From the IMG/VR virus record IMGVR_UViG_3300021964_000098, positions 1 to 52,320 of that record: a stretch of DNA of 52,320 nucleotides; one strand, 5' to 3'. Below are positions 1 to 52,320 of the stretch, in pieces (position 1 is the stretch's first letter; each line of letters begins with the position of its first letter). Origin of the DNA: a virus (taxonomy: Duplodnaviria; Caudoviricetes). A model generated the notes under the pieces. The model worked only from the letters and a program-made list of their open reading frames with translations, searched no databases and was not told the origin of the DNA. Position numbers and translations under genes: made by a program.

Positions 1-1254
1 AAATTATGTGGATGGTGTTACGTCTAATTTACAAACGCAACTAGACAACATCTCAGTAACTTCAGGCACTCTTACCAAGACATTCGCACAGGATGAAGTG
101 GCTACTATTACTTTGTCTAGCAGTATTGCTACGCCCGTAGTATCTGTGACTAAAGAAGTGGCTCAGTCAGGTGTAAGCAATAATGCGTGGGATGTTAATT
201 CAACGTCAGAGAACTACACCCGTTTAGACTCTGCTCCTGCGACTACTTTGGATTTTGTTCCAGACACATCAAATACAAGCTATTCAAATAAAAGTGTTTC
301 TGTAGCATCAACAGAGAATGGTTTGCAAGGTATTTACTTAAAAGATGATGGCACAAAAATGTATCTTGTAGGCTATCAAAATGATGCGGTTTTGCAGTAC
401 ACACTATCTACTGCTTATGACGTTTCTACAGCAACGTATGATTCTGTAAGTTTTAGCGTAACGCCAGAAGGAAACACCGTTCCAAGCGGTTTGTTTTTTA
501 AGCCTGATGGAACAAAAATGTATGTTCTTGGATATGGGAACGATACTGTTTTTCAATATGCCTTATCAACTGCTTGGGATATATCTACAGCATCTTATGA
601 GTCAAAAAGTTTTAATGTAAATAGCCAAGAAACACAACCGACTTTTGTTCACATGAATGATGATGGAACAAAAATGTACATCGTAGGTTTTACTAATAAT
701 ACTTTTTATCAATATACATTATCTACTGCGTATGATGTAAGCACAGCGTCTTATGAAACTTTTTATGACCCGTCTGAAGCAACTTCGCCAAAAAATCTAG
801 CATTTTTAGCAAATGGCTCTGTAATGATTATAGCTGATAACACTAATGACTCTCTGTATCAATACAGCTTGTCTACGGCATATGACATAAGCACAGCAAG
901 CTATGATTCCAAGTCATTTAGTTTGGCTTCTCAAGATAGTCAGCCAAATGGAATGTACATTACTTCTGATGGAAATCTTTATATTGCTGGTGGAGCAAAC
1001 AATACTGTCTTTCAGTATTCATTGCCTTATGGCAGCTTTTCTCTAGGCACAGGCTCATTTGCATCTGCTGACGTAGGCAAGACCATTGAAGCTAACAGTG
1101 GTGCGTTTGTTCTAACATCTACCGCTGGCGCTGTATCTCAAACTACTGCACCCACTTCATACGCTCAAGTAGCTTCAGGCTCTTGGGAGATGTATGGCGT
1201 TGTGTTTAACACGACTGATGGTGACTTGGAGTTGAGTGGCATAACAACGGGTCA
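1..1254. repeat. Terminal overlap with 51073-52320 (imperfect direct repeat; circular permutation or assembly bubble)
   Basis: 1-127 is identical to 51073-51199. 128-256 and 1052-1254 are near-identical to 51200-51328 and 52118-52320. The central ~790 nt is divergent. Confidence 0.95.
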
Positions 1255-3376
1255 GTTTGATGTATCTACGGCATCGTTTTCCCAAAACTTTTCAGTTTCA
1301 GCGCAAGAGGCATCCCCGCTAGGAGTAACCTTTAACACCGATGGAACAAAGATGTTTATTACTGGGCAGTCGGGAGACGATGTAAATGAGTATAATTTAA
1401 CTACTGGTTTTGATGTTTCCACTGCTAGCTATTCCCAAAACTTTTCAGTGTCATCACAAGAAACAAACCCACACGGAGTGGTTTTTAATACCGATGGCAC
1501 CAAGATGTTTGTCGTTGGTAGCGGAGGCGATGACGTAAACGAATATAATTTAACTACTGGCTTTGACGTTTCAACAGCAAGCTATAGTCAAAACTTTTCT
1601 GTTAGTTCGCAAGATACCAATCCAAGAAGCATAGCCTTTAACTCTGACGGCACCAAAATGTTTATGCTCGGTAGCAATGGTGCGGATGTTAATGAATATA
1701 CATTATCCAGCGGGTTTGATGTTTCTACTGCTAGTTATTCTCAAAACTTTTCAGTTTCATCACAAGAATCAGTTCCGGAAGGAATGGCCTTCAATACTGA
1801 CGGCACTAAGATGTTTATTACAGGAACGTCAGGAGATGATGTTAATGAATATACACTTTCAACCGGCTTTGATGTTTCCACAGCTTCATACTCTCAGAAT
1901 TTTTCGGTCTCAGCACAAGAAACAGAGCCAACAGGAATAGCCTTTAACTCTGACGGCACCAAAATGTTTATTGTTGGCACTAATGGAATAGAGGTAAATG
2001 AATACACATTAGGCTCAACAGCTATTCCGACTGGCTACCACGCAGTCCACACCACAACCTCTACAGACTCTACCTACTGGACTGACATTAACTCTATGAC
2101 CGCAGATGAAGCTGCTGGTGATGGAAGTATCTTCTACTGTATATCAACAGACGATAGGTCTACTTGGAAGATTGCCCATAACACTGACGGCATACGTTCT
2201 ATTGTTCGTAACAACTCAGGCACTTGGCAGTACAACTCTAACGGTACTTATGCGTCTACTACTTGGACTAACGCGACTACCAACACAGAGTTGAATGCTT
2301 TGCAGGAGGCTATGGAAGCATCAGGAGTAAACAACGCATACGATATTTCTACTGCTTCATTTGTGGATAGTTTTGACGTTAGCTCGCAAGAGACAGACCC
2401 AAGAGATGTCCGATTTAATACTGACGGCACAAAAATGTTCGTAATTGGCACATTTGGGGGAAAGGTACAGGAGTATACATTAACAACTGGCTTTGATGTT
2501 TCTACAGCAAGTTTTTCCCAATTTTTTAGTGTTTATAGCCAAGAGACAGATGCACGAGGTTTAGCATTTAATAATGACGGAACAAAGATGTTTGTTGTCG
2601 GAATAGACGGTGATGATGTAAATGAATACACACTTTCTACTGGCTTTGATGTTTCAACTGCAAGTTACTCACAAAATTTCTCAGTCGCATCGCAGGAAAC
2701 AGCTCCTCAAGGAATAACATTTAATAATGATGGAACTAAAATGTTTATTGTGGGAAATGTTGGAGATGACGTTAATGAATATACATTGACTACAGGTTTT
2801 GACGTTTCAACAGCTTCTTATTCACAAAACTTTTCAGTCGCATCACAAGAAACAGCACCATCTGGAATCGCGTTTAATGCAGATGGGACTAAAATGTTTA
2901 TCTGTGGCGGAGGAGGAGACGATGTAAACGAGTATACATTAACTACGGGTTTTGATGTATCTACAGCATCTTATACGCAAAATTTTTCTGTATCGTCTCA
3001 AGAAACAAGCGTTGAAGGAGTAACATTTAATAATGACGGCAGTAAAATGTTTCTTGTCGGAATAGACGGTGATGATGTTAATGAATATACAGTAGGAACA
3101 GTGGTCTATCCAAACCAAATGAACAAGACGCAGCTTGACGCTGTATCTGACGCAAACCACTTCACACTAGCTAATGACCTAGATTTAGGCATTATCTTCA
3201 ACCTATCTAGCGGCACTACGGTTCCTTCCAGTGACGGTGTATCTATTAACTACGATGCCAACGTCCTGAACAAAGGAGCTATCTTAGGCACTGATTACGA
3301 CTTTGATGCTCCTGCGGCTACTAAGGTGAGGATAACTGCACTGGCTGCTAATAACCTGAAGGTGCGGGTGGTTTGA
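2..3376 (+). CDS. Tail fibre / receptor-binding protein with three blocks of five ~51-aa beta-propeller-type repeats (5' truncated; N-terminus represented by the ORF at 50915)
   Basis: Repeat FDVSTASYSQNFSVSxQETxPxGxAFNxDGTKMFxxGxxGDDVNEYTLTTG occurs 15 times in three blocks. The frame is open from the window start, and nt 1-127 equal 51073-51199. Confidence 0.8.
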   Translation, partial: NYVDGVTSNLQTQLDNISVTSGTLTKTFAQDEVATITLSSSIATPVVSVTKEVAQSGVSNNAWDVNSTSENYTRLDSAPATTLDFVPDTSNTSYSNKSVSVASTENGLQGIYLKDDGTKMYLVGYQNDAVLQYTLSTAYDVSTATYDSVSFSVTPEGNTVPSGLFFKPDGTKMYVLGYGNDTVFQYALSTAWDISTASYESKSFNVNSQETQPTFVHMNDDGTKMYIVGFTNNTFYQYTLSTAYDVSTASYETFYDPSEATSPKNLAFLANGSVMIIADNTNDSLYQYSLSTAYDISTASYDSKSFSLASQDSQPNGMYITSDGNLYIAGGANNTVFQYSLPYGSFSLGTGSFASADVGKTIEANSGAFVLTSTAGAVSQTTAPTSYAQVASGSWEMYGVVFNTTDGDLELSGITTGQFDVSTASFSQNFSVSAQEASPLGVTFNTDGTKMFITGQSGDDVNEYNLTTGFDVSTASYSQNFSVSSQETNPHGVVFNTDGTKMFVVGSGGDDVNEYNLTTGFDVSTASYSQNFSVSSQDTNPRSIAFNSDGTKMFMLGSNGADVNEYTLSSGFDVSTASYSQNFSVSSQESVPEGMAFNTDGTKMFITGTSGDDVNEYTLSTGFDVSTASYSQNFSVSAQETEPTGIAFNSDGTKMFIVGTNGIEVNEYTLGSTAIPTGYHAVHTTTSTDSTYWTDINSMTADEAAGDGSIFYCISTDDRSTWKIAHNTDGIRSIVRNNSGTWQYNSNGTYASTTWTNATTNTELNALQEAMEASGVNNAYDISTASFVDSFDVSSQETDPRDVRFNTDGTKMFVIGTFGGKVQEYTLTTGFDVSTASFSQFFSVYSQETDARGLAFNNDGTKMFVVGIDGDDVNEYTLSTGFDVSTASYSQNFSVASQETAPQGITFNNDGTKMFIVGNVGDDVNEYTLTTGFDVSTASYSQNFSVASQETAPSGIAFNADGTKMFICGGGGDDVNEYTLTTGFDVSTASYTQNFSVSSQETSVEGVTFNNDGSKMFLVGIDGDDVNEYTVGTVVYPNQMNKTQLDAVSDANHFTLANDLDLGIIFNLSSGTTVPSSDGVSINYDANVLNKGAILGTDYDFDAPAATKVRITALAANNLKVRVV

Positions 3377-3589
3377 TTGGTTCATGTCTTTATCCTTATA
3401 GTACTCATAGGAGGCGAGGAAGCGTCTAGCACTTGTGATCAAGCAATGTGTTTCTATGACGTAAACAGATGTAATTACTTTGCAAGCAAGTTGAGATGGA
3501 GAGGATCTCCAAGTACATCTAGCCCCATCTCAGCTTACTGCAAGCCAATCTTGGTTGATTCAAGTCAAGAAGGCGTGAGGATCTACTAG
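3377..3589 (+). CDS. Small hypothetical protein with hydrophobic N-terminus and four Cys
   Basis: 70-aa ORF tightly packed between neighbours; signal-like N-terminus. Confidence 0.6.
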   Translation: MVHVFILIVLIGGEEASSTCDQAMCFYDVNRCNYFASKLRWRGSPSTSSPISAYCKPILVDSSQEGVRIY

Positions 3590-4056
3590 TGGCAGCAGAA
3601 ATCATAGCAGCCGTTTCAGCGGCTAATCAAGCTTTTAATTTTATTAAGAAAGCTGTACATAAAGGAAGAGAATTACAAGATCTAACCAATGCTATAGGTG
3701 CTTTTTGGGATGCTCGTGAAGAGGTTAGTGTCCTTGAACAGAAAGCAACAAATCCTAGCAAAATGCAAAAGATATTTGGTGGTAAGTCTGTAGAAGCCCA
3801 AGCATTAGAAGTGACATTGCAGAAACAACGTGCAGAAAATTTAGAGCGAGAATTAAAAGATATATTTTTATGGACAGGGAATGGTCATCTTTGGACTGAA
3901 ATGATACGCGAAAGGTCACGTATAAGAAACACTAGAATTGCAGCAGCTAAACAAGCCGCTCAAACAAAAGCAGCAATGATAGACTTAGCAATTATTGGTG
4001 GAACTGTAATTGGTATATTTATAATTGCAATGGGAGCTACCTCCATTATACTATAA
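3589..4056 (+). CDS. Hypothetical membrane-anchored coiled-coil protein
   Basis: 155 aa, C-terminal hydrophobic helix, start overlaps upstream stop. Confidence 0.7.
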   Translation: MAAEIIAAVSAANQAFNFIKKAVHKGRELQDLTNAIGAFWDAREEVSVLEQKATNPSKMQKIFGGKSVEAQALEVTLQKQRAENLERELKDIFLWTGNGHLWTEMIRERSRIRNTRIAAAKQAAQTKAAMIDLAIIGGTVIGIFIIAMGATSIIL

Positions 4057-4070
4057 AATGGAATTAAGAT

Positions 4071-4313
4071 ATGGATCAGTTAGAATTAGAAAAAATAATT
4101 AGTCAAGCTGCTCAAGAGGGAGCAAAGCAAGCACTAAAAGATATTGGGCTGTCAGACCAAGAAGCCTATGATGATGTAAAAGAGCTAAGAAATCTTTTAG
4201 ATGTTTGGAGGGCTACTAAGTCTACAGTAGGACAGACTATTGCTAGGATGCTTACTACCTCAATTTTAACTGCTTTGGCTATAGGCATTTGGATGTCTTG
4301 GGGTGTGGAATGA
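4071..4313 (+). CDS. DUF6127-like small membrane protein
   Basis: Pattern GAKQALKDIGL...DVKELRNLL...QT..R..T..L.AL.IGI recalled from this family; C-terminal TM helix. Confidence 0.55.
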   Translation: MDQLELEKIISQAAQEGAKQALKDIGLSDQEAYDDVKELRNLLDVWRATKSTVGQTIARMLTTSILTALAIGIWMSWGVE

Positions 4314-4717
4314 TGGGATTAGTAGATACACTAATAGGGCCTGTATCTTCTATACTAGATAAGTTTATAGAAGATAAAGATAAAAAAGCACAGCTTGCTC
4401 ATGAGATAGCTACCATGAGTGAAAAACACGCGAACGAGGTAGTAAAAGCTCAACTAGAGATTAACAAAACAGAGGCTCAACATCACAGTATGTTTGTAGC
4501 GGGGTGGCGGCCTGCGATAGGCTGGGTATGTTGCCTTGGTATGGCTGGTAATTTTCTTATTATTCCATTTGTCAATATGGCACTAGAATTAATGGAAACT
4601 GGAGTATTAGTTCCTATGATTGAGCTAGATTTAATGATGCCTGTGTTGATGGGTATGTTAGGTCTAGGAGCTATGCGAACTGTAGAAAAAGTTAAAAAGG
4701 TAGATAGGAAAGCATAA
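4310..4717 (+). CDS. Holin, 3TM (GTA-holin-like) family
   Basis: WRPAIGWVC motif and LMGMLGLGAMRTVEKVK end. Likely start is the Met-Met at 4310/4313, overlapping the upstream stop. Confidence 0.8.
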   Translation: MMGLVDTLIGPVSSILDKFIEDKDKKAQLAHEIATMSEKHANEVVKAQLEINKTEAQHHSMFVAGWRPAIGWVCCLGMAGNFLIIPFVNMALELMETGVLVPMIELDLMMPVLMGMLGLGAMRTVEKVKKVDRKA

Positions 4718-4992
4718 TGAAAGATTCTAGACTAGAAAGAGCTGGAGTGGCTGGGTTTAACAAACCTAAGCGTACACCTAAGCATCCTACTAAGAGTCAT
4801 GTTGTTGTAGCCAAAGTAGGCGATCAAGTTAAGACTATACGTTTTGGTCAGCAAGGCGTTTCTGGTGCAGGTAAAAATCCTCAGTCAGCATCTGAAAAGT
4901 CTAGGAGAAAATCTTTTAAGGCTCGTCATGCTAAAAATATTTCTAAAGGTAAAATGTCAGCGGCTTACTGGGCTGATAAGGTCAAGTGGTGA
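4717..4992 (+). CDS. Small basic conserved phage protein
   Basis: 91 aa, K/R-rich, KTIRFGQQG and SAAYWADKVKW motifs; TAATG coupling to the holin. Confidence 0.7.
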   Translation: MKDSRLERAGVAGFNKPKRTPKHPTKSHVVVAKVGDQVKTIRFGQQGVSGAGKNPQSASEKSRRKSFKARHAKNISKGKMSAAYWADKVKW

Positions 4993-4997
4993 TATAG

Positions 4998-7900
4998 ATG
5001 GCTAAAAGAAAAAAATATCAGATCGGCGGTAGGACTGACGAATTTTACTACGGCGAAGAAACTGAAGGTAGAGATATTGGTATTGATCCTAATCTTGATC
5101 TAGGTACTGTTAACATTACCCCTCCTCCTCCGGGTGGTGGTAACGGTGGTGATGATGGTGGTAATGGTGGTAATGGTGGTGATGATGGTGGTAATGGCGG
5201 TAGTCCTGATCTTACTACTCAAGTTTTACAGTTTGCAGGAAGAGAAGGAGGAGCATCTAATTTAGATATTGCTAATTACATTACTCAAATTGGAGCTGAT
5301 GTAAATAAAGTAGCAGATGCTATGGGTATAGACAGAGAAAGAGCTAATACAGTATTTAATGCGCTTTCAGATGATAAAACTGCTGACTTTGTTAGATATC
5401 AAGAACAAAATCCTAATGCTACAAATCAACAGTTAGCTCAGTTTGTAAAAGATACAGGAGCTGATATAGGTTTAGTGGCTGATGCCCTTGAGATTGATAG
5501 GGATGTAGGTCTTCAGATGTATAGGGACGCTTTGGGTTCTGCTGGAGAAACAGAAAAAGTAGCAGAGACTGTTGTTACAGGAATTACTTCAGAAACTCCG
5601 GGTACATATCGCGCTCCTACTGTTGATGTAGCCGATTATGTTCAGCCTCCTGAAGTAACTAAAGTAGATATAAGTGCTGGTGTAACTCCTCAAAGTGCTA
5701 TACAGCAACTTAATAAATTTGTTGATATACCTCCTCCTCCCGCTGTAACAGCCACTCAAATACAAGCTGCTACTGCTAGTGTTGCAGATGCAATAACTAA
5801 AAATCAAATAGATGCTTCACAATATGAAGCAGCCTTAGCAGAGGAGTTAAACAGAACTGTACCCGCCATAGGTACACAACGTCCTCCTATTACTGTAGAA
5901 GAAATTAAAGATATATCTTCTAGAGCGCAAGCCGCTACAATGGGAGACGTTACGGCAGGACTTGCACAGGCTGCTGACTTTACTATCAGCCCTGATGCTT
6001 TTGTGCCGGGAGTTACCGCAGCAGATATCAGAGTTGCACAGACTCCTGAGATTGAAGCACAACAACGAGAAGCTATTACAGGAACTGCTGGATCTGGCAT
6101 AGAAGCTCAAATACTAGAGACTGTTAACTATCAAGCTGCTCAAACTAGAGCTATCAAAGGCACAGCCGCTAAAGGTGCTGCTGCCTCTATGGTTGCTGAA
6201 GTGGGAGAGCTACCTGATGCTGTTGCTTCTGCTATTGTTGAAGATCCTGCAAATGTTGAAGCTATAGTAGATACACAGCCTGTTGAAATACAAGCTGCTG
6301 TTGCTGCCCTGCCCAACGAAGCTTTGGTATCTTCACAACTAGAAACACTTCTAGGTGGTTTGGAAGATGGACAGATACCAACATGGGCTAGGCCAGCCGT
6401 AGATATAGTTGAGCAGCGTTTGGCACAAAGAGGCATGGAAGTTTCTACAGTAGCTAGAGATGCTTTGTTTAATGCTATTATTCAAACATCTTTACCTATA
6501 GCTGAATCTAATGCACAAGCATTACAACAACGTGCCGCCCAGAACTTATCAAACGAACAGCAAGCAGCTCTTCAGCAGCAGTCTTCTCAAATGCAGTTAA
6601 GACTACAGAACCTTGCAAATCAACAAACTTCTGCAAGCCAAACAGCACAGATGGCGCAGAGCATGGCGCAGCTTCAAAGCCAGTTCCGTCAAGATGCGGC
6701 TTTGTTATCAGCACAGCAAGCACAGCAGATTCGTACACAGAACTTGGCAAACCGCCAAAGATCTGCTGAGTTAAATGCTCAGAACCAACAAGCTTCAAAT
6801 GCTCAAAATTTATCTAACGAACAACAGATGGAGCTTGCTAATCTTGAGGCTATGAATCTCACAGAGCGTGAGAACATGACAGCCGAGAACCAAGCAAGGC
6901 TTGCAGAGTTTCAAGTAGCAGCAGACTTTATATCTAAGAATGCAGCGTTTAAGCAGCAGATGGAATTAGCAAACCTAGATGCTGATCAGCAAGTAAGGCT
7001 TGCAAATCTTACAGCACTAAACAATGCTAGTTCAGACAACTTAAATGCTGCTCAACAAACAGAGCTTGCCAACCTGAATGCAAGAATGCAAACTAATCTG
7101 GCACAGGCGCAGATAGCTCAGTCAATGGGTGTTGCCCAGCTTAATGCTGACCAGCAAAGAGCTGTTGAAAACGCTAGAATGGTAGCTAATATTGATCTGA
7201 CTAAGTTCAATGCAGATCAGCAAGTGCAACTAGCAAACAGCCAGTTTATGCAGACTATTACGCTAACAGACTTTAATGCTAGGCAGCAAGCAGCTATGCA
7301 AAATGCTACAGCTTTAGCGTCTTTAGATCTTGCTACTGTTGATCAGAGAACTAGAGTAGCTATAGAAAATGCAAATAACTTTTTACAGATGGATATAGCT
7401 AATCTGTCTAATGCACAACAAGCTACTATTTTAGATCAGCAAATGGCGCAGCAAAGATTGTTGTCTGATCAATCAGCACAAAATTCAGCGGCTCAGTTTA
7501 ACGCTTCAACAGAAGCTCAGATTAATCAGTTCAATGCTAATCTTGCAGCACAGATAGAACAGTTTAATGCTTCTCAACTAAATGCTATGGCACAGTTTAA
7601 TGTGACTGAACAGAACAGAGTAGCTGCTATTAACGCAGGAAACGAGATAGATGTTCAGAAGTTCAATAATCAACTTACTTCACAGCTTGATCAGTTTAAT
7701 GCACAAATGGATCAGCAAAGAGAGATATGGAATGCTCAAAACGCTCAAGCTATAGAGCAGTCTAATATTGAATGGCGTAGACAGGCTAATACTATTAACA
7801 CTGCCGCAGAGAATGCAGCAAACGCTACAGCGGCTCAACAGGCATATAACTTGTCAACACAAGAACTTGCTAACGTATGGCAGCAGTTACGTGATGACTC

Positions 7901-8048
7901 TACCTATGCGCGAACAGCCTACCAAAACGAACAACAACGACAAACTACTTTGTATGCAACTGCACTTTCAAATGACCCCGGAGAAGCCGGAAGCACAGAG
8001 TATGTAGATAAACTTATTGCAACTGTTGATAAGATGTATGAGGATTAA
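4998..8048 (+). CDS. Internal virion (ejection / DNA-pilot-like) protein, Q/A/N-rich coiled coil
   Basis: 1016 aa; Gly-Asn-Asp linker; C-terminal half is Q/N/A-rich with 11-residue periodicity; lies in the ejection-protein cluster. Confidence 0.7.
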   Translation: MAKRKKYQIGGRTDEFYYGEETEGRDIGIDPNLDLGTVNITPPPPGGGNGGDDGGNGGNGGDDGGNGGSPDLTTQVLQFAGREGGASNLDIANYITQIGADVNKVADAMGIDRERANTVFNALSDDKTADFVRYQEQNPNATNQQLAQFVKDTGADIGLVADALEIDRDVGLQMYRDALGSAGETEKVAETVVTGITSETPGTYRAPTVDVADYVQPPEVTKVDISAGVTPQSAIQQLNKFVDIPPPPAVTATQIQAATASVADAITKNQIDASQYEAALAEELNRTVPAIGTQRPPITVEEIKDISSRAQAATMGDVTAGLAQAADFTISPDAFVPGVTAADIRVAQTPEIEAQQREAITGTAGSGIEAQILETVNYQAAQTRAIKGTAAKGAAASMVAEVGELPDAVASAIVEDPANVEAIVDTQPVEIQAAVAALPNEALVSSQLETLLGGLEDGQIPTWARPAVDIVEQRLAQRGMEVSTVARDALFNAIIQTSLPIAESNAQALQQRAAQNLSNEQQAALQQQSSQMQLRLQNLANQQTSASQTAQMAQSMAQLQSQFRQDAALLSAQQAQQIRTQNLANRQRSAELNAQNQQASNAQNLSNEQQMELANLEAMNLTERENMTAENQARLAEFQVAADFISKNAAFKQQMELANLDADQQVRLANLTALNNASSDNLNAAQQTELANLNARMQTNLAQAQIAQSMGVAQLNADQQRAVENARMVANIDLTKFNADQQVQLANSQFMQTITLTDFNARQQAAMQNATALASLDLATVDQRTRVAIENANNFLQMDIANLSNAQQATILDQQMAQQRLLSDQSAQNSAAQFNASTEAQINQFNANLAAQIEQFNASQLNAMAQFNVTEQNRVAAINAGNEIDVQKFNNQLTSQLDQFNAQMDQQREIWNAQNAQAIEQSNIEWRRQANTINTAAENAANATAAQQAYNLSTQELANVWQQLRDDSTYARTAYQNEQQRQTTLYATALSNDPGEAGSTEYVDKLIATVDKMYED

Positions 8049-8050
8049 TT

Positions 8051-9088
8051 ATGGGATTTTTTAGTAAAGTTTTTAAAGGCGTAAAAAAAGTCTTTAAAAA
8101 GATTGGCAAGGGCATCAAAAAAGTTGCCGTAAAAGTTGGCAAGTTTATGAACGAGATTGGCGTTGTTGGTCAGATTGCTATGGCTTTTATACTTCCGGGT
8201 ATTGGTAGTGCACTAGCATCTACTTTAGGAAAGGTAGGAACATGGGCAGCAGCAGCTCTTGCTAATCCTGCTACTAACGCTTTGGTAAAAGGTGTTGCTC
8301 ATGTTGTTAATGGAGCTGCTAGATTTGCCGCAGGAGCAGGTAGAGTGTTTAACACTGTTACTAGTGCGGTTAAAAACTTTACAGGTGAAGTAGGTAAAAC
8401 ACTTCTTAACAAAATTCCGGGTATCAATGTTGAAGGAGCTGCTACAAATATCTTTGGGCAGGGAGGTGCATTAGAAGTAGCGGCTGGTAAAACTGTAGAA
8501 ACTTGGAACACTACTATAGGAAGTGCAGATTGGTGGAAAGATATTGGCAGATCTCCTGAAAATATACCTCCGGGTTTTACAGGGCCTCCAGAGCTACAGA
8601 GCGAATACACGCCGCTAAAAGCTACTGACGATCCTATGGCTAGAGTATTTACTGATCCAACAGATCCTAACTTTATAGCTGAAGGGGCTTATGGCGAGTT
8701 GCCTGCTGACTCTTCTTTGTTGCAAGGGCCTATGACTCCACAGGCTGAAGCATTTGTAGCTCCTGATATTCCTGCTTCAGTAGTAAGTGATGTAGCTGAA
8801 GATGTTGGTAAAGATTATCTTATCACAGAGCGTAGTTTAGCGGCGGCTGGGACAGAAGCAGTGAAGGCGGTTGGACAAAGCCTTATGGCTCCAGAGCAGC
8901 CTGAGTATGATTACAGAGGCGGTAGAGGAACAATTGTAGTTGCAGAGAATGCTTATGAAGTACAGCCCGGACAAGCCGGTACAATGTCTCAAATGCCAGC
9001 AGTAGGTTATGGTATGCCTATGATTCAGTATGATGCTTTATATAAACCAGCAGGAATGTATTCTAGAAGAATGCAAGGTCTAGTGTAA
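8051..9088 (+). CDS. Internal virion protein with cationic amphipathic N-terminus
   Basis: MGFFSKVFKGVKKVFKKIGKGIKKV followed by a Gly/Ala-rich hydrophobic segment; GAGG RBS. Confidence 0.7.
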   Translation: MGFFSKVFKGVKKVFKKIGKGIKKVAVKVGKFMNEIGVVGQIAMAFILPGIGSALASTLGKVGTWAAAALANPATNALVKGVAHVVNGAARFAAGAGRVFNTVTSAVKNFTGEVGKTLLNKIPGINVEGAATNIFGQGGALEVAAGKTVETWNTTIGSADWWKDIGRSPENIPPGFTGPPELQSEYTPLKATDDPMARVFTDPTDPNFIAEGAYGELPADSSLLQGPMTPQAEAFVAPDIPASVVSDVAEDVGKDYLITERSLAAAGTEAVKAVGQSLMAPEQPEYDYRGGRGTIVVAENAYEVQPGQAGTMSQMPAVGYGMPMIQYDALYKPAGMYSRRMQGLV

Positions 9089-9089
9089 T

Positions 9090-9644
9090 ATGGATACAAA
9101 CTACGTTAACCAAATTTTAAAAGCCGAAAGATCTATTCCGGGCCAATCGTTAACTAACGATCCCGAGCAGCGTTATGAGTTTGAAAAGGCTCCTGAAATA
9201 ACTAACCTGCGTGAAGGTATTGAGTTTGTTTTTGTAAAAATAACTTCTGAAGAAACTTATCCACAGATCTTAGAGCTTGTAGGATCTGGTATTTCTGTTA
9301 TGGAGATTACACAGAACATTCTTTATCAAGGGTTTGATAGGGGTGTTTGGAATCCTGATCTTATGATGTTGTTAGCAGAGCCTACGGCGTACATGATTAT
9401 GGCACTGGCTGAAAGAGCAGACATAGACTACGTAATCTATCAGGGCGAAGAAGAAGAAGAAGCCGCTGAGAATGCTGCTACTGGTTATAGCGAGCAAGAG
9501 TCTAGATTAAATGAATACAAAAAGACTAACCAAATACCTCAGGGAGCTTTGCCTGAAGAAATAGTAGAAAAGATATCTACTATGGAACCTCCACAAGAAG
9601 AAAGCTTGATGGCTAGACCAGAACCTAGCTTGTTACAAGGATAA
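9090..9644 (+). CDS. Conserved hypothetical virion-associated protein
   Basis: 184 aa, IPGQSLT...FEKAP and G.WNPDLMMLLAEP motifs; operon position. Confidence 0.65.
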   Translation: MDTNYVNQILKAERSIPGQSLTNDPEQRYEFEKAPEITNLREGIEFVFVKITSEETYPQILELVGSGISVMEITQNILYQGFDRGVWNPDLMMLLAEPTAYMIMALAERADIDYVIYQGEEEEEAAENAATGYSEQESRLNEYKKTNQIPQGALPEEIVEKISTMEPPQEESLMARPEPSLLQG

Positions 9645-9649
9645 AGAAT

Positions 9650-11584
9650 ATGGCTATTGAAGATACCTTTAAAGAACTCCAAGCGGTTAGACGTGGACAG
9701 TACGAAAGGATACGCGAGCAGCAGCGAAAGCAGCAGCGTGTTGATACAGCGTTTGCGGCTACTAATATTCTTACTAGAATAGGTAATTCTTTCTTACGGG
9801 AACAGGCTTCAAACTTTATTAACAATGAAGACAACATGGCTCGTAAAGCCAAGTATAGATCTTTTCTTAATACTGCTAACAATACTATTGAAGAGTACAA
9901 ACAAGCTGAAGCGTTTGATGGAGGCGTAGAAGCCTACCTGATTAACAAGCGTAAAAACTTTTTGATGAACGATGCTCAACAAGAATATGCAGAGTTGTCT
10001 GAGTTAAAAGAAACAGAGCTGAACAAATACATAAATAATCAAGCTACTCAGTGGGCTTCTCAAAACGTACAAAATTTTAGGGACGAATACAACTCAGCCC
10101 TACAGCTAGGAAGCTACGAAGATTATGAAGCTTCACTAGCTCAAGAGTACCAAGGCCCTCGAAACGTAGGTGAGTTTTTATGGCGCGGTGCTAAAGGTTT
10201 CTTTGCAGGTAAGAACAAGAACCAGATCAGAGCGGCTAATGTTCAGTCTACTCGTGCTGCTTTAATGGAACAGGCTGGAAGAGAAGTCCAAGGGTTTGAT
10301 GCTGCTGTTAATGCAGGTTATGATATTGATAGTGCTGTGGCTATACAGTCTGCTATAGATGATAAAAAAATTAATCGTAAAGAAGATGTGTTGATATCAA
10401 CAGAATATGTTGATGAAGTCTCAAGAAGGTTTGGTGGTGAGCTTAGTATTACTTATACAGTAGAAACCTATGAAACTGCAAGCGGTGAAAAACGAGTAGA
10501 AAGGAAGTTAGAAGCTAAAGATAACATTAATCCAAACAACAAATATGCTATTGGAAGAGCTAATGAAGCTGGCTTTGAAGTAACTAACTTACGAGCTAAC
10601 CCTCCTGAAATAGAGGAAAAGGACAACGAGTGGAATGTTCCTATAAAAACAATAACTACAGACTTTCTTGATCCTTGGGGAAACGTTGTACCAGAAGCAC
10701 GAGTTGTTCAGAGAGTATTTGATTTAACGGAAGATGCAACTTTAGCTATGTCTAGGGTTACAGATCCTGAAAGGCTTCAAATTAGCAATGCTAATAATAT
10801 GCTGGCAGGTATACGCACTTATAAAAATAATATGACCGATACATACGCAGGACTTGCTGAAGCTTATTATACTCAAGGTTTAGGTGATACAGCAACTCCT
10901 GATCAGATAAACGATGCTAGAAAATTATTCCAAGCTGAAACCGCAGGAGAGCTTAGAGTTCTTGTAAATAAAATAGCTACTTCAGCAGGACAACCCGCAC
11001 AATCAAGTATGTTTGTTGAGTCTGCTACAGGAGAAGTAACTCCTATAAGCATGGCCTCAGAAGAGCTAATGGATATCTATCACAGCGATCTAGCTCCTTT
11101 ATATACTATGAGTAAGCTAAGAAGTATTAATAGCAAACGATCAAAAGATGGTAAAGTTTTTGAAGAAGAAATAAGAGGATTTGATTTAAAACCAGAGAAT
11201 GCTTCATTGGATATGTTAGTGTCTTTGGTTGCGCTTGAAAACTCTAATACTCCTGTAGATGTAAACCCAGAAACTCTTCAGTATTTATTTGACAATATCA
11301 ATGTAACAGATATTCCAAATCTGCCTAAAAACTATAGAGTAAATCTGCTTAATTCAATTACAAAAACAGAGTCTGTTGCAGATTGGATGGATACAACAAC
11401 TGCAAATCCTGAGTATTATTTTAAGCGAGGTTATTCTTCTTTTGATGTAGGTAACATAATGCGTATTGTGGCTATGTTAGATAAAAGCACACAAGATAGA
11501 GAATTTGAAAAAACAAGAAGGGATATAGACGAAGAAGAAAAACAACTAATGAGACTAGGCCAAACTAGATCACCGCAAGTTTAA
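9650..11584 (+). CDS. Internal virion protein (putative ejection protein)
   Basis: 644-aa helical ORF between other ejection-type genes. Confidence 0.6.
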   Translation: MAIEDTFKELQAVRRGQYERIREQQRKQQRVDTAFAATNILTRIGNSFLREQASNFINNEDNMARKAKYRSFLNTANNTIEEYKQAEAFDGGVEAYLINKRKNFLMNDAQQEYAELSELKETELNKYINNQATQWASQNVQNFRDEYNSALQLGSYEDYEASLAQEYQGPRNVGEFLWRGAKGFFAGKNKNQIRAANVQSTRAALMEQAGREVQGFDAAVNAGYDIDSAVAIQSAIDDKKINRKEDVLISTEYVDEVSRRFGGELSITYTVETYETASGEKRVERKLEAKDNINPNNKYAIGRANEAGFEVTNLRANPPEIEEKDNEWNVPIKTITTDFLDPWGNVVPEARVVQRVFDLTEDATLAMSRVTDPERLQISNANNMLAGIRTYKNNMTDTYAGLAEAYYTQGLGDTATPDQINDARKLFQAETAGELRVLVNKIATSAGQPAQSSMFVESATGEVTPISMASEELMDIYHSDLAPLYTMSKLRSINSKRSKDGKVFEEEIRGFDLKPENASLDMLVSLVALENSNTPVDVNPETLQYLFDNINVTDIPNLPKNYRVNLLNSITKTESVADWMDTTTANPEYYFKRGYSSFDVGNIMRIVAMLDKSTQDREFEKTRRDIDEEEKQLMRLGQTRSPQV

Positions 11585-11598
11585 GGGGTAGCATATAA

Positions 11599-14500
11599 AT
11601 GCCTATTAAAAGAAAAACTCTTAGGACTAGTCCAGAGATTATTCAGGCTAACAGAGACAGTTATAACTCTGTTGATCTTAGTGATTACACAATAAGTCAG
11701 AAGCCTAGACTAGATCCTAATCTACAGTATTTAGAAAACAACGAAGACTTCCAAGAAGATATGGAACTCTATATGGAGTACATTGCTTCTCAGGATGATA
11801 ATGTTGTAGATCAAATGCTGTCAGGAACTCTGGCAACTGATGATTGGAAAGAGTTTATGCGCGATGAAGATTGGCGCATTACTTCTGTTATAGATAGGAA
11901 TATGGCACTAAAAGATGCCCCAGAAGATGTAAAGCAAGCTTACAAGCGCGTAAGAGAAAACTGGGAACGTGCTGATGTAGAAGGCTATGGAGAATGGATT
12001 GAAGCTATAACAGACATGGGGCTAGATGCCGTAGGAGATCCTGTAAATCTAGCAATGCTTTTAGCTATTCCTTTTACCGGAGGAGGTTCAGCAGCTACTG
12101 CGGCTCTGGCAAAGGAAGGCGCAAAAAAATCAGCTATGCAAACAATAAGGCGAATGGCTGTTTCTCCTACTACCACTGGTATTGTAGAAGGTGGTGTATG
12201 GGGAGGAGTAGATGATTACAATCGTCAAAACATAGAAGTTGCTACAGGAATGCGTAATGAGTTTTCCAATAGCGACTTTGCAATGAGCATAGGAGTAGGC
12301 AGTTTAGCCGGTGGTTTGTTTGGCAAGGCGTTTGGTTATTTTGGTAACTCTAGAAATGCAGCAAAAGTAGAGCGTGATATTGTCCCTGACAACAAGGCTC
12401 TTGATAAGCAAACAAACAATATAGCTGCAAACGATGATGAGATTGCAGAAAATGTTTTAGAAGGCAGCCTTCCTCAGTCTCAAGAGGTAATGGATGCAGT
12501 ATCTGAAATTGTAAATAGATTACCTTTAAGGTCGGCTACGTTTCAAAATGGTGTGCTAAATGAAACCAAAGGGTTTCCTGTAGATTTTGATATAGATGAC
12601 TTTGCTGACGTAGATGAAATTGCTAAAGACTTGGCTGAGAAGTTAGGTGGTGGCGAGTACACAGCAGATGAAATTGCAGATACCATAAGACAAGCTTTGG
12701 TAGCTGCCAAGCGTGGTAATGTATCTGGAGAGCAGCTATCAGATTTTGTAACTGCTAGAATTAGTAGAGATGTTGACACTCCTGCAGGAGAGACACTGCC
12801 TGCTGCGCCTGATCCCTCTCCGGGCAAAGAGGTAGCAAGACCCATACAAAACAAACTGTTATTTAAAATAGGAAGGCTGGCTAACAAACTAAACAGCACT
12901 GTGCTGGCTGGTAAAGCTACAGATCTTATTAGTCCCTATGCTAAATATTCTCCTACTGCCGCAAAACTGCAAAGACTTCTTAGGTATGACTCATCTTTAA
13001 AGCTGACAGGATCTGTAACGCCTGATGAAACACTAGGCAGAGATTACTTTGAAACTTTAAAAGAAAACTACGGTACATTTGTTACTGATTTTAAACGCGC
13101 ATACGATCCTATCTTGGTAGCGGCTAAGGGTGATACTCGTCAAGATATGGATGATATGGTTATCTCTGCTTTGCGGGGAGGCACATTACCTGATGATGCT
13201 CCTGATGCTGTAAAGGCTATTGTTCCAAAACTTAGAAAGCTATTTGATGACAGAGCCGAAGCTTTGTTTATGGAAGAGGCTCCGGCTAACTATGTTCCTA
13301 GAATGTGGAAGCGTAGTGCTATTGAATCTAGAGAAGTAGAGTTCAAGCAACTACTAATGAATGAAGGCTATAGCTCTGACGAAGCTAACGGCATCATAGA
13401 TAGTATGCTGGGTAAAGTAGAAAATGTAGGTGTGATTGACTCGGCTGGTACGGGTGATACTGTTTTCTTGATGCCCAGAGTATTAGACAAGATAGCCGAT
13501 GATAATGTATATGCTGATTTCCTAGAAAATGATTTAAACAAAATTGTACATGAGTATGGCATTCAGTCAGCAAGACGTATATCAAAGCTTAATGTTCTTG
13601 GTGTAAGAAATAAAAGAGACTTCCAAGAAATATGGATTCCTAGAATTGAAGAGGAGCTAAGAGAGGCAGGGCTAAAAAGAGATACTCTAATGGAACAGGT
13701 GGGTAAAGACATTGGAGCTGTTTATTCTTCTATAACGGGCGAGGGTGTACAAAGATATGGAACTGGTCTTCAAACAGCTTCTGATGTCTACACAATGACA
13801 ACCCGAATGGCTACGCTACCTCTTGCAACTCTTTCAAGCTTAACAGAAATATTTATTAATATATCTAAAGCAGGTTTTCGTAATAGCTTCAAAGGATTTG
13901 CAGGAGCCATGAATGAAGGCTTTGGCACTATAGCTACCAAGAGCAAAAACCTTTTAGCTGACGCAGGACTGACTGAGCCTGAGATCTGGCGTGAAATGCA
14001 AGAGCTTGGTATCGCTATGGATCAGGCAGCAGGTGATGTTGCTGATAGGCTAGGTGGTGAGGCTATTTCTAACTCAGCGATCCGAAAGCTTAACAATGGA
14101 TTCTTTAGAGCTAATATGCTTGATCAATGGACAAAGTTTGTTCAGATGACTTCTTACATTTCTGGTAAGAACATGATCTCAGATAATATAGCTGAGATAG
14201 CAGCAGCTAGAGGAAACAAAGATAGCCGTAGAATCTTGCGTAAAAAGAAAGAACTACGTGAGCTTGGTGTTGATATAGATCAGGCAATGAATTGGTTTGA
14301 TGGAGGCATGAAAGCTGACGATGCCTTTAACAAAGAAATTCAAAGAGGTGCAGGTAGATACACCAATGAGGTTATTTTAAACCCTGAAGCTGCCTCAGGC
14401 TTGAAGCCTTTACTACATTCTAATCCCAAAACATCCGTCTTGTTTCAGCTAATGGGCTACCCTGCTGCATTTACAAATACTATTTTGAAAGGTGCTGCAC

Positions 14501-17148
14501 GTAAGATGATTGAAGATCCGACAGGTAATGTTCCTAAGACTTTGGCTTCGGGTGTAATCATGACAGAAGTTGCTAGGTTTAATAACTGGGCAAGAAGTGG
14601 AGGACGCAGCGAAGAAGAAGGAGAGAACCCATATGCAGCAGCTATTTTAAGATGGGGCGGGGGAGGAACATACTTAGATATGTTTCGTAGGGCGCAGTTT
14701 GCAGCAAAAGATAACTACGCTTTATCAGTCCCTTTATCTGTTCTTGGCCCAGCAGCTCAAGATGTAACACAGCTTATTCAATACAGAGGCCCTGTAGAAT
14801 TTGCAGCGCGAAAGTCTCCGGGCTTTGGAGCTTTTGAGACTGTGTTCGGTAGAGAGTTTAGAGACAATTACACCAGTGCTGCTAGAAGAATGGATAAAGT
14901 TATCCAAGATATGTTTAGTGGCGAAGATCCTAGTCGCCTTAAATTCAGAAAGGGAGGTGAAGTTCTAGTACCTAATGCGCCTGAAGAACCTGATAAGCGC
15001 ATAGATCGTATGACGGGACTGCCTTATGACCAGCAAGCCGGAGGAGCTTTTGTAGACGAAGAAGAGCGTTTGGGCTTTGCTTTTGGTAGTACTGTTTCTA
15101 GATATGTTAGATCTGCTTTGTCTGATGCAGTAGGTAAGATTGCAGATAAAGGAGAAAACATTCCCTTTGATAGATTAATGAAGCGTCTTCAGGTTGAAGG
15201 TGTTAGAGCTGATGAGATTGAAGCTGCTGACATTATGAATCTTGTAGATGAAAAAGACATAGTTACTACACGTTCAGGTAATAGGGCTGTTACTCCCACG
15301 GGTTTAAGAAACGCAGAAGCCCGAAGGACTGATGTGTTTAAGCAAGAAGAAAGTACATATCTACAAGCCCAAGAAGAAGTAACTGAAGTGGCTGAAGATT
15401 TAGAAAAAGAAGTAGAAGTGTCGATTGCTGAAAGCGAGAATCTAGACAGGGCAATAGACGAAGAATTTGGAGATGATTATTTTGTAGAAGATTTAGAAAC
15501 ATTTGATCCAGAGGCAGAAGATCCTACATATGCGTACACGGGTAGAATGTTAGATACGGCTTTAGATCCTGAAAAGCCTTTAAGAGAAAGAACGGATGCA
15601 ATAAGTGAAGTTGAGAGAGTATTAAGAAAAAGCCCCGCAGAACTTAAAGAAATGTACACTGAGGTTGTTCCAGAAGATGCTGAGTTAAGTACGTATAGAA
15701 TTAATTATTATAGTGATCCTAGAGTTAGTAGACCTACTCAGTCCGGTCATTTTATAAAAGGCAGAGATTATCCTACGGATTTAAATTTTGTCTACTGGAC
15801 TAGAGGGGACGTTGCATCTGGAGATAAAACTATAACTGGAGGAGAAGCCTCTAGAGTTTTTGAAATTCAGTCAGACAGTACAGTTGCATTAGATCCTGAA
15901 AAATTAAGTCCTTATCAAAAAATACTAGAAGAATTAAATGAGCTGGATGATAAGATGGGCGATATAGAAGACTCTATTATGGGTGTAGATATGGAATTAG
16001 AACAGTTTGATATTGTCAGATCTTCGTCTTCTGAACGTGCCGTTGTTCCTCCTGACGCTGAAGAAGCTGTAAAAACATTAATAAAGAGAAATAATGAGTT
16101 AATGGACGAGTTAAAAGCTTCTAGAAAACAAGAGAAGGGCTTAGAATCAAAACTAAAAGATGCTGGTAAAAATATGACAGCATCAGAAGTTAAAAAAGAA
16201 CGAGATGAACTTTTCTTTGGTGGATCTAAAGTTTCTATAAATGTCTGGAAGACAGCAATTCATAACGAAATTATTAAAGCTAAAAAAGAAAATCTAGATG
16301 AAATACAATTTCTTATTGACGATAAACTAATAGAAAAGAACGGAGAACGGGTTACTGAGTTTATGTTTAGATCTCCAGAAATTCAAAAAGCCTATCAAAC
16401 TATAGTAGCTCCTTTAGTTATTAAGACTGCTAAAAAGATAGGAGCTAAGGTACAGCGTAAAGGTAAATACCTAGCTTTTGCATTACCCGCCACATTTACT
16501 TTACCGCTTTATGCCCAAGAGGAAGAAGACTTATCCACAGTAGCAACAGACATATCTCTAGGTATGGAACTAGATGAGGCTCTTGTTGCTAACAGAGACG
16601 GCTTTGCAGAAGGTGGTATGCTTGAAAAAGCTATAAAGTTTGCACTAGGAAGAGGTGCTGAAGCCTTAGGTTTTGGTGCAGAACAGCAACGCCAGCATGA
16701 AAAAGAAGTAGTAGCTCTTGTTAATGAAGCAGCCGAGAAAGGTTTTATCCCTGAACAATCCCGTATACCTACAGATGAAGCAGGGTTTGGAAAGTTCAGC
16801 GGCGCGGATGAAGAAGTCTTTAATGCTTTTAATCATGCTTACTTAGTTTACAAGCATGGCTCTAAGCTTAAAGATCCTTTGCTTCAAGGTAAAGAATATC
16901 TTCAAATGACATACTATCCTAATCCAGATACCGAAAAAGTTGATTTAATTAACAATGCTTTTGGTTCTAACTTGAGGAATATAGCTGGAGATGATGAAGA
17001 CGCAAAGCAAAAAATAGTTATGGGCTATTATAATACTCAAAGAAAACTAGAAGAAGGAAAGCCACTTGTATACGGAGAGGATCTTATATTTAATATAAAT
17101 GATCTGGAAAACATAGAGCCTCGTAGTGCTAGATTTAGACCGAGGTAG
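11599..17148 (+). CDS. Large internal virion / ejection protein with appended C-terminal domains
   Basis: 1849 aa; NYVPRMW motif seen in podovirus large core proteins; EIQSD-containing segment; terminal NAFNHAY...DLINN segment. Confidence 0.7.
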   Translation: MPIKRKTLRTSPEIIQANRDSYNSVDLSDYTISQKPRLDPNLQYLENNEDFQEDMELYMEYIASQDDNVVDQMLSGTLATDDWKEFMRDEDWRITSVIDRNMALKDAPEDVKQAYKRVRENWERADVEGYGEWIEAITDMGLDAVGDPVNLAMLLAIPFTGGGSAATAALAKEGAKKSAMQTIRRMAVSPTTTGIVEGGVWGGVDDYNRQNIEVATGMRNEFSNSDFAMSIGVGSLAGGLFGKAFGYFGNSRNAAKVERDIVPDNKALDKQTNNIAANDDEIAENVLEGSLPQSQEVMDAVSEIVNRLPLRSATFQNGVLNETKGFPVDFDIDDFADVDEIAKDLAEKLGGGEYTADEIADTIRQALVAAKRGNVSGEQLSDFVTARISRDVDTPAGETLPAAPDPSPGKEVARPIQNKLLFKIGRLANKLNSTVLAGKATDLISPYAKYSPTAAKLQRLLRYDSSLKLTGSVTPDETLGRDYFETLKENYGTFVTDFKRAYDPILVAAKGDTRQDMDDMVISALRGGTLPDDAPDAVKAIVPKLRKLFDDRAEALFMEEAPANYVPRMWKRSAIESREVEFKQLLMNEGYSSDEANGIIDSMLGKVENVGVIDSAGTGDTVFLMPRVLDKIADDNVYADFLENDLNKIVHEYGIQSARRISKLNVLGVRNKRDFQEIWIPRIEEELREAGLKRDTLMEQVGKDIGAVYSSITGEGVQRYGTGLQTASDVYTMTTRMATLPLATLSSLTEIFINISKAGFRNSFKGFAGAMNEGFGTIATKSKNLLADAGLTEPEIWREMQELGIAMDQAAGDVADRLGGEAISNSAIRKLNNGFFRANMLDQWTKFVQMTSYISGKNMISDNIAEIAAARGNKDSRRILRKKKELRELGVDIDQAMNWFDGGMKADDAFNKEIQRGAGRYTNEVILNPEAASGLKPLLHSNPKTSVLFQLMGYPAAFTNTILKGAARKMIEDPTGNVPKTLASGVIMTEVARFNNWARSGGRSEEEGENPYAAAILRWGGGGTYLDMFRRAQFAAKDNYALSVPLSVLGPAAQDVTQLIQYRGPVEFAARKSPGFGAFETVFGREFRDNYTSAARRMDKVIQDMFSGEDPSRLKFRKGGEVLVPNAPEEPDKRIDRMTGLPYDQQAGGAFVDEEERLGFAFGSTVSRYVRSALSDAVGKIADKGENIPFDRLMKRLQVEGVRADEIEAADIMNLVDEKDIVTTRSGNRAVTPTGLRNAEARRTDVFKQEESTYLQAQEEVTEVAEDLEKEVEVSIAESENLDRAIDEEFGDDYFVEDLETFDPEAEDPTYAYTGRMLDTALDPEKPLRERTDAISEVERVLRKSPAELKEMYTEVVPEDAELSTYRINYYSDPRVSRPTQSGHFIKGRDYPTDLNFVYWTRGDVASGDKTITGGEASRVFEIQSDSTVALDPEKLSPYQKILEELNELDDKMGDIEDSIMGVDMELEQFDIVRSSSSERAVVPPDAEEAVKTLIKRNNELMDELKASRKQEKGLESKLKDAGKNMTASEVKKERDELFFGGSKVSINVWKTAIHNEIIKAKKENLDEIQFLIDDKLIEKNGERVTEFMFRSPEIQKAYQTIVAPLVIKTAKKIGAKVQRKGKYLAFALPATFTLPLYAQEEEDLSTVATDISLGMELDEALVANRDGFAEGGMLEKAIKFALGRGAEALGFGAEQQRQHEKEVVALVNEAAEKGFIPEQSRIPTDEAGFGKFSGADEEVFNAFNHAYLVYKHGSKLKDPLLQGKEYLQMTYYPNPDTEKVDLINNAFGSNLRNIAGDDEDAKQKIVMGYYNTQRKLEEGKPLVYGEDLIFNINDLENIEPRSARFRPR

Positions 17149-17150
17149 CC

Positions 17151-17321
17151 GTGCACCGTTTAATTCTGATTGCTCTTTTACTTTCTTCCTGCTCAACAGC
17201 AACCTACGACTTCCCAATAGAGTTTCCTAATAGGATGCCTCAGGGATTGTTTGACAACAACCTCAGAGATTGTAGGTCACAGCCTCAATGCTCTGCGGAT
17301 CAACTATTTGATAGGTGGTAA
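17151..17321 (+). CDS. Small lipoprotein, 56 aa (not in ORF track)
   Basis: GTG start after GAGGT. MHRLILIALLLSSC lipobox, then STATYDFPIEFPNRMPQGLFDNNLRDCRSQPQCSADQLFDRW. Fills the gap exactly. Confidence 0.75.
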   Translation: MHRLILIALLLSSCSTATYDFPIEFPNRMPQGLFDNNLRDCRSQPQCSADQLFDRW

Positions 17322-17322
17322 T

Positions 17323-18624
17323 ATGAGAAAAACTTTGTTAGCTGCTTGTATAGGACTAGCTACAGCGGCTCAAGCCGATGATACATATGTTGATACTGTA
17401 GCAAGTATTATAAATAACAACTGTGTTGTTTGTCACAGAGAGGGCGGTATAGGCCCTATGTCTTTTGAGACTTATGAGCAGGTCAGACCTTGGTCACCTC
17501 TTATCTCATACAAAGTAGCTAACAGAGAAATGCCTCCTTATGCCTATGATCAACACATAGGAATTCAGAACCTTGAAGGGGATTGGAGACTATCACAGGA
17601 TCAGATAGATTCTGTTGTTAATTGGGCAAACTCTGGATCGCCTTATGGTGATTCTGACATAGTTGTCCAGCCTCCAAACCTCCCAAGTCTAGACTCTTGG
17701 AACTTTGAGCCTGAGTTTGGTGCGCCAGATCTTATTATTCCTTCTTCACCCTACGACATCCCTGCCAATGGTAATGACCTATGGAGCAAGGAGTTCGTAG
17801 ATCCTCAACTGGCTGAGTCACGCTGCATCAAAGCCGTACAGGTTAAGCCAAGAGGCGATGCAGCCGCTGTAGTACATCACGCTAATTCAGATGTATATGT
17901 ATATGACGATGAAGGTGAGCTTCAACAGTATGGTCAGTTGACTGAGTATGCTATGGGTAAGTGGGGAGAGCTTATGCCAAAGGGCGTATGCCGTACCTTT
18001 CCTGCTAACTCTTTAGTGCGTTGGGATATCCACATGTTCCCCGGCGGCGTAGGAGCTACAGCAGAAGGAGATATGATTGAAGATAATGTTGTAGAGATTG
18101 GTCTTTGGTTTCATGAAGAAGACTATGAAGCTAACAACGATGTCTATCAACAAGACCTAAGGCTATATCCTCTGCGCGAAGGCTATGAGAATGGCCATCT
18201 AATTATCCCTCCTAATGGCTATGCTATGACGCAGGGGTTTCACAGCTTTGATCACCCTGTGCGCATTGATAGTTTCCAACCCCACGGACACCTCCGTATG
18301 AATGCTGCGTCACTAGAGATATTTAATCCTATGACAGGACGCACCAAGTCAGTAAGTCAGATTTCTAACTGGAGTGCCACATGGCATCACAGCCATATCT
18401 ACGACCCCTTAGAGGCCCCTGTGTTGGCTGCTGGAGAGGTTCTAGTAATCAAGCAGTGGTATGATAATACCTCTGACAATCCCAACAACCCTGACCCAGA
18501 TCAGTGGGTGTATGGCGGCAGCAGGACGGGAGATGAAATGTCTCACGCTTGGATTGCTGTTACTCATCTAGACGATCAAGGTTACCAACAAATAATGGAA
18601 GAAAGATTTAATGGGGCTGATTGA
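17323..18624 (+). CDS. Secreted cytochrome-c / copper type II (PHM/DBH-like) monooxygenase
   Basis: ATG 17323 after AGGTGG; signal peptide ending AQA; CVVCH plus EMPP; VVHHA, DIHM, PHGHLR, GDEMS copper-ligand pattern. Confidence 0.8.
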   Translation: MRKTLLAACIGLATAAQADDTYVDTVASIINNNCVVCHREGGIGPMSFETYEQVRPWSPLISYKVANREMPPYAYDQHIGIQNLEGDWRLSQDQIDSVVNWANSGSPYGDSDIVVQPPNLPSLDSWNFEPEFGAPDLIIPSSPYDIPANGNDLWSKEFVDPQLAESRCIKAVQVKPRGDAAAVVHHANSDVYVYDDEGELQQYGQLTEYAMGKWGELMPKGVCRTFPANSLVRWDIHMFPGGVGATAEGDMIEDNVVEIGLWFHEEDYEANNDVYQQDLRLYPLREGYENGHLIIPPNGYAMTQGFHSFDHPVRIDSFQPHGHLRMNAASLEIFNPMTGRTKSVSQISNWSATWHHSHIYDPLEAPVLAAGEVLVIKQWYDNTSDNPNNPDPDQWVYGGSRTGDEMSHAWIAVTHLDDQGYQQIMEERFNGAD

Positions 18625-19024
18625 TTTACTTATAAAACATGAAGGCTTGAAGCTAGAGCCTTATCGTTGTACTTCAGACAAACTAACTATAGGCGTAGGA
18701 AGAAATCTAGAAGACTGTGGAATCACTGAAGAGGAGGCTATGTATCTTCTCAAGAATGATATCAAGAAATTTCATGAAGAACTAACCGAAAGGTTTTATT
18801 TCTACAGGTATCTAGAGGGGGCTAGAAAGGATGCTATGTTAAACATGGCATTTAATATGGGAGTGCCGAGGCTTGCTAACTTTGTAAAAGCTCTGGACTT
18901 TATGTCTCAGAGTAAGTACGACAAAGCAGCAGATGAGTTCTTAGACTCACGATGGGCCAAGCAGGTAGGCAACAGAGCCATAGAAGTTGCTCAGATGATA
19001 CGCACTAACAAATACCCCGACTAA
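18611..19024 (+). CDS. Endolysin, T4-lysozyme-like (GH24)
   Basis: HEG...YRCT...TIGVGRNL, NMAFNMG and DSRWAKQVGNRA motifs. Confidence 0.9.
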   Translation: MGLIDLLIKHEGLKLEPYRCTSDKLTIGVGRNLEDCGITEEEAMYLLKNDIKKFHEELTERFYFYRYLEGARKDAMLNMAFNMGVPRLANFVKALDFMSQSKYDKAADEFLDSRWAKQVGNRAIEVAQMIRTNKYPD

Positions 19025-19245
19025 ATTATAGTTGAAGTAACTGCCTGTATTTCTTTTTCTAAAGATATCGAAGCATCCTTAAATCGTCTGTTCATAAACT
19101 TATGAATAGTCTGAATTAGGGATACTTCATACTTATCCTCAAAGATCTTTTCTATCTCTTCAAAGGGCAGCTCAGCAAACTCACAGTAGATGTTACCGTC
19201 AGTCCCTAGCTGAACTGCCATAGAGACAATATTTCCTGTCTTCAC
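19021..19245 (-). CDS. Hypothetical protein
   Basis: 74-aa ORF coupled to the nrdB stop; last gene of the minus arm. Confidence 0.6.
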   Translation of the reverse strand: MKTGNIVSMAVQLGTDGNIYCEFAELPFEEIEKIFEDKYEVSLIQTIHKFMNRRFKDASISLEKEIQAVTSTII

Positions 19246-20204
19246 GAGAAAGTAATTCCTTCTTGATCCCCTCGGAGTCCGGCTTTCATATAGGCGGTTG
19301 CTCTACCTTCAAAGAAGTTCTGATGTTCAACACCGAGTACATCATCAAGCCAATTCAAGGGGTTATCCTTTACTTTGTAATTAGGCTTCAGGCCAAGCTG
19401 AAGCAGCCTACGATCTGCAATATATTCAACATAGTCTGACATCTCTTTGCGTGTAAGGCCGGGGATGTCTCCCATCTCAAATACCAGATCCAGAAACTTT
19501 TGTTCTAGGTTTACCATATCCCTGCATGACTGATAGATTTCTTTCTTGAACTCATCAGTCCATATATCAATGTTTTCTTGTATAAACTCTCGGAAGAGCT
19601 TGGTCATAGCTTCAACGTGTAGAGATTCATCCTTGATGCTGTAACTTACAATCTGGCCCATGCCCTTCATCTTACCAAAGCGCGGGAAGTTAAGAAGTAT
19701 TACAAAGCTTGAGAACAACTGTAGCCCTTCTGTAAAGGCACTATAGACCGCTAGGTTCTTGGCGATAGACTTCTTATCTGTCTTGGAGATCTTCAGGTCA
19801 TTGATATATTCATGCTTGTCTGACATTTCTTCATATTCTGAAAAAGCTTTGTACTCAACCTCTGGCATACCTACAGTGTCTAATAACAAGCTATAGGCGT
19901 GTTGATGTATAGACTCCATGTTGGCAAAAGAACCCATCATCATACGGGCCTCAGGCTTCTTGAAGATACGCATATACCTATCTATATATCCTGCGCCTAC
20001 ATCTACATCTGACTGTGTAAAGAGTCTAAAGATCTGAGTCAGTAGATTCTTTTCTTGCTCTGTCATATCCTGCCAATCTTTTACATCGTTATGGAGTGGC
20101 ACATCTTCAGGGAACCAGTGCATCTGATTCTGTTGGAAGTAATAATCAAACATCCAAGGGTGATCAAAAGGTTTATAGTAGTCTCGTGTTGATAGTAAAC
20201 TCAC
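19242..20204 (-). CDS. nrdB: Ribonucleotide reductase class Ia beta subunit
   Basis: FTQSDVDV, ESIHQHAY (radical Tyr), EGLQLFSSF, DESLH, NFFE. Likely GTG start at 20204 after AGGAG. Confidence 0.95.
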   Translation of the reverse strand: MSLLSTRDYYKPFDHPWMFDYYFQQNQMHWFPEDVPLHNDVKDWQDMTEQEKNLLTQIFRLFTQSDVDVGAGYIDRYMRIFKKPEARMMMGSFANMESIHQHAYSLLLDTVGMPEVEYKAFSEYEEMSDKHEYINDLKISKTDKKSIAKNLAVYSAFTEGLQLFSSFVILLNFPRFGKMKGMGQIVSYSIKDESLHVEAMTKLFREFIQENIDIWTDEFKKEIYQSCRDMVNLEQKFLDLVFEMGDIPGLTRKEMSDYVEYIADRRLLQLGLKPNYKVKDNPLNWLDDVLGVEHQNFFEGRATAYMKAGLRGDQEGITFS

Positions 20205-20350
20205 TTCTTCTCCTTGTCTTTTTCTATTCGTAGCTGACAGAAAGGACACTGCCATGCCTTATGGTAAAGTTTTTTTGTTTCATCGCTGCGGTCATAAAAT
20301 AATATCTCAGTCATTTTACAACCACAATCGTCACATTGTTTGTATGACAT
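20201..20350 (-). CDS. Small zinc-ribbon protein, 49 aa (not in ORF track)
   Basis: MSYKQCDDCGCKM...WQCPFCQLRIEKDKEKK; two CxxC; GTGA coupling to nrdB. Confidence 0.7.
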   Translation of the reverse strand: MSYKQCDDCGCKMTEILFYDRSDETKKLYHKAWQCPFCQLRIEKDKEKK

Positions 20351-20588
20351 CGTATTTGTACATATTAGTTATCATACCCGCAGGAATAACAATTGGTGTG
20401 TTGACTACTGATTTATCTTTGTCGTAGTAGTCAGTACATAATATAACGCACTTATCATTCTCAGTAACTAACCAACCCACAGTAGTCCTTGGTATTGGTT
20501 TAAGTTTCTTGGCCTTCTTTATATCTACATCTTGGAAGTCTGTCCAAGCATCCTCCCATCTAACTTCTACAAGTATTCTATCCTTCAC
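20331..20588 (-). CDS. Conserved hypothetical phage protein
   Basis: VEVRWEDA...TVGWLV...IPAGMI pattern; coupled to the nrdA end. Confidence 0.65.
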   Translation of the reverse strand: MKDRILVEVRWEDAWTDFQDVDIKKAKKLKPIPRTTVGWLVTENDKCVILCTDYYDKDKSVVNTPIVIPAGMITNMYKYDVIQTM

Positions 20589-22485
20589 AGCTCAAGCACT
20601 CCCCCTCAGACAAGTTGATGCGCGGAATCTTAACATTTACATTCTCAGCAGATCTTGCAGCGTCTGACCTGAGATAATACATAGACTTCAGATTCCTAGC
20701 ACCCGCCCAGTGTACATCGTTAACATACTGTAGATAGGCATTGTGTGTCTCCTGATCAGCAGTAGACTTAGGAGGAACAAAGAACAGATTAACGCTCTGA
20801 CTCTGACAGATGTATTTCTGCCTGTTAGTTGCGTGTTCAATGATCCATATCTGGTTGATCTCAGGAGCTGTCTTAAAGACCTCCCTAGTTTCCTCAGACA
20901 GTTCTTCTATATGCTGAACAGAGCCATCATGAGCTGCGATATCTTTCCAGACCTTCTCACGCTCTTCCTTTGTGGGGAATATCACCTTGAGTTCTTTCTC
21001 TAAGAACTTGTTCTTGACTCTGAATGAGCCGGAGAGAGTCTTATGGGTAAATGTATTGGCCCTGAAAGGCTCAATAGATGGGCTAGTAACACCACAGATA
21101 ATAGAGCTAGAAGCGTTAGGAGCAACAGCCAGAAGGTGTGCATTCCTCTTACCGCTGCCTAACATATCAGGAGCTTCGCCTCGCTCTTCAGCTAGTATAC
21201 GTGAAGCAGCAGCGGCCCGATCTTTTATTAGAGAGAAAGATTTATGGTTGAAAGAAGTAGCATACATGCTCTCAAAAGGTATACCTTTAGACTGTAGATA
21301 GCTATGAAAGCCCATAGCTCCTAGACCCAGAGATCTTTCACGATAAGCTGAGTAAGCAGCCTTGGAGTATCCAATCTTTACAGGGTCACAACAGCTCTGA
21401 AACTCTTCAAAGCTTAGAGGCTTGTTTATCATGTATTCATTATTTGTAGGCCATTCTCCTACAGCATGATTTATAAAGTGTTGGATTACGTTATCTAGCA
21501 TTGTAATTAGATCAGGTATAAATGTATCTACCGTAGACCAATCATCAAAGTATTCTAAATTAACACTAGACAAACAACAGACAGCAGTCCGTTCTTCGTT
21601 AGTAGCCAGCGTTATCTCAGAACACAAGTTGCTCTGCTTGATATTAAGTCCTAAAAGCTTCTGCTCATCCGGTAGAGATTCATTACATCTATCTATGTTT
21701 ACTATATAAGGCTCGCCTGTCTCTGCCCTAGTAGATATAAGCTGCCACCAAAGATCCCTAGCAGATACAGTCTTAATGGCTGTGTTGGTCTTAGGATCTA
21801 TAAGTCTCCAATCGTCATCACGCTTGACTGCCTCCAGAAAGGCATCGTTAATATTGACACCATTATGTAAGTTTAAACATTTCCTATTTATATCGCCGCC
21901 TGTTGTCTTACGCATTGATATAAACTCTTCAATCTCTGGATGAGAGATATCCATATAGGCAGCATAGCTTCCTCTGCGGGTAACACCCTGATTGAAAGCT
22001 AACATCTGACTATCAACTACGTGCATGAATGGGATAGAACCAGTAGATTTACTGCCGTTAGAAGTATCCACGCCATTACTACGGATATCACCCCAATATC
22101 CACCGATGCCTCCACCTCCACTAGCGAGCCATACGTTCTCATCATAGTGAGCAGATAGACCATGACGGGAGTCAGGAACATAATTAAGAAAGCAACTGAT
22201 AGGAAGGCCACGGCTTGTACCCCCGTTACTAAGGATAGGAGTGCTAAACATAAACCAAAGTAGGCTACTATAGTCATAAAGCCGTTGTGCCAAAGCATAG
22301 TCAGTAGTTTCATTATAAGTTGCTCCAAATATAGCTGCTCTTGCGAAAGCTTCTTGAGCATGATCTTCATCAGCCCAGAAGTATCTGTCTTTTAAAGTAG
22401 CGATTGCAAAATCACCAAGCAGAGACTCTCTAGAATAATCTATCTTGATTCCCTTGTAGTCTTGTACGCCAATTTTAGTTGTCAT
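20578..22485 (-). CDS. nrdA: Ribonucleotide reductase class Ia alpha subunit (no ATP cone)
   Basis: ISCF, SNLCSEI, APNASSS, MYYLR, C-terminal CLSCEG. Confidence 0.95.
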   Translation of the reverse strand: MTTKIGVQDYKGIKIDYSRESLLGDFAIATLKDRYFWADEDHAQEAFARAAIFGATYNETTDYALAQRLYDYSSLLWFMFSTPILSNGGTSRGLPISCFLNYVPDSRHGLSAHYDENVWLASGGGGIGGYWGDIRSNGVDTSNGSKSTGSIPFMHVVDSQMLAFNQGVTRRGSYAAYMDISHPEIEEFISMRKTTGGDINRKCLNLHNGVNINDAFLEAVKRDDDWRLIDPKTNTAIKTVSARDLWWQLISTRAETGEPYIVNIDRCNESLPDEQKLLGLNIKQSNLCSEITLATNEERTAVCCLSSVNLEYFDDWSTVDTFIPDLITMLDNVIQHFINHAVGEWPTNNEYMINKPLSFEEFQSCCDPVKIGYSKAAYSAYRERSLGLGAMGFHSYLQSKGIPFESMYATSFNHKSFSLIKDRAAAASRILAEERGEAPDMLGSGKRNAHLLAVAPNASSSIICGVTSPSIEPFRANTFTHKTLSGSFRVKNKFLEKELKVIFPTKEEREKVWKDIAAHDGSVQHIEELSEETREVFKTAPEINQIWIIEHATNRQKYICQSQSVNLFFVPPKSTADQETHNAYLQYVNDVHWAGARNLKSMYYLRSDAARSAENVNVKIPRINLSEGECLSCEG

Positions 22486-22486
22486 T

Positions 22487-22753
22487 CTAATGATCCTTTA
22501 AATGATCTAGGTAAGGTTCCTCTTTTACCTTACATCCAGTTTTTTCTATGTACTTAATAAGTCTATCTTCGTACCATCGTGCTTTATATAAATCCTCTAT
22601 GCCATTCTTGTATCGGAAACGCCACCTGTACTTCAGGCTGTTACCGCGCAAGTATCCTATAACCTCTTCGGATGTAAGCATGCTCTCAATGGCTTCAATA
22701 CATTCCACGCCTCCTTTGTTATAGTGAGGCGGGTTGTTTACGTTGTCAGTCAT
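22487..22753 (-). CDS. DUF3310 / T7 gp1.7-like protein (putative nucleotide kinase)
   Basis: VNNPPHY...ECIEAI...GNSLKYRWR..YKNG.EDL.KA.WY. Confidence 0.85.
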   Translation of the reverse strand: MTDNVNNPPHYNKGGVECIEAIESMLTSEEVIGYLRGNSLKYRWRFRYKNGIEDLYKARWYEDRLIKYIEKTGCKVKEEPYLDHLKDH

Positions 22754-23262
22754 TCTTGCTCCTTGTCTATATCAAAGTATTCTTCTTTGAATCTCTCGCT
22801 TTCTCTGTATTCTTTATCTACCCAATCATCAGGAATACTTTCTTCGCTATACCACTTGAAGCCATTAGCTCCGGCCCACTCACCATGACTTCTCTTGGTT
22901 CCATCCTTACGGCGTTTGGCCTGAGGCATTGGTGAATTAGGATCAGCAAAAAGAAACACTAGCTCCACGTTAGGAGGTAGCATCTTCTTTATCCAAATGT
23001 ACTTACTGTATTCTGAATAATCCCAGAAACGGCCTTTAGATTCAATGAGATAAGTTTTTCTTCCTATCTTTTTGCTAAAGTCTGGGTGATAGACATGATT
23101 AACTACATAAGGAATCTTTCTGTCATGATGCTTCCACCCCTTCAAGAGGCCATGATGAAGATTGTATTCCCATATAGAGTCATAGTTGGTAGGTACATTC
23201 TTCTCTACAGGACGCTGTACTCTACGTTTTCTATAACCCTTCCTGACTTTTGATTTTTTCAA
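22750..23262 (-). CDS. T7 endonuclease I-like Holliday junction resolvase
   Basis: YDSIWE...Y.PDF...IESKGRF and WA.ANGFKW motifs. Confidence 0.85.
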   Translation of the reverse strand: MKKSKVRKGYRKRRVQRPVEKNVPTNYDSIWEYNLHHGLLKGWKHHDRKIPYVVNHVYHPDFSKKIGRKTYLIESKGRFWDYSEYSKYIWIKKMLPPNVELVFLFADPNSPMPQAKRRKDGTKRSHGEWAGANGFKWYSEESIPDDWVDKEYRESERFKEEYFDIDKEQE

Positions 23263-23429
23263 TGTAATGTACTCTCAAGCCTAAAAGCTAATTCGTAATC
23301 TGAAAGATCACAGATTCTTTCAATCACAGAGTCTGGAACTTCAGAGATATCAGCATTCTTAGACAACAAAAAAGCACTGGTTGCTACAATCAAATGTGCT
23401 AGGTCAATACTATCCAGATTTTCTATCAT
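23259..23429 (-). CDS. Hypothetical protein, 56 aa (not in ORF track)
   Basis: MIENLDSIDLAHLIVATSAFLL...RLESTLH; fills the gap and overlaps both neighbours. Confidence 0.6.
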   Translation of the reverse strand: MIENLDSIDLAHLIVATSAFLLSKNADISEVPDSVIERICDLSDYELAFRLESTLH

Positions 23430-23658
23430 TTATATTATCCACGCCAGATGCTTTAACCTGCTTGATGAACCACCTATAGGTATTCGGCATTAAACGCATC
23501 TGTCCTTCGTTCATGATATGAGTTTGTTTAGGCATAAGACCCATGAAGTTATCTTGGGTTATCTTCTCTGCCTCTTCTTTGCTGACTAGAGTTTTGAGCC
23601 AGCCAAAAGCTAGGTCTTTAGCAAGCCGCCTAGCCAGTTTACTTTTTCTACCGTTCAT
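23410..23658 (-). CDS. Hypothetical protein
   Basis: 82-aa ORF with ATGA coupling. Confidence 0.65.
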   Translation of the reverse strand: MNGRKSKLARRLAKDLAFGWLKTLVSKEEAEKITQDNFMGLMPKQTHIMNEGQMRLMPNTYRWFIKQVKASGVDNINDRKSG

Positions 23659-24509
23659 AGTATCTCTTCTACGTTAGGCTCTTTGACTACCTTGGTGAAA
23701 TAGGTAACACCCTTGGCGTATCTAAAACCTCTGAGTCCTGTCCCATCGTTAGCGTCAGCATGACATATAAACTTATGGGGGCAGTAAGAGCAACCCCGAT
23801 TTAGTTTCATGTTGCCTTTAGCTCCTTCTGGTACATCATCATAACACTTTGCAGGAGGCTTATCAGATTTTAAAGATTTCTTGAGAGAGCTTATACGCTT
23901 CTTTGTATCTATCTTATCAAAATCATCAGGAGCATAGAAAGCCAGTTCACCTGTCTCCTTGTTGATTGTAAGGAAGCCGCCATGCTTAGTGCCTTCAGCC
24001 TGTTCATACCCAGATATCTGAGCTATATAACCAAAAGGATCATCGTCTGGCAGAGTACCATATTTAAATTTCTTAAAGGCATAGGATGATGCGGTCTTAA
24101 CATCTACAACTTCACCATCTATCTTACAGTCTATGTGTCCTTTAACACCGCCAACCTCTACTTCTTTCTGCTCATCTGTTACATCATGTCCAGACAGCCT
24201 AGCCAACATAAGAACTACTTCTTCTAGGATGTGACCATAAAGAAATTTAATCATCGTGCTAGGGGCAACAGAAGAAGTATTCTCTTCCCTGTTGTCATAC
24301 CAAAGCTGACGGGCAGGTTTACCTACGTTAGACATACGCAAAGTAAAGTTAGAGTCTCTGGCGGTAGGCTTGGCCCAATGGCGTAATGTGTTTTTCATAT
24401 CATCGCCAAACTTATCTATCGCTTCTTCAGATAGATCTAAAGACTCCCCATCACAGAGAGGCTTTAGTATTTCGTATATGTCTTCTACTACATTCTGTTG
24501 TGATTTCAT
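23655..24509 (-). CDS. PD-(D/E)XK exonuclease (Cas4/RecB-like)
   Basis: LRMSNVGKP.RQLWY, GHIDCKIDG..VDVKTAS, YIAQISGY, C..CPHK..C. Confidence 0.85.
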   Translation of the reverse strand: MKSQQNVVEDIYEILKPLCDGESLDLSEEAIDKFGDDMKNTLRHWAKPTARDSNFTLRMSNVGKPARQLWYDNREENTSSVAPSTMIKFLYGHILEEVVLMLARLSGHDVTDEQKEVEVGGVKGHIDCKIDGEVVDVKTASSYAFKKFKYGTLPDDDPFGYIAQISGYEQAEGTKHGGFLTINKETGELAFYAPDDFDKIDTKKRISSLKKSLKSDKPPAKCYDDVPEGAKGNMKLNRGCSYCPHKFICHADANDGTGLRGFRYAKGVTYFTKVVKEPNVEEIL

Positions 24510-24793
24510 TTTCTGTGCCTGACAAAACGACACTTACGTGTCTCTGAGTTATAGTGCAAATACTGCACACCTAGTTCTTTTTGTAGTTCTGTTTTTGATG
24601 ATAGCCTTCCATCCTTGTAAGACTTAACATCTATTAGCGTTACCTTTCCTTCAGGGGAAAGAGCAACAATATCAACTGGGCCTGTACAGCCGCAGTTCTT
24701 AAAGACATGATAACCGTTATCCCACAACCAAGTTACAGCATAATGCTCTGCCAGATCACCTATTCTGTTTGGCTCATGTTTAATCTTCATCAT
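24506..24793 (-). CDS. Small PD-(D/E)XK nuclease (Hjc-like)
   Basis: GDLAEHYAV.WL...GY.VF, VDIVA, IDVKS. Confidence 0.75.
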   Translation of the reverse strand: MMKIKHEPNRIGDLAEHYAVTWLWDNGYHVFKNCGCTGPVDIVALSPEGKVTLIDVKSYKDGRLSSKTELQKELGVQYLHYNSETRKCRFVRHRK

Positions 24794-25064
24794 ATGATTC
24801 CGCATAACGTGACAAGGTTTCTTCACCAGTCCAGCTACATAAATTATAAACAGGGTACTTATCTTTTTTCTTATCTTTTATAATACAAAACTCTAATTTA
24901 ACTTTTGTTAGAGTAGGGTCTTGAAGTGAATCGTCATATGCCCATATAGCGTTTCTTACGCTTTTGGTAGTTATCACTTCAACTGGAAACCAACTATCAT
25001 CACAGCCATATTCTTCAGCCCAAACTGTGTATTCATATTTTCCATATTTTTTAGTGTGTTTCAC
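24780..25064 (-). CDS. Hypothetical protein
   Basis: 94-aa ORF overlapping the polymerase stop. Confidence 0.55.
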   Translation of the reverse strand: MKHTKKYGKYEYTVWAEEYGCDDSWFPVEVITTKSVRNAIWAYDDSLQDPTLTKVKLEFCIIKDKKKDKYPVYNLCSWTGEETLSRYAESYDED

Positions 25065-26796
25065 TCCAGTTTGCTCCTATTTTATATTCACCATCTAGGG
25101 GACAATTGAGTCCAAGGTCTACACCTGCTTGTATAATAGACTCAACACCTATCTTACCTACTTCTTCTGCATACTGCTCTGGTACTTCTACTTGCCATTC
25201 ATCATGAACATTACCAACAACAACAGCACCGTATTGCTGTATCTTCTCATGAAACAGAATCAATCCCTGCTTCATAACGATAGCACCGCCACCCTGCAAC
25301 AGAGCATTCAGTGCGCTGTGCTGTGATCTAACTTTTATCTTGCGTCCATCTAATCCTTTGAGGAATCCTTTGGATGCAGCTCTTGATACTTTAGCGATAA
25401 GAGTTCTAAATGATGGGAGATTATTAAGGAAAGTGTCTCTAAGTCGTTTGCCGTCTTTCTTGCTTCCTCCAACCACTGTCCCAATCTTTTCATCTCCTGC
25501 TCCGTATATGAGTGCATAGATGAATGTCTTTGCCTGATTTCTTGATTCAAGACCTGCAAGTCGCTGGTTAGCTGTGTGTATATCTCCGTTGAGAATTTCA
25601 TCTATAAATCCTTCATCATTCATGTAGTGAGCCAGCATCCTCAACTCAAGACCACTGGCATCAATACCTACAAGCTTGTGTTTAGGAGGAACTACCCAAC
25701 AGGCCCTACATTCCTCACCATAAGGAGCGGAACAGTTAGGAACTTGAGCCATGTTGGGGTTCCTATGAGTCATTCTACCAGTAACAGTACCATTATGATT
25801 AACAAATCCATGAACTCTGTCATCCTTACCCAGCTCCTTGAACCATGAATTTATCTGAGATATCCGTTTCTGTAACATAAGATATCTACCTATCAACGCT
25901 GCCTCTGGTATATTTTTTACGTTAGATAATATCTTTTCATCAACCATTGGTTGACCAGTAGGAGTAAACTTCTTCGGCTTCCAGCCAAATTCCTGTAGAT
26001 ATTCTCCGATCTGTTTACGTGAGCCTAGATTAAACTCTATCCTCTTCTCACGTATAATAGATCCTTTACGACATATTTCTTTGTAGTCATCTGGGGTAAG
26101 CCTTACGCCTTTACCCTGTAAGGTTTCACCCATCTTGGATACCTTACCTGTCTTGGTCTGACGTTTAAATATTTCTATTCTTTCTACCTTAGGTTTGAAT
26201 CGCTTCTTAACTTCAGCAGTCACCAGCTCCACCTCTTCGGTCAGCTCTGACAGCAAAAGGGAGGCGGCTTTATGATCAAACAAGAATCCATGTTCTTCCT
26301 GTTCTTTAAGGATGTTAGCTACTTTGTTCTCTATATCTATAGACTGCTTAGAGAAACCCGCAGCTTCCTTACGTAATTCAAAATAAACTTTCTTATTAAG
26401 AATAACATCACTGGTACATCTGGCCATCATCTCAGGGCTATAGGCTGTAAAATCATCGTAGCCGCTCTTAGAGAAACCTACTGACTCGCCCCATTGCTTG
26501 AGACTATGACCGCCTTCACGTACCGGATTGAACAATCTTGAAATGACCAGAGTATCTACCAACTTCTTATCTGATAGATCTACACCGCACATCCTGTATA
26601 TCCAAGGCACATCATAGTTAATAATATTGTGACCGATAAGCTTATCAGCCTGTTGTAATAGCTTGACTCCTTCATCTATTTGATTAGGGCCGAACTCATA
26701 AACAGTAGAACTGTCCAGATCTACAGCAGAAATACACCATATAACAGTTACATCTGTTACTCCATCTGTTTCAATATCAAAAACTAATGATTTCAT
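25051..26796 (-). CDS. polA: DNA polymerase family A, T7-like, with 3'-5' exonuclease
   Basis: FDIETDG, GHNIINYD, DASGLELR (motif A), AKTFIYALIYG (motif B, Tyr at the 762-equivalent position), VHDE (motif C). Confidence 0.95.
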   Translation of the reverse strand: MKSLVFDIETDGVTDVTVIWCISAVDLDSSTVYEFGPNQIDEGVKLLQQADKLIGHNIINYDVPWIYRMCGVDLSDKKLVDTLVISRLFNPVREGGHSLKQWGESVGFSKSGYDDFTAYSPEMMARCTSDVILNKKVYFELRKEAAGFSKQSIDIENKVANILKEQEEHGFLFDHKAASLLLSELTEEVELVTAEVKKRFKPKVERIEIFKRQTKTGKVSKMGETLQGKGVRLTPDDYKEICRKGSIIREKRIEFNLGSRKQIGEYLQEFGWKPKKFTPTGQPMVDEKILSNVKNIPEAALIGRYLMLQKRISQINSWFKELGKDDRVHGFVNHNGTVTGRMTHRNPNMAQVPNCSAPYGEECRACWVVPPKHKLVGIDASGLELRMLAHYMNDEGFIDEILNGDIHTANQRLAGLESRNQAKTFIYALIYGAGDEKIGTVVGGSKKDGKRLRDTFLNNLPSFRTLIAKVSRAASKGFLKGLDGRKIKVRSQHSALNALLQGGGAIVMKQGLILFHEKIQQYGAVVVGNVHDEWQVEVPEQYAEEVGKIGVESIIQAGVDLGLNCPLDGEYKIGANWSETH

Positions 26797-28436
26797 AATG
26801 CTTCATCCGCATCTTCTAGCTCATCTTCGTAGTCAATTATCTCAGATAATCTACCTGTTTCTTTATCATACATCAGATGAGTTGCCATTCCCACATCTCC
26901 AGTATACCTAGACTTCAGTACTCTAACGTGGGTTGTATTGGCTTCGTTAGGATCGTCAGACTGTTGGTTGCGCTCCAAAGCTAGTACACAATCTGATAGC
27001 TGTGCAATAGACTGAGAGCCTCTGAGGTGACTGAGATTAACAGTAACACCATTCTCGTGGCCTCTGTTGCCTTCAATCCTCTTGAGGTGAGATACAAGAA
27101 TCAAACCCGCATTTGTTTCTTCAACAATAGAACGGAGCTTGTGCATTATTGTATCAATAGTTCTTCGCTCATCGCCATCGGCACTAGCCGACAGTAGCAT
27201 ATGTAAGTGATCTACTACTACCCACTTACAATCCAAGCCAACAATCATGTACCTGACCTTGGCAAAGATCTCATCAATGTCGTTAGATCCAAAGTGCGAG
27301 TGAATCCAAACACGATCATTACCAAAGAGATTAGCTAACATAGTATCTAGCTGCTCCTTGGGATATTCTTTTCTAATGTGATCAATATATAGTCTGGCGT
27401 TAGCCTCAATGGATACCAGACAGTCAGCAGTTTTATAGTAATCTTCCTCAAGAGCTATGATACCTACATTGTCTTGAGTGTTCTTTATAAGCCAGTGTTC
27501 TAGCTCTCTGGTGATACTAGACTTCCCTAGACCAGTGCCACCTGTCACAGTAACAAGCTCTCCGGTTCTCAGACCATAGAGTTTGTCATTCAATCCATGC
27601 CAAGGATAAGGGATAGATTCTTTTTCAGGGCGATCATGATATTTAGATAAAATATCTTTAGCACTCATGATGCCGGAGGGAGTGTAAGTCTTAGAAGCCC
27701 ACCAAGCTATAGTATATGCTTTATGATTACCGCTACGCAGCATATCATTAGCATCCTTGAACTCTTCAGGTAGGCTCAAGATCAAGGCTTTGCCGGGAGT
27801 AAATAACCTAGCAGCCTTTCTTGCAGCTTCTCTGCCCGGAGTATCGCTATCAAAGTTGATAACAATCTTGTCAAACTTTTCCAAGAACTCTAGAGATGAC
27901 TTGATATCTCTGACTGCACCGGCAGCACCGTTCTTCAGAGAGACTACAGGCCACTTAGATCCCAGAAGTTCGTAAGCTGCCATAGCATCACATTCACCCT
28001 CAGTGATAGTGATATACTTGCCCCCTTCTTGGAACAACTGCTGACCAAACAAACCAGTACCAGTTGAAGACCCCTGCCAAAAGAATGTCTTGTTTGTATC
28101 TCTGAGCTTGAAAGCACCTATCTCGTTTACGTTGTAGTAGGGATAGATGTGAGTATCTACATCGCCTTTGGAGTTGAGAATAGATTTAACGCCATACTTC
28201 TTCGCGGTATCAAGTGAGATACTTCTATCTGTCAGGGCGTTGAAGGAACCATCGGAAGTATTAACAGAGTTATTTTTATATGTCTTAAACTCTATTGGGG
28301 TTGGTGAAATACTGTTGTCGTGATTAGGAATTAACTTATCACAACTGAAACAGTACATTGATCCATCTTCATTTAAAGATGCTGGATCACTCCCGCCACA
28401 TTCAGGGCAGGGTAAATGTGTTTTAACGAATGCCAT
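26793..28436 (-). CDS. T7 gp4-like primase-helicase
   Basis: CPEC...CFSC zinc finger, TEGECDA and FDSD TOPRIM, GGTGLGKS, VVDHL, LRGSQSIAQLSD, KSRYTG. Confidence 0.95.
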   Translation of the reverse strand: MAFVKTHLPCPECGGSDPASLNEDGSMYCFSCDKLIPNHDNSISPTPIEFKTYKNNSVNTSDGSFNALTDRSISLDTAKKYGVKSILNSKGDVDTHIYPYYNVNEIGAFKLRDTNKTFFWQGSSTGTGLFGQQLFQEGGKYITITEGECDAMAAYELLGSKWPVVSLKNGAAGAVRDIKSSLEFLEKFDKIVINFDSDTPGREAARKAARLFTPGKALILSLPEEFKDANDMLRSGNHKAYTIAWWASKTYTPSGIMSAKDILSKYHDRPEKESIPYPWHGLNDKLYGLRTGELVTVTGGTGLGKSSITRELEHWLIKNTQDNVGIIALEEDYYKTADCLVSIEANARLYIDHIRKEYPKEQLDTMLANLFGNDRVWIHSHFGSNDIDEIFAKVRYMIVGLDCKWVVVDHLHMLLSASADGDERRTIDTIMHKLRSIVEETNAGLILVSHLKRIEGNRGHENGVTVNLSHLRGSQSIAQLSDCVLALERNQQSDDPNEANTTHVRVLKSRYTGDVGMATHLMYDKETGRLSEIIDYEDELEDADEAL

Positions 28437-28447
28437 TTTTGCTCCTT

Positions 28448-28474
28448 AAAAAAATGGGGAGCCGAAACTCCCCC
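28448..28474 (-). terminator. Rho-independent terminator directly upstream of the primase-helicase RBS
   Basis: Minus strand GGGGAG-TTTCGG-CTCCCC-ATTTTTTT, then AAGGAG. Confidence 0.8.
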
Positions 28475-28490
28475 AATCAACAGCACACAA

Positions 28491-28772
28491 CTAACTACGA
28501 ACATAAGATTCATTTTCAGGAGTGTCAGGATCATCGGCAATAAATCTACCGTCTTCATCCCTAGCTCTTTCATATGTAATCCTTGTATCATCATTACACT
28601 CAGTTCCAAGCTGTGCTTTAAACCACTCAAGCGCAGCTTTCTTAGACTCAATGTCATCTGACAGAGATTTAATATCACCTACCAGCTTCTGAGCTAATAC
28701 AAAGATATGTTGGTTTTGCAGTGACATCTTGGAGACATCAAAGTCTCCAGCATCAGTTTTGAATACTGTCAT
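28491..28772 (-). CDS. Hypothetical protein
   Basis: 93 aa with RARDEDGRFIADDPDTPENE tail; ATGA coupling. Confidence 0.7.
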   Translation of the reverse strand: MTVFKTDAGDFDVSKMSLQNQHIFVLAQKLVGDIKSLSDDIESKKAALEWFKAQLGTECNDDTRITYERARDEDGRFIADDPDTPENESYVRS

Positions 28773-29197
28773 AGCTCATCCTCTAAGGATTCTTCTACAT
28801 CAAACTCATCACCGACTCCACCACTGGAGTATGGAACCAGATCAAGAACCTGCATAGCTAGAAACTCAAGACCTTGGTAAGTCTTACCACCTCTATCCAT
28901 CTCCCATTCACGATACTGAACCTTGACCTTAGAGCCGTTACCGACTTCGGAATCAATCTCATTCTTCATTCGATCATAGAGTTTAGGAGGTTCTCTAGTT
29001 CCCTTTGGCCCACCATTCACCTTTCTCTTGATGATAATAGCAGGGCCTTCATTCATGTCTTTGACCTTGAATCCACGGCGTTTGAAATCCGCAGCAGTGC
29101 CATCGTCAACTACAAGGTTAACACTATACACTGGTTCATAAGTTGTATTGGGGCGTTTAACACTAGCCCAGTAAGCAGTACCTTCTACTATAGCCAT
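28769..29197 (-). CDS. Single-stranded DNA-binding protein (T7 gp2.5-like)
   Basis: G.AYWA, VGNGSKVKV, QVLDLV.Y and acidic C-terminal tail; GAGGAG RBS. Confidence 0.8.
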   Translation of the reverse strand: MAIVEGTAYWASVKRPNTTYEPVYSVNLVVDDGTAADFKRRGFKVKDMNEGPAIIIKRKVNGGPKGTREPPKLYDRMKNEIDSEVGNGSKVKVQYREWEMDRGGKTYQGLEFLAMQVLDLVPYSSGGVGDEFDVEESLEDEL

Positions 29198-29488
29198 TTA
29201 TAGCTCCTCTTTAGCTTTACTGTAAAAATATCTGTGACCTGCCCAGAACAAAAAGGAAAGTATCACGTTCTCAATAGTGGATGGTAGCACACCTGTTCGG
29301 CTTTGTAAATCCACTAGCTCAATCACCTCTACCAACAACAGAATAGCAAAGGTATAGAACCCTAGTATAAATAAACCTCCACCCAACATCAAGGACTTGG
29401 CTTTCATTGAGCCTTTCATTGTTGCATCCTTCAGCGTTGTGAAGTAATCTTTGATTTCTGAAAAGGGATCAAGATTATCTGTACTCAT
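29198..29488 (-). CDS. Hypothetical two-TM membrane protein
   Basis: Two hydrophobic helices. Confidence 0.6.
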   Translation of the reverse strand: MSTDNLDPFSEIKDYFTTLKDATMKGSMKAKSLMLGGGLFILGFYTFAILLLVEVIELVDLQSRTGVLPSTIENVILSFLFWAGHRYFYSKAKEEL

Positions 29489-29931
29489 TTTGTATCTCCA
29501 ATTATTGTAAATTTCCCAATGTCAATAGTTATCAATGGCTCTACATCCTGCCAATCGTTGCGATCATAACGGCCTCCAATATTTATGTCAATATTATCAT
29601 CCTCAATATCATCAAGACAGATATACCCGCTAGTATCTGCCCATCTAACACAGAGGTAAGTATGTATATTTAAAGATCTATAAATCTCTTTAGCTTTTAA
29701 AAACTTAGATAAAGATATTATATAAGTAGGATAAGTATTATGTTTACATTTACGTTCTTTTAGTTCTAAAAAGAACTTAGGCTTATAGTTTCTAAGATCT
29801 AAAGCTATGAAGTCTAATCCATATTGGATAGGTAACTTTCTTAAATTAACTTTAAAATATTTCTCTAAGTCTTTACTAAAGCTTTTCTCAGCAGCTAAAG
29901 ACTGTTTAGTTTCATATAGTTTTCTAGGCAT
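29485..29931 (-). CDS. PD-(D/E)XK-fold nuclease-like protein
   Basis: YGLDF...ELKER, IISLSK, GGRYDRND.QDVEP; likely start MPRKLY. Confidence 0.7.
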   Translation of the reverse strand: MPRKLYETKQSLAAEKSFSKDLEKYFKVNLRKLPIQYGLDFIALDLRNYKPKFFLELKERKCKHNTYPTYIISLSKFLKAKEIYRSLNIHTYLCVRWADTSGYICLDDIEDDNIDINIGGRYDRNDWQDVEPLITIDIGKFTIIGDTK

Positions 29932-30172
29932 AGAGTTTCTCCCAGTTACGAGGCTTACGTTTCTTACCATTAGCCAACGCCCTGTAGTAAGCATCACAAC
30001 TTGCAGCCTTCCAATACATATTCTTTAGTATCTCTCGGCCTTGTTTTACTCGTAGCTTTTTTCTTGAATAGCCACCATGAACTGGCTTTATATGAATAAA
30101 CTTACTACCTATATTAATCTCACAGAGTCTCCAACCTTCATAGTAATACCAAGTTGTTACCTTATCACTCAT
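29924..30172 (-). CDS. Hypothetical basic protein
   Basis: Likely start MSDKVTTW overlapping the upstream stop. Confidence 0.55.
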   Translation of the reverse strand: MSDKVTTWYYYEGWRLCEINIGSKFIHIKPVHGGYSRKKLRVKQGREILKNMYWKAASCDAYYRALANGKKRKPRNWEKLYA

Positions 30173-30350
30173 CTTTGGAGAAAGTAAAAAATCTTTTAAG
30201 TCTAGATGTTCTTGCATTGCTGCGCTCCTTAGTATGAACCTCATACCATTTCTGAAATGCTTTCTTGTTCATAATATAATCATCGTATTCATCGTTCCTA
30301 AGAACTGGAACCATTTGTAATAGTTGATGCTGCGTATAGTTACTAGCCAT
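30165..30350 (-). CDS. Hypothetical protein
   Basis: Likely start MASNYT overlapping the glycosylase stop. Confidence 0.5.
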   Translation of the reverse strand: MASNYTQHQLLQMVPVLRNDEYDDYIMNKKAFQKWYEVHTKERSNARTSRLKRFFTFSKDE

Positions 30351-30873
30351 TAAACCACTCCGGGATAGATCTGTTAGTCCACTTAGCAAAGTGTTTCGTA
30401 TGGTAATAGTCTCGGTAACACTCAATGTTACAATCCGAAACCTTATTCTCATCCGGCATTGCTAAAGTTGGGGGTGTGAATGCATCAATAGTTATATTAT
30501 CTGGTGCTTCAAGTAGTAAGTCTTTTAATTCTGCACACTTATGAACCTTCTCATATCTATGCGTATACTCATTAAGTAAATAATTAAATAGATCATCTAA
30601 CCATATGTAATTACTTACATTTTCTCTACACCATACGGCAGAAGGATGATTCATATGTGTAGCTTGATATAAATCTTTACGTTGATCTTCTAGGTAATAT
30701 CTCTTTACCATTCTGCCTGTTCTTCTTGAAGGCTCATAGTACATAGTCCCATCTAAAACTCTGTGAGCTGTAGACAATAGCTGTGCATACTCCAGTATCA
30801 TTTTGACAACATGTTTATCACAGTGATGTTCAGCACATATTTTTGGATCGTTATGTAAGTAAAATATATTCAT
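30343..30873 (-). CDS. Pyrimidine-dimer DNA glycosylase family protein (DenV-related)
   Basis: MNIFYL...A..HCDKHVVKMILE.AQLLSTAH, HMNHP..VW, YR.YY...K.FAKW. Confidence 0.8.
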   Translation of the reverse strand: MNIFYLHNDPKICAEHHCDKHVVKMILEYAQLLSTAHRVLDGTMYYEPSRRTGRMVKRYYLEDQRKDLYQATHMNHPSAVWCRENVSNYIWLDDLFNYLLNEYTHRYEKVHKCAELKDLLLEAPDNITIDAFTPPTLAMPDENKVSDCNIECYRDYYHTKHFAKWTNRSIPEWFNG

Positions 30874-31061
30874 GCTGAATGTCCCTCATCAGCAGTTACC
30901 CATTGCTCAGTTGTTTTATCAAAGACTACGCCTAGTTTATCTGTAATATGATTCCACGCTCCCGCCCACTCTAATGCTCTATGTTTATCGGAATCGTCAC
31001 AGAAATCATAGTAAGTAGAACTCTCATCAAACAATATTTGTAGTGCTTTATTGGTATTCAT
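30870..31061 (-). CDS. Hypothetical protein
   Basis: GGAGG RBS, ATGA coupling. Confidence 0.6.
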   Translation of the reverse strand: MNTNKALQILFDESSTYYDFCDDSDKHRALEWAGAWNHITDKLGVVFDKTTEQWVTADEGHSA

Positions 31062-31062
31062 A

Positions 31063-31242
31063 TTAATCCTCCCAGATTGTATTATTAGTTTTTACGCTAT
31101 CAAGTTTTCCCAATGCACTTCTGATTCTACATAAAGATATTTCCACATCCCTTGCATAGTCTGCTATTTCAGAGCGGATTTCTTCATTAGTAAGCATTTC
31201 TGATATGATTCTATTGGATTCTGAATGATCAATATTCTTCAT
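31063..31242 (-). CDS. Hypothetical protein, 59 aa (not in ORF track)
   Basis: MKNIDHSESNRII...NNTIWED fills the gap with ATGA coupling. Confidence 0.55.
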   Translation of the reverse strand: MKNIDHSESNRIISEMLTNEEIRSEIADYARDVEISLCRIRSALGKLDSVKTNNTIWED

Positions 31243-31490
31243 GTTAAGCTCTTTACATTTAAGTATGTTGTAAATATCTTAGGTAGCAGATCATCTAACT
31301 CATCTTTACCACTGACCTGTTCCCACGGCATAGCTGCCCCTCTATCTGATAGAGCTTTACTTGCGAATTCATCTTCTACAAAAGAAAGAAAGCTACGTAT
31401 GAAGGAAGGGTGAGGAAGGGGTGCATCAATCTTTACAAAGTTATATGCCACCCAATCATCAATCTGGTGATAGAACTTCTGCCTGTCCAT
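31239..31490 (-). CDS. Hypothetical protein
   Basis: Likely start MDRQK after AGGAG. Confidence 0.6.
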   Translation of the reverse strand: MDRQKFYHQIDDWVAYNFVKIDAPLPHPSFIRSFLSFVEDEFASKALSDRGAAMPWEQVSGKDELDDLLPKIFTTYLNVKSLT

Positions 31491-31625
31491 TACTTTGCTC
31501 CTGTAAGTAATTAATAACATTATCTAAAGAACATACAAAAACTAGATCTGATCTAGAATCTAAAGGACACCCGCTTAGGGCATCCCTTAGTTCTATTAGA
31601 TCAGCTAGTGTAGACTCACTAACCA

Positions 31626-32525
31626 TCAAGCCACCTTACGAAACAAACGATCATTAGAAATAACCTCAGAGACTTTGTTAGCTCTACGATTCTGTAAAGA
31701 TATAACAGATGAGCCTTTCCTAGAGGGCTGGCAATGTGTAGCCCAATCGGTCAGAGCATTATAAACTGCCCATAGATTTCCACCTTGACGAGGCACATAA
31801 GTATCTCTATACAACCTCCAAAGCTGTATATAGTTTTTATTATTCCATGTCTTTTCATCAAGAGGATCACCGCCAATTGCGGCAGCAAATATAGACTTAA
31901 TAATTTCTTGAGATGGTACAGTCTTATACCATATCTTCCATAGCTCATTCTGCTGCATCATTACCTCTAGACCTTTACCAACAATCTGAGATCCTTTATG
32001 AATATCTAGCTGCCGAGTATGTCTAGACTTATATATAGTAGAGCTACCTTCTGTGAATATCTGACCATTCATACAGGCCGACTGTCTAGCACCAGCCGAC
32101 ATCATGAAACTAAACAGACCATCAAAACTATTAACTCCAAGGAAACTTAGAGCGGCTGTGTCACCATCTGGAGTCTCTAGAAACTGATTAGGTAAGGTAT
32201 GCTTTACATAACACCTAGCACCGTTACGATCAGTAACAATAGACTCAACAATATCCTTAGTATTGAGATCACTTCGCATAATCATAGCTCTCTGATTAGC
32301 TATCATGTCTCTGTGGTTTACTGGCTTATACTTAGGGCCGACAACTCCAAGACAATGATTAGTATCAGTGCGAACAATGGCACGTTTATTAACCACAGTC
32401 TGGCTGTGCCTACCGTCTAGTGATTTAGTATTATAATGTAACTGCTTCAAGTCAATGTCAAAGTCGGCATCGCCATAAGGCAGATAAGAAAGATTGTTAC
32501 TATATAGGTTGATTACATTTTCCAT
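31626..32525 (-). CDS. DUF932/DUF945-family protein
   Basis: LGVVG.KY.PV.H, NSFDG, R..C.NG, RHT, LWAVYNALTDWATH; AGGAG RBS. Confidence 0.8.
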   Translation of the reverse strand: MENVINLYSNNLSYLPYGDADFDIDLKQLHYNTKSLDGRHSQTVVNKRAIVRTDTNHCLGVVGPKYKPVNHRDMIANQRAMIMRSDLNTKDIVESIVTDRNGARCYVKHTLPNQFLETPDGDTAALSFLGVNSFDGLFSFMMSAGARQSACMNGQIFTEGSSTIYKSRHTRQLDIHKGSQIVGKGLEVMMQQNELWKIWYKTVPSQEIIKSIFAAAIGGDPLDEKTWNNKNYIQLWRLYRDTYVPRQGGNLWAVYNALTDWATHCQPSRKGSSVISLQNRRANKVSEVISNDRLFRKVA

Positions 32526-32537
32526 AGTTGTTGCTCC

Positions 32538-32753
32538 TTAGTCTAGTATTTCTACAGGTTGGTTGGTTTCTATCCATACTTTAGCACCACAGGACAATGG
32601 TTTATCCGGTGAATACTTTATCTCGCCATCAGTAAACTTAACCCGATTGCAATAAGTATTTGTTTTATAAGTCTTTACAGTTATGACAGGCTTGTTAGCT
32701 CCTTTAGCATTAGCCTTTATGTTGTGCTGATTAACATGAATTATTGTTTTCAT
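32538..32753 (-). CDS. Conserved hypothetical phage protein
   Basis: IHVNQH.I..N...PVITVK...YSPDKPLSCGAKVWIET. Confidence 0.7.
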   Translation of the reverse strand: MKTIIHVNQHNIKANAKGANKPVITVKTYKTNTYCNRVKFTDGEIKYSPDKPLSCGAKVWIETNQPVEILD

Positions 32754-32913
32754 TCAATATATCCTCTGCCATTTCATTTGCTATTTCTTCAGCCCTATCC
32801 AGACTAGAAGTTGTAATTATTTCATCATGGAAAGATGAGCTAACCTCATAATATGTAAAGGGTCTACCCTCAAACTCATCTCTAACTGGTAGGATATCAA
32901 TTCTTGGATTCAT
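32731..32913 (-). CDS. Hypothetical acidic early protein
   Basis: GGAGG RBS, TAATG coupling. Confidence 0.55.
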   Translation of the reverse strand: MNPRIDILPVRDEFEGRPFTYYEVSSSFHDEIITTSSLDRAEEIANEMAEDILNENNNSC

Positions 32914-33179
32914 TAATGCATTACCTCCTGATCAACATTGTCTAGCTCTTTCGCTATATCAACAGCTTGAGTACAACAAGAAGTCATCTCTTCTACAAAA
33001 ACCGAATCATCTTCATCAATCACATCTTTGATCTGGTGCAACAAAGTAGCTAAGGCAATCGCCCCTATCTTAGGATCTACTTCATGTTTATCAAATGTTT
33101 TAGCTAATGCCCCTCTAGCCTCTTCAATTAAATCAAACATCTCTTCTGCAAATTCTACTGCTTTAGTATGGTCGGTCAT
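32913..33179 (-). CDS. Hypothetical acidic early protein
   Basis: TAAGGAG RBS; preceded by a conserved hairpin. Confidence 0.65.
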   Translation of the reverse strand: MTDHTKAVEFAEEMFDLIEEARGALAKTFDKHEVDPKIGAIALATLLHQIKDVIDEDDSVFVEEMTSCCTQAVDIAKELDNVDQEVMH

Positions 33180-33227
33180 GGTCGGCTCCTTATGTTTTAT
33201 AAAGGTCTTTCACTACGTAAAGACCTT

Positions 33228-33386
33228 TTAAAACTTATTAAAAAACTTTCTATTAATATCTTTCCGCATCTTCACAATCTCAGGTGACATTGGAAGCTTA
33301 GTAATTGATTTACCTTTTTTAAAATACTCTTCCATATCTTTATGTAACTGATCTATATACTTATTTTTATCGAACGAATTAGACAT
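33228..33386 (-). CDS. Hypothetical protein, 52 aa (not in ORF track)
   Basis: MSNSFDKNKY...EEYFKKGKSITKLP...; AAGGAG RBS. Confidence 0.6.
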   Translation of the reverse strand: MSNSFDKNKYIDQLHKDMEEYFKKGKSITKLPMSPEIVKMRKDINRKFFNKF

Positions 33387-33398
33387 AACAATTACTCC

Positions 33399-34028
33399 TT
33401 AGTGCCACAGATAGGCAACAGTCTTAGTTGATTTATCCCAACAACTCCGACAGCTACCACATTTACCATCGTTATCAGGCTTTGAACACTTCTTAACATT
33501 GACAGGAGCTTGGCTCCAATCCTGAACTATTGTAGAAGTACAATCACCTTTAATGATTTCGCCATTGATACCATCAGATGACCAACGAACTACAACATTA
33601 TCTAAACTCTGCATCTCTTTGAGAACAGGTAAAAACTTCTTGAACTTATGTTGTCTAGTTGGAAACCAGTGATTAGTGTTTGGAGTACGCTTCATAACCT
33701 CCAGTATTTTCTTAGCTAAATCAATATGATAGCAGTCACCGCTATCAAACCACCTGAAGTATCTAACATTGTCAACTTCTTGAACCATAACATCTATCCA
33801 ATCATCATGCTTCCAATCTTCTTTGTTATGATCTCGGACAGCTTTTACAGTAGGCATTCTGTAAAAACCTTTTGCTGCATAGCAAGTAGAGCAAGCATCT
33901 ACTAACTCACCATCAGTATCTAAAGATCCGGGACAAGTAGTCTTAGCTTCAAGCGACCAACTAAGTCCCGGCATTGCCGAAGTCTTAGAGAACTTCGGCG
34001 TTGCTGAAATGTTTTTAAGTTTAATCAT
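33399..34028 (-). CDS. GP88-like Cys-rich (putative Fe-S) protein
   Basis: SKTSAMPG.SWSL.A..TCPG...C..CYA.KG, FRWFDSGD, HWFPTR, C.....C..C..CW. Confidence 0.75.
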   Translation of the reverse strand: MIKLKNISATPKFSKTSAMPGLSWSLEAKTTCPGSLDTDGELVDACSTCYAAKGFYRMPTVKAVRDHNKEDWKHDDWIDVMVQEVDNVRYFRWFDSGDCYHIDLAKKILEVMKRTPNTNHWFPTRQHKFKKFLPVLKEMQSLDNVVVRWSSDGINGEIIKGDCTSTIVQDWSQAPVNVKKCSKPDNDGKCGSCRSCWDKSTKTVAYLWH

Positions 34029-34263
34029 CGGATTTGTTTTTGACATCTAAAGTGTCCCTAATTGCTTGTTCAACAGAGTCTCTAAGCCCAGCAAGGAACT
34101 GATACATATCAATATTTTCTTCATTTCTTTCTCGTAGAAACATGGTGAGTTCAAAAGTCTCGGCTCTGCTATTTGTAATAACAAGTTCTACCCAGTTATG
34201 ATCAAGGTTTGGGATGTTAACTTTTACATCTGTGATTCTATGTAGTGATATTTCTTCAAGCAT
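34021..34263 (-). CDS. Hypothetical early protein
   Basis: GGAG RBS; overlaps neighbours. Confidence 0.6.
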   Translation of the reverse strand: MLEEISLHRITDVKVNIPNLDHNWVELVITNSRAETFELTMFLRERNEENIDMYQFLAGLRDSVEQAIRDTLDVKNKSDD

Positions 34264-34501
34264 CTTCGGCTCCTGTAAGTATTCCAGTTATAGTTTCTTC
34301 ATATGTGTATCTCAAACCTTCTTGAGATTCGTTGAAGTCGGTGTAAATTTTATCTAACAGAGTTTCTAATCTGTTTTTTATTTCGTAAGCACTATCTTTA
34401 AGATTGCCCTCAAAAGGCAACAGATCTTCAAGCTCTTTAGAGTATATAAAATGATAATCAAACATCAATTCAATGTGGCGTTTGGCTTGCTCCCTGTTCA
34501 T
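34256..34501 (-). CDS. Hypothetical early protein
   Basis: AAGGGG RBS; preceded by a conserved hairpin. Confidence 0.6.
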   Translation of the reverse strand: MNREQAKRHIELMFDYHFIYSKELEDLLPFEGNLKDSAYEIKNRLETLLDKIYTDFNESQEGLRYTYEETITGILTGAEDA

Positions 34502-34569
34502 GGCTGGCCCCTTTTAGATTTATGAAGGTCTTTCACAACGTAAAAGACCTTCTAAATCTTTTAAATAAA

Positions 34570-34755
34570 TTATAATAAATCCTTTAACTCAACAGGACGT
34601 TGCTCTAACTCAATACCTAACTGCCTGATCCAGTAAACTTTTTCAAGCGGAATAGTTTTAGTATTCATAAGATTCACAAGTGACCTAGAAACATCACAGT
34701 CTGGGTAGATCTTATCTACTCCATAGATATTCTTAACTTTAATATATGCTTTCAT
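34570..34755 (-). CDS. Hypothetical early protein
   Basis: TAAGGAG RBS; KVKNIYG...YP.C..S..L..L...KT pattern. Confidence 0.65.
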   Translation of the reverse strand: MKAYIKVKNIYGVDKIYPDCDVSRSLVNLMNTKTIPLEKVYWIRQLGIELEQRPVELKDLL

Positions 34756-34835
34756 CGTTGCTCCTTAGCTCGGCGGCTTTTTAGATTTACAAAGACCTTT
34801 CACTTTCGTAAAAGGTCTTTTAAATCTTTTAAATA

Positions 34836-35015
34836 TTATTTATTAAAATTCCTAGAAAACTGAAACTTTTTACGGCCAGTTATTATGCGGACGTAATTCA
34901 GTTGGTAATATTTATGGTGCGTTAACTTAGAATTACGATTAGATCGTAAAACTGTATAACTATCTAGAGTCCAGAACGGGTTGAAATAATAATATAATAA
35001 TTCTAAATATATCAT
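34836..35015 (-). CDS. Hypothetical early protein
   Basis: GGGAG RBS before ATG at 35015; very AT-rich. Confidence 0.4.
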   Translation of the reverse strand: MIYLELLYYYFNPFWTLDSYTVLRSNRNSKLTHHKYYQLNYVRIITGRKKFQFSRNFNK

Positions 35016-35028
35016 ATAGATACTCCCT

Positions 35029-35058
35029 AAAACTCTGGAGAGCATAAACTCTCCAGAG
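35029..35058 (-). terminator. Hairpin / probable terminator downstream of the 35070-35576 gene
   Basis: Minus strand CTCTGGAGAG-TTTATG-CTCTCCAGAG-TTTT. Confidence 0.6.
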
Positions 35059-35069
35059 CGTTGGTGGAT

Positions 35070-35576
35070 TTAGCCAAGCTTCAGCTGAGTTACAAGCTGA
35101 TCAAGTGTAGACTTGATAAGATTTACATCCTCTGACATCTGAGACACCTCACCTTCAAGGAAGGTCATACGTGTCTCTAACTCTGTTGGCTTGGAAGCTG
35201 CTTTAGCAGCGACCTTGGGTGTTGCCTTTTTGGCGACCTTCTTCTTGGCAACCTTGGTTGCTGTGGGCTTGGCAGTCTTCTTGACTGCTTTGACCTTGAC
35301 CGGAGCTTTAGCTCCAACCATGTCCTCAGTCTTGACCTGACGAGTCAGGAAAGCCGGGATCTTAGCTGTCTCGAAAAGCTCTTGAGCTTTCCCACGGCTA
35401 AGAGATGAAGCCGGAAACTGGGAGTATAAAACTCCCAAGACTCGCTTCCGAATGATTGGGAACTTGATCTCTGGAATCTCTTGAGATTCACAAAGGAGGT
35501 AAGCAAACTTACCTGCTAGGCCAAAGTACTGCTTAGGAGTTGCTTGAATTTCATTCAAAGTTTGTGAAGTTGTCAT
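35070..35576 (-). CDS. Early protein with histone-H1-like Lys/Ala/Pro linker and C-terminal coiled coil
   Basis: KAPVKVKAVKKTAKPTATKVAKKKVAKKATPKVAAKAASKP; GGAG RBS. Confidence 0.7.
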   Translation of the reverse strand: MTTSQTLNEIQATPKQYFGLAGKFAYLLCESQEIPEIKFPIIRKRVLGVLYSQFPASSLSRGKAQELFETAKIPAFLTRQVKTEDMVGAKAPVKVKAVKKTAKPTATKVAKKKVAKKATPKVAAKAASKPTELETRMTFLEGEVSQMSEDVNLIKSTLDQLVTQLKLG

Positions 35577-35686
35577 GGTAAATCTCCGATTTAAGTTTGT
35601 GTTGTGTTGTCGTTTGTGGTGCTAAGAAGCTTTTAAGTCTCTCTCACTACGTAAGAGAGACTAAAAAGTTCTAAGGGTTTGGCGGT

Positions 35687-35875
35687 CTATAAATTCTGCG
35701 TGTCAATGCCTCTGGCATCGTTCCCGAGAATTTCCATGATCGCGTTGAACTTTGGATGTTCCGGATCTATCTTGATAGATACCGAGGGCTTTCGGTCCAA
35801 CATTTCTTCGAGGGTTATCAATCCACAGTTGTAAAGCTCTAGGCTATCTTCGATAGAAAATTCAACTTTAATCAT
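35687..35875 (-). CDS. Hypothetical protein, first gene of the early arm
   Basis: AAGGAG RBS; 62 aa. Confidence 0.6.
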   Translation of the reverse strand: MIKVEFSIEDSLELYNCGLITLEEMLDRKPSVSIKIDPEHPKFNAIMEILGNDARGIDTQNL

Positions 35876-35940
35876 CGTATGTACTCCTTTGGAGTTGTGT
35901 GTGAGTTTTTGGTTTGTCTCGTTGTCGCTGAGACATTTCC

Positions 35941-35970
35941 ATTAAAGGCATATCGGATTTTTGGAGTCAA
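35941..35970 (-). promoter_or_regulatory. Candidate sigma70 early promoter
   Basis: TTGACT-18 nt-TTTAAT on the minus strand, upstream of the first early gene. Confidence 0.5.
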
Positions 35971-36098
35971 GAGGTTTCTGGTGGGTGATTTTGGTGCGCA
36001 TTATGCGTAGGAAAACAGGCGAAGAAACCCTGCATCACGTAGGCGTGTCATGATCACGTAGCGCGATCACGTTGATATTTTTAAACTTCGGGGATAGT

Positions 36099-36334
36099 AT
36101 ATTTAGTTTACTAAATATTCTATAGGTTGTTGAATTTTATAGACTCTTGAGTCTTTAAAATTTATTCAGAAGACTTACAAAATCTCTTGAGATTTTGTAA
36201 ACTAGGGAGAGCTTGAAGTTTCGGGGGCAGAATCTTTAAAGAACTTTAAAGATTCTGGAGTTTCTGGAGGGCTTTAGAGTCTAACAAGTTAGACACTAAA
36301 GATTTCTTAGCCCTCTAAAGTTCTTTAGAGGGCT
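36099..36334. repeat. Array of six short inverted repeats with 2-nt loops
   Basis: 36099-36118, 36141-36154, 36175-36200, 36228-36257, 36279-36294, 36309-36334. Confidence 0.9.
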
Positions 36335-36555
36335 GGGCAGGAGGCCATGCCACCCCCCCTAGTATATATACTAATACTCATACATTTCACAGGCTTGAGA
36401 GTGTTAACTAGTTTAGGGCGATAGGAACTTCAGAGTCTTGGAGGGTTTTTGCGGCCATAGAGACTTTAAAGTCTTTAAAGGGGATATACTCAATCCGATA
36501 GGATTGTTGTTGTCTCTATAAATATATATATATGAACCCGGGGGGTACAAAGTAT

Positions 36556-36584
36556 ATTATACACTCCACAGAGCATTTTGTCAA
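36556..36584 (-). promoter_or_regulatory. Consensus sigma70 promoter (leftward)
   Basis: TTGACA-17 nt-TATAAT on the minus strand. Confidence 0.9.
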
Positions 36585-36611
36585 GTATTATTTAAAAAAA
36601 TTAAAAAAGAC

Positions 36612-36640
36612 TTGACAGAACCTCTATTTAGGACTATAAT
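36612..36640 (+). promoter_or_regulatory. Consensus sigma70 promoter (rightward, packaging/structural arm)
   Basis: TTGACA(36612-17)-17 nt-TATAAT(36635-40), A-rich upstream element. Confidence 0.9.
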
Positions 36641-36648
36641 AGTATAAG

Positions 36649-37020
36649 ATGAGTAAAGAATTAACATTAAAGCAAAAAGATTTCTTGGACTATCTGGTTG
36701 AAACTGGAGGTGATCCTAAGAAAGCTGCTGAGTTGGCAGGATATGCCCAGAATGGACATTGGCAGGTAGTCAAGGCTCTCAAACATGAAATCATAGATCT
36801 GGCCTCTAACATTCTAGCTCAGTCAGCACCCCAAGCAGCAATGAAGCTTGTGGAGGTTATGCACTCTGATCAGCCTATTCCACAGGCTAATATGCGTCTT
36901 CAGGCTGCACAAACCATCCTAGACCGCACAGGACTAGGAAAACAAGAAAGACTAGACGTAAATAATAATATGACAGGTGGTTTATTTATACTACCGGCCA
37001 AAGCTAATGAGGCGAACTAG
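36649..37020 (+). CDS. Terminase small subunit (putative)
   Basis: LT.KQ..FL...GD...AAELAGY HTH, AA..ILDR.G motif; precedes the large subunit. Confidence 0.75.
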   Translation: MSKELTLKQKDFLDYLVETGGDPKKAAELAGYAQNGHWQVVKALKHEIIDLASNILAQSAPQAAMKLVEVMHSDQPIPQANMRLQAAQTILDRTGLGKQERLDVNNNMTGGLFILPAKANEAN

Positions 37021-37240
37021 TAGCACAATACCTTTTGGATATAGACTATCCGAAGATGATAAGACTCTAGAACCTATAGAGCAGCAACTAGAATCTTTGG
37101 ATAAAATAAAAGAATTGGTATCTTCAGACATGATGTCTTTGCGTGAAGGTGCTGAGTGGTTAACTCATATGACAGGCAGAAGTATTAGCCATGTCGGGCT
37201 AAAGAATATTATAAATGGAAGAATGGGAGAAAAATCCTGA
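37007..37240 (+). CDS. Small DNA-binding protein resembling an isolated serine-recombinase 'recombinase' domain
   Basis: IPFGY...L.P...Q...L...SLREGAEWL...GR.ISH.GL; no catalytic domain. Confidence 0.6.
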   Translation: MRRTSSTIPFGYRLSEDDKTLEPIEQQLESLDKIKELVSSDMMSLREGAEWLTHMTGRSISHVGLKNIINGRMGEKS

Positions 37241-38891
37241 GAACTACCTTACAGACGAGGAGGGTAATTTCGTTCTAAAGAAGGACGGAACTCCAAGACG
37301 CAAAGGTGGCAGACCTAAGGGTGCAAAGGGTAGAGGCTACAACTACCATTCAGAAACGAAAGCAAAGATACAGGCGCGGAGAGCTGTACGCAAAAAAGAA
37401 AAAGAAACAGAGCGTACAAGCATTAAACTCTCTCAGCAACGAGAAAAACTAAAAGCCTCTAAAGAAACTCTAAACAAACTAGATAATAATAACAAAAACA
37501 AAGTTATTACTGATGATGTTCTGTCTAAGGTTCCTAAAGCCTTGCGGGAAGAAGCTAACGACAATGTTATCTTCAAACCAAACGCAGGGCCACAGACAGA
37601 CTTCTTAGCAGCTCCTGAGAGGGACGTACTGTATGGTGGAGCAGCAGGGGGTGGTAAGTCCTATGCTATGCTCATAGATCCCCTCAGATATGCTCACAGG
37701 GCCTCTCATAGGGCCTTAATACTAAGACGGTCTATGCCAGAGCTACGAGAGCTAATAGACAAGTCACGAGAGCTGTATCCAAGAGCCTTTCCCGGCTGTA
37801 AGTATCGGGAGGTAGAAAAGCTTTGGAACTTCCCGTCAGGGGCTAAAGTAGAATTTGGATTCTTGGAACGAGATGCAGATGTATATCGTTATCAAGGACA
37901 AGCATATAGTTGGATAGGATTTGATGAGATTACTCACCTACCTACAGAATTTGGATGGAACTATCTGGCTTCGCGTTTACGAACTACAGATCCAGACATT
38001 GTACCTTATATGCGGTGTACAGCTAATCCCGGTGGTGTCGGCGCTCATTGGGTAAAGAAACGGTACATATTACCACACCCGCCCAATGAATCTTTTAAGG
38101 GTGAAGACGGTCTAACCAGAAAGTTTATACCAGCAAGATTAGATGACAATCCTTATCTTGCAGAAGATGGTCGTTATGAGGAGATGCTCAAGGCTCTCCC
38201 TGACATCCAGCGAAAACAATTACTAGAAGGTAATTGGGAAATCGCAGAGGGTGCTGCATTCACTGAGTTTGATACAGCAGCCCACGTAGTTACTCCTTTT
38301 GATATTCCAATAGGATGGGAAAGAATAAAAGGGATTGACTATGGTTATGCGTCAGAGAGTGCCTGTATATGGGGGACAGTTGATCCAACAGACGGCACTT
38401 TAATTATATATAGAGAGTTATACCGTAAAGGACTTACGGGCGAAGATCTTGGAAACATAATAGCTGAAATGGAAGCCCAAGATCCTTTTGCTGTACCCGG
38501 AGTTCTAGATACGGCAGCATGGGCTAAGACAGGTACAACAGGCCCAACTGTAGGCGAGTCGTTGATGCGCGTAGGTCACAAGCTACGAAGAGCAGATAAG
38601 AATCGTATACAAGGTAAGATACAAATTCACGAATACTTGAAGATACAACAAAGCGGTAGGCCGCGACTGCAAATATTTAATACTTGCCCTAACCTGATAC
38701 GTGAACTTCAAAGTATTCCTTTAGATCGGTCAAACCCAGAGGATGTGGATACTCACGCCCCTGACCACGCATATGATGCGTTGAGGTACTTGATAATGTC
38801 AAGGCCCCGAATAGCCGATCCACTAACAAGAATCAGACATATGCATCGTGAACAGGCATTCACGCCTTTAGATTCAGAGTTTGGTTATTGA
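37215..38891 (+). CDS. terL: Terminase large subunit
   Basis: GGAAGGGKS Walker A, IGFDE Walker B, TANPGG, GIDYG, DHAYDALRY. Confidence 0.95.
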   Translation: MEEWEKNPENYLTDEEGNFVLKKDGTPRRKGGRPKGAKGRGYNYHSETKAKIQARRAVRKKEKETERTSIKLSQQREKLKASKETLNKLDNNNKNKVITDDVLSKVPKALREEANDNVIFKPNAGPQTDFLAAPERDVLYGGAAGGGKSYAMLIDPLRYAHRASHRALILRRSMPELRELIDKSRELYPRAFPGCKYREVEKLWNFPSGAKVEFGFLERDADVYRYQGQAYSWIGFDEITHLPTEFGWNYLASRLRTTDPDIVPYMRCTANPGGVGAHWVKKRYILPHPPNESFKGEDGLTRKFIPARLDDNPYLAEDGRYEEMLKALPDIQRKQLLEGNWEIAEGAAFTEFDTAAHVVTPFDIPIGWERIKGIDYGYASESACIWGTVDPTDGTLIIYRELYRKGLTGEDLGNIIAEMEAQDPFAVPGVLDTAAWAKTGTTGPTVGESLMRVGHKLRRADKNRIQGKIQIHEYLKIQQSGRPRLQIFNTCPNLIRELQSIPLDRSNPEDVDTHAPDHAYDALRYLIMSRPRIADPLTRIRHMHREQAFTPLDSEFGY

Positions 38892-38904
38892 TATAGGTAA
38901 TAGT

Positions 38905-41088
38905 ATGGCTGATAAAAACTCAATAACAGATAACGCTAATAACGTCTATTTTCAAGATGTAGAGGGCGAGCAGGGTAAGACACTTAACCTTGAGGAGTCC
39001 CTTCACAATCAATTTACTGGCGTTATTTATGATCGTTATCAATCAGCCAAGGATGCTAGAGATCATGACGAAAAGCGTTGGATAACTGGCTATCATAATT
39101 ACCGTGGATTGTACCCCAAGCACTATAAGTTTAGAGAATCAGAAAAATCTAGAGTATTTGTAAAAGTAACTAAAACTAAAGTGCTTGCTGCTTTTGGTCA
39201 GCTAGTTGATGTAGTCTTTGGTTCCAATAAGCTCCCAATTGGAATATCTGAAACAAAGATGCCGGAAGGTGTAGCTGAGTACGCTCATCTAGACACGCAA
39301 AATCCGGTTCCCAGCATTGAGACTAGCTCGCCAGCCCCGGAGCCTAGCGCAACTAATCCTTACGATGTAGGGTATGCAGGTGACGGAAAACAGGTCTTAA
39401 ATGCCGGGGCAACCTATAATAAGGGAGAAACAGAAGATATAGATGCTGTGCTGAAGGATGTGTTGACTGATGGTGGCTCTGCTATCCCACAGTTTTACGA
39501 AACCAAGCCAGCACAAGAAGCCGCTAGACGCATGGAAAAACTTATCCATGATCAGATAGAAGAGTCTAAAGGATCTAGCGAGATACGTAATGCACTGTTT
39601 GAATGTGCGTTGTTTGGCACAGGTATTGTTAAAGGCCCATTTAATTTTAATAAAACTCTGAATCGTTGGGAAGAAAACGCAGAGGGTCAGAGAGAATACA
39701 ATCCAGTAGAAGTACGAGTACCCCGCATAGAGTTTGTTAGCATCTGGGATTTCTTTCCAGATCCTAACGCAACTAACATGGATGAATGCGAATACGCTTT
39801 CCATCGTCACAAGATGAACAAGTCACAAGTACGTGCTTTGGCCCGTATGCCTTATTTTGATAAGGATGCTATACGTGCTACTCTACAGATGGGGCCTAAC
39901 TACGAGCCGGAGCATTACGAACACGAACTAAAAGATGACCAACGCTCAGAAGACTATGGCTCCGGTCAGTACGAAGTCTTGGAGTATTGGGGCATCATGG
40001 ATGCTGAATATGCCAAGCAAGTTGGCATGGAGCTTCCTGAAGATACTGATGACTTAGACGAAGTACAAATAAACGCTTGGGTATGTAATGGTAATATACT
40101 CAGGGCTGTTGTTAATCCGTTTACGCCTCATCGTATTCCTTACAATGCTTTTCCTTATGAGCGTAATCCATACAGTTTCTTTGGCATTGGTGTTGCCGAA
40201 AACATGGATGACTCTCAAAAGATTATGAATGGTCATGCACGTATGGCTATTGATAACCTTGCCCTGTCAGGCTCTCTAGTATTTGATGTTGACGAGTCTT
40301 CTCTTGTGGGTGGTCAAAGCATGGAGATATATCCGGGGAAGATCTTTAAGCGTCAAGCTGGAGTACCCGGACAGGCTATTAATGGCGTAAAGTTTCCTAA
40401 TACATCCAATGAAAACATGATGATGTTTGATCGTTTCCGGCAGCTTGCAGACGAGCAAACAGGTATTCCTAGTTACTCACACGGGCAAACAGGTGTACAG
40501 AGCATGACACGTACCGCATCTGGTATGTCCATGCTTTTAGGTGCAGCCTCACTAAACATCAAAACAGTTATAAAAAATCTAGACGATTTTCTGTTGCGTC
40601 CTTTGGGCGAAGCTTATTATCAGTGGAATATGCAGTTTTTAGATAATAAACTAAATATAGAAGGAGATCTAGAAGTAAAAGCTACAGGTACTAACAGCCT
40701 GATGCAAAAAGAAGTACGTAGTCAACGCTTGACAATGTTCTTGCAAACAGCGCAAAATCCTTCAATTGCACCATTTATTAAAATTAACAAGCTTATCAGC
40801 GAACTGGCTTATTCATTAGAACTTGACCCAGAAGAACTATTGAATGATCCAGAAGAAGCCGCTGTGATGGCTAGAATCATAGGATTACAAAATGCTGGAC
40901 AAGGCACTGGTCAGGAGGCTCAAGCCGCTAGTGAACAACCCGGAGATGTGGGAGGCCCTGAAGGATTACCTCCAGAAGGCCAAGATGTCGGAGTTACGGG
41001 TACTGGCGGTGGCAACATCGGAACTGGAAATGTACCGCAGTCAGGGGAGAGTGAATTCTCTGGAACGCTTAGAGAAGTTGCGGGATAA
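38905..41088 (+). CDS. Portal protein
   Basis: Follows terL; ALFGTGIVK, VSIWDFFPDP, FFGIGV, RTASGMSML motifs; ATG 38905 after AGGT. Confidence 0.9.
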   Translation: MADKNSITDNANNVYFQDVEGEQGKTLNLEESLHNQFTGVIYDRYQSAKDARDHDEKRWITGYHNYRGLYPKHYKFRESEKSRVFVKVTKTKVLAAFGQLVDVVFGSNKLPIGISETKMPEGVAEYAHLDTQNPVPSIETSSPAPEPSATNPYDVGYAGDGKQVLNAGATYNKGETEDIDAVLKDVLTDGGSAIPQFYETKPAQEAARRMEKLIHDQIEESKGSSEIRNALFECALFGTGIVKGPFNFNKTLNRWEENAEGQREYNPVEVRVPRIEFVSIWDFFPDPNATNMDECEYAFHRHKMNKSQVRALARMPYFDKDAIRATLQMGPNYEPEHYEHELKDDQRSEDYGSGQYEVLEYWGIMDAEYAKQVGMELPEDTDDLDEVQINAWVCNGNILRAVVNPFTPHRIPYNAFPYERNPYSFFGIGVAENMDDSQKIMNGHARMAIDNLALSGSLVFDVDESSLVGGQSMEIYPGKIFKRQAGVPGQAINGVKFPNTSNENMMMFDRFRQLADEQTGIPSYSHGQTGVQSMTRTASGMSMLLGAASLNIKTVIKNLDDFLLRPLGEAYYQWNMQFLDNKLNIEGDLEVKATGTNSLMQKEVRSQRLTMFLQTAQNPSIAPFIKINKLISELAYSLELDPEELLNDPEEAAVMARIIGLQNAGQGTGQEAQAASEQPGDVGGPEGLPPEGQDVGVTGTGGGNIGTGNVPQSGESEFSGTLREVAG

Positions 41089-41113
41089 CGTAAATGATTT
41101 TGCCAAAGAGTAG
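40892..41113 (+). CDS. Small helical protein overprinted on the portal C-terminus
   Basis: AGGA RBS; LKPLVNN...W...YL...EMYRSQG....L..L..LR..V pattern typical of the post-portal gene; needed to couple to 41094. Confidence 0.7.
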   Translation: MLDKALVRRLKPLVNNPEMWEALKDYLQKAKMSELRVLAVATSELEMYRSQGRVNSLERLEKLRDNVNDFAKE

Positions 41114-41342
41114 AAATATGTCTTTAATGATATTGGACGCATTAGCAGCTAAATACGAAGCTGATATGCATGGGCTACAAGTAAACATAGCAAATTATTT
41201 TTCTAATGCTGTGGGTGTAGCTGAACATCCAGATATTGTAGAAGAAGTAGATAAACTGATTGAACAAGTTGCGACAGCCGAAGAAAAATTAAAAATTGTT
41301 AATGAAATTTATGAAGTAGAAAAAGGTAATTTAGATGTCTAA
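41094..41342 (+). CDS. Conserved hypothetical phage protein
   Basis: AL..KYEA......NI..YF.N.VGVAEHPDIV.E.DKL motif. Confidence 0.7.
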   Translation: MILPKSRNMSLMILDALAAKYEADMHGLQVNIANYFSNAVGVAEHPDIVEEVDKLIEQVATAEEKLKIVNEIYEVEKGNLDV

Positions 41343-41508
41343 GAGCAGAGTGAACGAGGCTGGTAATTATACTAAGCCCACAATGCGAAAGAATCTTTTT
41401 AATAAAATTAAAGCTGCTGGTAAAGGTGGTAAACCCGGACAGTGGTCAGCGCGTAAAGCCCAGATGCTTGCTAAAGAATACAAAGCCAAAGGCGGCGGTT
41501 ACAAGTGA
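41335..41508 (+). CDS. Small basic protein, 57 aa, N-terminal half of a DUF5872-like domain (not in ORF track)
   Basis: NYTKP.MRK...GKGGKPGQWSARKAQMLAKEYKAKGGGY; AAGGT RBS. Confidence 0.75.
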   Translation: MSKSRVNEAGNYTKPTMRKNLFNKIKAAGKGGKPGQWSARKAQMLAKEYKAKGGGYK

Positions 41509-41583
41509 AAGGTTTGTTTTGGAGTCCTCTTCAGAAAAAACTTGTTTCATATGATGAATGGATAAAAGACGCAGAGAAGCAAG

Positions 41584-42552
41584 ATGACATTAAAAAAGTC
41601 TCAGCAATCTCTTAAAGATTGGACATCTCAGAAGTGGAGAACCAAAAGCGGTAAGCCTTCCACTCAAGGCTCTGAAGCTACAGGTGAAAGGTATCTGCCT
41701 GAAAAAGCTATCAAGGCTATGTCTAGTTCTGAATATGCAGCAAGTACAAAAAAGAAAAGAGAAGATACTGCAAAAGGAAGACAGCATTCTAAGCAGCCTG
41801 AAAAAGCTGCGGAAACAGCACGTAAATACAGGAACACAGGTGGTATTGTGAACAAAGCTAAATTTAAAACTGTAATGGAAGAATTTGGAGCAGGTAAATT
41901 AAAGTCTAGCTCTGGCGATACCGTAACTTCTAGAGATCAAGCTCTTGCAATTGCTTATGCTCAATCTAGAGCCGCCAAGCAAATGGGTGGTTTAATGGAG
42001 GCTGCAAAACAACAACAGCCTTTGTTTAGAATGGCGGGAGGTGGGTCTATGATGGTTCCTACTGAAGGCGTTCCTCAAGATACCTACCCAAACATACCAC
42101 CCGAAGAAATGGCAGAAGCCAAAGCTTCACAGCTCCCTGATGAACAGATGGAGCAAGACTATTTTGGTTATGTAATCAATGAAACACTTGATCCTACCGA
42201 ACAAGAATATTTAAAGAATGCTCTAGAATCAGACCCACAGCTTAGTGCTATTATAGACAAAGTTGTGATGACTGCTTCTGAGTTTTCTGGGGCCGGAGAA
42301 GTTGAAGGCCCCGGAACTGGTGTATCGGACTCAATACCCGCTAGATTATCTGACGGAGAGTTTGTATTCACTAAAAAAGCTACCGATCAATTAGGTGCTG
42401 ACAACCTCCAAGTTATGATGGACGAGGCTGAACGTGCTTATGATGGTGGCTTAATGAGTCGGCCTTCTGATACCACACAAACAGCTTTAACTGACGAAGA
42501 AAAGATTCAGCGTCAAATGGCTGGAGCAAACAGAATGCCGAGTATTCGTTAA
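41584..42552 (+). CDS. Modular head-region protein: DUF5872-like half, DUF6496-like domain and GPGTGxSDSIPARLSDGEFV domain
   Basis: SQQSLKDWT.QKW..ERYLP; KFKTVMEEFGAGKLKSSSG..VTSRDQALAIA; GEVEGPGTGVSDSIPARLSDGEFVFT. Confidence 0.7.
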   Translation: MTLKKSQQSLKDWTSQKWRTKSGKPSTQGSEATGERYLPEKAIKAMSSSEYAASTKKKREDTAKGRQHSKQPEKAAETARKYRNTGGIVNKAKFKTVMEEFGAGKLKSSSGDTVTSRDQALAIAYAQSRAAKQMGGLMEAAKQQQPLFRMAGGGSMMVPTEGVPQDTYPNIPPEEMAEAKASQLPDEQMEQDYFGYVINETLDPTEQEYLKNALESDPQLSAIIDKVVMTASEFSGAGEVEGPGTGVSDSIPARLSDGEFVFTKKATDQLGADNLQVMMDEAERAYDGGLMSRPSDTTQTALTDEEKIQRQMAGANRMPSIR

Positions 42553-42646
42553 CACGGCTACCTTGAAGGAACAAGCCCCTATCAGTCTGACGAGACATTT
42601 AGAATAGGCTACCTTGTAGACAACAAGCCCCGTTTGGAGAAGTAAC

Positions 42647-43486
42647 ATGACTGTTGCAGAAAAACTAGAGGAACAAGAAGCAAATCCTTATAACATGAAG
42701 AAAGATTGGCACAAAGGCGAAACTCCCCGCATGGAGAGTGCTGATGGCCTTTTCTTTGCACCTGAACCTTCTAAGGCCACCTCCAGCGAAGAAGCTGAAG
42801 CCCCTGAAAAAAAAGAGTCTAAGGATGTAAATTATAAGAAACGCTATGACGATCTAAAGAAGCATTACGATAGTAAAGTTTCTGAATTTAAACAGCGTGA
42901 GCAAGAACTGTTGGCCGAAGCAAAAACAAATGCTCCCCAGTACCAAGCTCCTAAAACTGTTGAAGAGATAGAAGCTTTCAGGAAAAAGAATCCTGATCTG
43001 TATGAAACGGTAGAGACTGTAGCTCACTTTCAGAACGAACAGCAACTGGCAGATATACGCCAAGAGCTAGTTTCACTGAAGCAACGTGAAGCAGACATAG
43101 CCAAGAAAGAAGCTGAAGTTGAGTTGCGTCAAAGGCATCCCGACTTTGAGGACATTCGGGGTAATGAAAAGTTTCATGAATGGGCCAAAGCTCAACCGGA
43201 TCAAATACAGGATTGGATTTATAATAATCCTAATAATGCTGGTTTAGCTAGTAAAGCGATTGATTTGTATAAGATAGAAAATAATATTACTGCACAGCCA
43301 ACCAAAAGGAAGTCTGTATCGCAAGGAAGTGCAGCAGATATGGTTTCTACTAAAACGAAATCCATTGACACTAAACAACCTAAGATATGGACTGAACGGG
43401 AAATTGCTAAAATGTCCGTAACTGAGTTTGATAAATATCAAGAAGAAATTAATCAAGCAATTAGTGAAGGACGAGTAATTAAATAA
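42647..43486 (+). CDS. Capsid scaffolding protein
   Basis: Immediately before the capsid gene; YKKRYDDLK.H coiled coil, HPDF, C-terminal I..A..EGR; GGAG RBS. Confidence 0.8.
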   Translation: MTVAEKLEEQEANPYNMKKDWHKGETPRMESADGLFFAPEPSKATSSEEAEAPEKKESKDVNYKKRYDDLKKHYDSKVSEFKQREQELLAEAKTNAPQYQAPKTVEEIEAFRKKNPDLYETVETVAHFQNEQQLADIRQELVSLKQREADIAKKEAEVELRQRHPDFEDIRGNEKFHEWAKAQPDQIQDWIYNNPNNAGLASKAIDLYKIENNITAQPTKRKSVSQGSAADMVSTKTKSIDTKQPKIWTEREIAKMSVTEFDKYQEEINQAISEGRVIK

Positions 43487-43512
43487 TTTGTCTTTTATTG
43501 AGGTAATTAAAA

Positions 43513-44502
43513 ATGGCTTATAACCAATCCGATCAGTATTTTGAGCCGAGTACGGATACTGATGCTAACTTTGCGAACTCCGTAGCGGGTCAGAACAATT
43601 CATTCTTCCTTCCTGCTATTTATAGCAAGGCGGTACTGAATTTCTTCCGTAAGGCTTCTGTAGCCGAGGCAATCACTAACACTGATTATGCCGGGGAGAT
43701 TTCCGCTTACGGTGATTCTGTAAAGATCATCAAAGAACCTACCATCACTGTCTACCAGTATGAACGTGGTCAGGACGTAGCTTCAACTAAATTGACCGAC
43801 CAAGAGGTAACTCTGGTTGTTGATACTGCGAATGCTTTTAAATTCATCGTAGATGACATTGAGAGCAATATGTCTCACGTTAACTTCCGCGAAGTAGCTG
43901 CATCTTCTGCTGCTTACTCTTTGCGTGATGCTTTTGACGAAGGCGTAATCGCTACTATGTTTGCTGGCGTTCCTGCTTCAAGCCCAAATCACATTCTGGG
44001 TTCTGACAGTGCTACTGACCTTGCTGCTGGTACTTTTGACGGTGCTGGTAATCTTGACATTGGCTTTGGAGCTTCTGAGCATGATCCAATTGACGTTCTT
44101 TCACACATGGCCCGTCTGCTTGACGAGCAAAATGTTCCTGAAGAAGGCCGTTGGTTCCTTGCAAATCCAGAGTTCTATGAGCAGCTTGTACAAAGCAACT
44201 CTAAGCTCTTGTCTGTAGATTACAATGCTGGTCAAGGTTCAATCCGTAATGGCTTGGTATCTTCTGGCAAGCTACGTGGATTTGATATGTACAAGACTAA
44301 CAACATTGCAGCGACTACTAATGCCGCTGGTAAGTGTCTGGCTGGTCACATGTCATCTACCTGTACTGCTCAGACTATTGTTAACACTGAAGTAATTCGT
44401 GATCCAAGCAGCTTTGGTGACATTGTACGTGGCCTCCATGTTTATGGAGCCAAAGTACTGCGTCCAGAAGCTCTGGTATCCGCATTCTACGGTATTGACT
44501 AA
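43513..44502 (+). CDS. Major capsid protein
   Basis: FLPAIYS..VL.FFR, NTDY.GEI...GD.V.I, RGLHVYG.KVLRPE; GAGGT RBS; followed by a terminator. Confidence 0.9.
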   Translation: MAYNQSDQYFEPSTDTDANFANSVAGQNNSFFLPAIYSKAVLNFFRKASVAEAITNTDYAGEISAYGDSVKIIKEPTITVYQYERGQDVASTKLTDQEVTLVVDTANAFKFIVDDIESNMSHVNFREVAASSAAYSLRDAFDEGVIATMFAGVPASSPNHILGSDSATDLAAGTFDGAGNLDIGFGASEHDPIDVLSHMARLLDEQNVPEEGRWFLANPEFYEQLVQSNSKLLSVDYNAGQGSIRNGLVSSGKLRGFDMYKTNNIAATTNAAGKCLAGHMSSTCTAQTIVNTEVIRDPSSFGDIVRGLHVYGAKVLRPEALVSAFYGID

Positions 44503-44509
44503 GATTATC

Positions 44510-44539
44510 GGGGGTCTGAAATATGGCCCCCTTTAATTT
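44510..44539 (+). terminator. Rho-independent terminator after the capsid gene
   Basis: GGGGGTC-TGAAATAT-GGCCCCC-TTTAATTT. Confidence 0.8.
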
Positions 44540-44552
44540 ATGGAGTTTATAA

Positions 44553-44723
44553 GTGCCTCAAATTGGAAGCGAACAAAACCCCGTTAGATTTAACGTAAAC
44601 AACAAAGTTAAAATCCGTGCTAAATATTATAGACACGAAGATAAGAAAAAAGCTGACGAAAATTATGATAGGATTTTTAGAAATCTTGATAACCCTGTAA
44701 ATCATAGAGAGGAAAAAAAATGA
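44553..44723 (+). CDS. Small basic protein, 56 aa (not in ORF track)
   Basis: GTG after GGAG; MPQIGSEQNP...ENYDRIF... Confidence 0.6.
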   Translation: MPQIGSEQNPVRFNVNNKVKIRAKYYRHEDKKKADENYDRIFRNLDNPVNHREEKK

Positions 44724-44869
44724 TGGATTACGGCAAAAAGAAAATGATGGGCGGTGGTTATAATAAATATAACAAAGGCGGTAAAGCTAACGGAAACAAA
44801 ATGGCTCGCCGTGAATACAGCAAAGGCGGTTCTGTTAGTAGTGCTATGAAAACTGCCAAACCTTGCTAA
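44720..44869 (+). CDS. Small basic protein with three GG motifs, 49 aa (not in ORF track)
   Basis: MMDYGKKKMMGGGYNKYNKGGKANGNKMARREYSKGGSVSSAMKTAKPC; GAGG RBS, ATGA coupling. Confidence 0.7.
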   Translation: MMDYGKKKMMGGGYNKYNKGGKANGNKMARREYSKGGSVSSAMKTAKPC

Positions 44870-44870
44870 C

Positions 44871-45017
44871 ATGAAAGTTCAAGCCCCTGAAGGTTACCAC
44901 TGGATGAAGAGTGGTAAAAGCTACAAACTTATGAAAGACCCTAAAGATGGCTACAAATCTCACCGGGGTGCTTCAAAGTCTGCTAACTTTGAAATTCAAA
45001 AGGTTCATAAAAAATAA
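44871..45017 (+). CDS. Small basic protein, 48 aa (not in ORF track)
   Basis: MKVQAPEGYHWMK...HRGASKSANFEIQKVHKK; TAATG coupling to the next gene. Confidence 0.65.
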   Translation: MKVQAPEGYHWMKSGKSYKLMKDPKDGYKSHRGASKSANFEIQKVHKK

Positions 45018-45787
45018 TGGCTAAGACTTATTTACAGTTAACGAATGAGCTGCTAAGAGAATTAAATGAAGTTGTACTGACTTCTTCTAATTTTGCTTCA
45101 GCTATTGGTATACAGGCTCATGCAAAAGACTGTATTAATAGAGCCTATTTAGATATTGTTACCGAAGAACCTAAGTGGCCTTTTCTGGCTACAGGTGAAA
45201 GTGGTGCTACAGATCCGATGTTTGGTAATGTTTCTGTTGAGACTACTGCCGGAACAAGATGGTATGAACTAAAAGCTGCTAGTGATAATTTAACTACAGA
45301 CTATGCAGCTATTGATTGGGATAATTTTTATATAACAACTATAGGAGTCAGCGGTGAATCTGCTCCTTATGTTTCTAAAAATTTAAGTTACATTACTATA
45401 GATTCATGGAAAGATTTTAGAAGAACTAGAGAAAACGCTGATGATGCAGATACCCAAAACTGGGGTGAGCCTAACGCAGTGGTTCGTAGTCTTGATGGGC
45501 GTAAGTTTGGGCTAAGCCCTATACCTAAAAAAGCTTACAAGATTTGGTTCTTTGCTTATGATCTTCCTACAGAGCTGTCTGCTTATTCTGATGAAATAGT
45601 TTTTCCAGATATTTACAGCACTGTAGTTACGGCCAAAGCTAGATATTATCTTTATCAGTTTAAAGATAATCCCCAAGCATCAGCATTTGCATTAGAAGAC
45701 TACAAGAAAGGTCTAAGAAGCATGAGAGAAAATCTTCTTGGGCCTAGTACATCTTATTTTAAAGATGACAGAGTGGTGTATATCTAA
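45017..45787 (+). CDS. Head-tail adaptor / tail tubular protein A-like
   Basis: TYLQLTNELLRELNEV N-terminus, WPF and P.P...Y motifs; position after the capsid gene. Confidence 0.75.
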   Translation: MAKTYLQLTNELLRELNEVVLTSSNFASAIGIQAHAKDCINRAYLDIVTEEPKWPFLATGESGATDPMFGNVSVETTAGTRWYELKAASDNLTTDYAAIDWDNFYITTIGVSGESAPYVSKNLSYITIDSWKDFRRTRENADDADTQNWGEPNAVVRSLDGRKFGLSPIPKKAYKIWFFAYDLPTELSAYSDEIVFPDIYSTVVTAKARYYLYQFKDNPQASAFALEDYKKGLRSMRENLLGPSTSYFKDDRVVYI

Positions 45788-47382
45788 TGTCGTTAGCATT
45801 TGGTTTATCTTGCACAGGAGGTTTAAATACTAACCTCAATGAATTTGATATGCTCAAGCAGCCGGGGTCGGCTAAAGAGCTATTGAATTTTGAGGTAGAC
45901 CCTGATGGTGGCTACAGGCGCGTAAGTGGGTACACTCCTTATGGTACAACTAGACCTGAAGGTGCTAGTAGAATTTTAGGTGTAGTACCTTATGGCCTTG
46001 GTGTTGTTGCTTGTGTTGATACATCAGTATACTACACTGAAGATGGAACAACTTGGCTTCAGATTAATAGGGACACTGGACACTCTGGAGTTCTTGAGGT
46101 TAATTTAAGCAGTCAAACAGAACTAGACCGACCTAACCAAGGTCAAGCTCAGTTTGCTTTAATGCAATCATCTTTAAGTGCGCCTAATGCCACTTATGGA
46201 TCTTTATCAATTGCAACAGGGGCCGACAAAGTTGCTCATTTTCATATTGATGGTGTAGGTGCAACAAGAAAATTTGTATACAGAGAAACATCATCTCCTG
46301 CTGCTGGTAAATACATTGAAAATCACGATAAGCATTTGTGTGTTGTAGATACAACAAATGCACCTAGCACATTATATTATTCAAAAACAAATGATGATAA
46401 AGATTTTTCGGGTACTGGCTCAGGCTCAGTAACTATTTCAGATAAAATAACAGGAATTAAAAGCTTTCGTGGCTCGCTTTATATTTTCTGTCAAAACACT
46501 ATTCATCGTTTAGATAATATTAATGATTCGGCTAATACTGCGGTTGTTCAAATAACAAATAACGTAGGATGTCTTAGCGGCTACAGCATTCAAGAAATTG
46601 CAGGTGACGTAGTATTTTTAGCCCCTGATGGCATTAGACTTGTAGCAGCAACAGAACGTATTGGTGACGTAGAGTTAGGATCTACTTCTCGTCAGATACA
46701 ATCTATTATATCGGCATTAGCTTCTAATATATCTAATTATACTATTAGCAGCGTTGTACTTAGAAACAAGTCTCAATACAGATTATTTTATACAGGAAGT
46801 TCGTCAGACATAGATGCGTCTAGAGGTGTGATAGGTACACTAACGCCTCAAGGTTTTCAGTGGTCTGAAATTAAAGGTATTCAAGCTCCTGCAATAAACT
46901 CAGGCTTTGACGCTTCAGGAGATGAAAAAGTATATCATGGAGATAATTTAGGTTATATATACTCTCATGATGTAGGTAATAACTTCTACGAAGATGGAAG
47001 TACACAGGCTATAGCAGCCTCTTATAAAACTCCTAACTTAGACTTTGGAGATGTTGGAACTTTAAAAACATTAAGATATGCAAAAATATCTTTAGGCCCG
47101 GAAGGAGAAGTAACGCCTTCTGTTAGAGTAAGATATAACTACGAAGATACCACTATTCCACAACCTAATGATTATGTTTTAACAAATGTTAGAACTCCGG
47201 CGTTGTTTGGATCTTCTCTTTTTGGTACGGGAGTATTTGGAGGAAGTTTAGATCCTCTGACTAGAGTAGCAATTCAGGGTAGTGGACATACTTGTAGTTT
47301 TAAAATTTTTTCAGAAGACAATAAACCTTCTTATTCTATAAATGGTTTATATGTAGACTATACGCCTTCTGGTAGGAGATAA
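45787..47382 (+). CDS. Tail nozzle / tail tubular protein B-like
   Basis: GGLN...NFE....GGYRR..GY, VGC...SIQE..GD..FLAPDG.R; beta-rich. Confidence 0.75.
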   Translation: MSLAFGLSCTGGLNTNLNEFDMLKQPGSAKELLNFEVDPDGGYRRVSGYTPYGTTRPEGASRILGVVPYGLGVVACVDTSVYYTEDGTTWLQINRDTGHSGVLEVNLSSQTELDRPNQGQAQFALMQSSLSAPNATYGSLSIATGADKVAHFHIDGVGATRKFVYRETSSPAAGKYIENHDKHLCVVDTTNAPSTLYYSKTNDDKDFSGTGSGSVTISDKITGIKSFRGSLYIFCQNTIHRLDNINDSANTAVVQITNNVGCLSGYSIQEIAGDVVFLAPDGIRLVAATERIGDVELGSTSRQIQSIISALASNISNYTISSVVLRNKSQYRLFYTGSSSDIDASRGVIGTLTPQGFQWSEIKGIQAPAINSGFDASGDEKVYHGDNLGYIYSHDVGNNFYEDGSTQAIAASYKTPNLDFGDVGTLKTLRYAKISLGPEGEVTPSVRVRYNYEDTTIPQPNDYVLTNVRTPALFGSSLFGTGVFGGSLDPLTRVAIQGSGHTCSFKIFSEDNKPSYSINGLYVDYTPSGRR

Positions 47383-47384
47383 GA

Positions 47385-50300
47385 ATGGCTGGAACAAGCT
47401 ACACACGACAAAGCACATTTGCAGACGGCGATACGATAACCGCTGCGTTATTTAACGATGAATACAACCAGCTTGTAAATGCTTTTAGTTATGCTAGCAC
47501 AGGTACTACGGGGCATCAGCATGATGGTTCAGCAGGTCAAGGTGGTAATATTGCCACGATTGGTGATCAAGACTTTCTTAACAAAATAGTTGTTGATAGC
47601 ACTAACAATCGTTGGGGAGTGTATGTAGAAGTTGGTGGGGTTGCTACTGAGCAAATACGTATTCAGGATGGAGCAATTGTTCCTGTTACAGATAATGGTA
47701 TAGATCTTGGTACTAGCTCATTAGAGTTTAAAGACCTATACCTTGATGGCACAGCTAACATTGATAGCTTAATAGCTGATACGGTAGATATAAATGCTGG
47801 AACTATTGATGGGACTACAATTGGTGCTACTAGTGCTAGTACCGGAGCGTTTACAACTCTTGCCGCTTCTGGTGCTACTACACTTAGCGGCACTTTATCT
47901 GTTGAAGGAAATACCATTCTTGGAAACGCCGCAACAGATACAGTCACGTTTACCGCCGACATTGCATCAAATATTCTACCCAATGCTGACAGTACTTACG
48001 ATCTTGGGGATAGCTCTACTTATTGGGCAAATGCCTATATAGATGCTGTTACTACAACTGGTAATGTATCTATAGGCGGTGACTTAACAGTTACTGGCAA
48101 CGCTACCATTGCAGGTAATCTTACGTTTGGTGATGCCGCAACTGATACTGTAGCTTTTAGTGCTGATGTAGCTTCTGATCTTTTGCCAAGTGTTGATGGT
48201 ACTTATGACTTAGGTGCTGTAGGTTCTGAATGGCAAGACCTGTACATAGACGGCACAGCAAACATTGATAGCCTTGTTGCCGACACAGCAGACATTAATG
48301 CAGGTACAATTGACAATACAGCCATTGGATCTACGACTGCTTCTACTGGTAACTTTTCTACACTGTCTATTGGCGGTACTGCAATAACTTCTACCGCCGC
48401 AGAACTTAACATCCTTGACGGAGTTACGGCGACTGCTACAGAACTAAATATTTTAGATGGTGTTACAGCGACAGCCTCCGAACTTAATCTTGTAGACGGC
48501 TCAAGCGCAGGAACAATTGTAAACAATAAGGCTGTTGTATATGGAGCAGCCGGAGAAGTCAACGCAACTACACTTCAATTAAGCGGAACTGCAATCACAG
48601 CAACTGCCGCAGAGCTAAATCTTTTAGACGGTGTAACTGCAACTACAACAGAAATAAATTATCTAAGTGGTGTTACTTCTTCTATTCAAACTCAGCTAGA
48701 TTCTTTACAAGATTCTGACGCAGACTTAGCAGCCATTGCCGCTTTGTCAAATGCTGACGGTAATTTTATTGTCGGTAATGGCAGTACATGGATTGTTGAG
48801 TCTGGAGCTACGGCACGAACCTCGCTGGGCTTAGGAAGCCTTGCAACAGCTAGTACAATTTCTAATGATGATTGGTCTGGTACTGATCTTGAAGTTGCTA
48901 ATGGTGGTACTGGAGCGTCTAGCGCATCAGCAGCCCGAACAAATCTTGGAGTTGCTATAGGCTCTGATGTACTAGCTTACGACAGTAACTTACAGTCTTT
49001 TGTAACTACGTTTACGCTTCCTACTACTGATGGTACTAGTGGTCAGGCACTTCTTACAGACGCAGCAGGTAACATTACTTTTGGTGATGTGGATGCTCTT
49101 CCAAGCCAGACAGGTAACAGCGGTTACTATCTTACAACTGATGGTACTAACCCGTCTTGGGATAATCTAACTGACGATCCTACTTTTACTGGCACTGTAA
49201 CTATAAGTGGCACTGAAGCAATTAAGGTTCCTGTTGGTACTACCGCACAGCGTCCTACGCCTGTTCAGGGCATGATTCGTTACAATACAACGGATACAGT
49301 CTTTGAAGGCTACGATGGGGCTGCTTGGGGTTCTATAGGCGCACAGTATGTTTATACACGTACTAATGCTACAGCTACCGCAGCACAAACTACATTCTCT
49401 GCTACATACACAGTAGGTTATGTAGATGTTTATTTGAATGGCGTAAAGTTAATTAATGGCACAGACTTTACAGCTACTAACGGGACTTCAATAGTTCTTT
49501 CATCTGGTGCAACGTCTGGTGATCTTGTAGAGATTATAGCTTTTGAAACTTTCTCTGTTGCAAATGTATTAACTCCAGCTAATAATCTTTCAGATGTTAA
49601 TGATGCAGCTACAGCCCGAACTAACTTAGGATTGGCTATAGGTACTGATGTACAAGCCTATGATGCTCAACTAGCAGATGTAGCCGGACTAACACCAACT
49701 GACGGAAACTTTATTGTTGGTGATGGTGCTAACTTTGTAGCTGAATCAGGTGCTACAGCTAGAACATCACTGGGGCTTGGAACAATCGCAACAGCAGCAA
49801 CTGGTGACTACGCTGCAACTGCTAACAACCTGTCTGACCTTGCTAGCGCATCTACTGCGCTTACTAATCTAGGTGGTGCAGCTACAGCAAACAATCTATC
49901 TGATTTGGCTAACGCTGGTACAGCAAGAACTAATCTTGGCGTAGCAATAGGCACAGACGTTCAAGCCTATGATTCAAACCTAACCAGTTTTGTCGGCACT
50001 TTTACTCTACCAACATCAGACGGAACTGCTGACCAAGTATTAACTACCAACGGCAGTGGTACTTTATCTCTTGCGGATGCTGGTGGTGGGGCTTGGAACT
50101 TCATTAACTCAACTACGGTTTCTTCCACGGTTGCATCAATAGATATTACATCTGGAATTGGAAGCACATACGATTTTTATGTGTTACAGCTTGTAAAAGT
50201 GGCACCTGTTAATACAGGAAGTGGAAGCCCTTTTAAGATTAGAACATCTACAGATGGCGGGAGTAGCTTTGACTCAAGTGGCTATTCTTATGCCGCAGGT

Positions 50301-50618
50301 TCTATTAGAGATTCTAGCGCTTCATTTTCAGGCTTGAACAGCGCAAGCGATAGTGAAATAAGAGTTAGTAATTTTGGTCAGGGTGCAACATCTGGAGAAA
50401 GTTTAAGTGGATTTATATATTTAGTAAAACCATCTGACGCTGCAAATTTTTATCTTTTTTGGGATTTAGCTGGTCTTAGTTTTCCAACCTCTCAATTTCA
50501 GAGGCATTTTGGTGGTGGGCAAAGAGAAACTGCCGCTGATGTAGATGCCATTAGGATTTATCACGACAACAGCATAGACGGTGGAACAGTTAGGTTGTTT
50601 GGTATAAATAATTCATAG
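47385..50618 (+). CDS. Long tail fibre protein
   Basis: 1077 aa, T/A/G/S-rich; 13-aa ATAxELNILDGVT repeats, ARTNLG repeats, GTTAQRP...GMIRYN module, VYLNG module. Confidence 0.85.
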   Translation: MAGTSYTRQSTFADGDTITAALFNDEYNQLVNAFSYASTGTTGHQHDGSAGQGGNIATIGDQDFLNKIVVDSTNNRWGVYVEVGGVATEQIRIQDGAIVPVTDNGIDLGTSSLEFKDLYLDGTANIDSLIADTVDINAGTIDGTTIGATSASTGAFTTLAASGATTLSGTLSVEGNTILGNAATDTVTFTADIASNILPNADSTYDLGDSSTYWANAYIDAVTTTGNVSIGGDLTVTGNATIAGNLTFGDAATDTVAFSADVASDLLPSVDGTYDLGAVGSEWQDLYIDGTANIDSLVADTADINAGTIDNTAIGSTTASTGNFSTLSIGGTAITSTAAELNILDGVTATATELNILDGVTATASELNLVDGSSAGTIVNNKAVVYGAAGEVNATTLQLSGTAITATAAELNLLDGVTATTTEINYLSGVTSSIQTQLDSLQDSDADLAAIAALSNADGNFIVGNGSTWIVESGATARTSLGLGSLATASTISNDDWSGTDLEVANGGTGASSASAARTNLGVAIGSDVLAYDSNLQSFVTTFTLPTTDGTSGQALLTDAAGNITFGDVDALPSQTGNSGYYLTTDGTNPSWDNLTDDPTFTGTVTISGTEAIKVPVGTTAQRPTPVQGMIRYNTTDTVFEGYDGAAWGSIGAQYVYTRTNATATAAQTTFSATYTVGYVDVYLNGVKLINGTDFTATNGTSIVLSSGATSGDLVEIIAFETFSVANVLTPANNLSDVNDAATARTNLGLAIGTDVQAYDAQLADVAGLTPTDGNFIVGDGANFVAESGATARTSLGLGTIATAATGDYAATANNLSDLASASTALTNLGGAATANNLSDLANAGTARTNLGVAIGTDVQAYDSNLTSFVGTFTLPTSDGTADQVLTTNGSGTLSLADAGGGAWNFINSTTVSSTVASIDITSGIGSTYDFYVLQLVKVAPVNTGSGSPFKIRTSTDGGSSFDSSGYSYAAGSIRDSSASFSGLNSASDSEIRVSNFGQGATSGESLSGFIYLVKPSDAANFYLFWDLAGLSFPTSQFQRHFGGGQRETAADVDAIRIYHDNSIDGGTVRLFGINNS

Positions 50619-50627
50619 GAATAAACA

Positions 50628-50912
50628 ATGACACGTTATAAAGCAACACCAAATGGTAATGTTCAGTTTACTCCTGCAGAAGAGGCTGAATGGGATACAC
50701 AGGAAGCAGAATGGGCTGCTGGTGCAGATGACAGAGCGGCTGCTGAAGCCAGAGAAGAGCGAGATGAAAAACTAGCTGCTACAGATTGGAGAGCCTCCAG
50801 CGACTTAACGCTGTCAACTGAATGGGCAACCTACCGACAAGCACTACGGGATGTTCCAACACAAGAAGGCTTCCCCCACACAGTAACATGGCCTGAAGAG
50901 CCGGGAGCTTAA
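50628..50912 (+). CDS. Tail fibre assembly chaperone
   Basis: R.ERD.KL.ATDW...D.....W.TYRQALRDVP.Q.GFP..V.WP..P. Confidence 0.85.
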   Translation: MTRYKATPNGNVQFTPAEEAEWDTQEAEWAAGADDRAAAEAREERDEKLAATDWRASSDLTLSTEWATYRQALRDVPTQEGFPHTVTWPEEPGA

Positions 50913-50914
50913 CT

Positions 50915-52320
50915 ATGAGTAAAGCAAGAGATATAGCAGATAGCGCAGCTACAATTAATGCTCTAGACGGTGTTACTGCTACAGGAACAGAATTAAATAT
51001 TCTTGATGGGGTTACCGCAACTACTGCTGAACTTAACATCCTTGATGGTGTTATAGCAACCACAGCAGAATTAAATTATGTGGATGGTGTTACGTCTAAT
51101 TTACAAACGCAACTAGACAACATCTCAGTAACTTCAGGCACTCTTACCAAGACATTCGCACAGGATGAAGTGGCTACTATTACTTTGTCTAGCAGTATTA
51201 CTACGCCCGTAGTATCTGTGACCAAAGAAGTGGCTCAGACAGGAACTACCAATAATGCGTGGGATGTTAATTCTACTTCAGAGAACTACACACGTTTGGA
51301 CTCTGCGACTGCGACTACTTTGGATTTTGATACTTATGATGTTAGCACAGGTTCTTTTGTAGACAGCTTTTCTGTTGCTTCACAAGATGACAATCCTACG
51401 GGACTAGCTTTCAGTGCTGACGGCACAAAAATGTACATAACTGGCAGAACAAATGACAATGTATTTCAATACGCTTTGAGTACAGCTTTTGATGTCAGCA
51501 CTGCGTCCTATACGCAATCATTTGATGTCTCGTCACAAGCAAGCCAACCATCAGGTCTAGCTTTTAATACTGACGGTACCAAGATGTTTGTAGTAGATTT
51601 TAACGATGACGATGTAAATGAATATGCCTTGACTACAGGTTTTGATATTAGCACTGCATCTTATACGCAAAATTTTTCAGTGGCTTCGCAAGAAACAGTC
51701 CCGCACGACATTGCCTTTAATAATGATGGAACTAAGATGTTTATTTGTGGGAATGGCGGCGTAGAAGTTAATGAATATGCCCTGACTACTGGGTTTGATA
51801 TATCTACTGCATCATTTACAACAAACTTTTCGGTAAGCGCACAAGAGGCAAACCCTAGAGGTCTAGCATTTAGCGCCGATGGCACAAAAATGTTTGTTTG
51901 CGGCACAACTGGACAGGATGTTAATGAATATGCTTTGACTACCGGATTTGACATATCTACTGCATCCTACACTCAGAATTTTAGTGTATCAGCTCAAGAC
52001 ACAGCACCTAAATCAGTTAAATTCAATACTGATGGCACTAAGATGTTTATTCTTGGTGATACAGATGATGACGTATACGAATATACGTTATCGCTTAGTA
52101 AGGTGGTTTTAGGCTCTGGCTCATTTGCATCTGCTGATGTAGGTAAAACCATTGAAGCTAACAATGGTGCGTTTGTTTTAACTTCTACTGCTGGCGCTGT
52201 ATCTCAAACCACAGCACCCACTTCATACGCTCAAGTAGCTTCAGGCTCTTGGGAGATGTATGCCGTTGTATTTAACACGACTGATGGTGATTTGGAGTTG
52301 AGTGGCATAACAACGGGTCA
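50915..52320 (+). CDS. Tail fibre / receptor-binding protein, N-terminal part, second allele (open to window end; not in ORF track)
   Basis: GGGAG RBS; MSKARDIAD..., ELNILDGV repeats, then five 51-aa propeller repeats; no stop before the window end. Confidence 0.85.
   Translation, partial: MSKARDIADSAATINALDGVTATGTELNILDGVTATTAELNILDGVIATTAELNYVDGVTSNLQTQLDNISVTSGTLTKTFAQDEVATITLSSSITTPVVSVTKEVAQTGTTNNAWDVNSTSENYTRLDSATATTLDFDTYDVSTGSFVDSFSVASQDDNPTGLAFSADGTKMYITGRTNDNVFQYALSTAFDVSTASYTQSFDVSSQASQPSGLAFNTDGTKMFVVDFNDDDVNEYALTTGFDISTASYTQNFSVASQETVPHDIAFNNDGTKMFICGNGGVEVNEYALTTGFDISTASFTTNFSVSAQEANPRGLAFSADGTKMFVCGTTGQDVNEYALTTGFDISTASYTQNFSVSAQDTAPKSVKFNTDGTKMFILGDTDDDVYEYTLSLSKVVLGSGSFASADVGKTIEANNGAFVLTSTAGAVSQTTAPTSYAQVASGSWEMYAVVFNTTDGDLELSGITTG

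Follow-up and report, generated by a model that had tools for sequence, protein, structure and literature searches.

What does a short-tailed marine phage encode between its portal and scaffold genes, and what is the double-glycine motif that recurs in this product and in other late proteins? The stretch analysed here (the window) is the complete 52,320-nucleotide record IMGVR_UViG_3300021964_000098 (CheckV 100%). It belongs to an HMO-2011-type marine podophage, a short-tailed phage of a group that is, according to the abstract of PMC9038755, dominant among marine viruses and broad in its distribution. Profile searches of the ORFs identified both portal and adaptor as SU10-type. The head module comprises:

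38881..41088, + strand: portal gene, context (Pfam SU10_portal, 5.2e-27)
41335..41508, + strand: 57-aa basic ORF with a C-terminal KEYKAKGGGYK (phrog_17747, 8.8e-36)
41584..42552, + strand: gene for a 322-aa modular post-portal protein, here called T (the 41584 protein; ORF list)
42647..43486, + strand: scaffold-like gene, context (phrog_13678, of unknown function, 5.1e-70)
43513..44502, + strand: major capsid gene, context (phrog_267, major head protein, 3.1e-70)
44720..44869, + strand: 49-aa basic Met/Gly/Lys-rich ORF with three motif copies and an ..AMKTAKPC tail (ORF list; pI 10.1)

The preliminary description placed the 41584 gene between portal and scaffold, correctly: an SU10 portal lies on one side, and the gene on the other side is scaffold-like and precedes the capsid gene. 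Judging by position and composition only, 42647..43486 would have a scaffold-like role. The order portal, T, scaffold-like, capsid was found in 31 of 31 loci (at least 9 kb long and holding the T core), gp82 to gp79 of Pelagibacter phage HTVC104P among them; in the related loci the scaffold-like gene without exception separates T from the capsid gene. The T family comprises 6461 of the 7995 scored candidates (relatives at E<=1e-3). In HMO-2011-type phages the T gene has so far been annotated as hypothetical only. The 57-aa ORF is kept just upstream of T in related loci, with counterparts in CRP-345 and HTVC104P. The 49-aa ORF, whose start and stop abut the neighbour genes, represents a family located between capsid and adaptor genes in most related loci and varying in repeat number.

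T consists of a variable N-terminus of small basic modules, each ending in an [FYK]-x-x-G-G junction, and a conserved C-terminal core of ~170 residues. Its parts are:

41584..41850, + strand: N-terminal basic module, residues 1-89, pI 10.2, ending in RKYRNTGGIV (phrog_14910, 3.7e-30)
41857..41997, + strand: DUF6496-like helical module, residues 92-135, ending in RAAKQMGGLM (Pfam DUF6496, pLDDT)
42025..42051, + strand: junction FRMAGGGSM between the variable N-terminus and the conserved core (G153 and G154 invariant in alignment A1)
42100..42291, + strand: acidic helical part of the core, residues 173-236 (AlphaFold helices, pLDDT about 76-95)
42280..42456, + strand: tape-measure-type unit, with a degenerate FSGAG flank, the invariant GPGTGVSDSIPARLSDGEFV, a helix and an AYDGGLM flank
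42493..42549, + strand: C-terminal helix and conserved tail (..M..ANRMPSIR), the helix spanning 304-315 in both models

The N-terminal module is a stand-alone gene of 81-100 aa in CRP roseophages, HMO-2011 and HTVC104P (gp57), and these stand-alone forms stop just short of the GG. The second module scores 18.8 bits for Pfam DUF6496 in whole T and 22.7 bits as an excised piece (gathering cut-off 24), the precomputed PF20106 label is found on 4 of the 120 relatives listed, and AlphaFold gives pLDDT values of 92-95 at residues 91-120 and 87 at 121-130. This module is missing whole, junction to junction, in P0016, P0020 and P0021 (A1), and in 72 distinct relatives the junction that leads into the core is met again, as '..KAEGGS[LM]M.P.E', between modules. 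The proposal that the motif marks module boundaries is supported by these whole-module gains and losses exactly between GG junctions, and that of a modular, cargo-like protein holds for the variable N-terminus of T. In the 322 distinct proteins that bear the core, the variable part ahead of the core motif is 44-769 residues long, and 41-177 residues come after the motif. A diverged version of the unit (MYQKGG...RDDIDARLSAGEWV) stands at the start of the 1246-aa post-portal protein of CRP-345, which also shares junction-like and cargo-like stretches. In the AlphaFold models helices stop short of the GG at 86-87 and of that at 288-289 by 1-2 residues; the GG at 135-136, however, lies inside a helix in model 1, contrary to a reading of the motif as a helix end. 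Within the core, the acidic helical part is conserved in alignments A2 and A3 and gave no match in fold searches, and M312, P319 and S320 are conserved in the tail (A1, A2).

The modules fused in T are separate genes elsewhere, ending right at the junction, and conservation is far higher in the junction than in the modules on either side of it. Both observations would fit a polyprotein-like precursor in which a host protease, or an unrecognised phage protease, cuts '..AEGGS[LM]M.P.E' and frees the basic modules in the head or the infected cell, the unit only targeting the precursor; processing has been proposed for polyvalent phage proteins (PMC5512222, in the part considered here). We hold this to be distinctly unlikely. 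Recombination joints or structural hinges would also give a conserved junction, the variety of junction codons indicates selection on the protein and does not indicate its purpose, and a protease candidate sought in the ORFs was not found.

The C-terminal part relates T to siphophage tape measures. GPGTGVSDSIPARLSDGEFV (residues 242-261 of the 41584 protein) lies in a unit with the consensus [FY]xxGG, GPGTGxSDSIPAxLSxGEFV, helix, [FY]xGG. The unit matched PHROG tape-measure families (6.1e-8 to 6.4e-5) and tape-measure chains in the PDB (8zdo, 1.8e-8; 8rk3; 8iyk), the PDB matches being Douge gp16 (two copies), JBD30 gp46 and lambda gpH; hhalign against lambda gpH gave 94% probability over 26 columns. 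The invariant stretch has matches in 513 phage records, nearly all of them tape measures, and T shares with these the C-terminal GG / GPGT-SDS / GEFV unit. In tape measures, as in T, GPGTGxSDS[IM]PAxLSxGE[FY]V comes after a GG motif and before a helix that leads to a second GG motif, and the unit lies near the C-terminus, ahead of a terminal helix (lambda gpH ~725-790, in the gpHC fragment; JBD30 gp46 1019-1066; Douge gp16 959-995 and 1408-1447). The similarity is limited to about 26-65 residues. Unlike the tape measures, T, at 322 aa, lacks a long helical ruler; its gene belongs to the head module of a short-tailed phage and does not lie beside tail tube and chaperone genes, and the protein carries variable basic N-terminal modules. 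A roughly 65-residue element is thus defined that occurs in hundreds of tape measures including lambda gpH; literature searches found no paper describing it.

The preliminary description stated that the GPGT-SDS stretch follows FAxGG in tape measures, and their sequences agree. In Douge, JBD30, lambda, DSL-LC04, OhShagHennessy, Kp4852-3 and BS-TP3 the GG motif flanks the unit on at least one side. Because tape measures carry the GG motif on both flanks of the stretch, motif and 'domain' form one unit; since the motif flanks the stretch in cis, it belongs to that unit, contrary to the suggestion of a separate tag that would be read in trans. The T family has the GG flank upstream of the unit in 245 and downstream in 285 of the 322 proteins, and the upstream flank is degenerate in T (FSGAG in 215/322), whereas the tape measures have the full FAxGG. 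The invariant residues are coded by several synonymous codons, Ser256 by both TCN and AGY, therefore selection acts on the protein. In two AlphaFold monomer models the invariant stretch is a low-confidence coil with confident neighbouring helices, a predicted pattern as is typical of segments that become ordered when bound to a partner. The region matched by the unit is not resolved in the Douge, JBD30 and lambda structures; residues 1022-1066 of JBD30, the part matched here, are a predicted hook anchoring the tape measure in the baseplate, according to the portion of PMC11445458 considered.

All motif copies quoted in the preliminary description were found in the translations. T has RKYRNTGGIV at residues 80-89 (41821), RAAKQMGGLM at 129-138 (41968), FRMAGGGSM at 148-156 (42025) and ERAYDGGLM at 283-291 (42430). 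Copies in two large proteins are:

5007..5033, + strand: RKKYQIGGR, residues 4-12, at the N-terminus of the 1016-aa protein (the 4998 protein; translation)
14935..15096, + strand: conserved island in the 1849-aa internal-virion-type protein (the 11599 protein), starting with RLKFRKGGEV (at 1113) and ending with RLGFAFGSTV
16594..16623, + strand: RDGFAEGGML (at 1666) in the same 1849-aa protein (translation)

The 1016-aa and 1849-aa proteins are encoded in an ejection-type gene cluster. The motif carriers are T, the small basic ORFs and these two proteins, all of which would be expected inside the virion. In the motif, the third residue ahead of the first Gly is a conserved hydrophobic or aromatic one. 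A 201-aa query containing the island found 8 relatives, and in 4 of these nothing but the island still matches. A search for relatives of the N-terminal 200 aa of the 1016-aa protein found none; its positional counterpart, HTVC104P gp61, begins MLTKIKRIRRNTGGEAR.

Chance expectation was taken as the mean of 300 within-protein shuffles. The strict pattern R..[FYMKR]..GG.[VLM], derived from the same data on which it is tested, occurs 6 times in 30 late ORFs (0.06 expected; 0/300 shuffles reached 6) and 0 times in 34 early ORFs; one of the six matches (RINYLIGGNM, ORF 17251) precedes MRKTLLAAC..., the likely true start. With the loose pattern [RK]..[FYMKR]..GG, 10 copies were observed in late ORFs (1.28 expected) and 1 in early ORFs (0.58 expected). 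The test was replicated in HTVC104P on greedy ORFs, 38 of them late and 50 early, from all but the final ~1 kb of the record: the loose pattern gave 7 late copies (1.69 expected; 0/300 shuffles) and 0 early copies (0.47 expected), the strict pattern 2 (0.08 expected). HTVC104P is a diverged relative of the window phage, and the replication is independent. The enrichment of the motif in late over early proteins is upheld here by both patterns and in HTVC104P by the loose one. Late-protein enrichment fits a targeting or a cleavage tag equally well.

Orphan GG motifs of other internal proteins might dock, for instance through strand addition, on the tape-measure unit or on the inside of the capsid, and so link or load these proteins without cleavage. 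Such docking would suit the degenerate upstream flank of the unit in T set against the full FAxGG of tape measures, the modelled disorder of the invariant stretch on its own, and the enrichment of the motif in presumed internal proteins of two genomes. Tape measures, however, carry the motif as well and are not inside capsids; we consider docking very unlikely.

The preliminary description had gone further, reading the GG motifs as cleavage or loading tags and the GPGT-SDS stretch of T as the protease or reader by which modular cargo is loaded and released. Module boundaries do carry the motif, as do small proteins that consist of little more than it, N-terminal basic-GG stretches are present in the 4998 protein and HTVC104P gp61, and the stretch has invariant Ser, Asp, Glu and Arg residues (Ser248, Ser256, Asp249, Asp257 and Glu259 invariant in A2, Lys265 nearly so), Ser256 being kept across TCN and AGY. 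Lambda tape-measure cleavage, for which the part of PMC12617516 considered names neither catalyst nor exact site, would also agree with such a model. The statement that the genome has no recognised head protease was right: none was found in the 64 ORFs of the window, prohead protease profiles matched none of the 59 ORFs scanned in Pfam, and six-frame scans of the record with Peptidase_S78, S77 and S49 (PF04586, PF03420, PF01343) gave 0 matches at E<=1. Nothing, however, supports a protease reading of T itself. Peptidase families gave zero matches to the 41584 protein (Pfam, E up to 10), none of the 29 invariant columns of A2 is a His or a Cys, and invariant or nearly invariant Cys or His are absent from A1, A2 and A3. 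The stretch is ~25 residues of predicted coil and not a globular domain, fold searches, in which it was poorly modelled in the query, listed no protease, and in tape measures the motif is its cis flank. Nor does the slot after the portal gene imply a protease. Scaffold-built capsids commonly do without one. The same slot also encodes MuF/gp7-type internal proteins, as described in part of PMC5512222. What stands of the earlier interpretation is the motif, its place at module boundaries, the modularity and the FAxGG context; the processing enzyme, the protease slot and the trans-read tag are not supported, and the model is hardly probable at all.

T was rejected as one of the Gly-Gly cysteine proteases (C39, adenain C5, ASFV C63), since it has no conserved Cys and His and no Pfam match; the profiles of prohead maturation proteases (S78 HK97-type, S77 T4 gp21-type, S49 lambda gpC-type) did not match it either. 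The likeness of adenain, ASFV pS273R and C39 peptidases to the T system is confined to Gly-Gly in a short recurring motif; they are cysteine proteases, whereas invariant Cys or His residues are absent from the T core, and the spacing of the motif, with its hydrophobic or aromatic residue three before the first Gly, would differ from that of their sites.

It is highly improbable, in our view, that the whole GG/GPGTGxSDSIPAxLSxGEFV/helix/GG unit is a self-contained processing or strand-exchange device that cuts or clasps GG junctions in tape-measure and podophage internal proteins. If it were, the unexplained cleavage of lambda gpH to gpH*, located in the Gly-rich region just upstream of the unit, would be accounted for, and abundant marine podophages would release or link small basic cargo with orphan GG motifs. 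The lambda element adjoins a cleavage with no catalyst or exact site assigned, therefore the function of the element could be probed in lambda.

We propose instead, with slightly less than even confidence, that T is a non-enzymatic, virion-internal pilot protein, associated with the portal or channel and provided with swappable cargo modules, comparable to a MuF-type carrier; T is modular and probably virion-internal. A tape-measure C-terminal signature on a small protein of a short-tailed phage with swappable N-terminal modules makes T a candidate for pilot or cargo delivery. The conserved C-terminal ~170 residues would position T at the portal or in the tail channel, T may exit together with the DNA or before it, in the manner of a podophage pilot protein or of the C-terminal fragment of a tape measure, and the N-terminal modules would travel along as cargo. 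The GG motif would be a conserved module edge, acting as helix end or hinge, would form both flanks of the tape-measure unit and need not be a cleavage site. It may spread via module shuffling among internal virion proteins, and the enrichment in late genes would arise because of this proposed shuffling. For the HMO-2011 group, the available text of PMC9038755 reports no proteomic or structural datum placing T or its relatives in particles.

Alternatively, T and the scaffold-like protein might do no more than assist, at the portal, in starting the prohead or setting its size, T being lost or left behind and delivering nothing. The T gene lies between portal and scaffold-like genes in every locus, the core is acidic and helical, and tape measures themselves are assembly rulers, all of which agree with a role in assembly. 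Highly variable, swappable N-terminal modules are, however, hard to square with pure assembly, and the shared element comes from the tape-measure end which, in the portion of the literature considered, leaves the virion first. We regard a role restricted to assembly as unlikely.

A pilot protein of the kind proposed has parallels among known head proteins. MuF / SPP1 gp7 and polyvalent proteins, like T, are encoded next to the portal and combine a conserved anchoring part with swappable variable parts, and MuF/gp7-type head proteins carry variable effectors (Iyer et al. 2017, PMC5512222, in the sections considered). Packaging and delivery with the DNA are presumed for T as for MuF/gp7-type proteins. 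In contrast to these, no Phage_Mu_F domain was found in T, HTVC104P gp81 or CRP-345 gp62 (Pfam), T has no recognisable enzymatic effector or peptidase, and its modules are small basic domains; neither MuF nor other head-protein families matched T (Pfam). The conserved part is C-terminal in T and N-terminal in CRP-345 gp62. No sequence relation was found between T and characterised ejection proteins. With SU10, whose ejection proteins are gp20-24 (PMC9509320, in the part considered), the window phage shares an SU10-type portal and adaptor, and its motif-bearing 1016-aa and 1849-aa proteins lie in an ejection-type cluster.

Gene 41584 (41584..42552, + strand) encodes a post-portal protein of 322 aa, hereafter T. 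The gene is not an odd insert: all 31 loci of at least 9 kb that carry the C-terminal core of T (30 from IMG/VR and that of phage HTVC104P) show the order terminase, portal, small ORFs, T, scaffold-like protein, capsid, small basic ORFs and adaptor. Of 7995 proteins scored in a word-indexed search, 6461 matched at E<=1e-3, and the last 114 residues of T as a query matched 4336 cluster representatives, with lengths of 139-854 aa among the matches listed. The invariant stretch (T residues 242-261) has 44-769 residues before it and 41-177 after it across 322 distinct sequences with the core; this spread, together with the family alignments A1-A3, therefore delimits a variable N-terminal part and a conserved C-terminal part of about 170 residues. 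T is akin to two known kinds of protein, the tape measures, through its C-terminal element, and the post-portal cargo carriers; genes for MuF/gp7-type head proteins, which carry variable cargo, also occupy the position after the portal gene, according to PMC5512222.

We propose that T is a virion-internal pilot protein associated with the portal or the channel, that its tape-measure-type C-terminal core would position it and carry it out with the DNA, that its basic N-terminal modules would be exchangeable cargo, and that the GG motif would form the common edge (a hinge or a helix end) of a module system shuffled among internal proteins. The analysis establishes the architecture, the synteny, the motif enrichment and the relation to tape measures; the virion location, the ejection and any binding of T are inferred. 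A rival explanation for a protein encoded between the portal and the scaffold-like protein is a role in assembly only.

Database matches identify the invariant stretch of T, GPGTGVSDSIPARLSDGEFV, as a tape-measure element: it hits five PHROG tape-measure families and, among PDB entries, tape-measure chains from Douge (two copies), JBD30 and lambda, beyond which a PDB search with the A2 profile returned nothing. A 77-aa query retrieved 513 phage records; the annotation is tape measure in almost every one, and they come from phages of Pseudomonas, Mycobacterium, Gordonia, Vibrio, Arthrobacter and Burkholderia. The preliminary description had stated that FAxGG typically precedes this GPGT-SDS stretch in tape measures, and these proteins do carry [FYA]xxGG directly upstream of it, followed after the stretch by a helix and a further [FY]xxGG; lambda gpH reads KFHFATGG...GIVHRGEFVFTKEATSRIGVGNLYRLMRGYATGGYVG, directly C-terminal to its Gly-rich region. 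Among T-family proteins 285/322 have the downstream flank YDGG or FDGG, and 245/322 have a degenerate upstream flank, FSGAG. Since tape measures and T-family proteins alike carry the motif beside the stretch, the GG motif and the "domain" form one unit. Several synonymous codons are used at the invariant residues of T (AGA, CGT or CGA for Arg, TCN or AGY for Ser256), so the conservation reflects selection on the protein. We found no paper on the GG motif in tape measures. The C-terminal helix of T resembles the last helix of lambda gpH by eye, a likeness undetected by BLASTP and hhalign. A tblastn search with the T core gave no match in phage CRP-345; the 1246-aa post-portal protein of this phage, gp62, starts with a diverged copy of the unit, MYQKGG...RDDIDARLSAGEWV. 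CRP-345 gp62 (4841-8581, - strand, of its locus) also contains long low-complexity tracts rich in Thr/Ser/Lys and, near its C-terminus, 23 consecutive glycines and then CC.

The unit is not resolved in the lambda, Douge or JBD30 structures. For JBD30 the authors predict that residues 1022-1066 fold into a hook, made of two helices and a hairpin, which holds the tape measure in place once cleavage has occurred (PMC11445458). Neither the catalyst nor the exact site of lambda gpH cleavage is known, according to PMC12617516. The unit lies just downstream of the cleavage region of gpH, which keeps a processing role alive; for the tape-measure unit such a role would be a bold reading. Alternatively, the GG junctions of T could be processed by another enzyme.

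The preliminary description had gone further and taken the GG motif for a cleavage or loading tag read by the C-terminal domain of T, in the slot of a prohead protease. This rival model, in which the C-terminal stretch acts on GG tags, meets a protein without any peptidase match (Pfam and NCBIfam, at lenient thresholds), with neither His nor Cys among the invariant columns of A2, and with an invariant stretch predicted as coil (pLDDT below about 57) in two AlphaFold models, one of full-length T and one of residues 164-322, where confident helices occupy residues 91-135 and 173-236. Nothing says that T is a protease. The accompanying claim that the genome holds no other recognised head protease was borne out by profile scans of the ORFs and by six-frame scans for Peptidase_S78, S77 and S49, which found none. 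The absence of a protease is ordinary where the capsid is built on a separate scaffold-like protein.

Structural comparisons of T gave little resemblance to named folds: a BFVD fold search with the full model returned low TM-scores only, mostly against unnamed phage proteins, the 164-322 model had no PDB Foldseek match at E<=0.001, and VIA-align wide, which effectively tested model residues 14-78 only, reached a best Z of 4.8 on generic helices. The ESM Atlas clusters nearest to T are unnamed viral proteins, with a crAss cargo-protein family at 0.82 that serves as a lead only. A homotrimer prediction for residues 205-322, made without controls, scored 0.00 and is neutral evidence. Some further candidate likenesses were considered and dropped: the SDS...GE[FY]V stretch as the serine box of an S24/S26 Ser-Lys peptidase (no Pfam support, fold absent from the models), the GEFV-helix part as LysM (unsupported by Pfam, no such fold in the models) and an encapsulin-type cargo-loading peptide.

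The N-terminus of T consists of two modules, a basic one (residues 1-89; phrog_14910 at 3.7e-30) and a DUF6496-like helical one (22.7 bits, below the cut-off of 24; AlphaFold pLDDT 92-95 over residues 91-120). The first is also encoded on its own, by a gene of 81-100 aa, in CRP-345, HMO-2011, HTVC104P (gp57) and thousands of contigs from marine phages, and these stand-alone copies end immediately before GG. Among the A1 relatives entire modules are gained or missing with boundaries precisely at GG sites, and in 72 distinct relatives the modules are joined by a repeated junction, ..[RK]xxKAEGGS[LM]M.P.E... Of the earlier interpretation, the modular cargo and the boundary motif are supported; the processing domain is not. 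Other modules of the family are an EF-hand/dockerin-like one, DLTGDGKVTQADVLKGRGVF (91/322 proteins), one of the ..FEYEGRSYNT.. type (18/322, with a similar stretch in CRP-345 gp62) and MHRMPDGSMM (17/322). Across loci L003-L082 a small module set is reused in the variable N-termini.

The 100-aa variant of the stand-alone first module reads on ..TGGLI.SAM...KPC, the tail of the 49-aa ORF 44720 (44720-44869, + strand). ORF 44720 is a real gene, because it belongs to a family of basic Met/Gly/Lys-rich peptides with conserved position and a variable number of GG repeats. It is flanked by two small basic ORFs:

44553-44723, + strand: 56-aa basic ORF (MPQIGSE.NP..), conserved, directly 3' of the capsid gene
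44871-45017, + strand: 48-aa basic ORF (MKVxAPxGYHWMK..), kept in most related loci, directly before the adaptor gene

The tail ..GG.[IV]..AM...KP[CN], with Cys or Asn as last residue, is common to the post-capsid small-ORF family and the 100-aa stand-alone variants.

Every motif copy listed in the preliminary description was found in the translations where it had been placed, and the motif is enriched in late genes: the pattern R..[FYMKR]..GG.[VLM], derived from the very data tested, has 6 matches in 30 late ORFs, where within-protein shuffling predicts 0.06 (0/300 shuffles at 6), and none in 34 early ORFs. One of the six matches, that in ORF 17251, precedes a much likelier start (signal-peptide-like MRKTLLAAC...). 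The late-gene bias was seen again in an independent check on a diverged relative, HTVC104P, where the looser pattern [RK]..[FYMKR]..GG occurs 7 times in 38 late ORFs against 1.69 expected (0/300 shuffles) and 0 times in 50 early ORFs. The HTVC104P matches fall in counterparts of the same genes, namely post-portal gp81, the post-capsid small ORF, a small basic ORF, giant gp54 and the N-terminus of gp61; the last, MLTKIKRIRRNTGGEAR, resembles the start of the 1016-aa protein of gene 4998, MAKRKKYQIGGR. A search for relatives of the 4998 N-terminus found none, so the conservation of this copy depends on the HTVC104P positional counterpart only. Among 699 distinct GG windows, 43% have Arg at position -6 and 53% have Met or Leu at position +3, with Lys, Ala, Tyr, Arg, Met or Phe occupying position -3; the earlier pattern is therefore a fair summary. 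In the 1849-aa protein of gene 11599 the motif at residue 1113 opens an island of ~54 residues, the sole part of a 201-aa query still matching in 4/8 relatives found. Orphan GG motifs could alternatively be docking elements; under the module-edge reading that we prefer they would mark shuffled units.

The window is an entire IMG/VR record of 52,320 bases, which CheckV rates at 100 for completeness. Its late genes occupy 36.6-52.3 kb and then 0-19 kb of the + strand; the segment at 19-36 kb carries the replication genes, on the - strand. The closest named phages are marine podophages of the HMO-2011 type (Pelagibacter phages HTVC104P, 103P and 115P and Roseobacter CRP phages); portal (5.2e-27) and adaptor (2e-13) match SU10 families. 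The lysis-related genes are:

4289-4717, + strand: GTA-type 3-TM holin (PF11351, 2.4e-21), within the structural gene block, distant from the phage lysozyme gene
18611-19024, + strand: phage lysozyme gene (PF00959, 8.9e-16), at the late-arm end

ORFs open at both record ends (50915-52318 and 2-3376, + strand) both match phrog_17210 and are probably a single gene of ~1590 aa split by the linearisation point; its product has Kelch/beta-propeller-like repeats. For ORF 17251-18624 (+ strand) the annotated TTG start is probably an error: translation from an ATG that lies 24 codons further on yields MRKTLLAACIGLATAAQA, which is signal- or lipobox-like. Near residue 60 the protein carries a haem-c-like CVVCH (CxxCH) site, and it has no match in Pfam or PHROG; it may be a phage-encoded secreted haem-binding protein.
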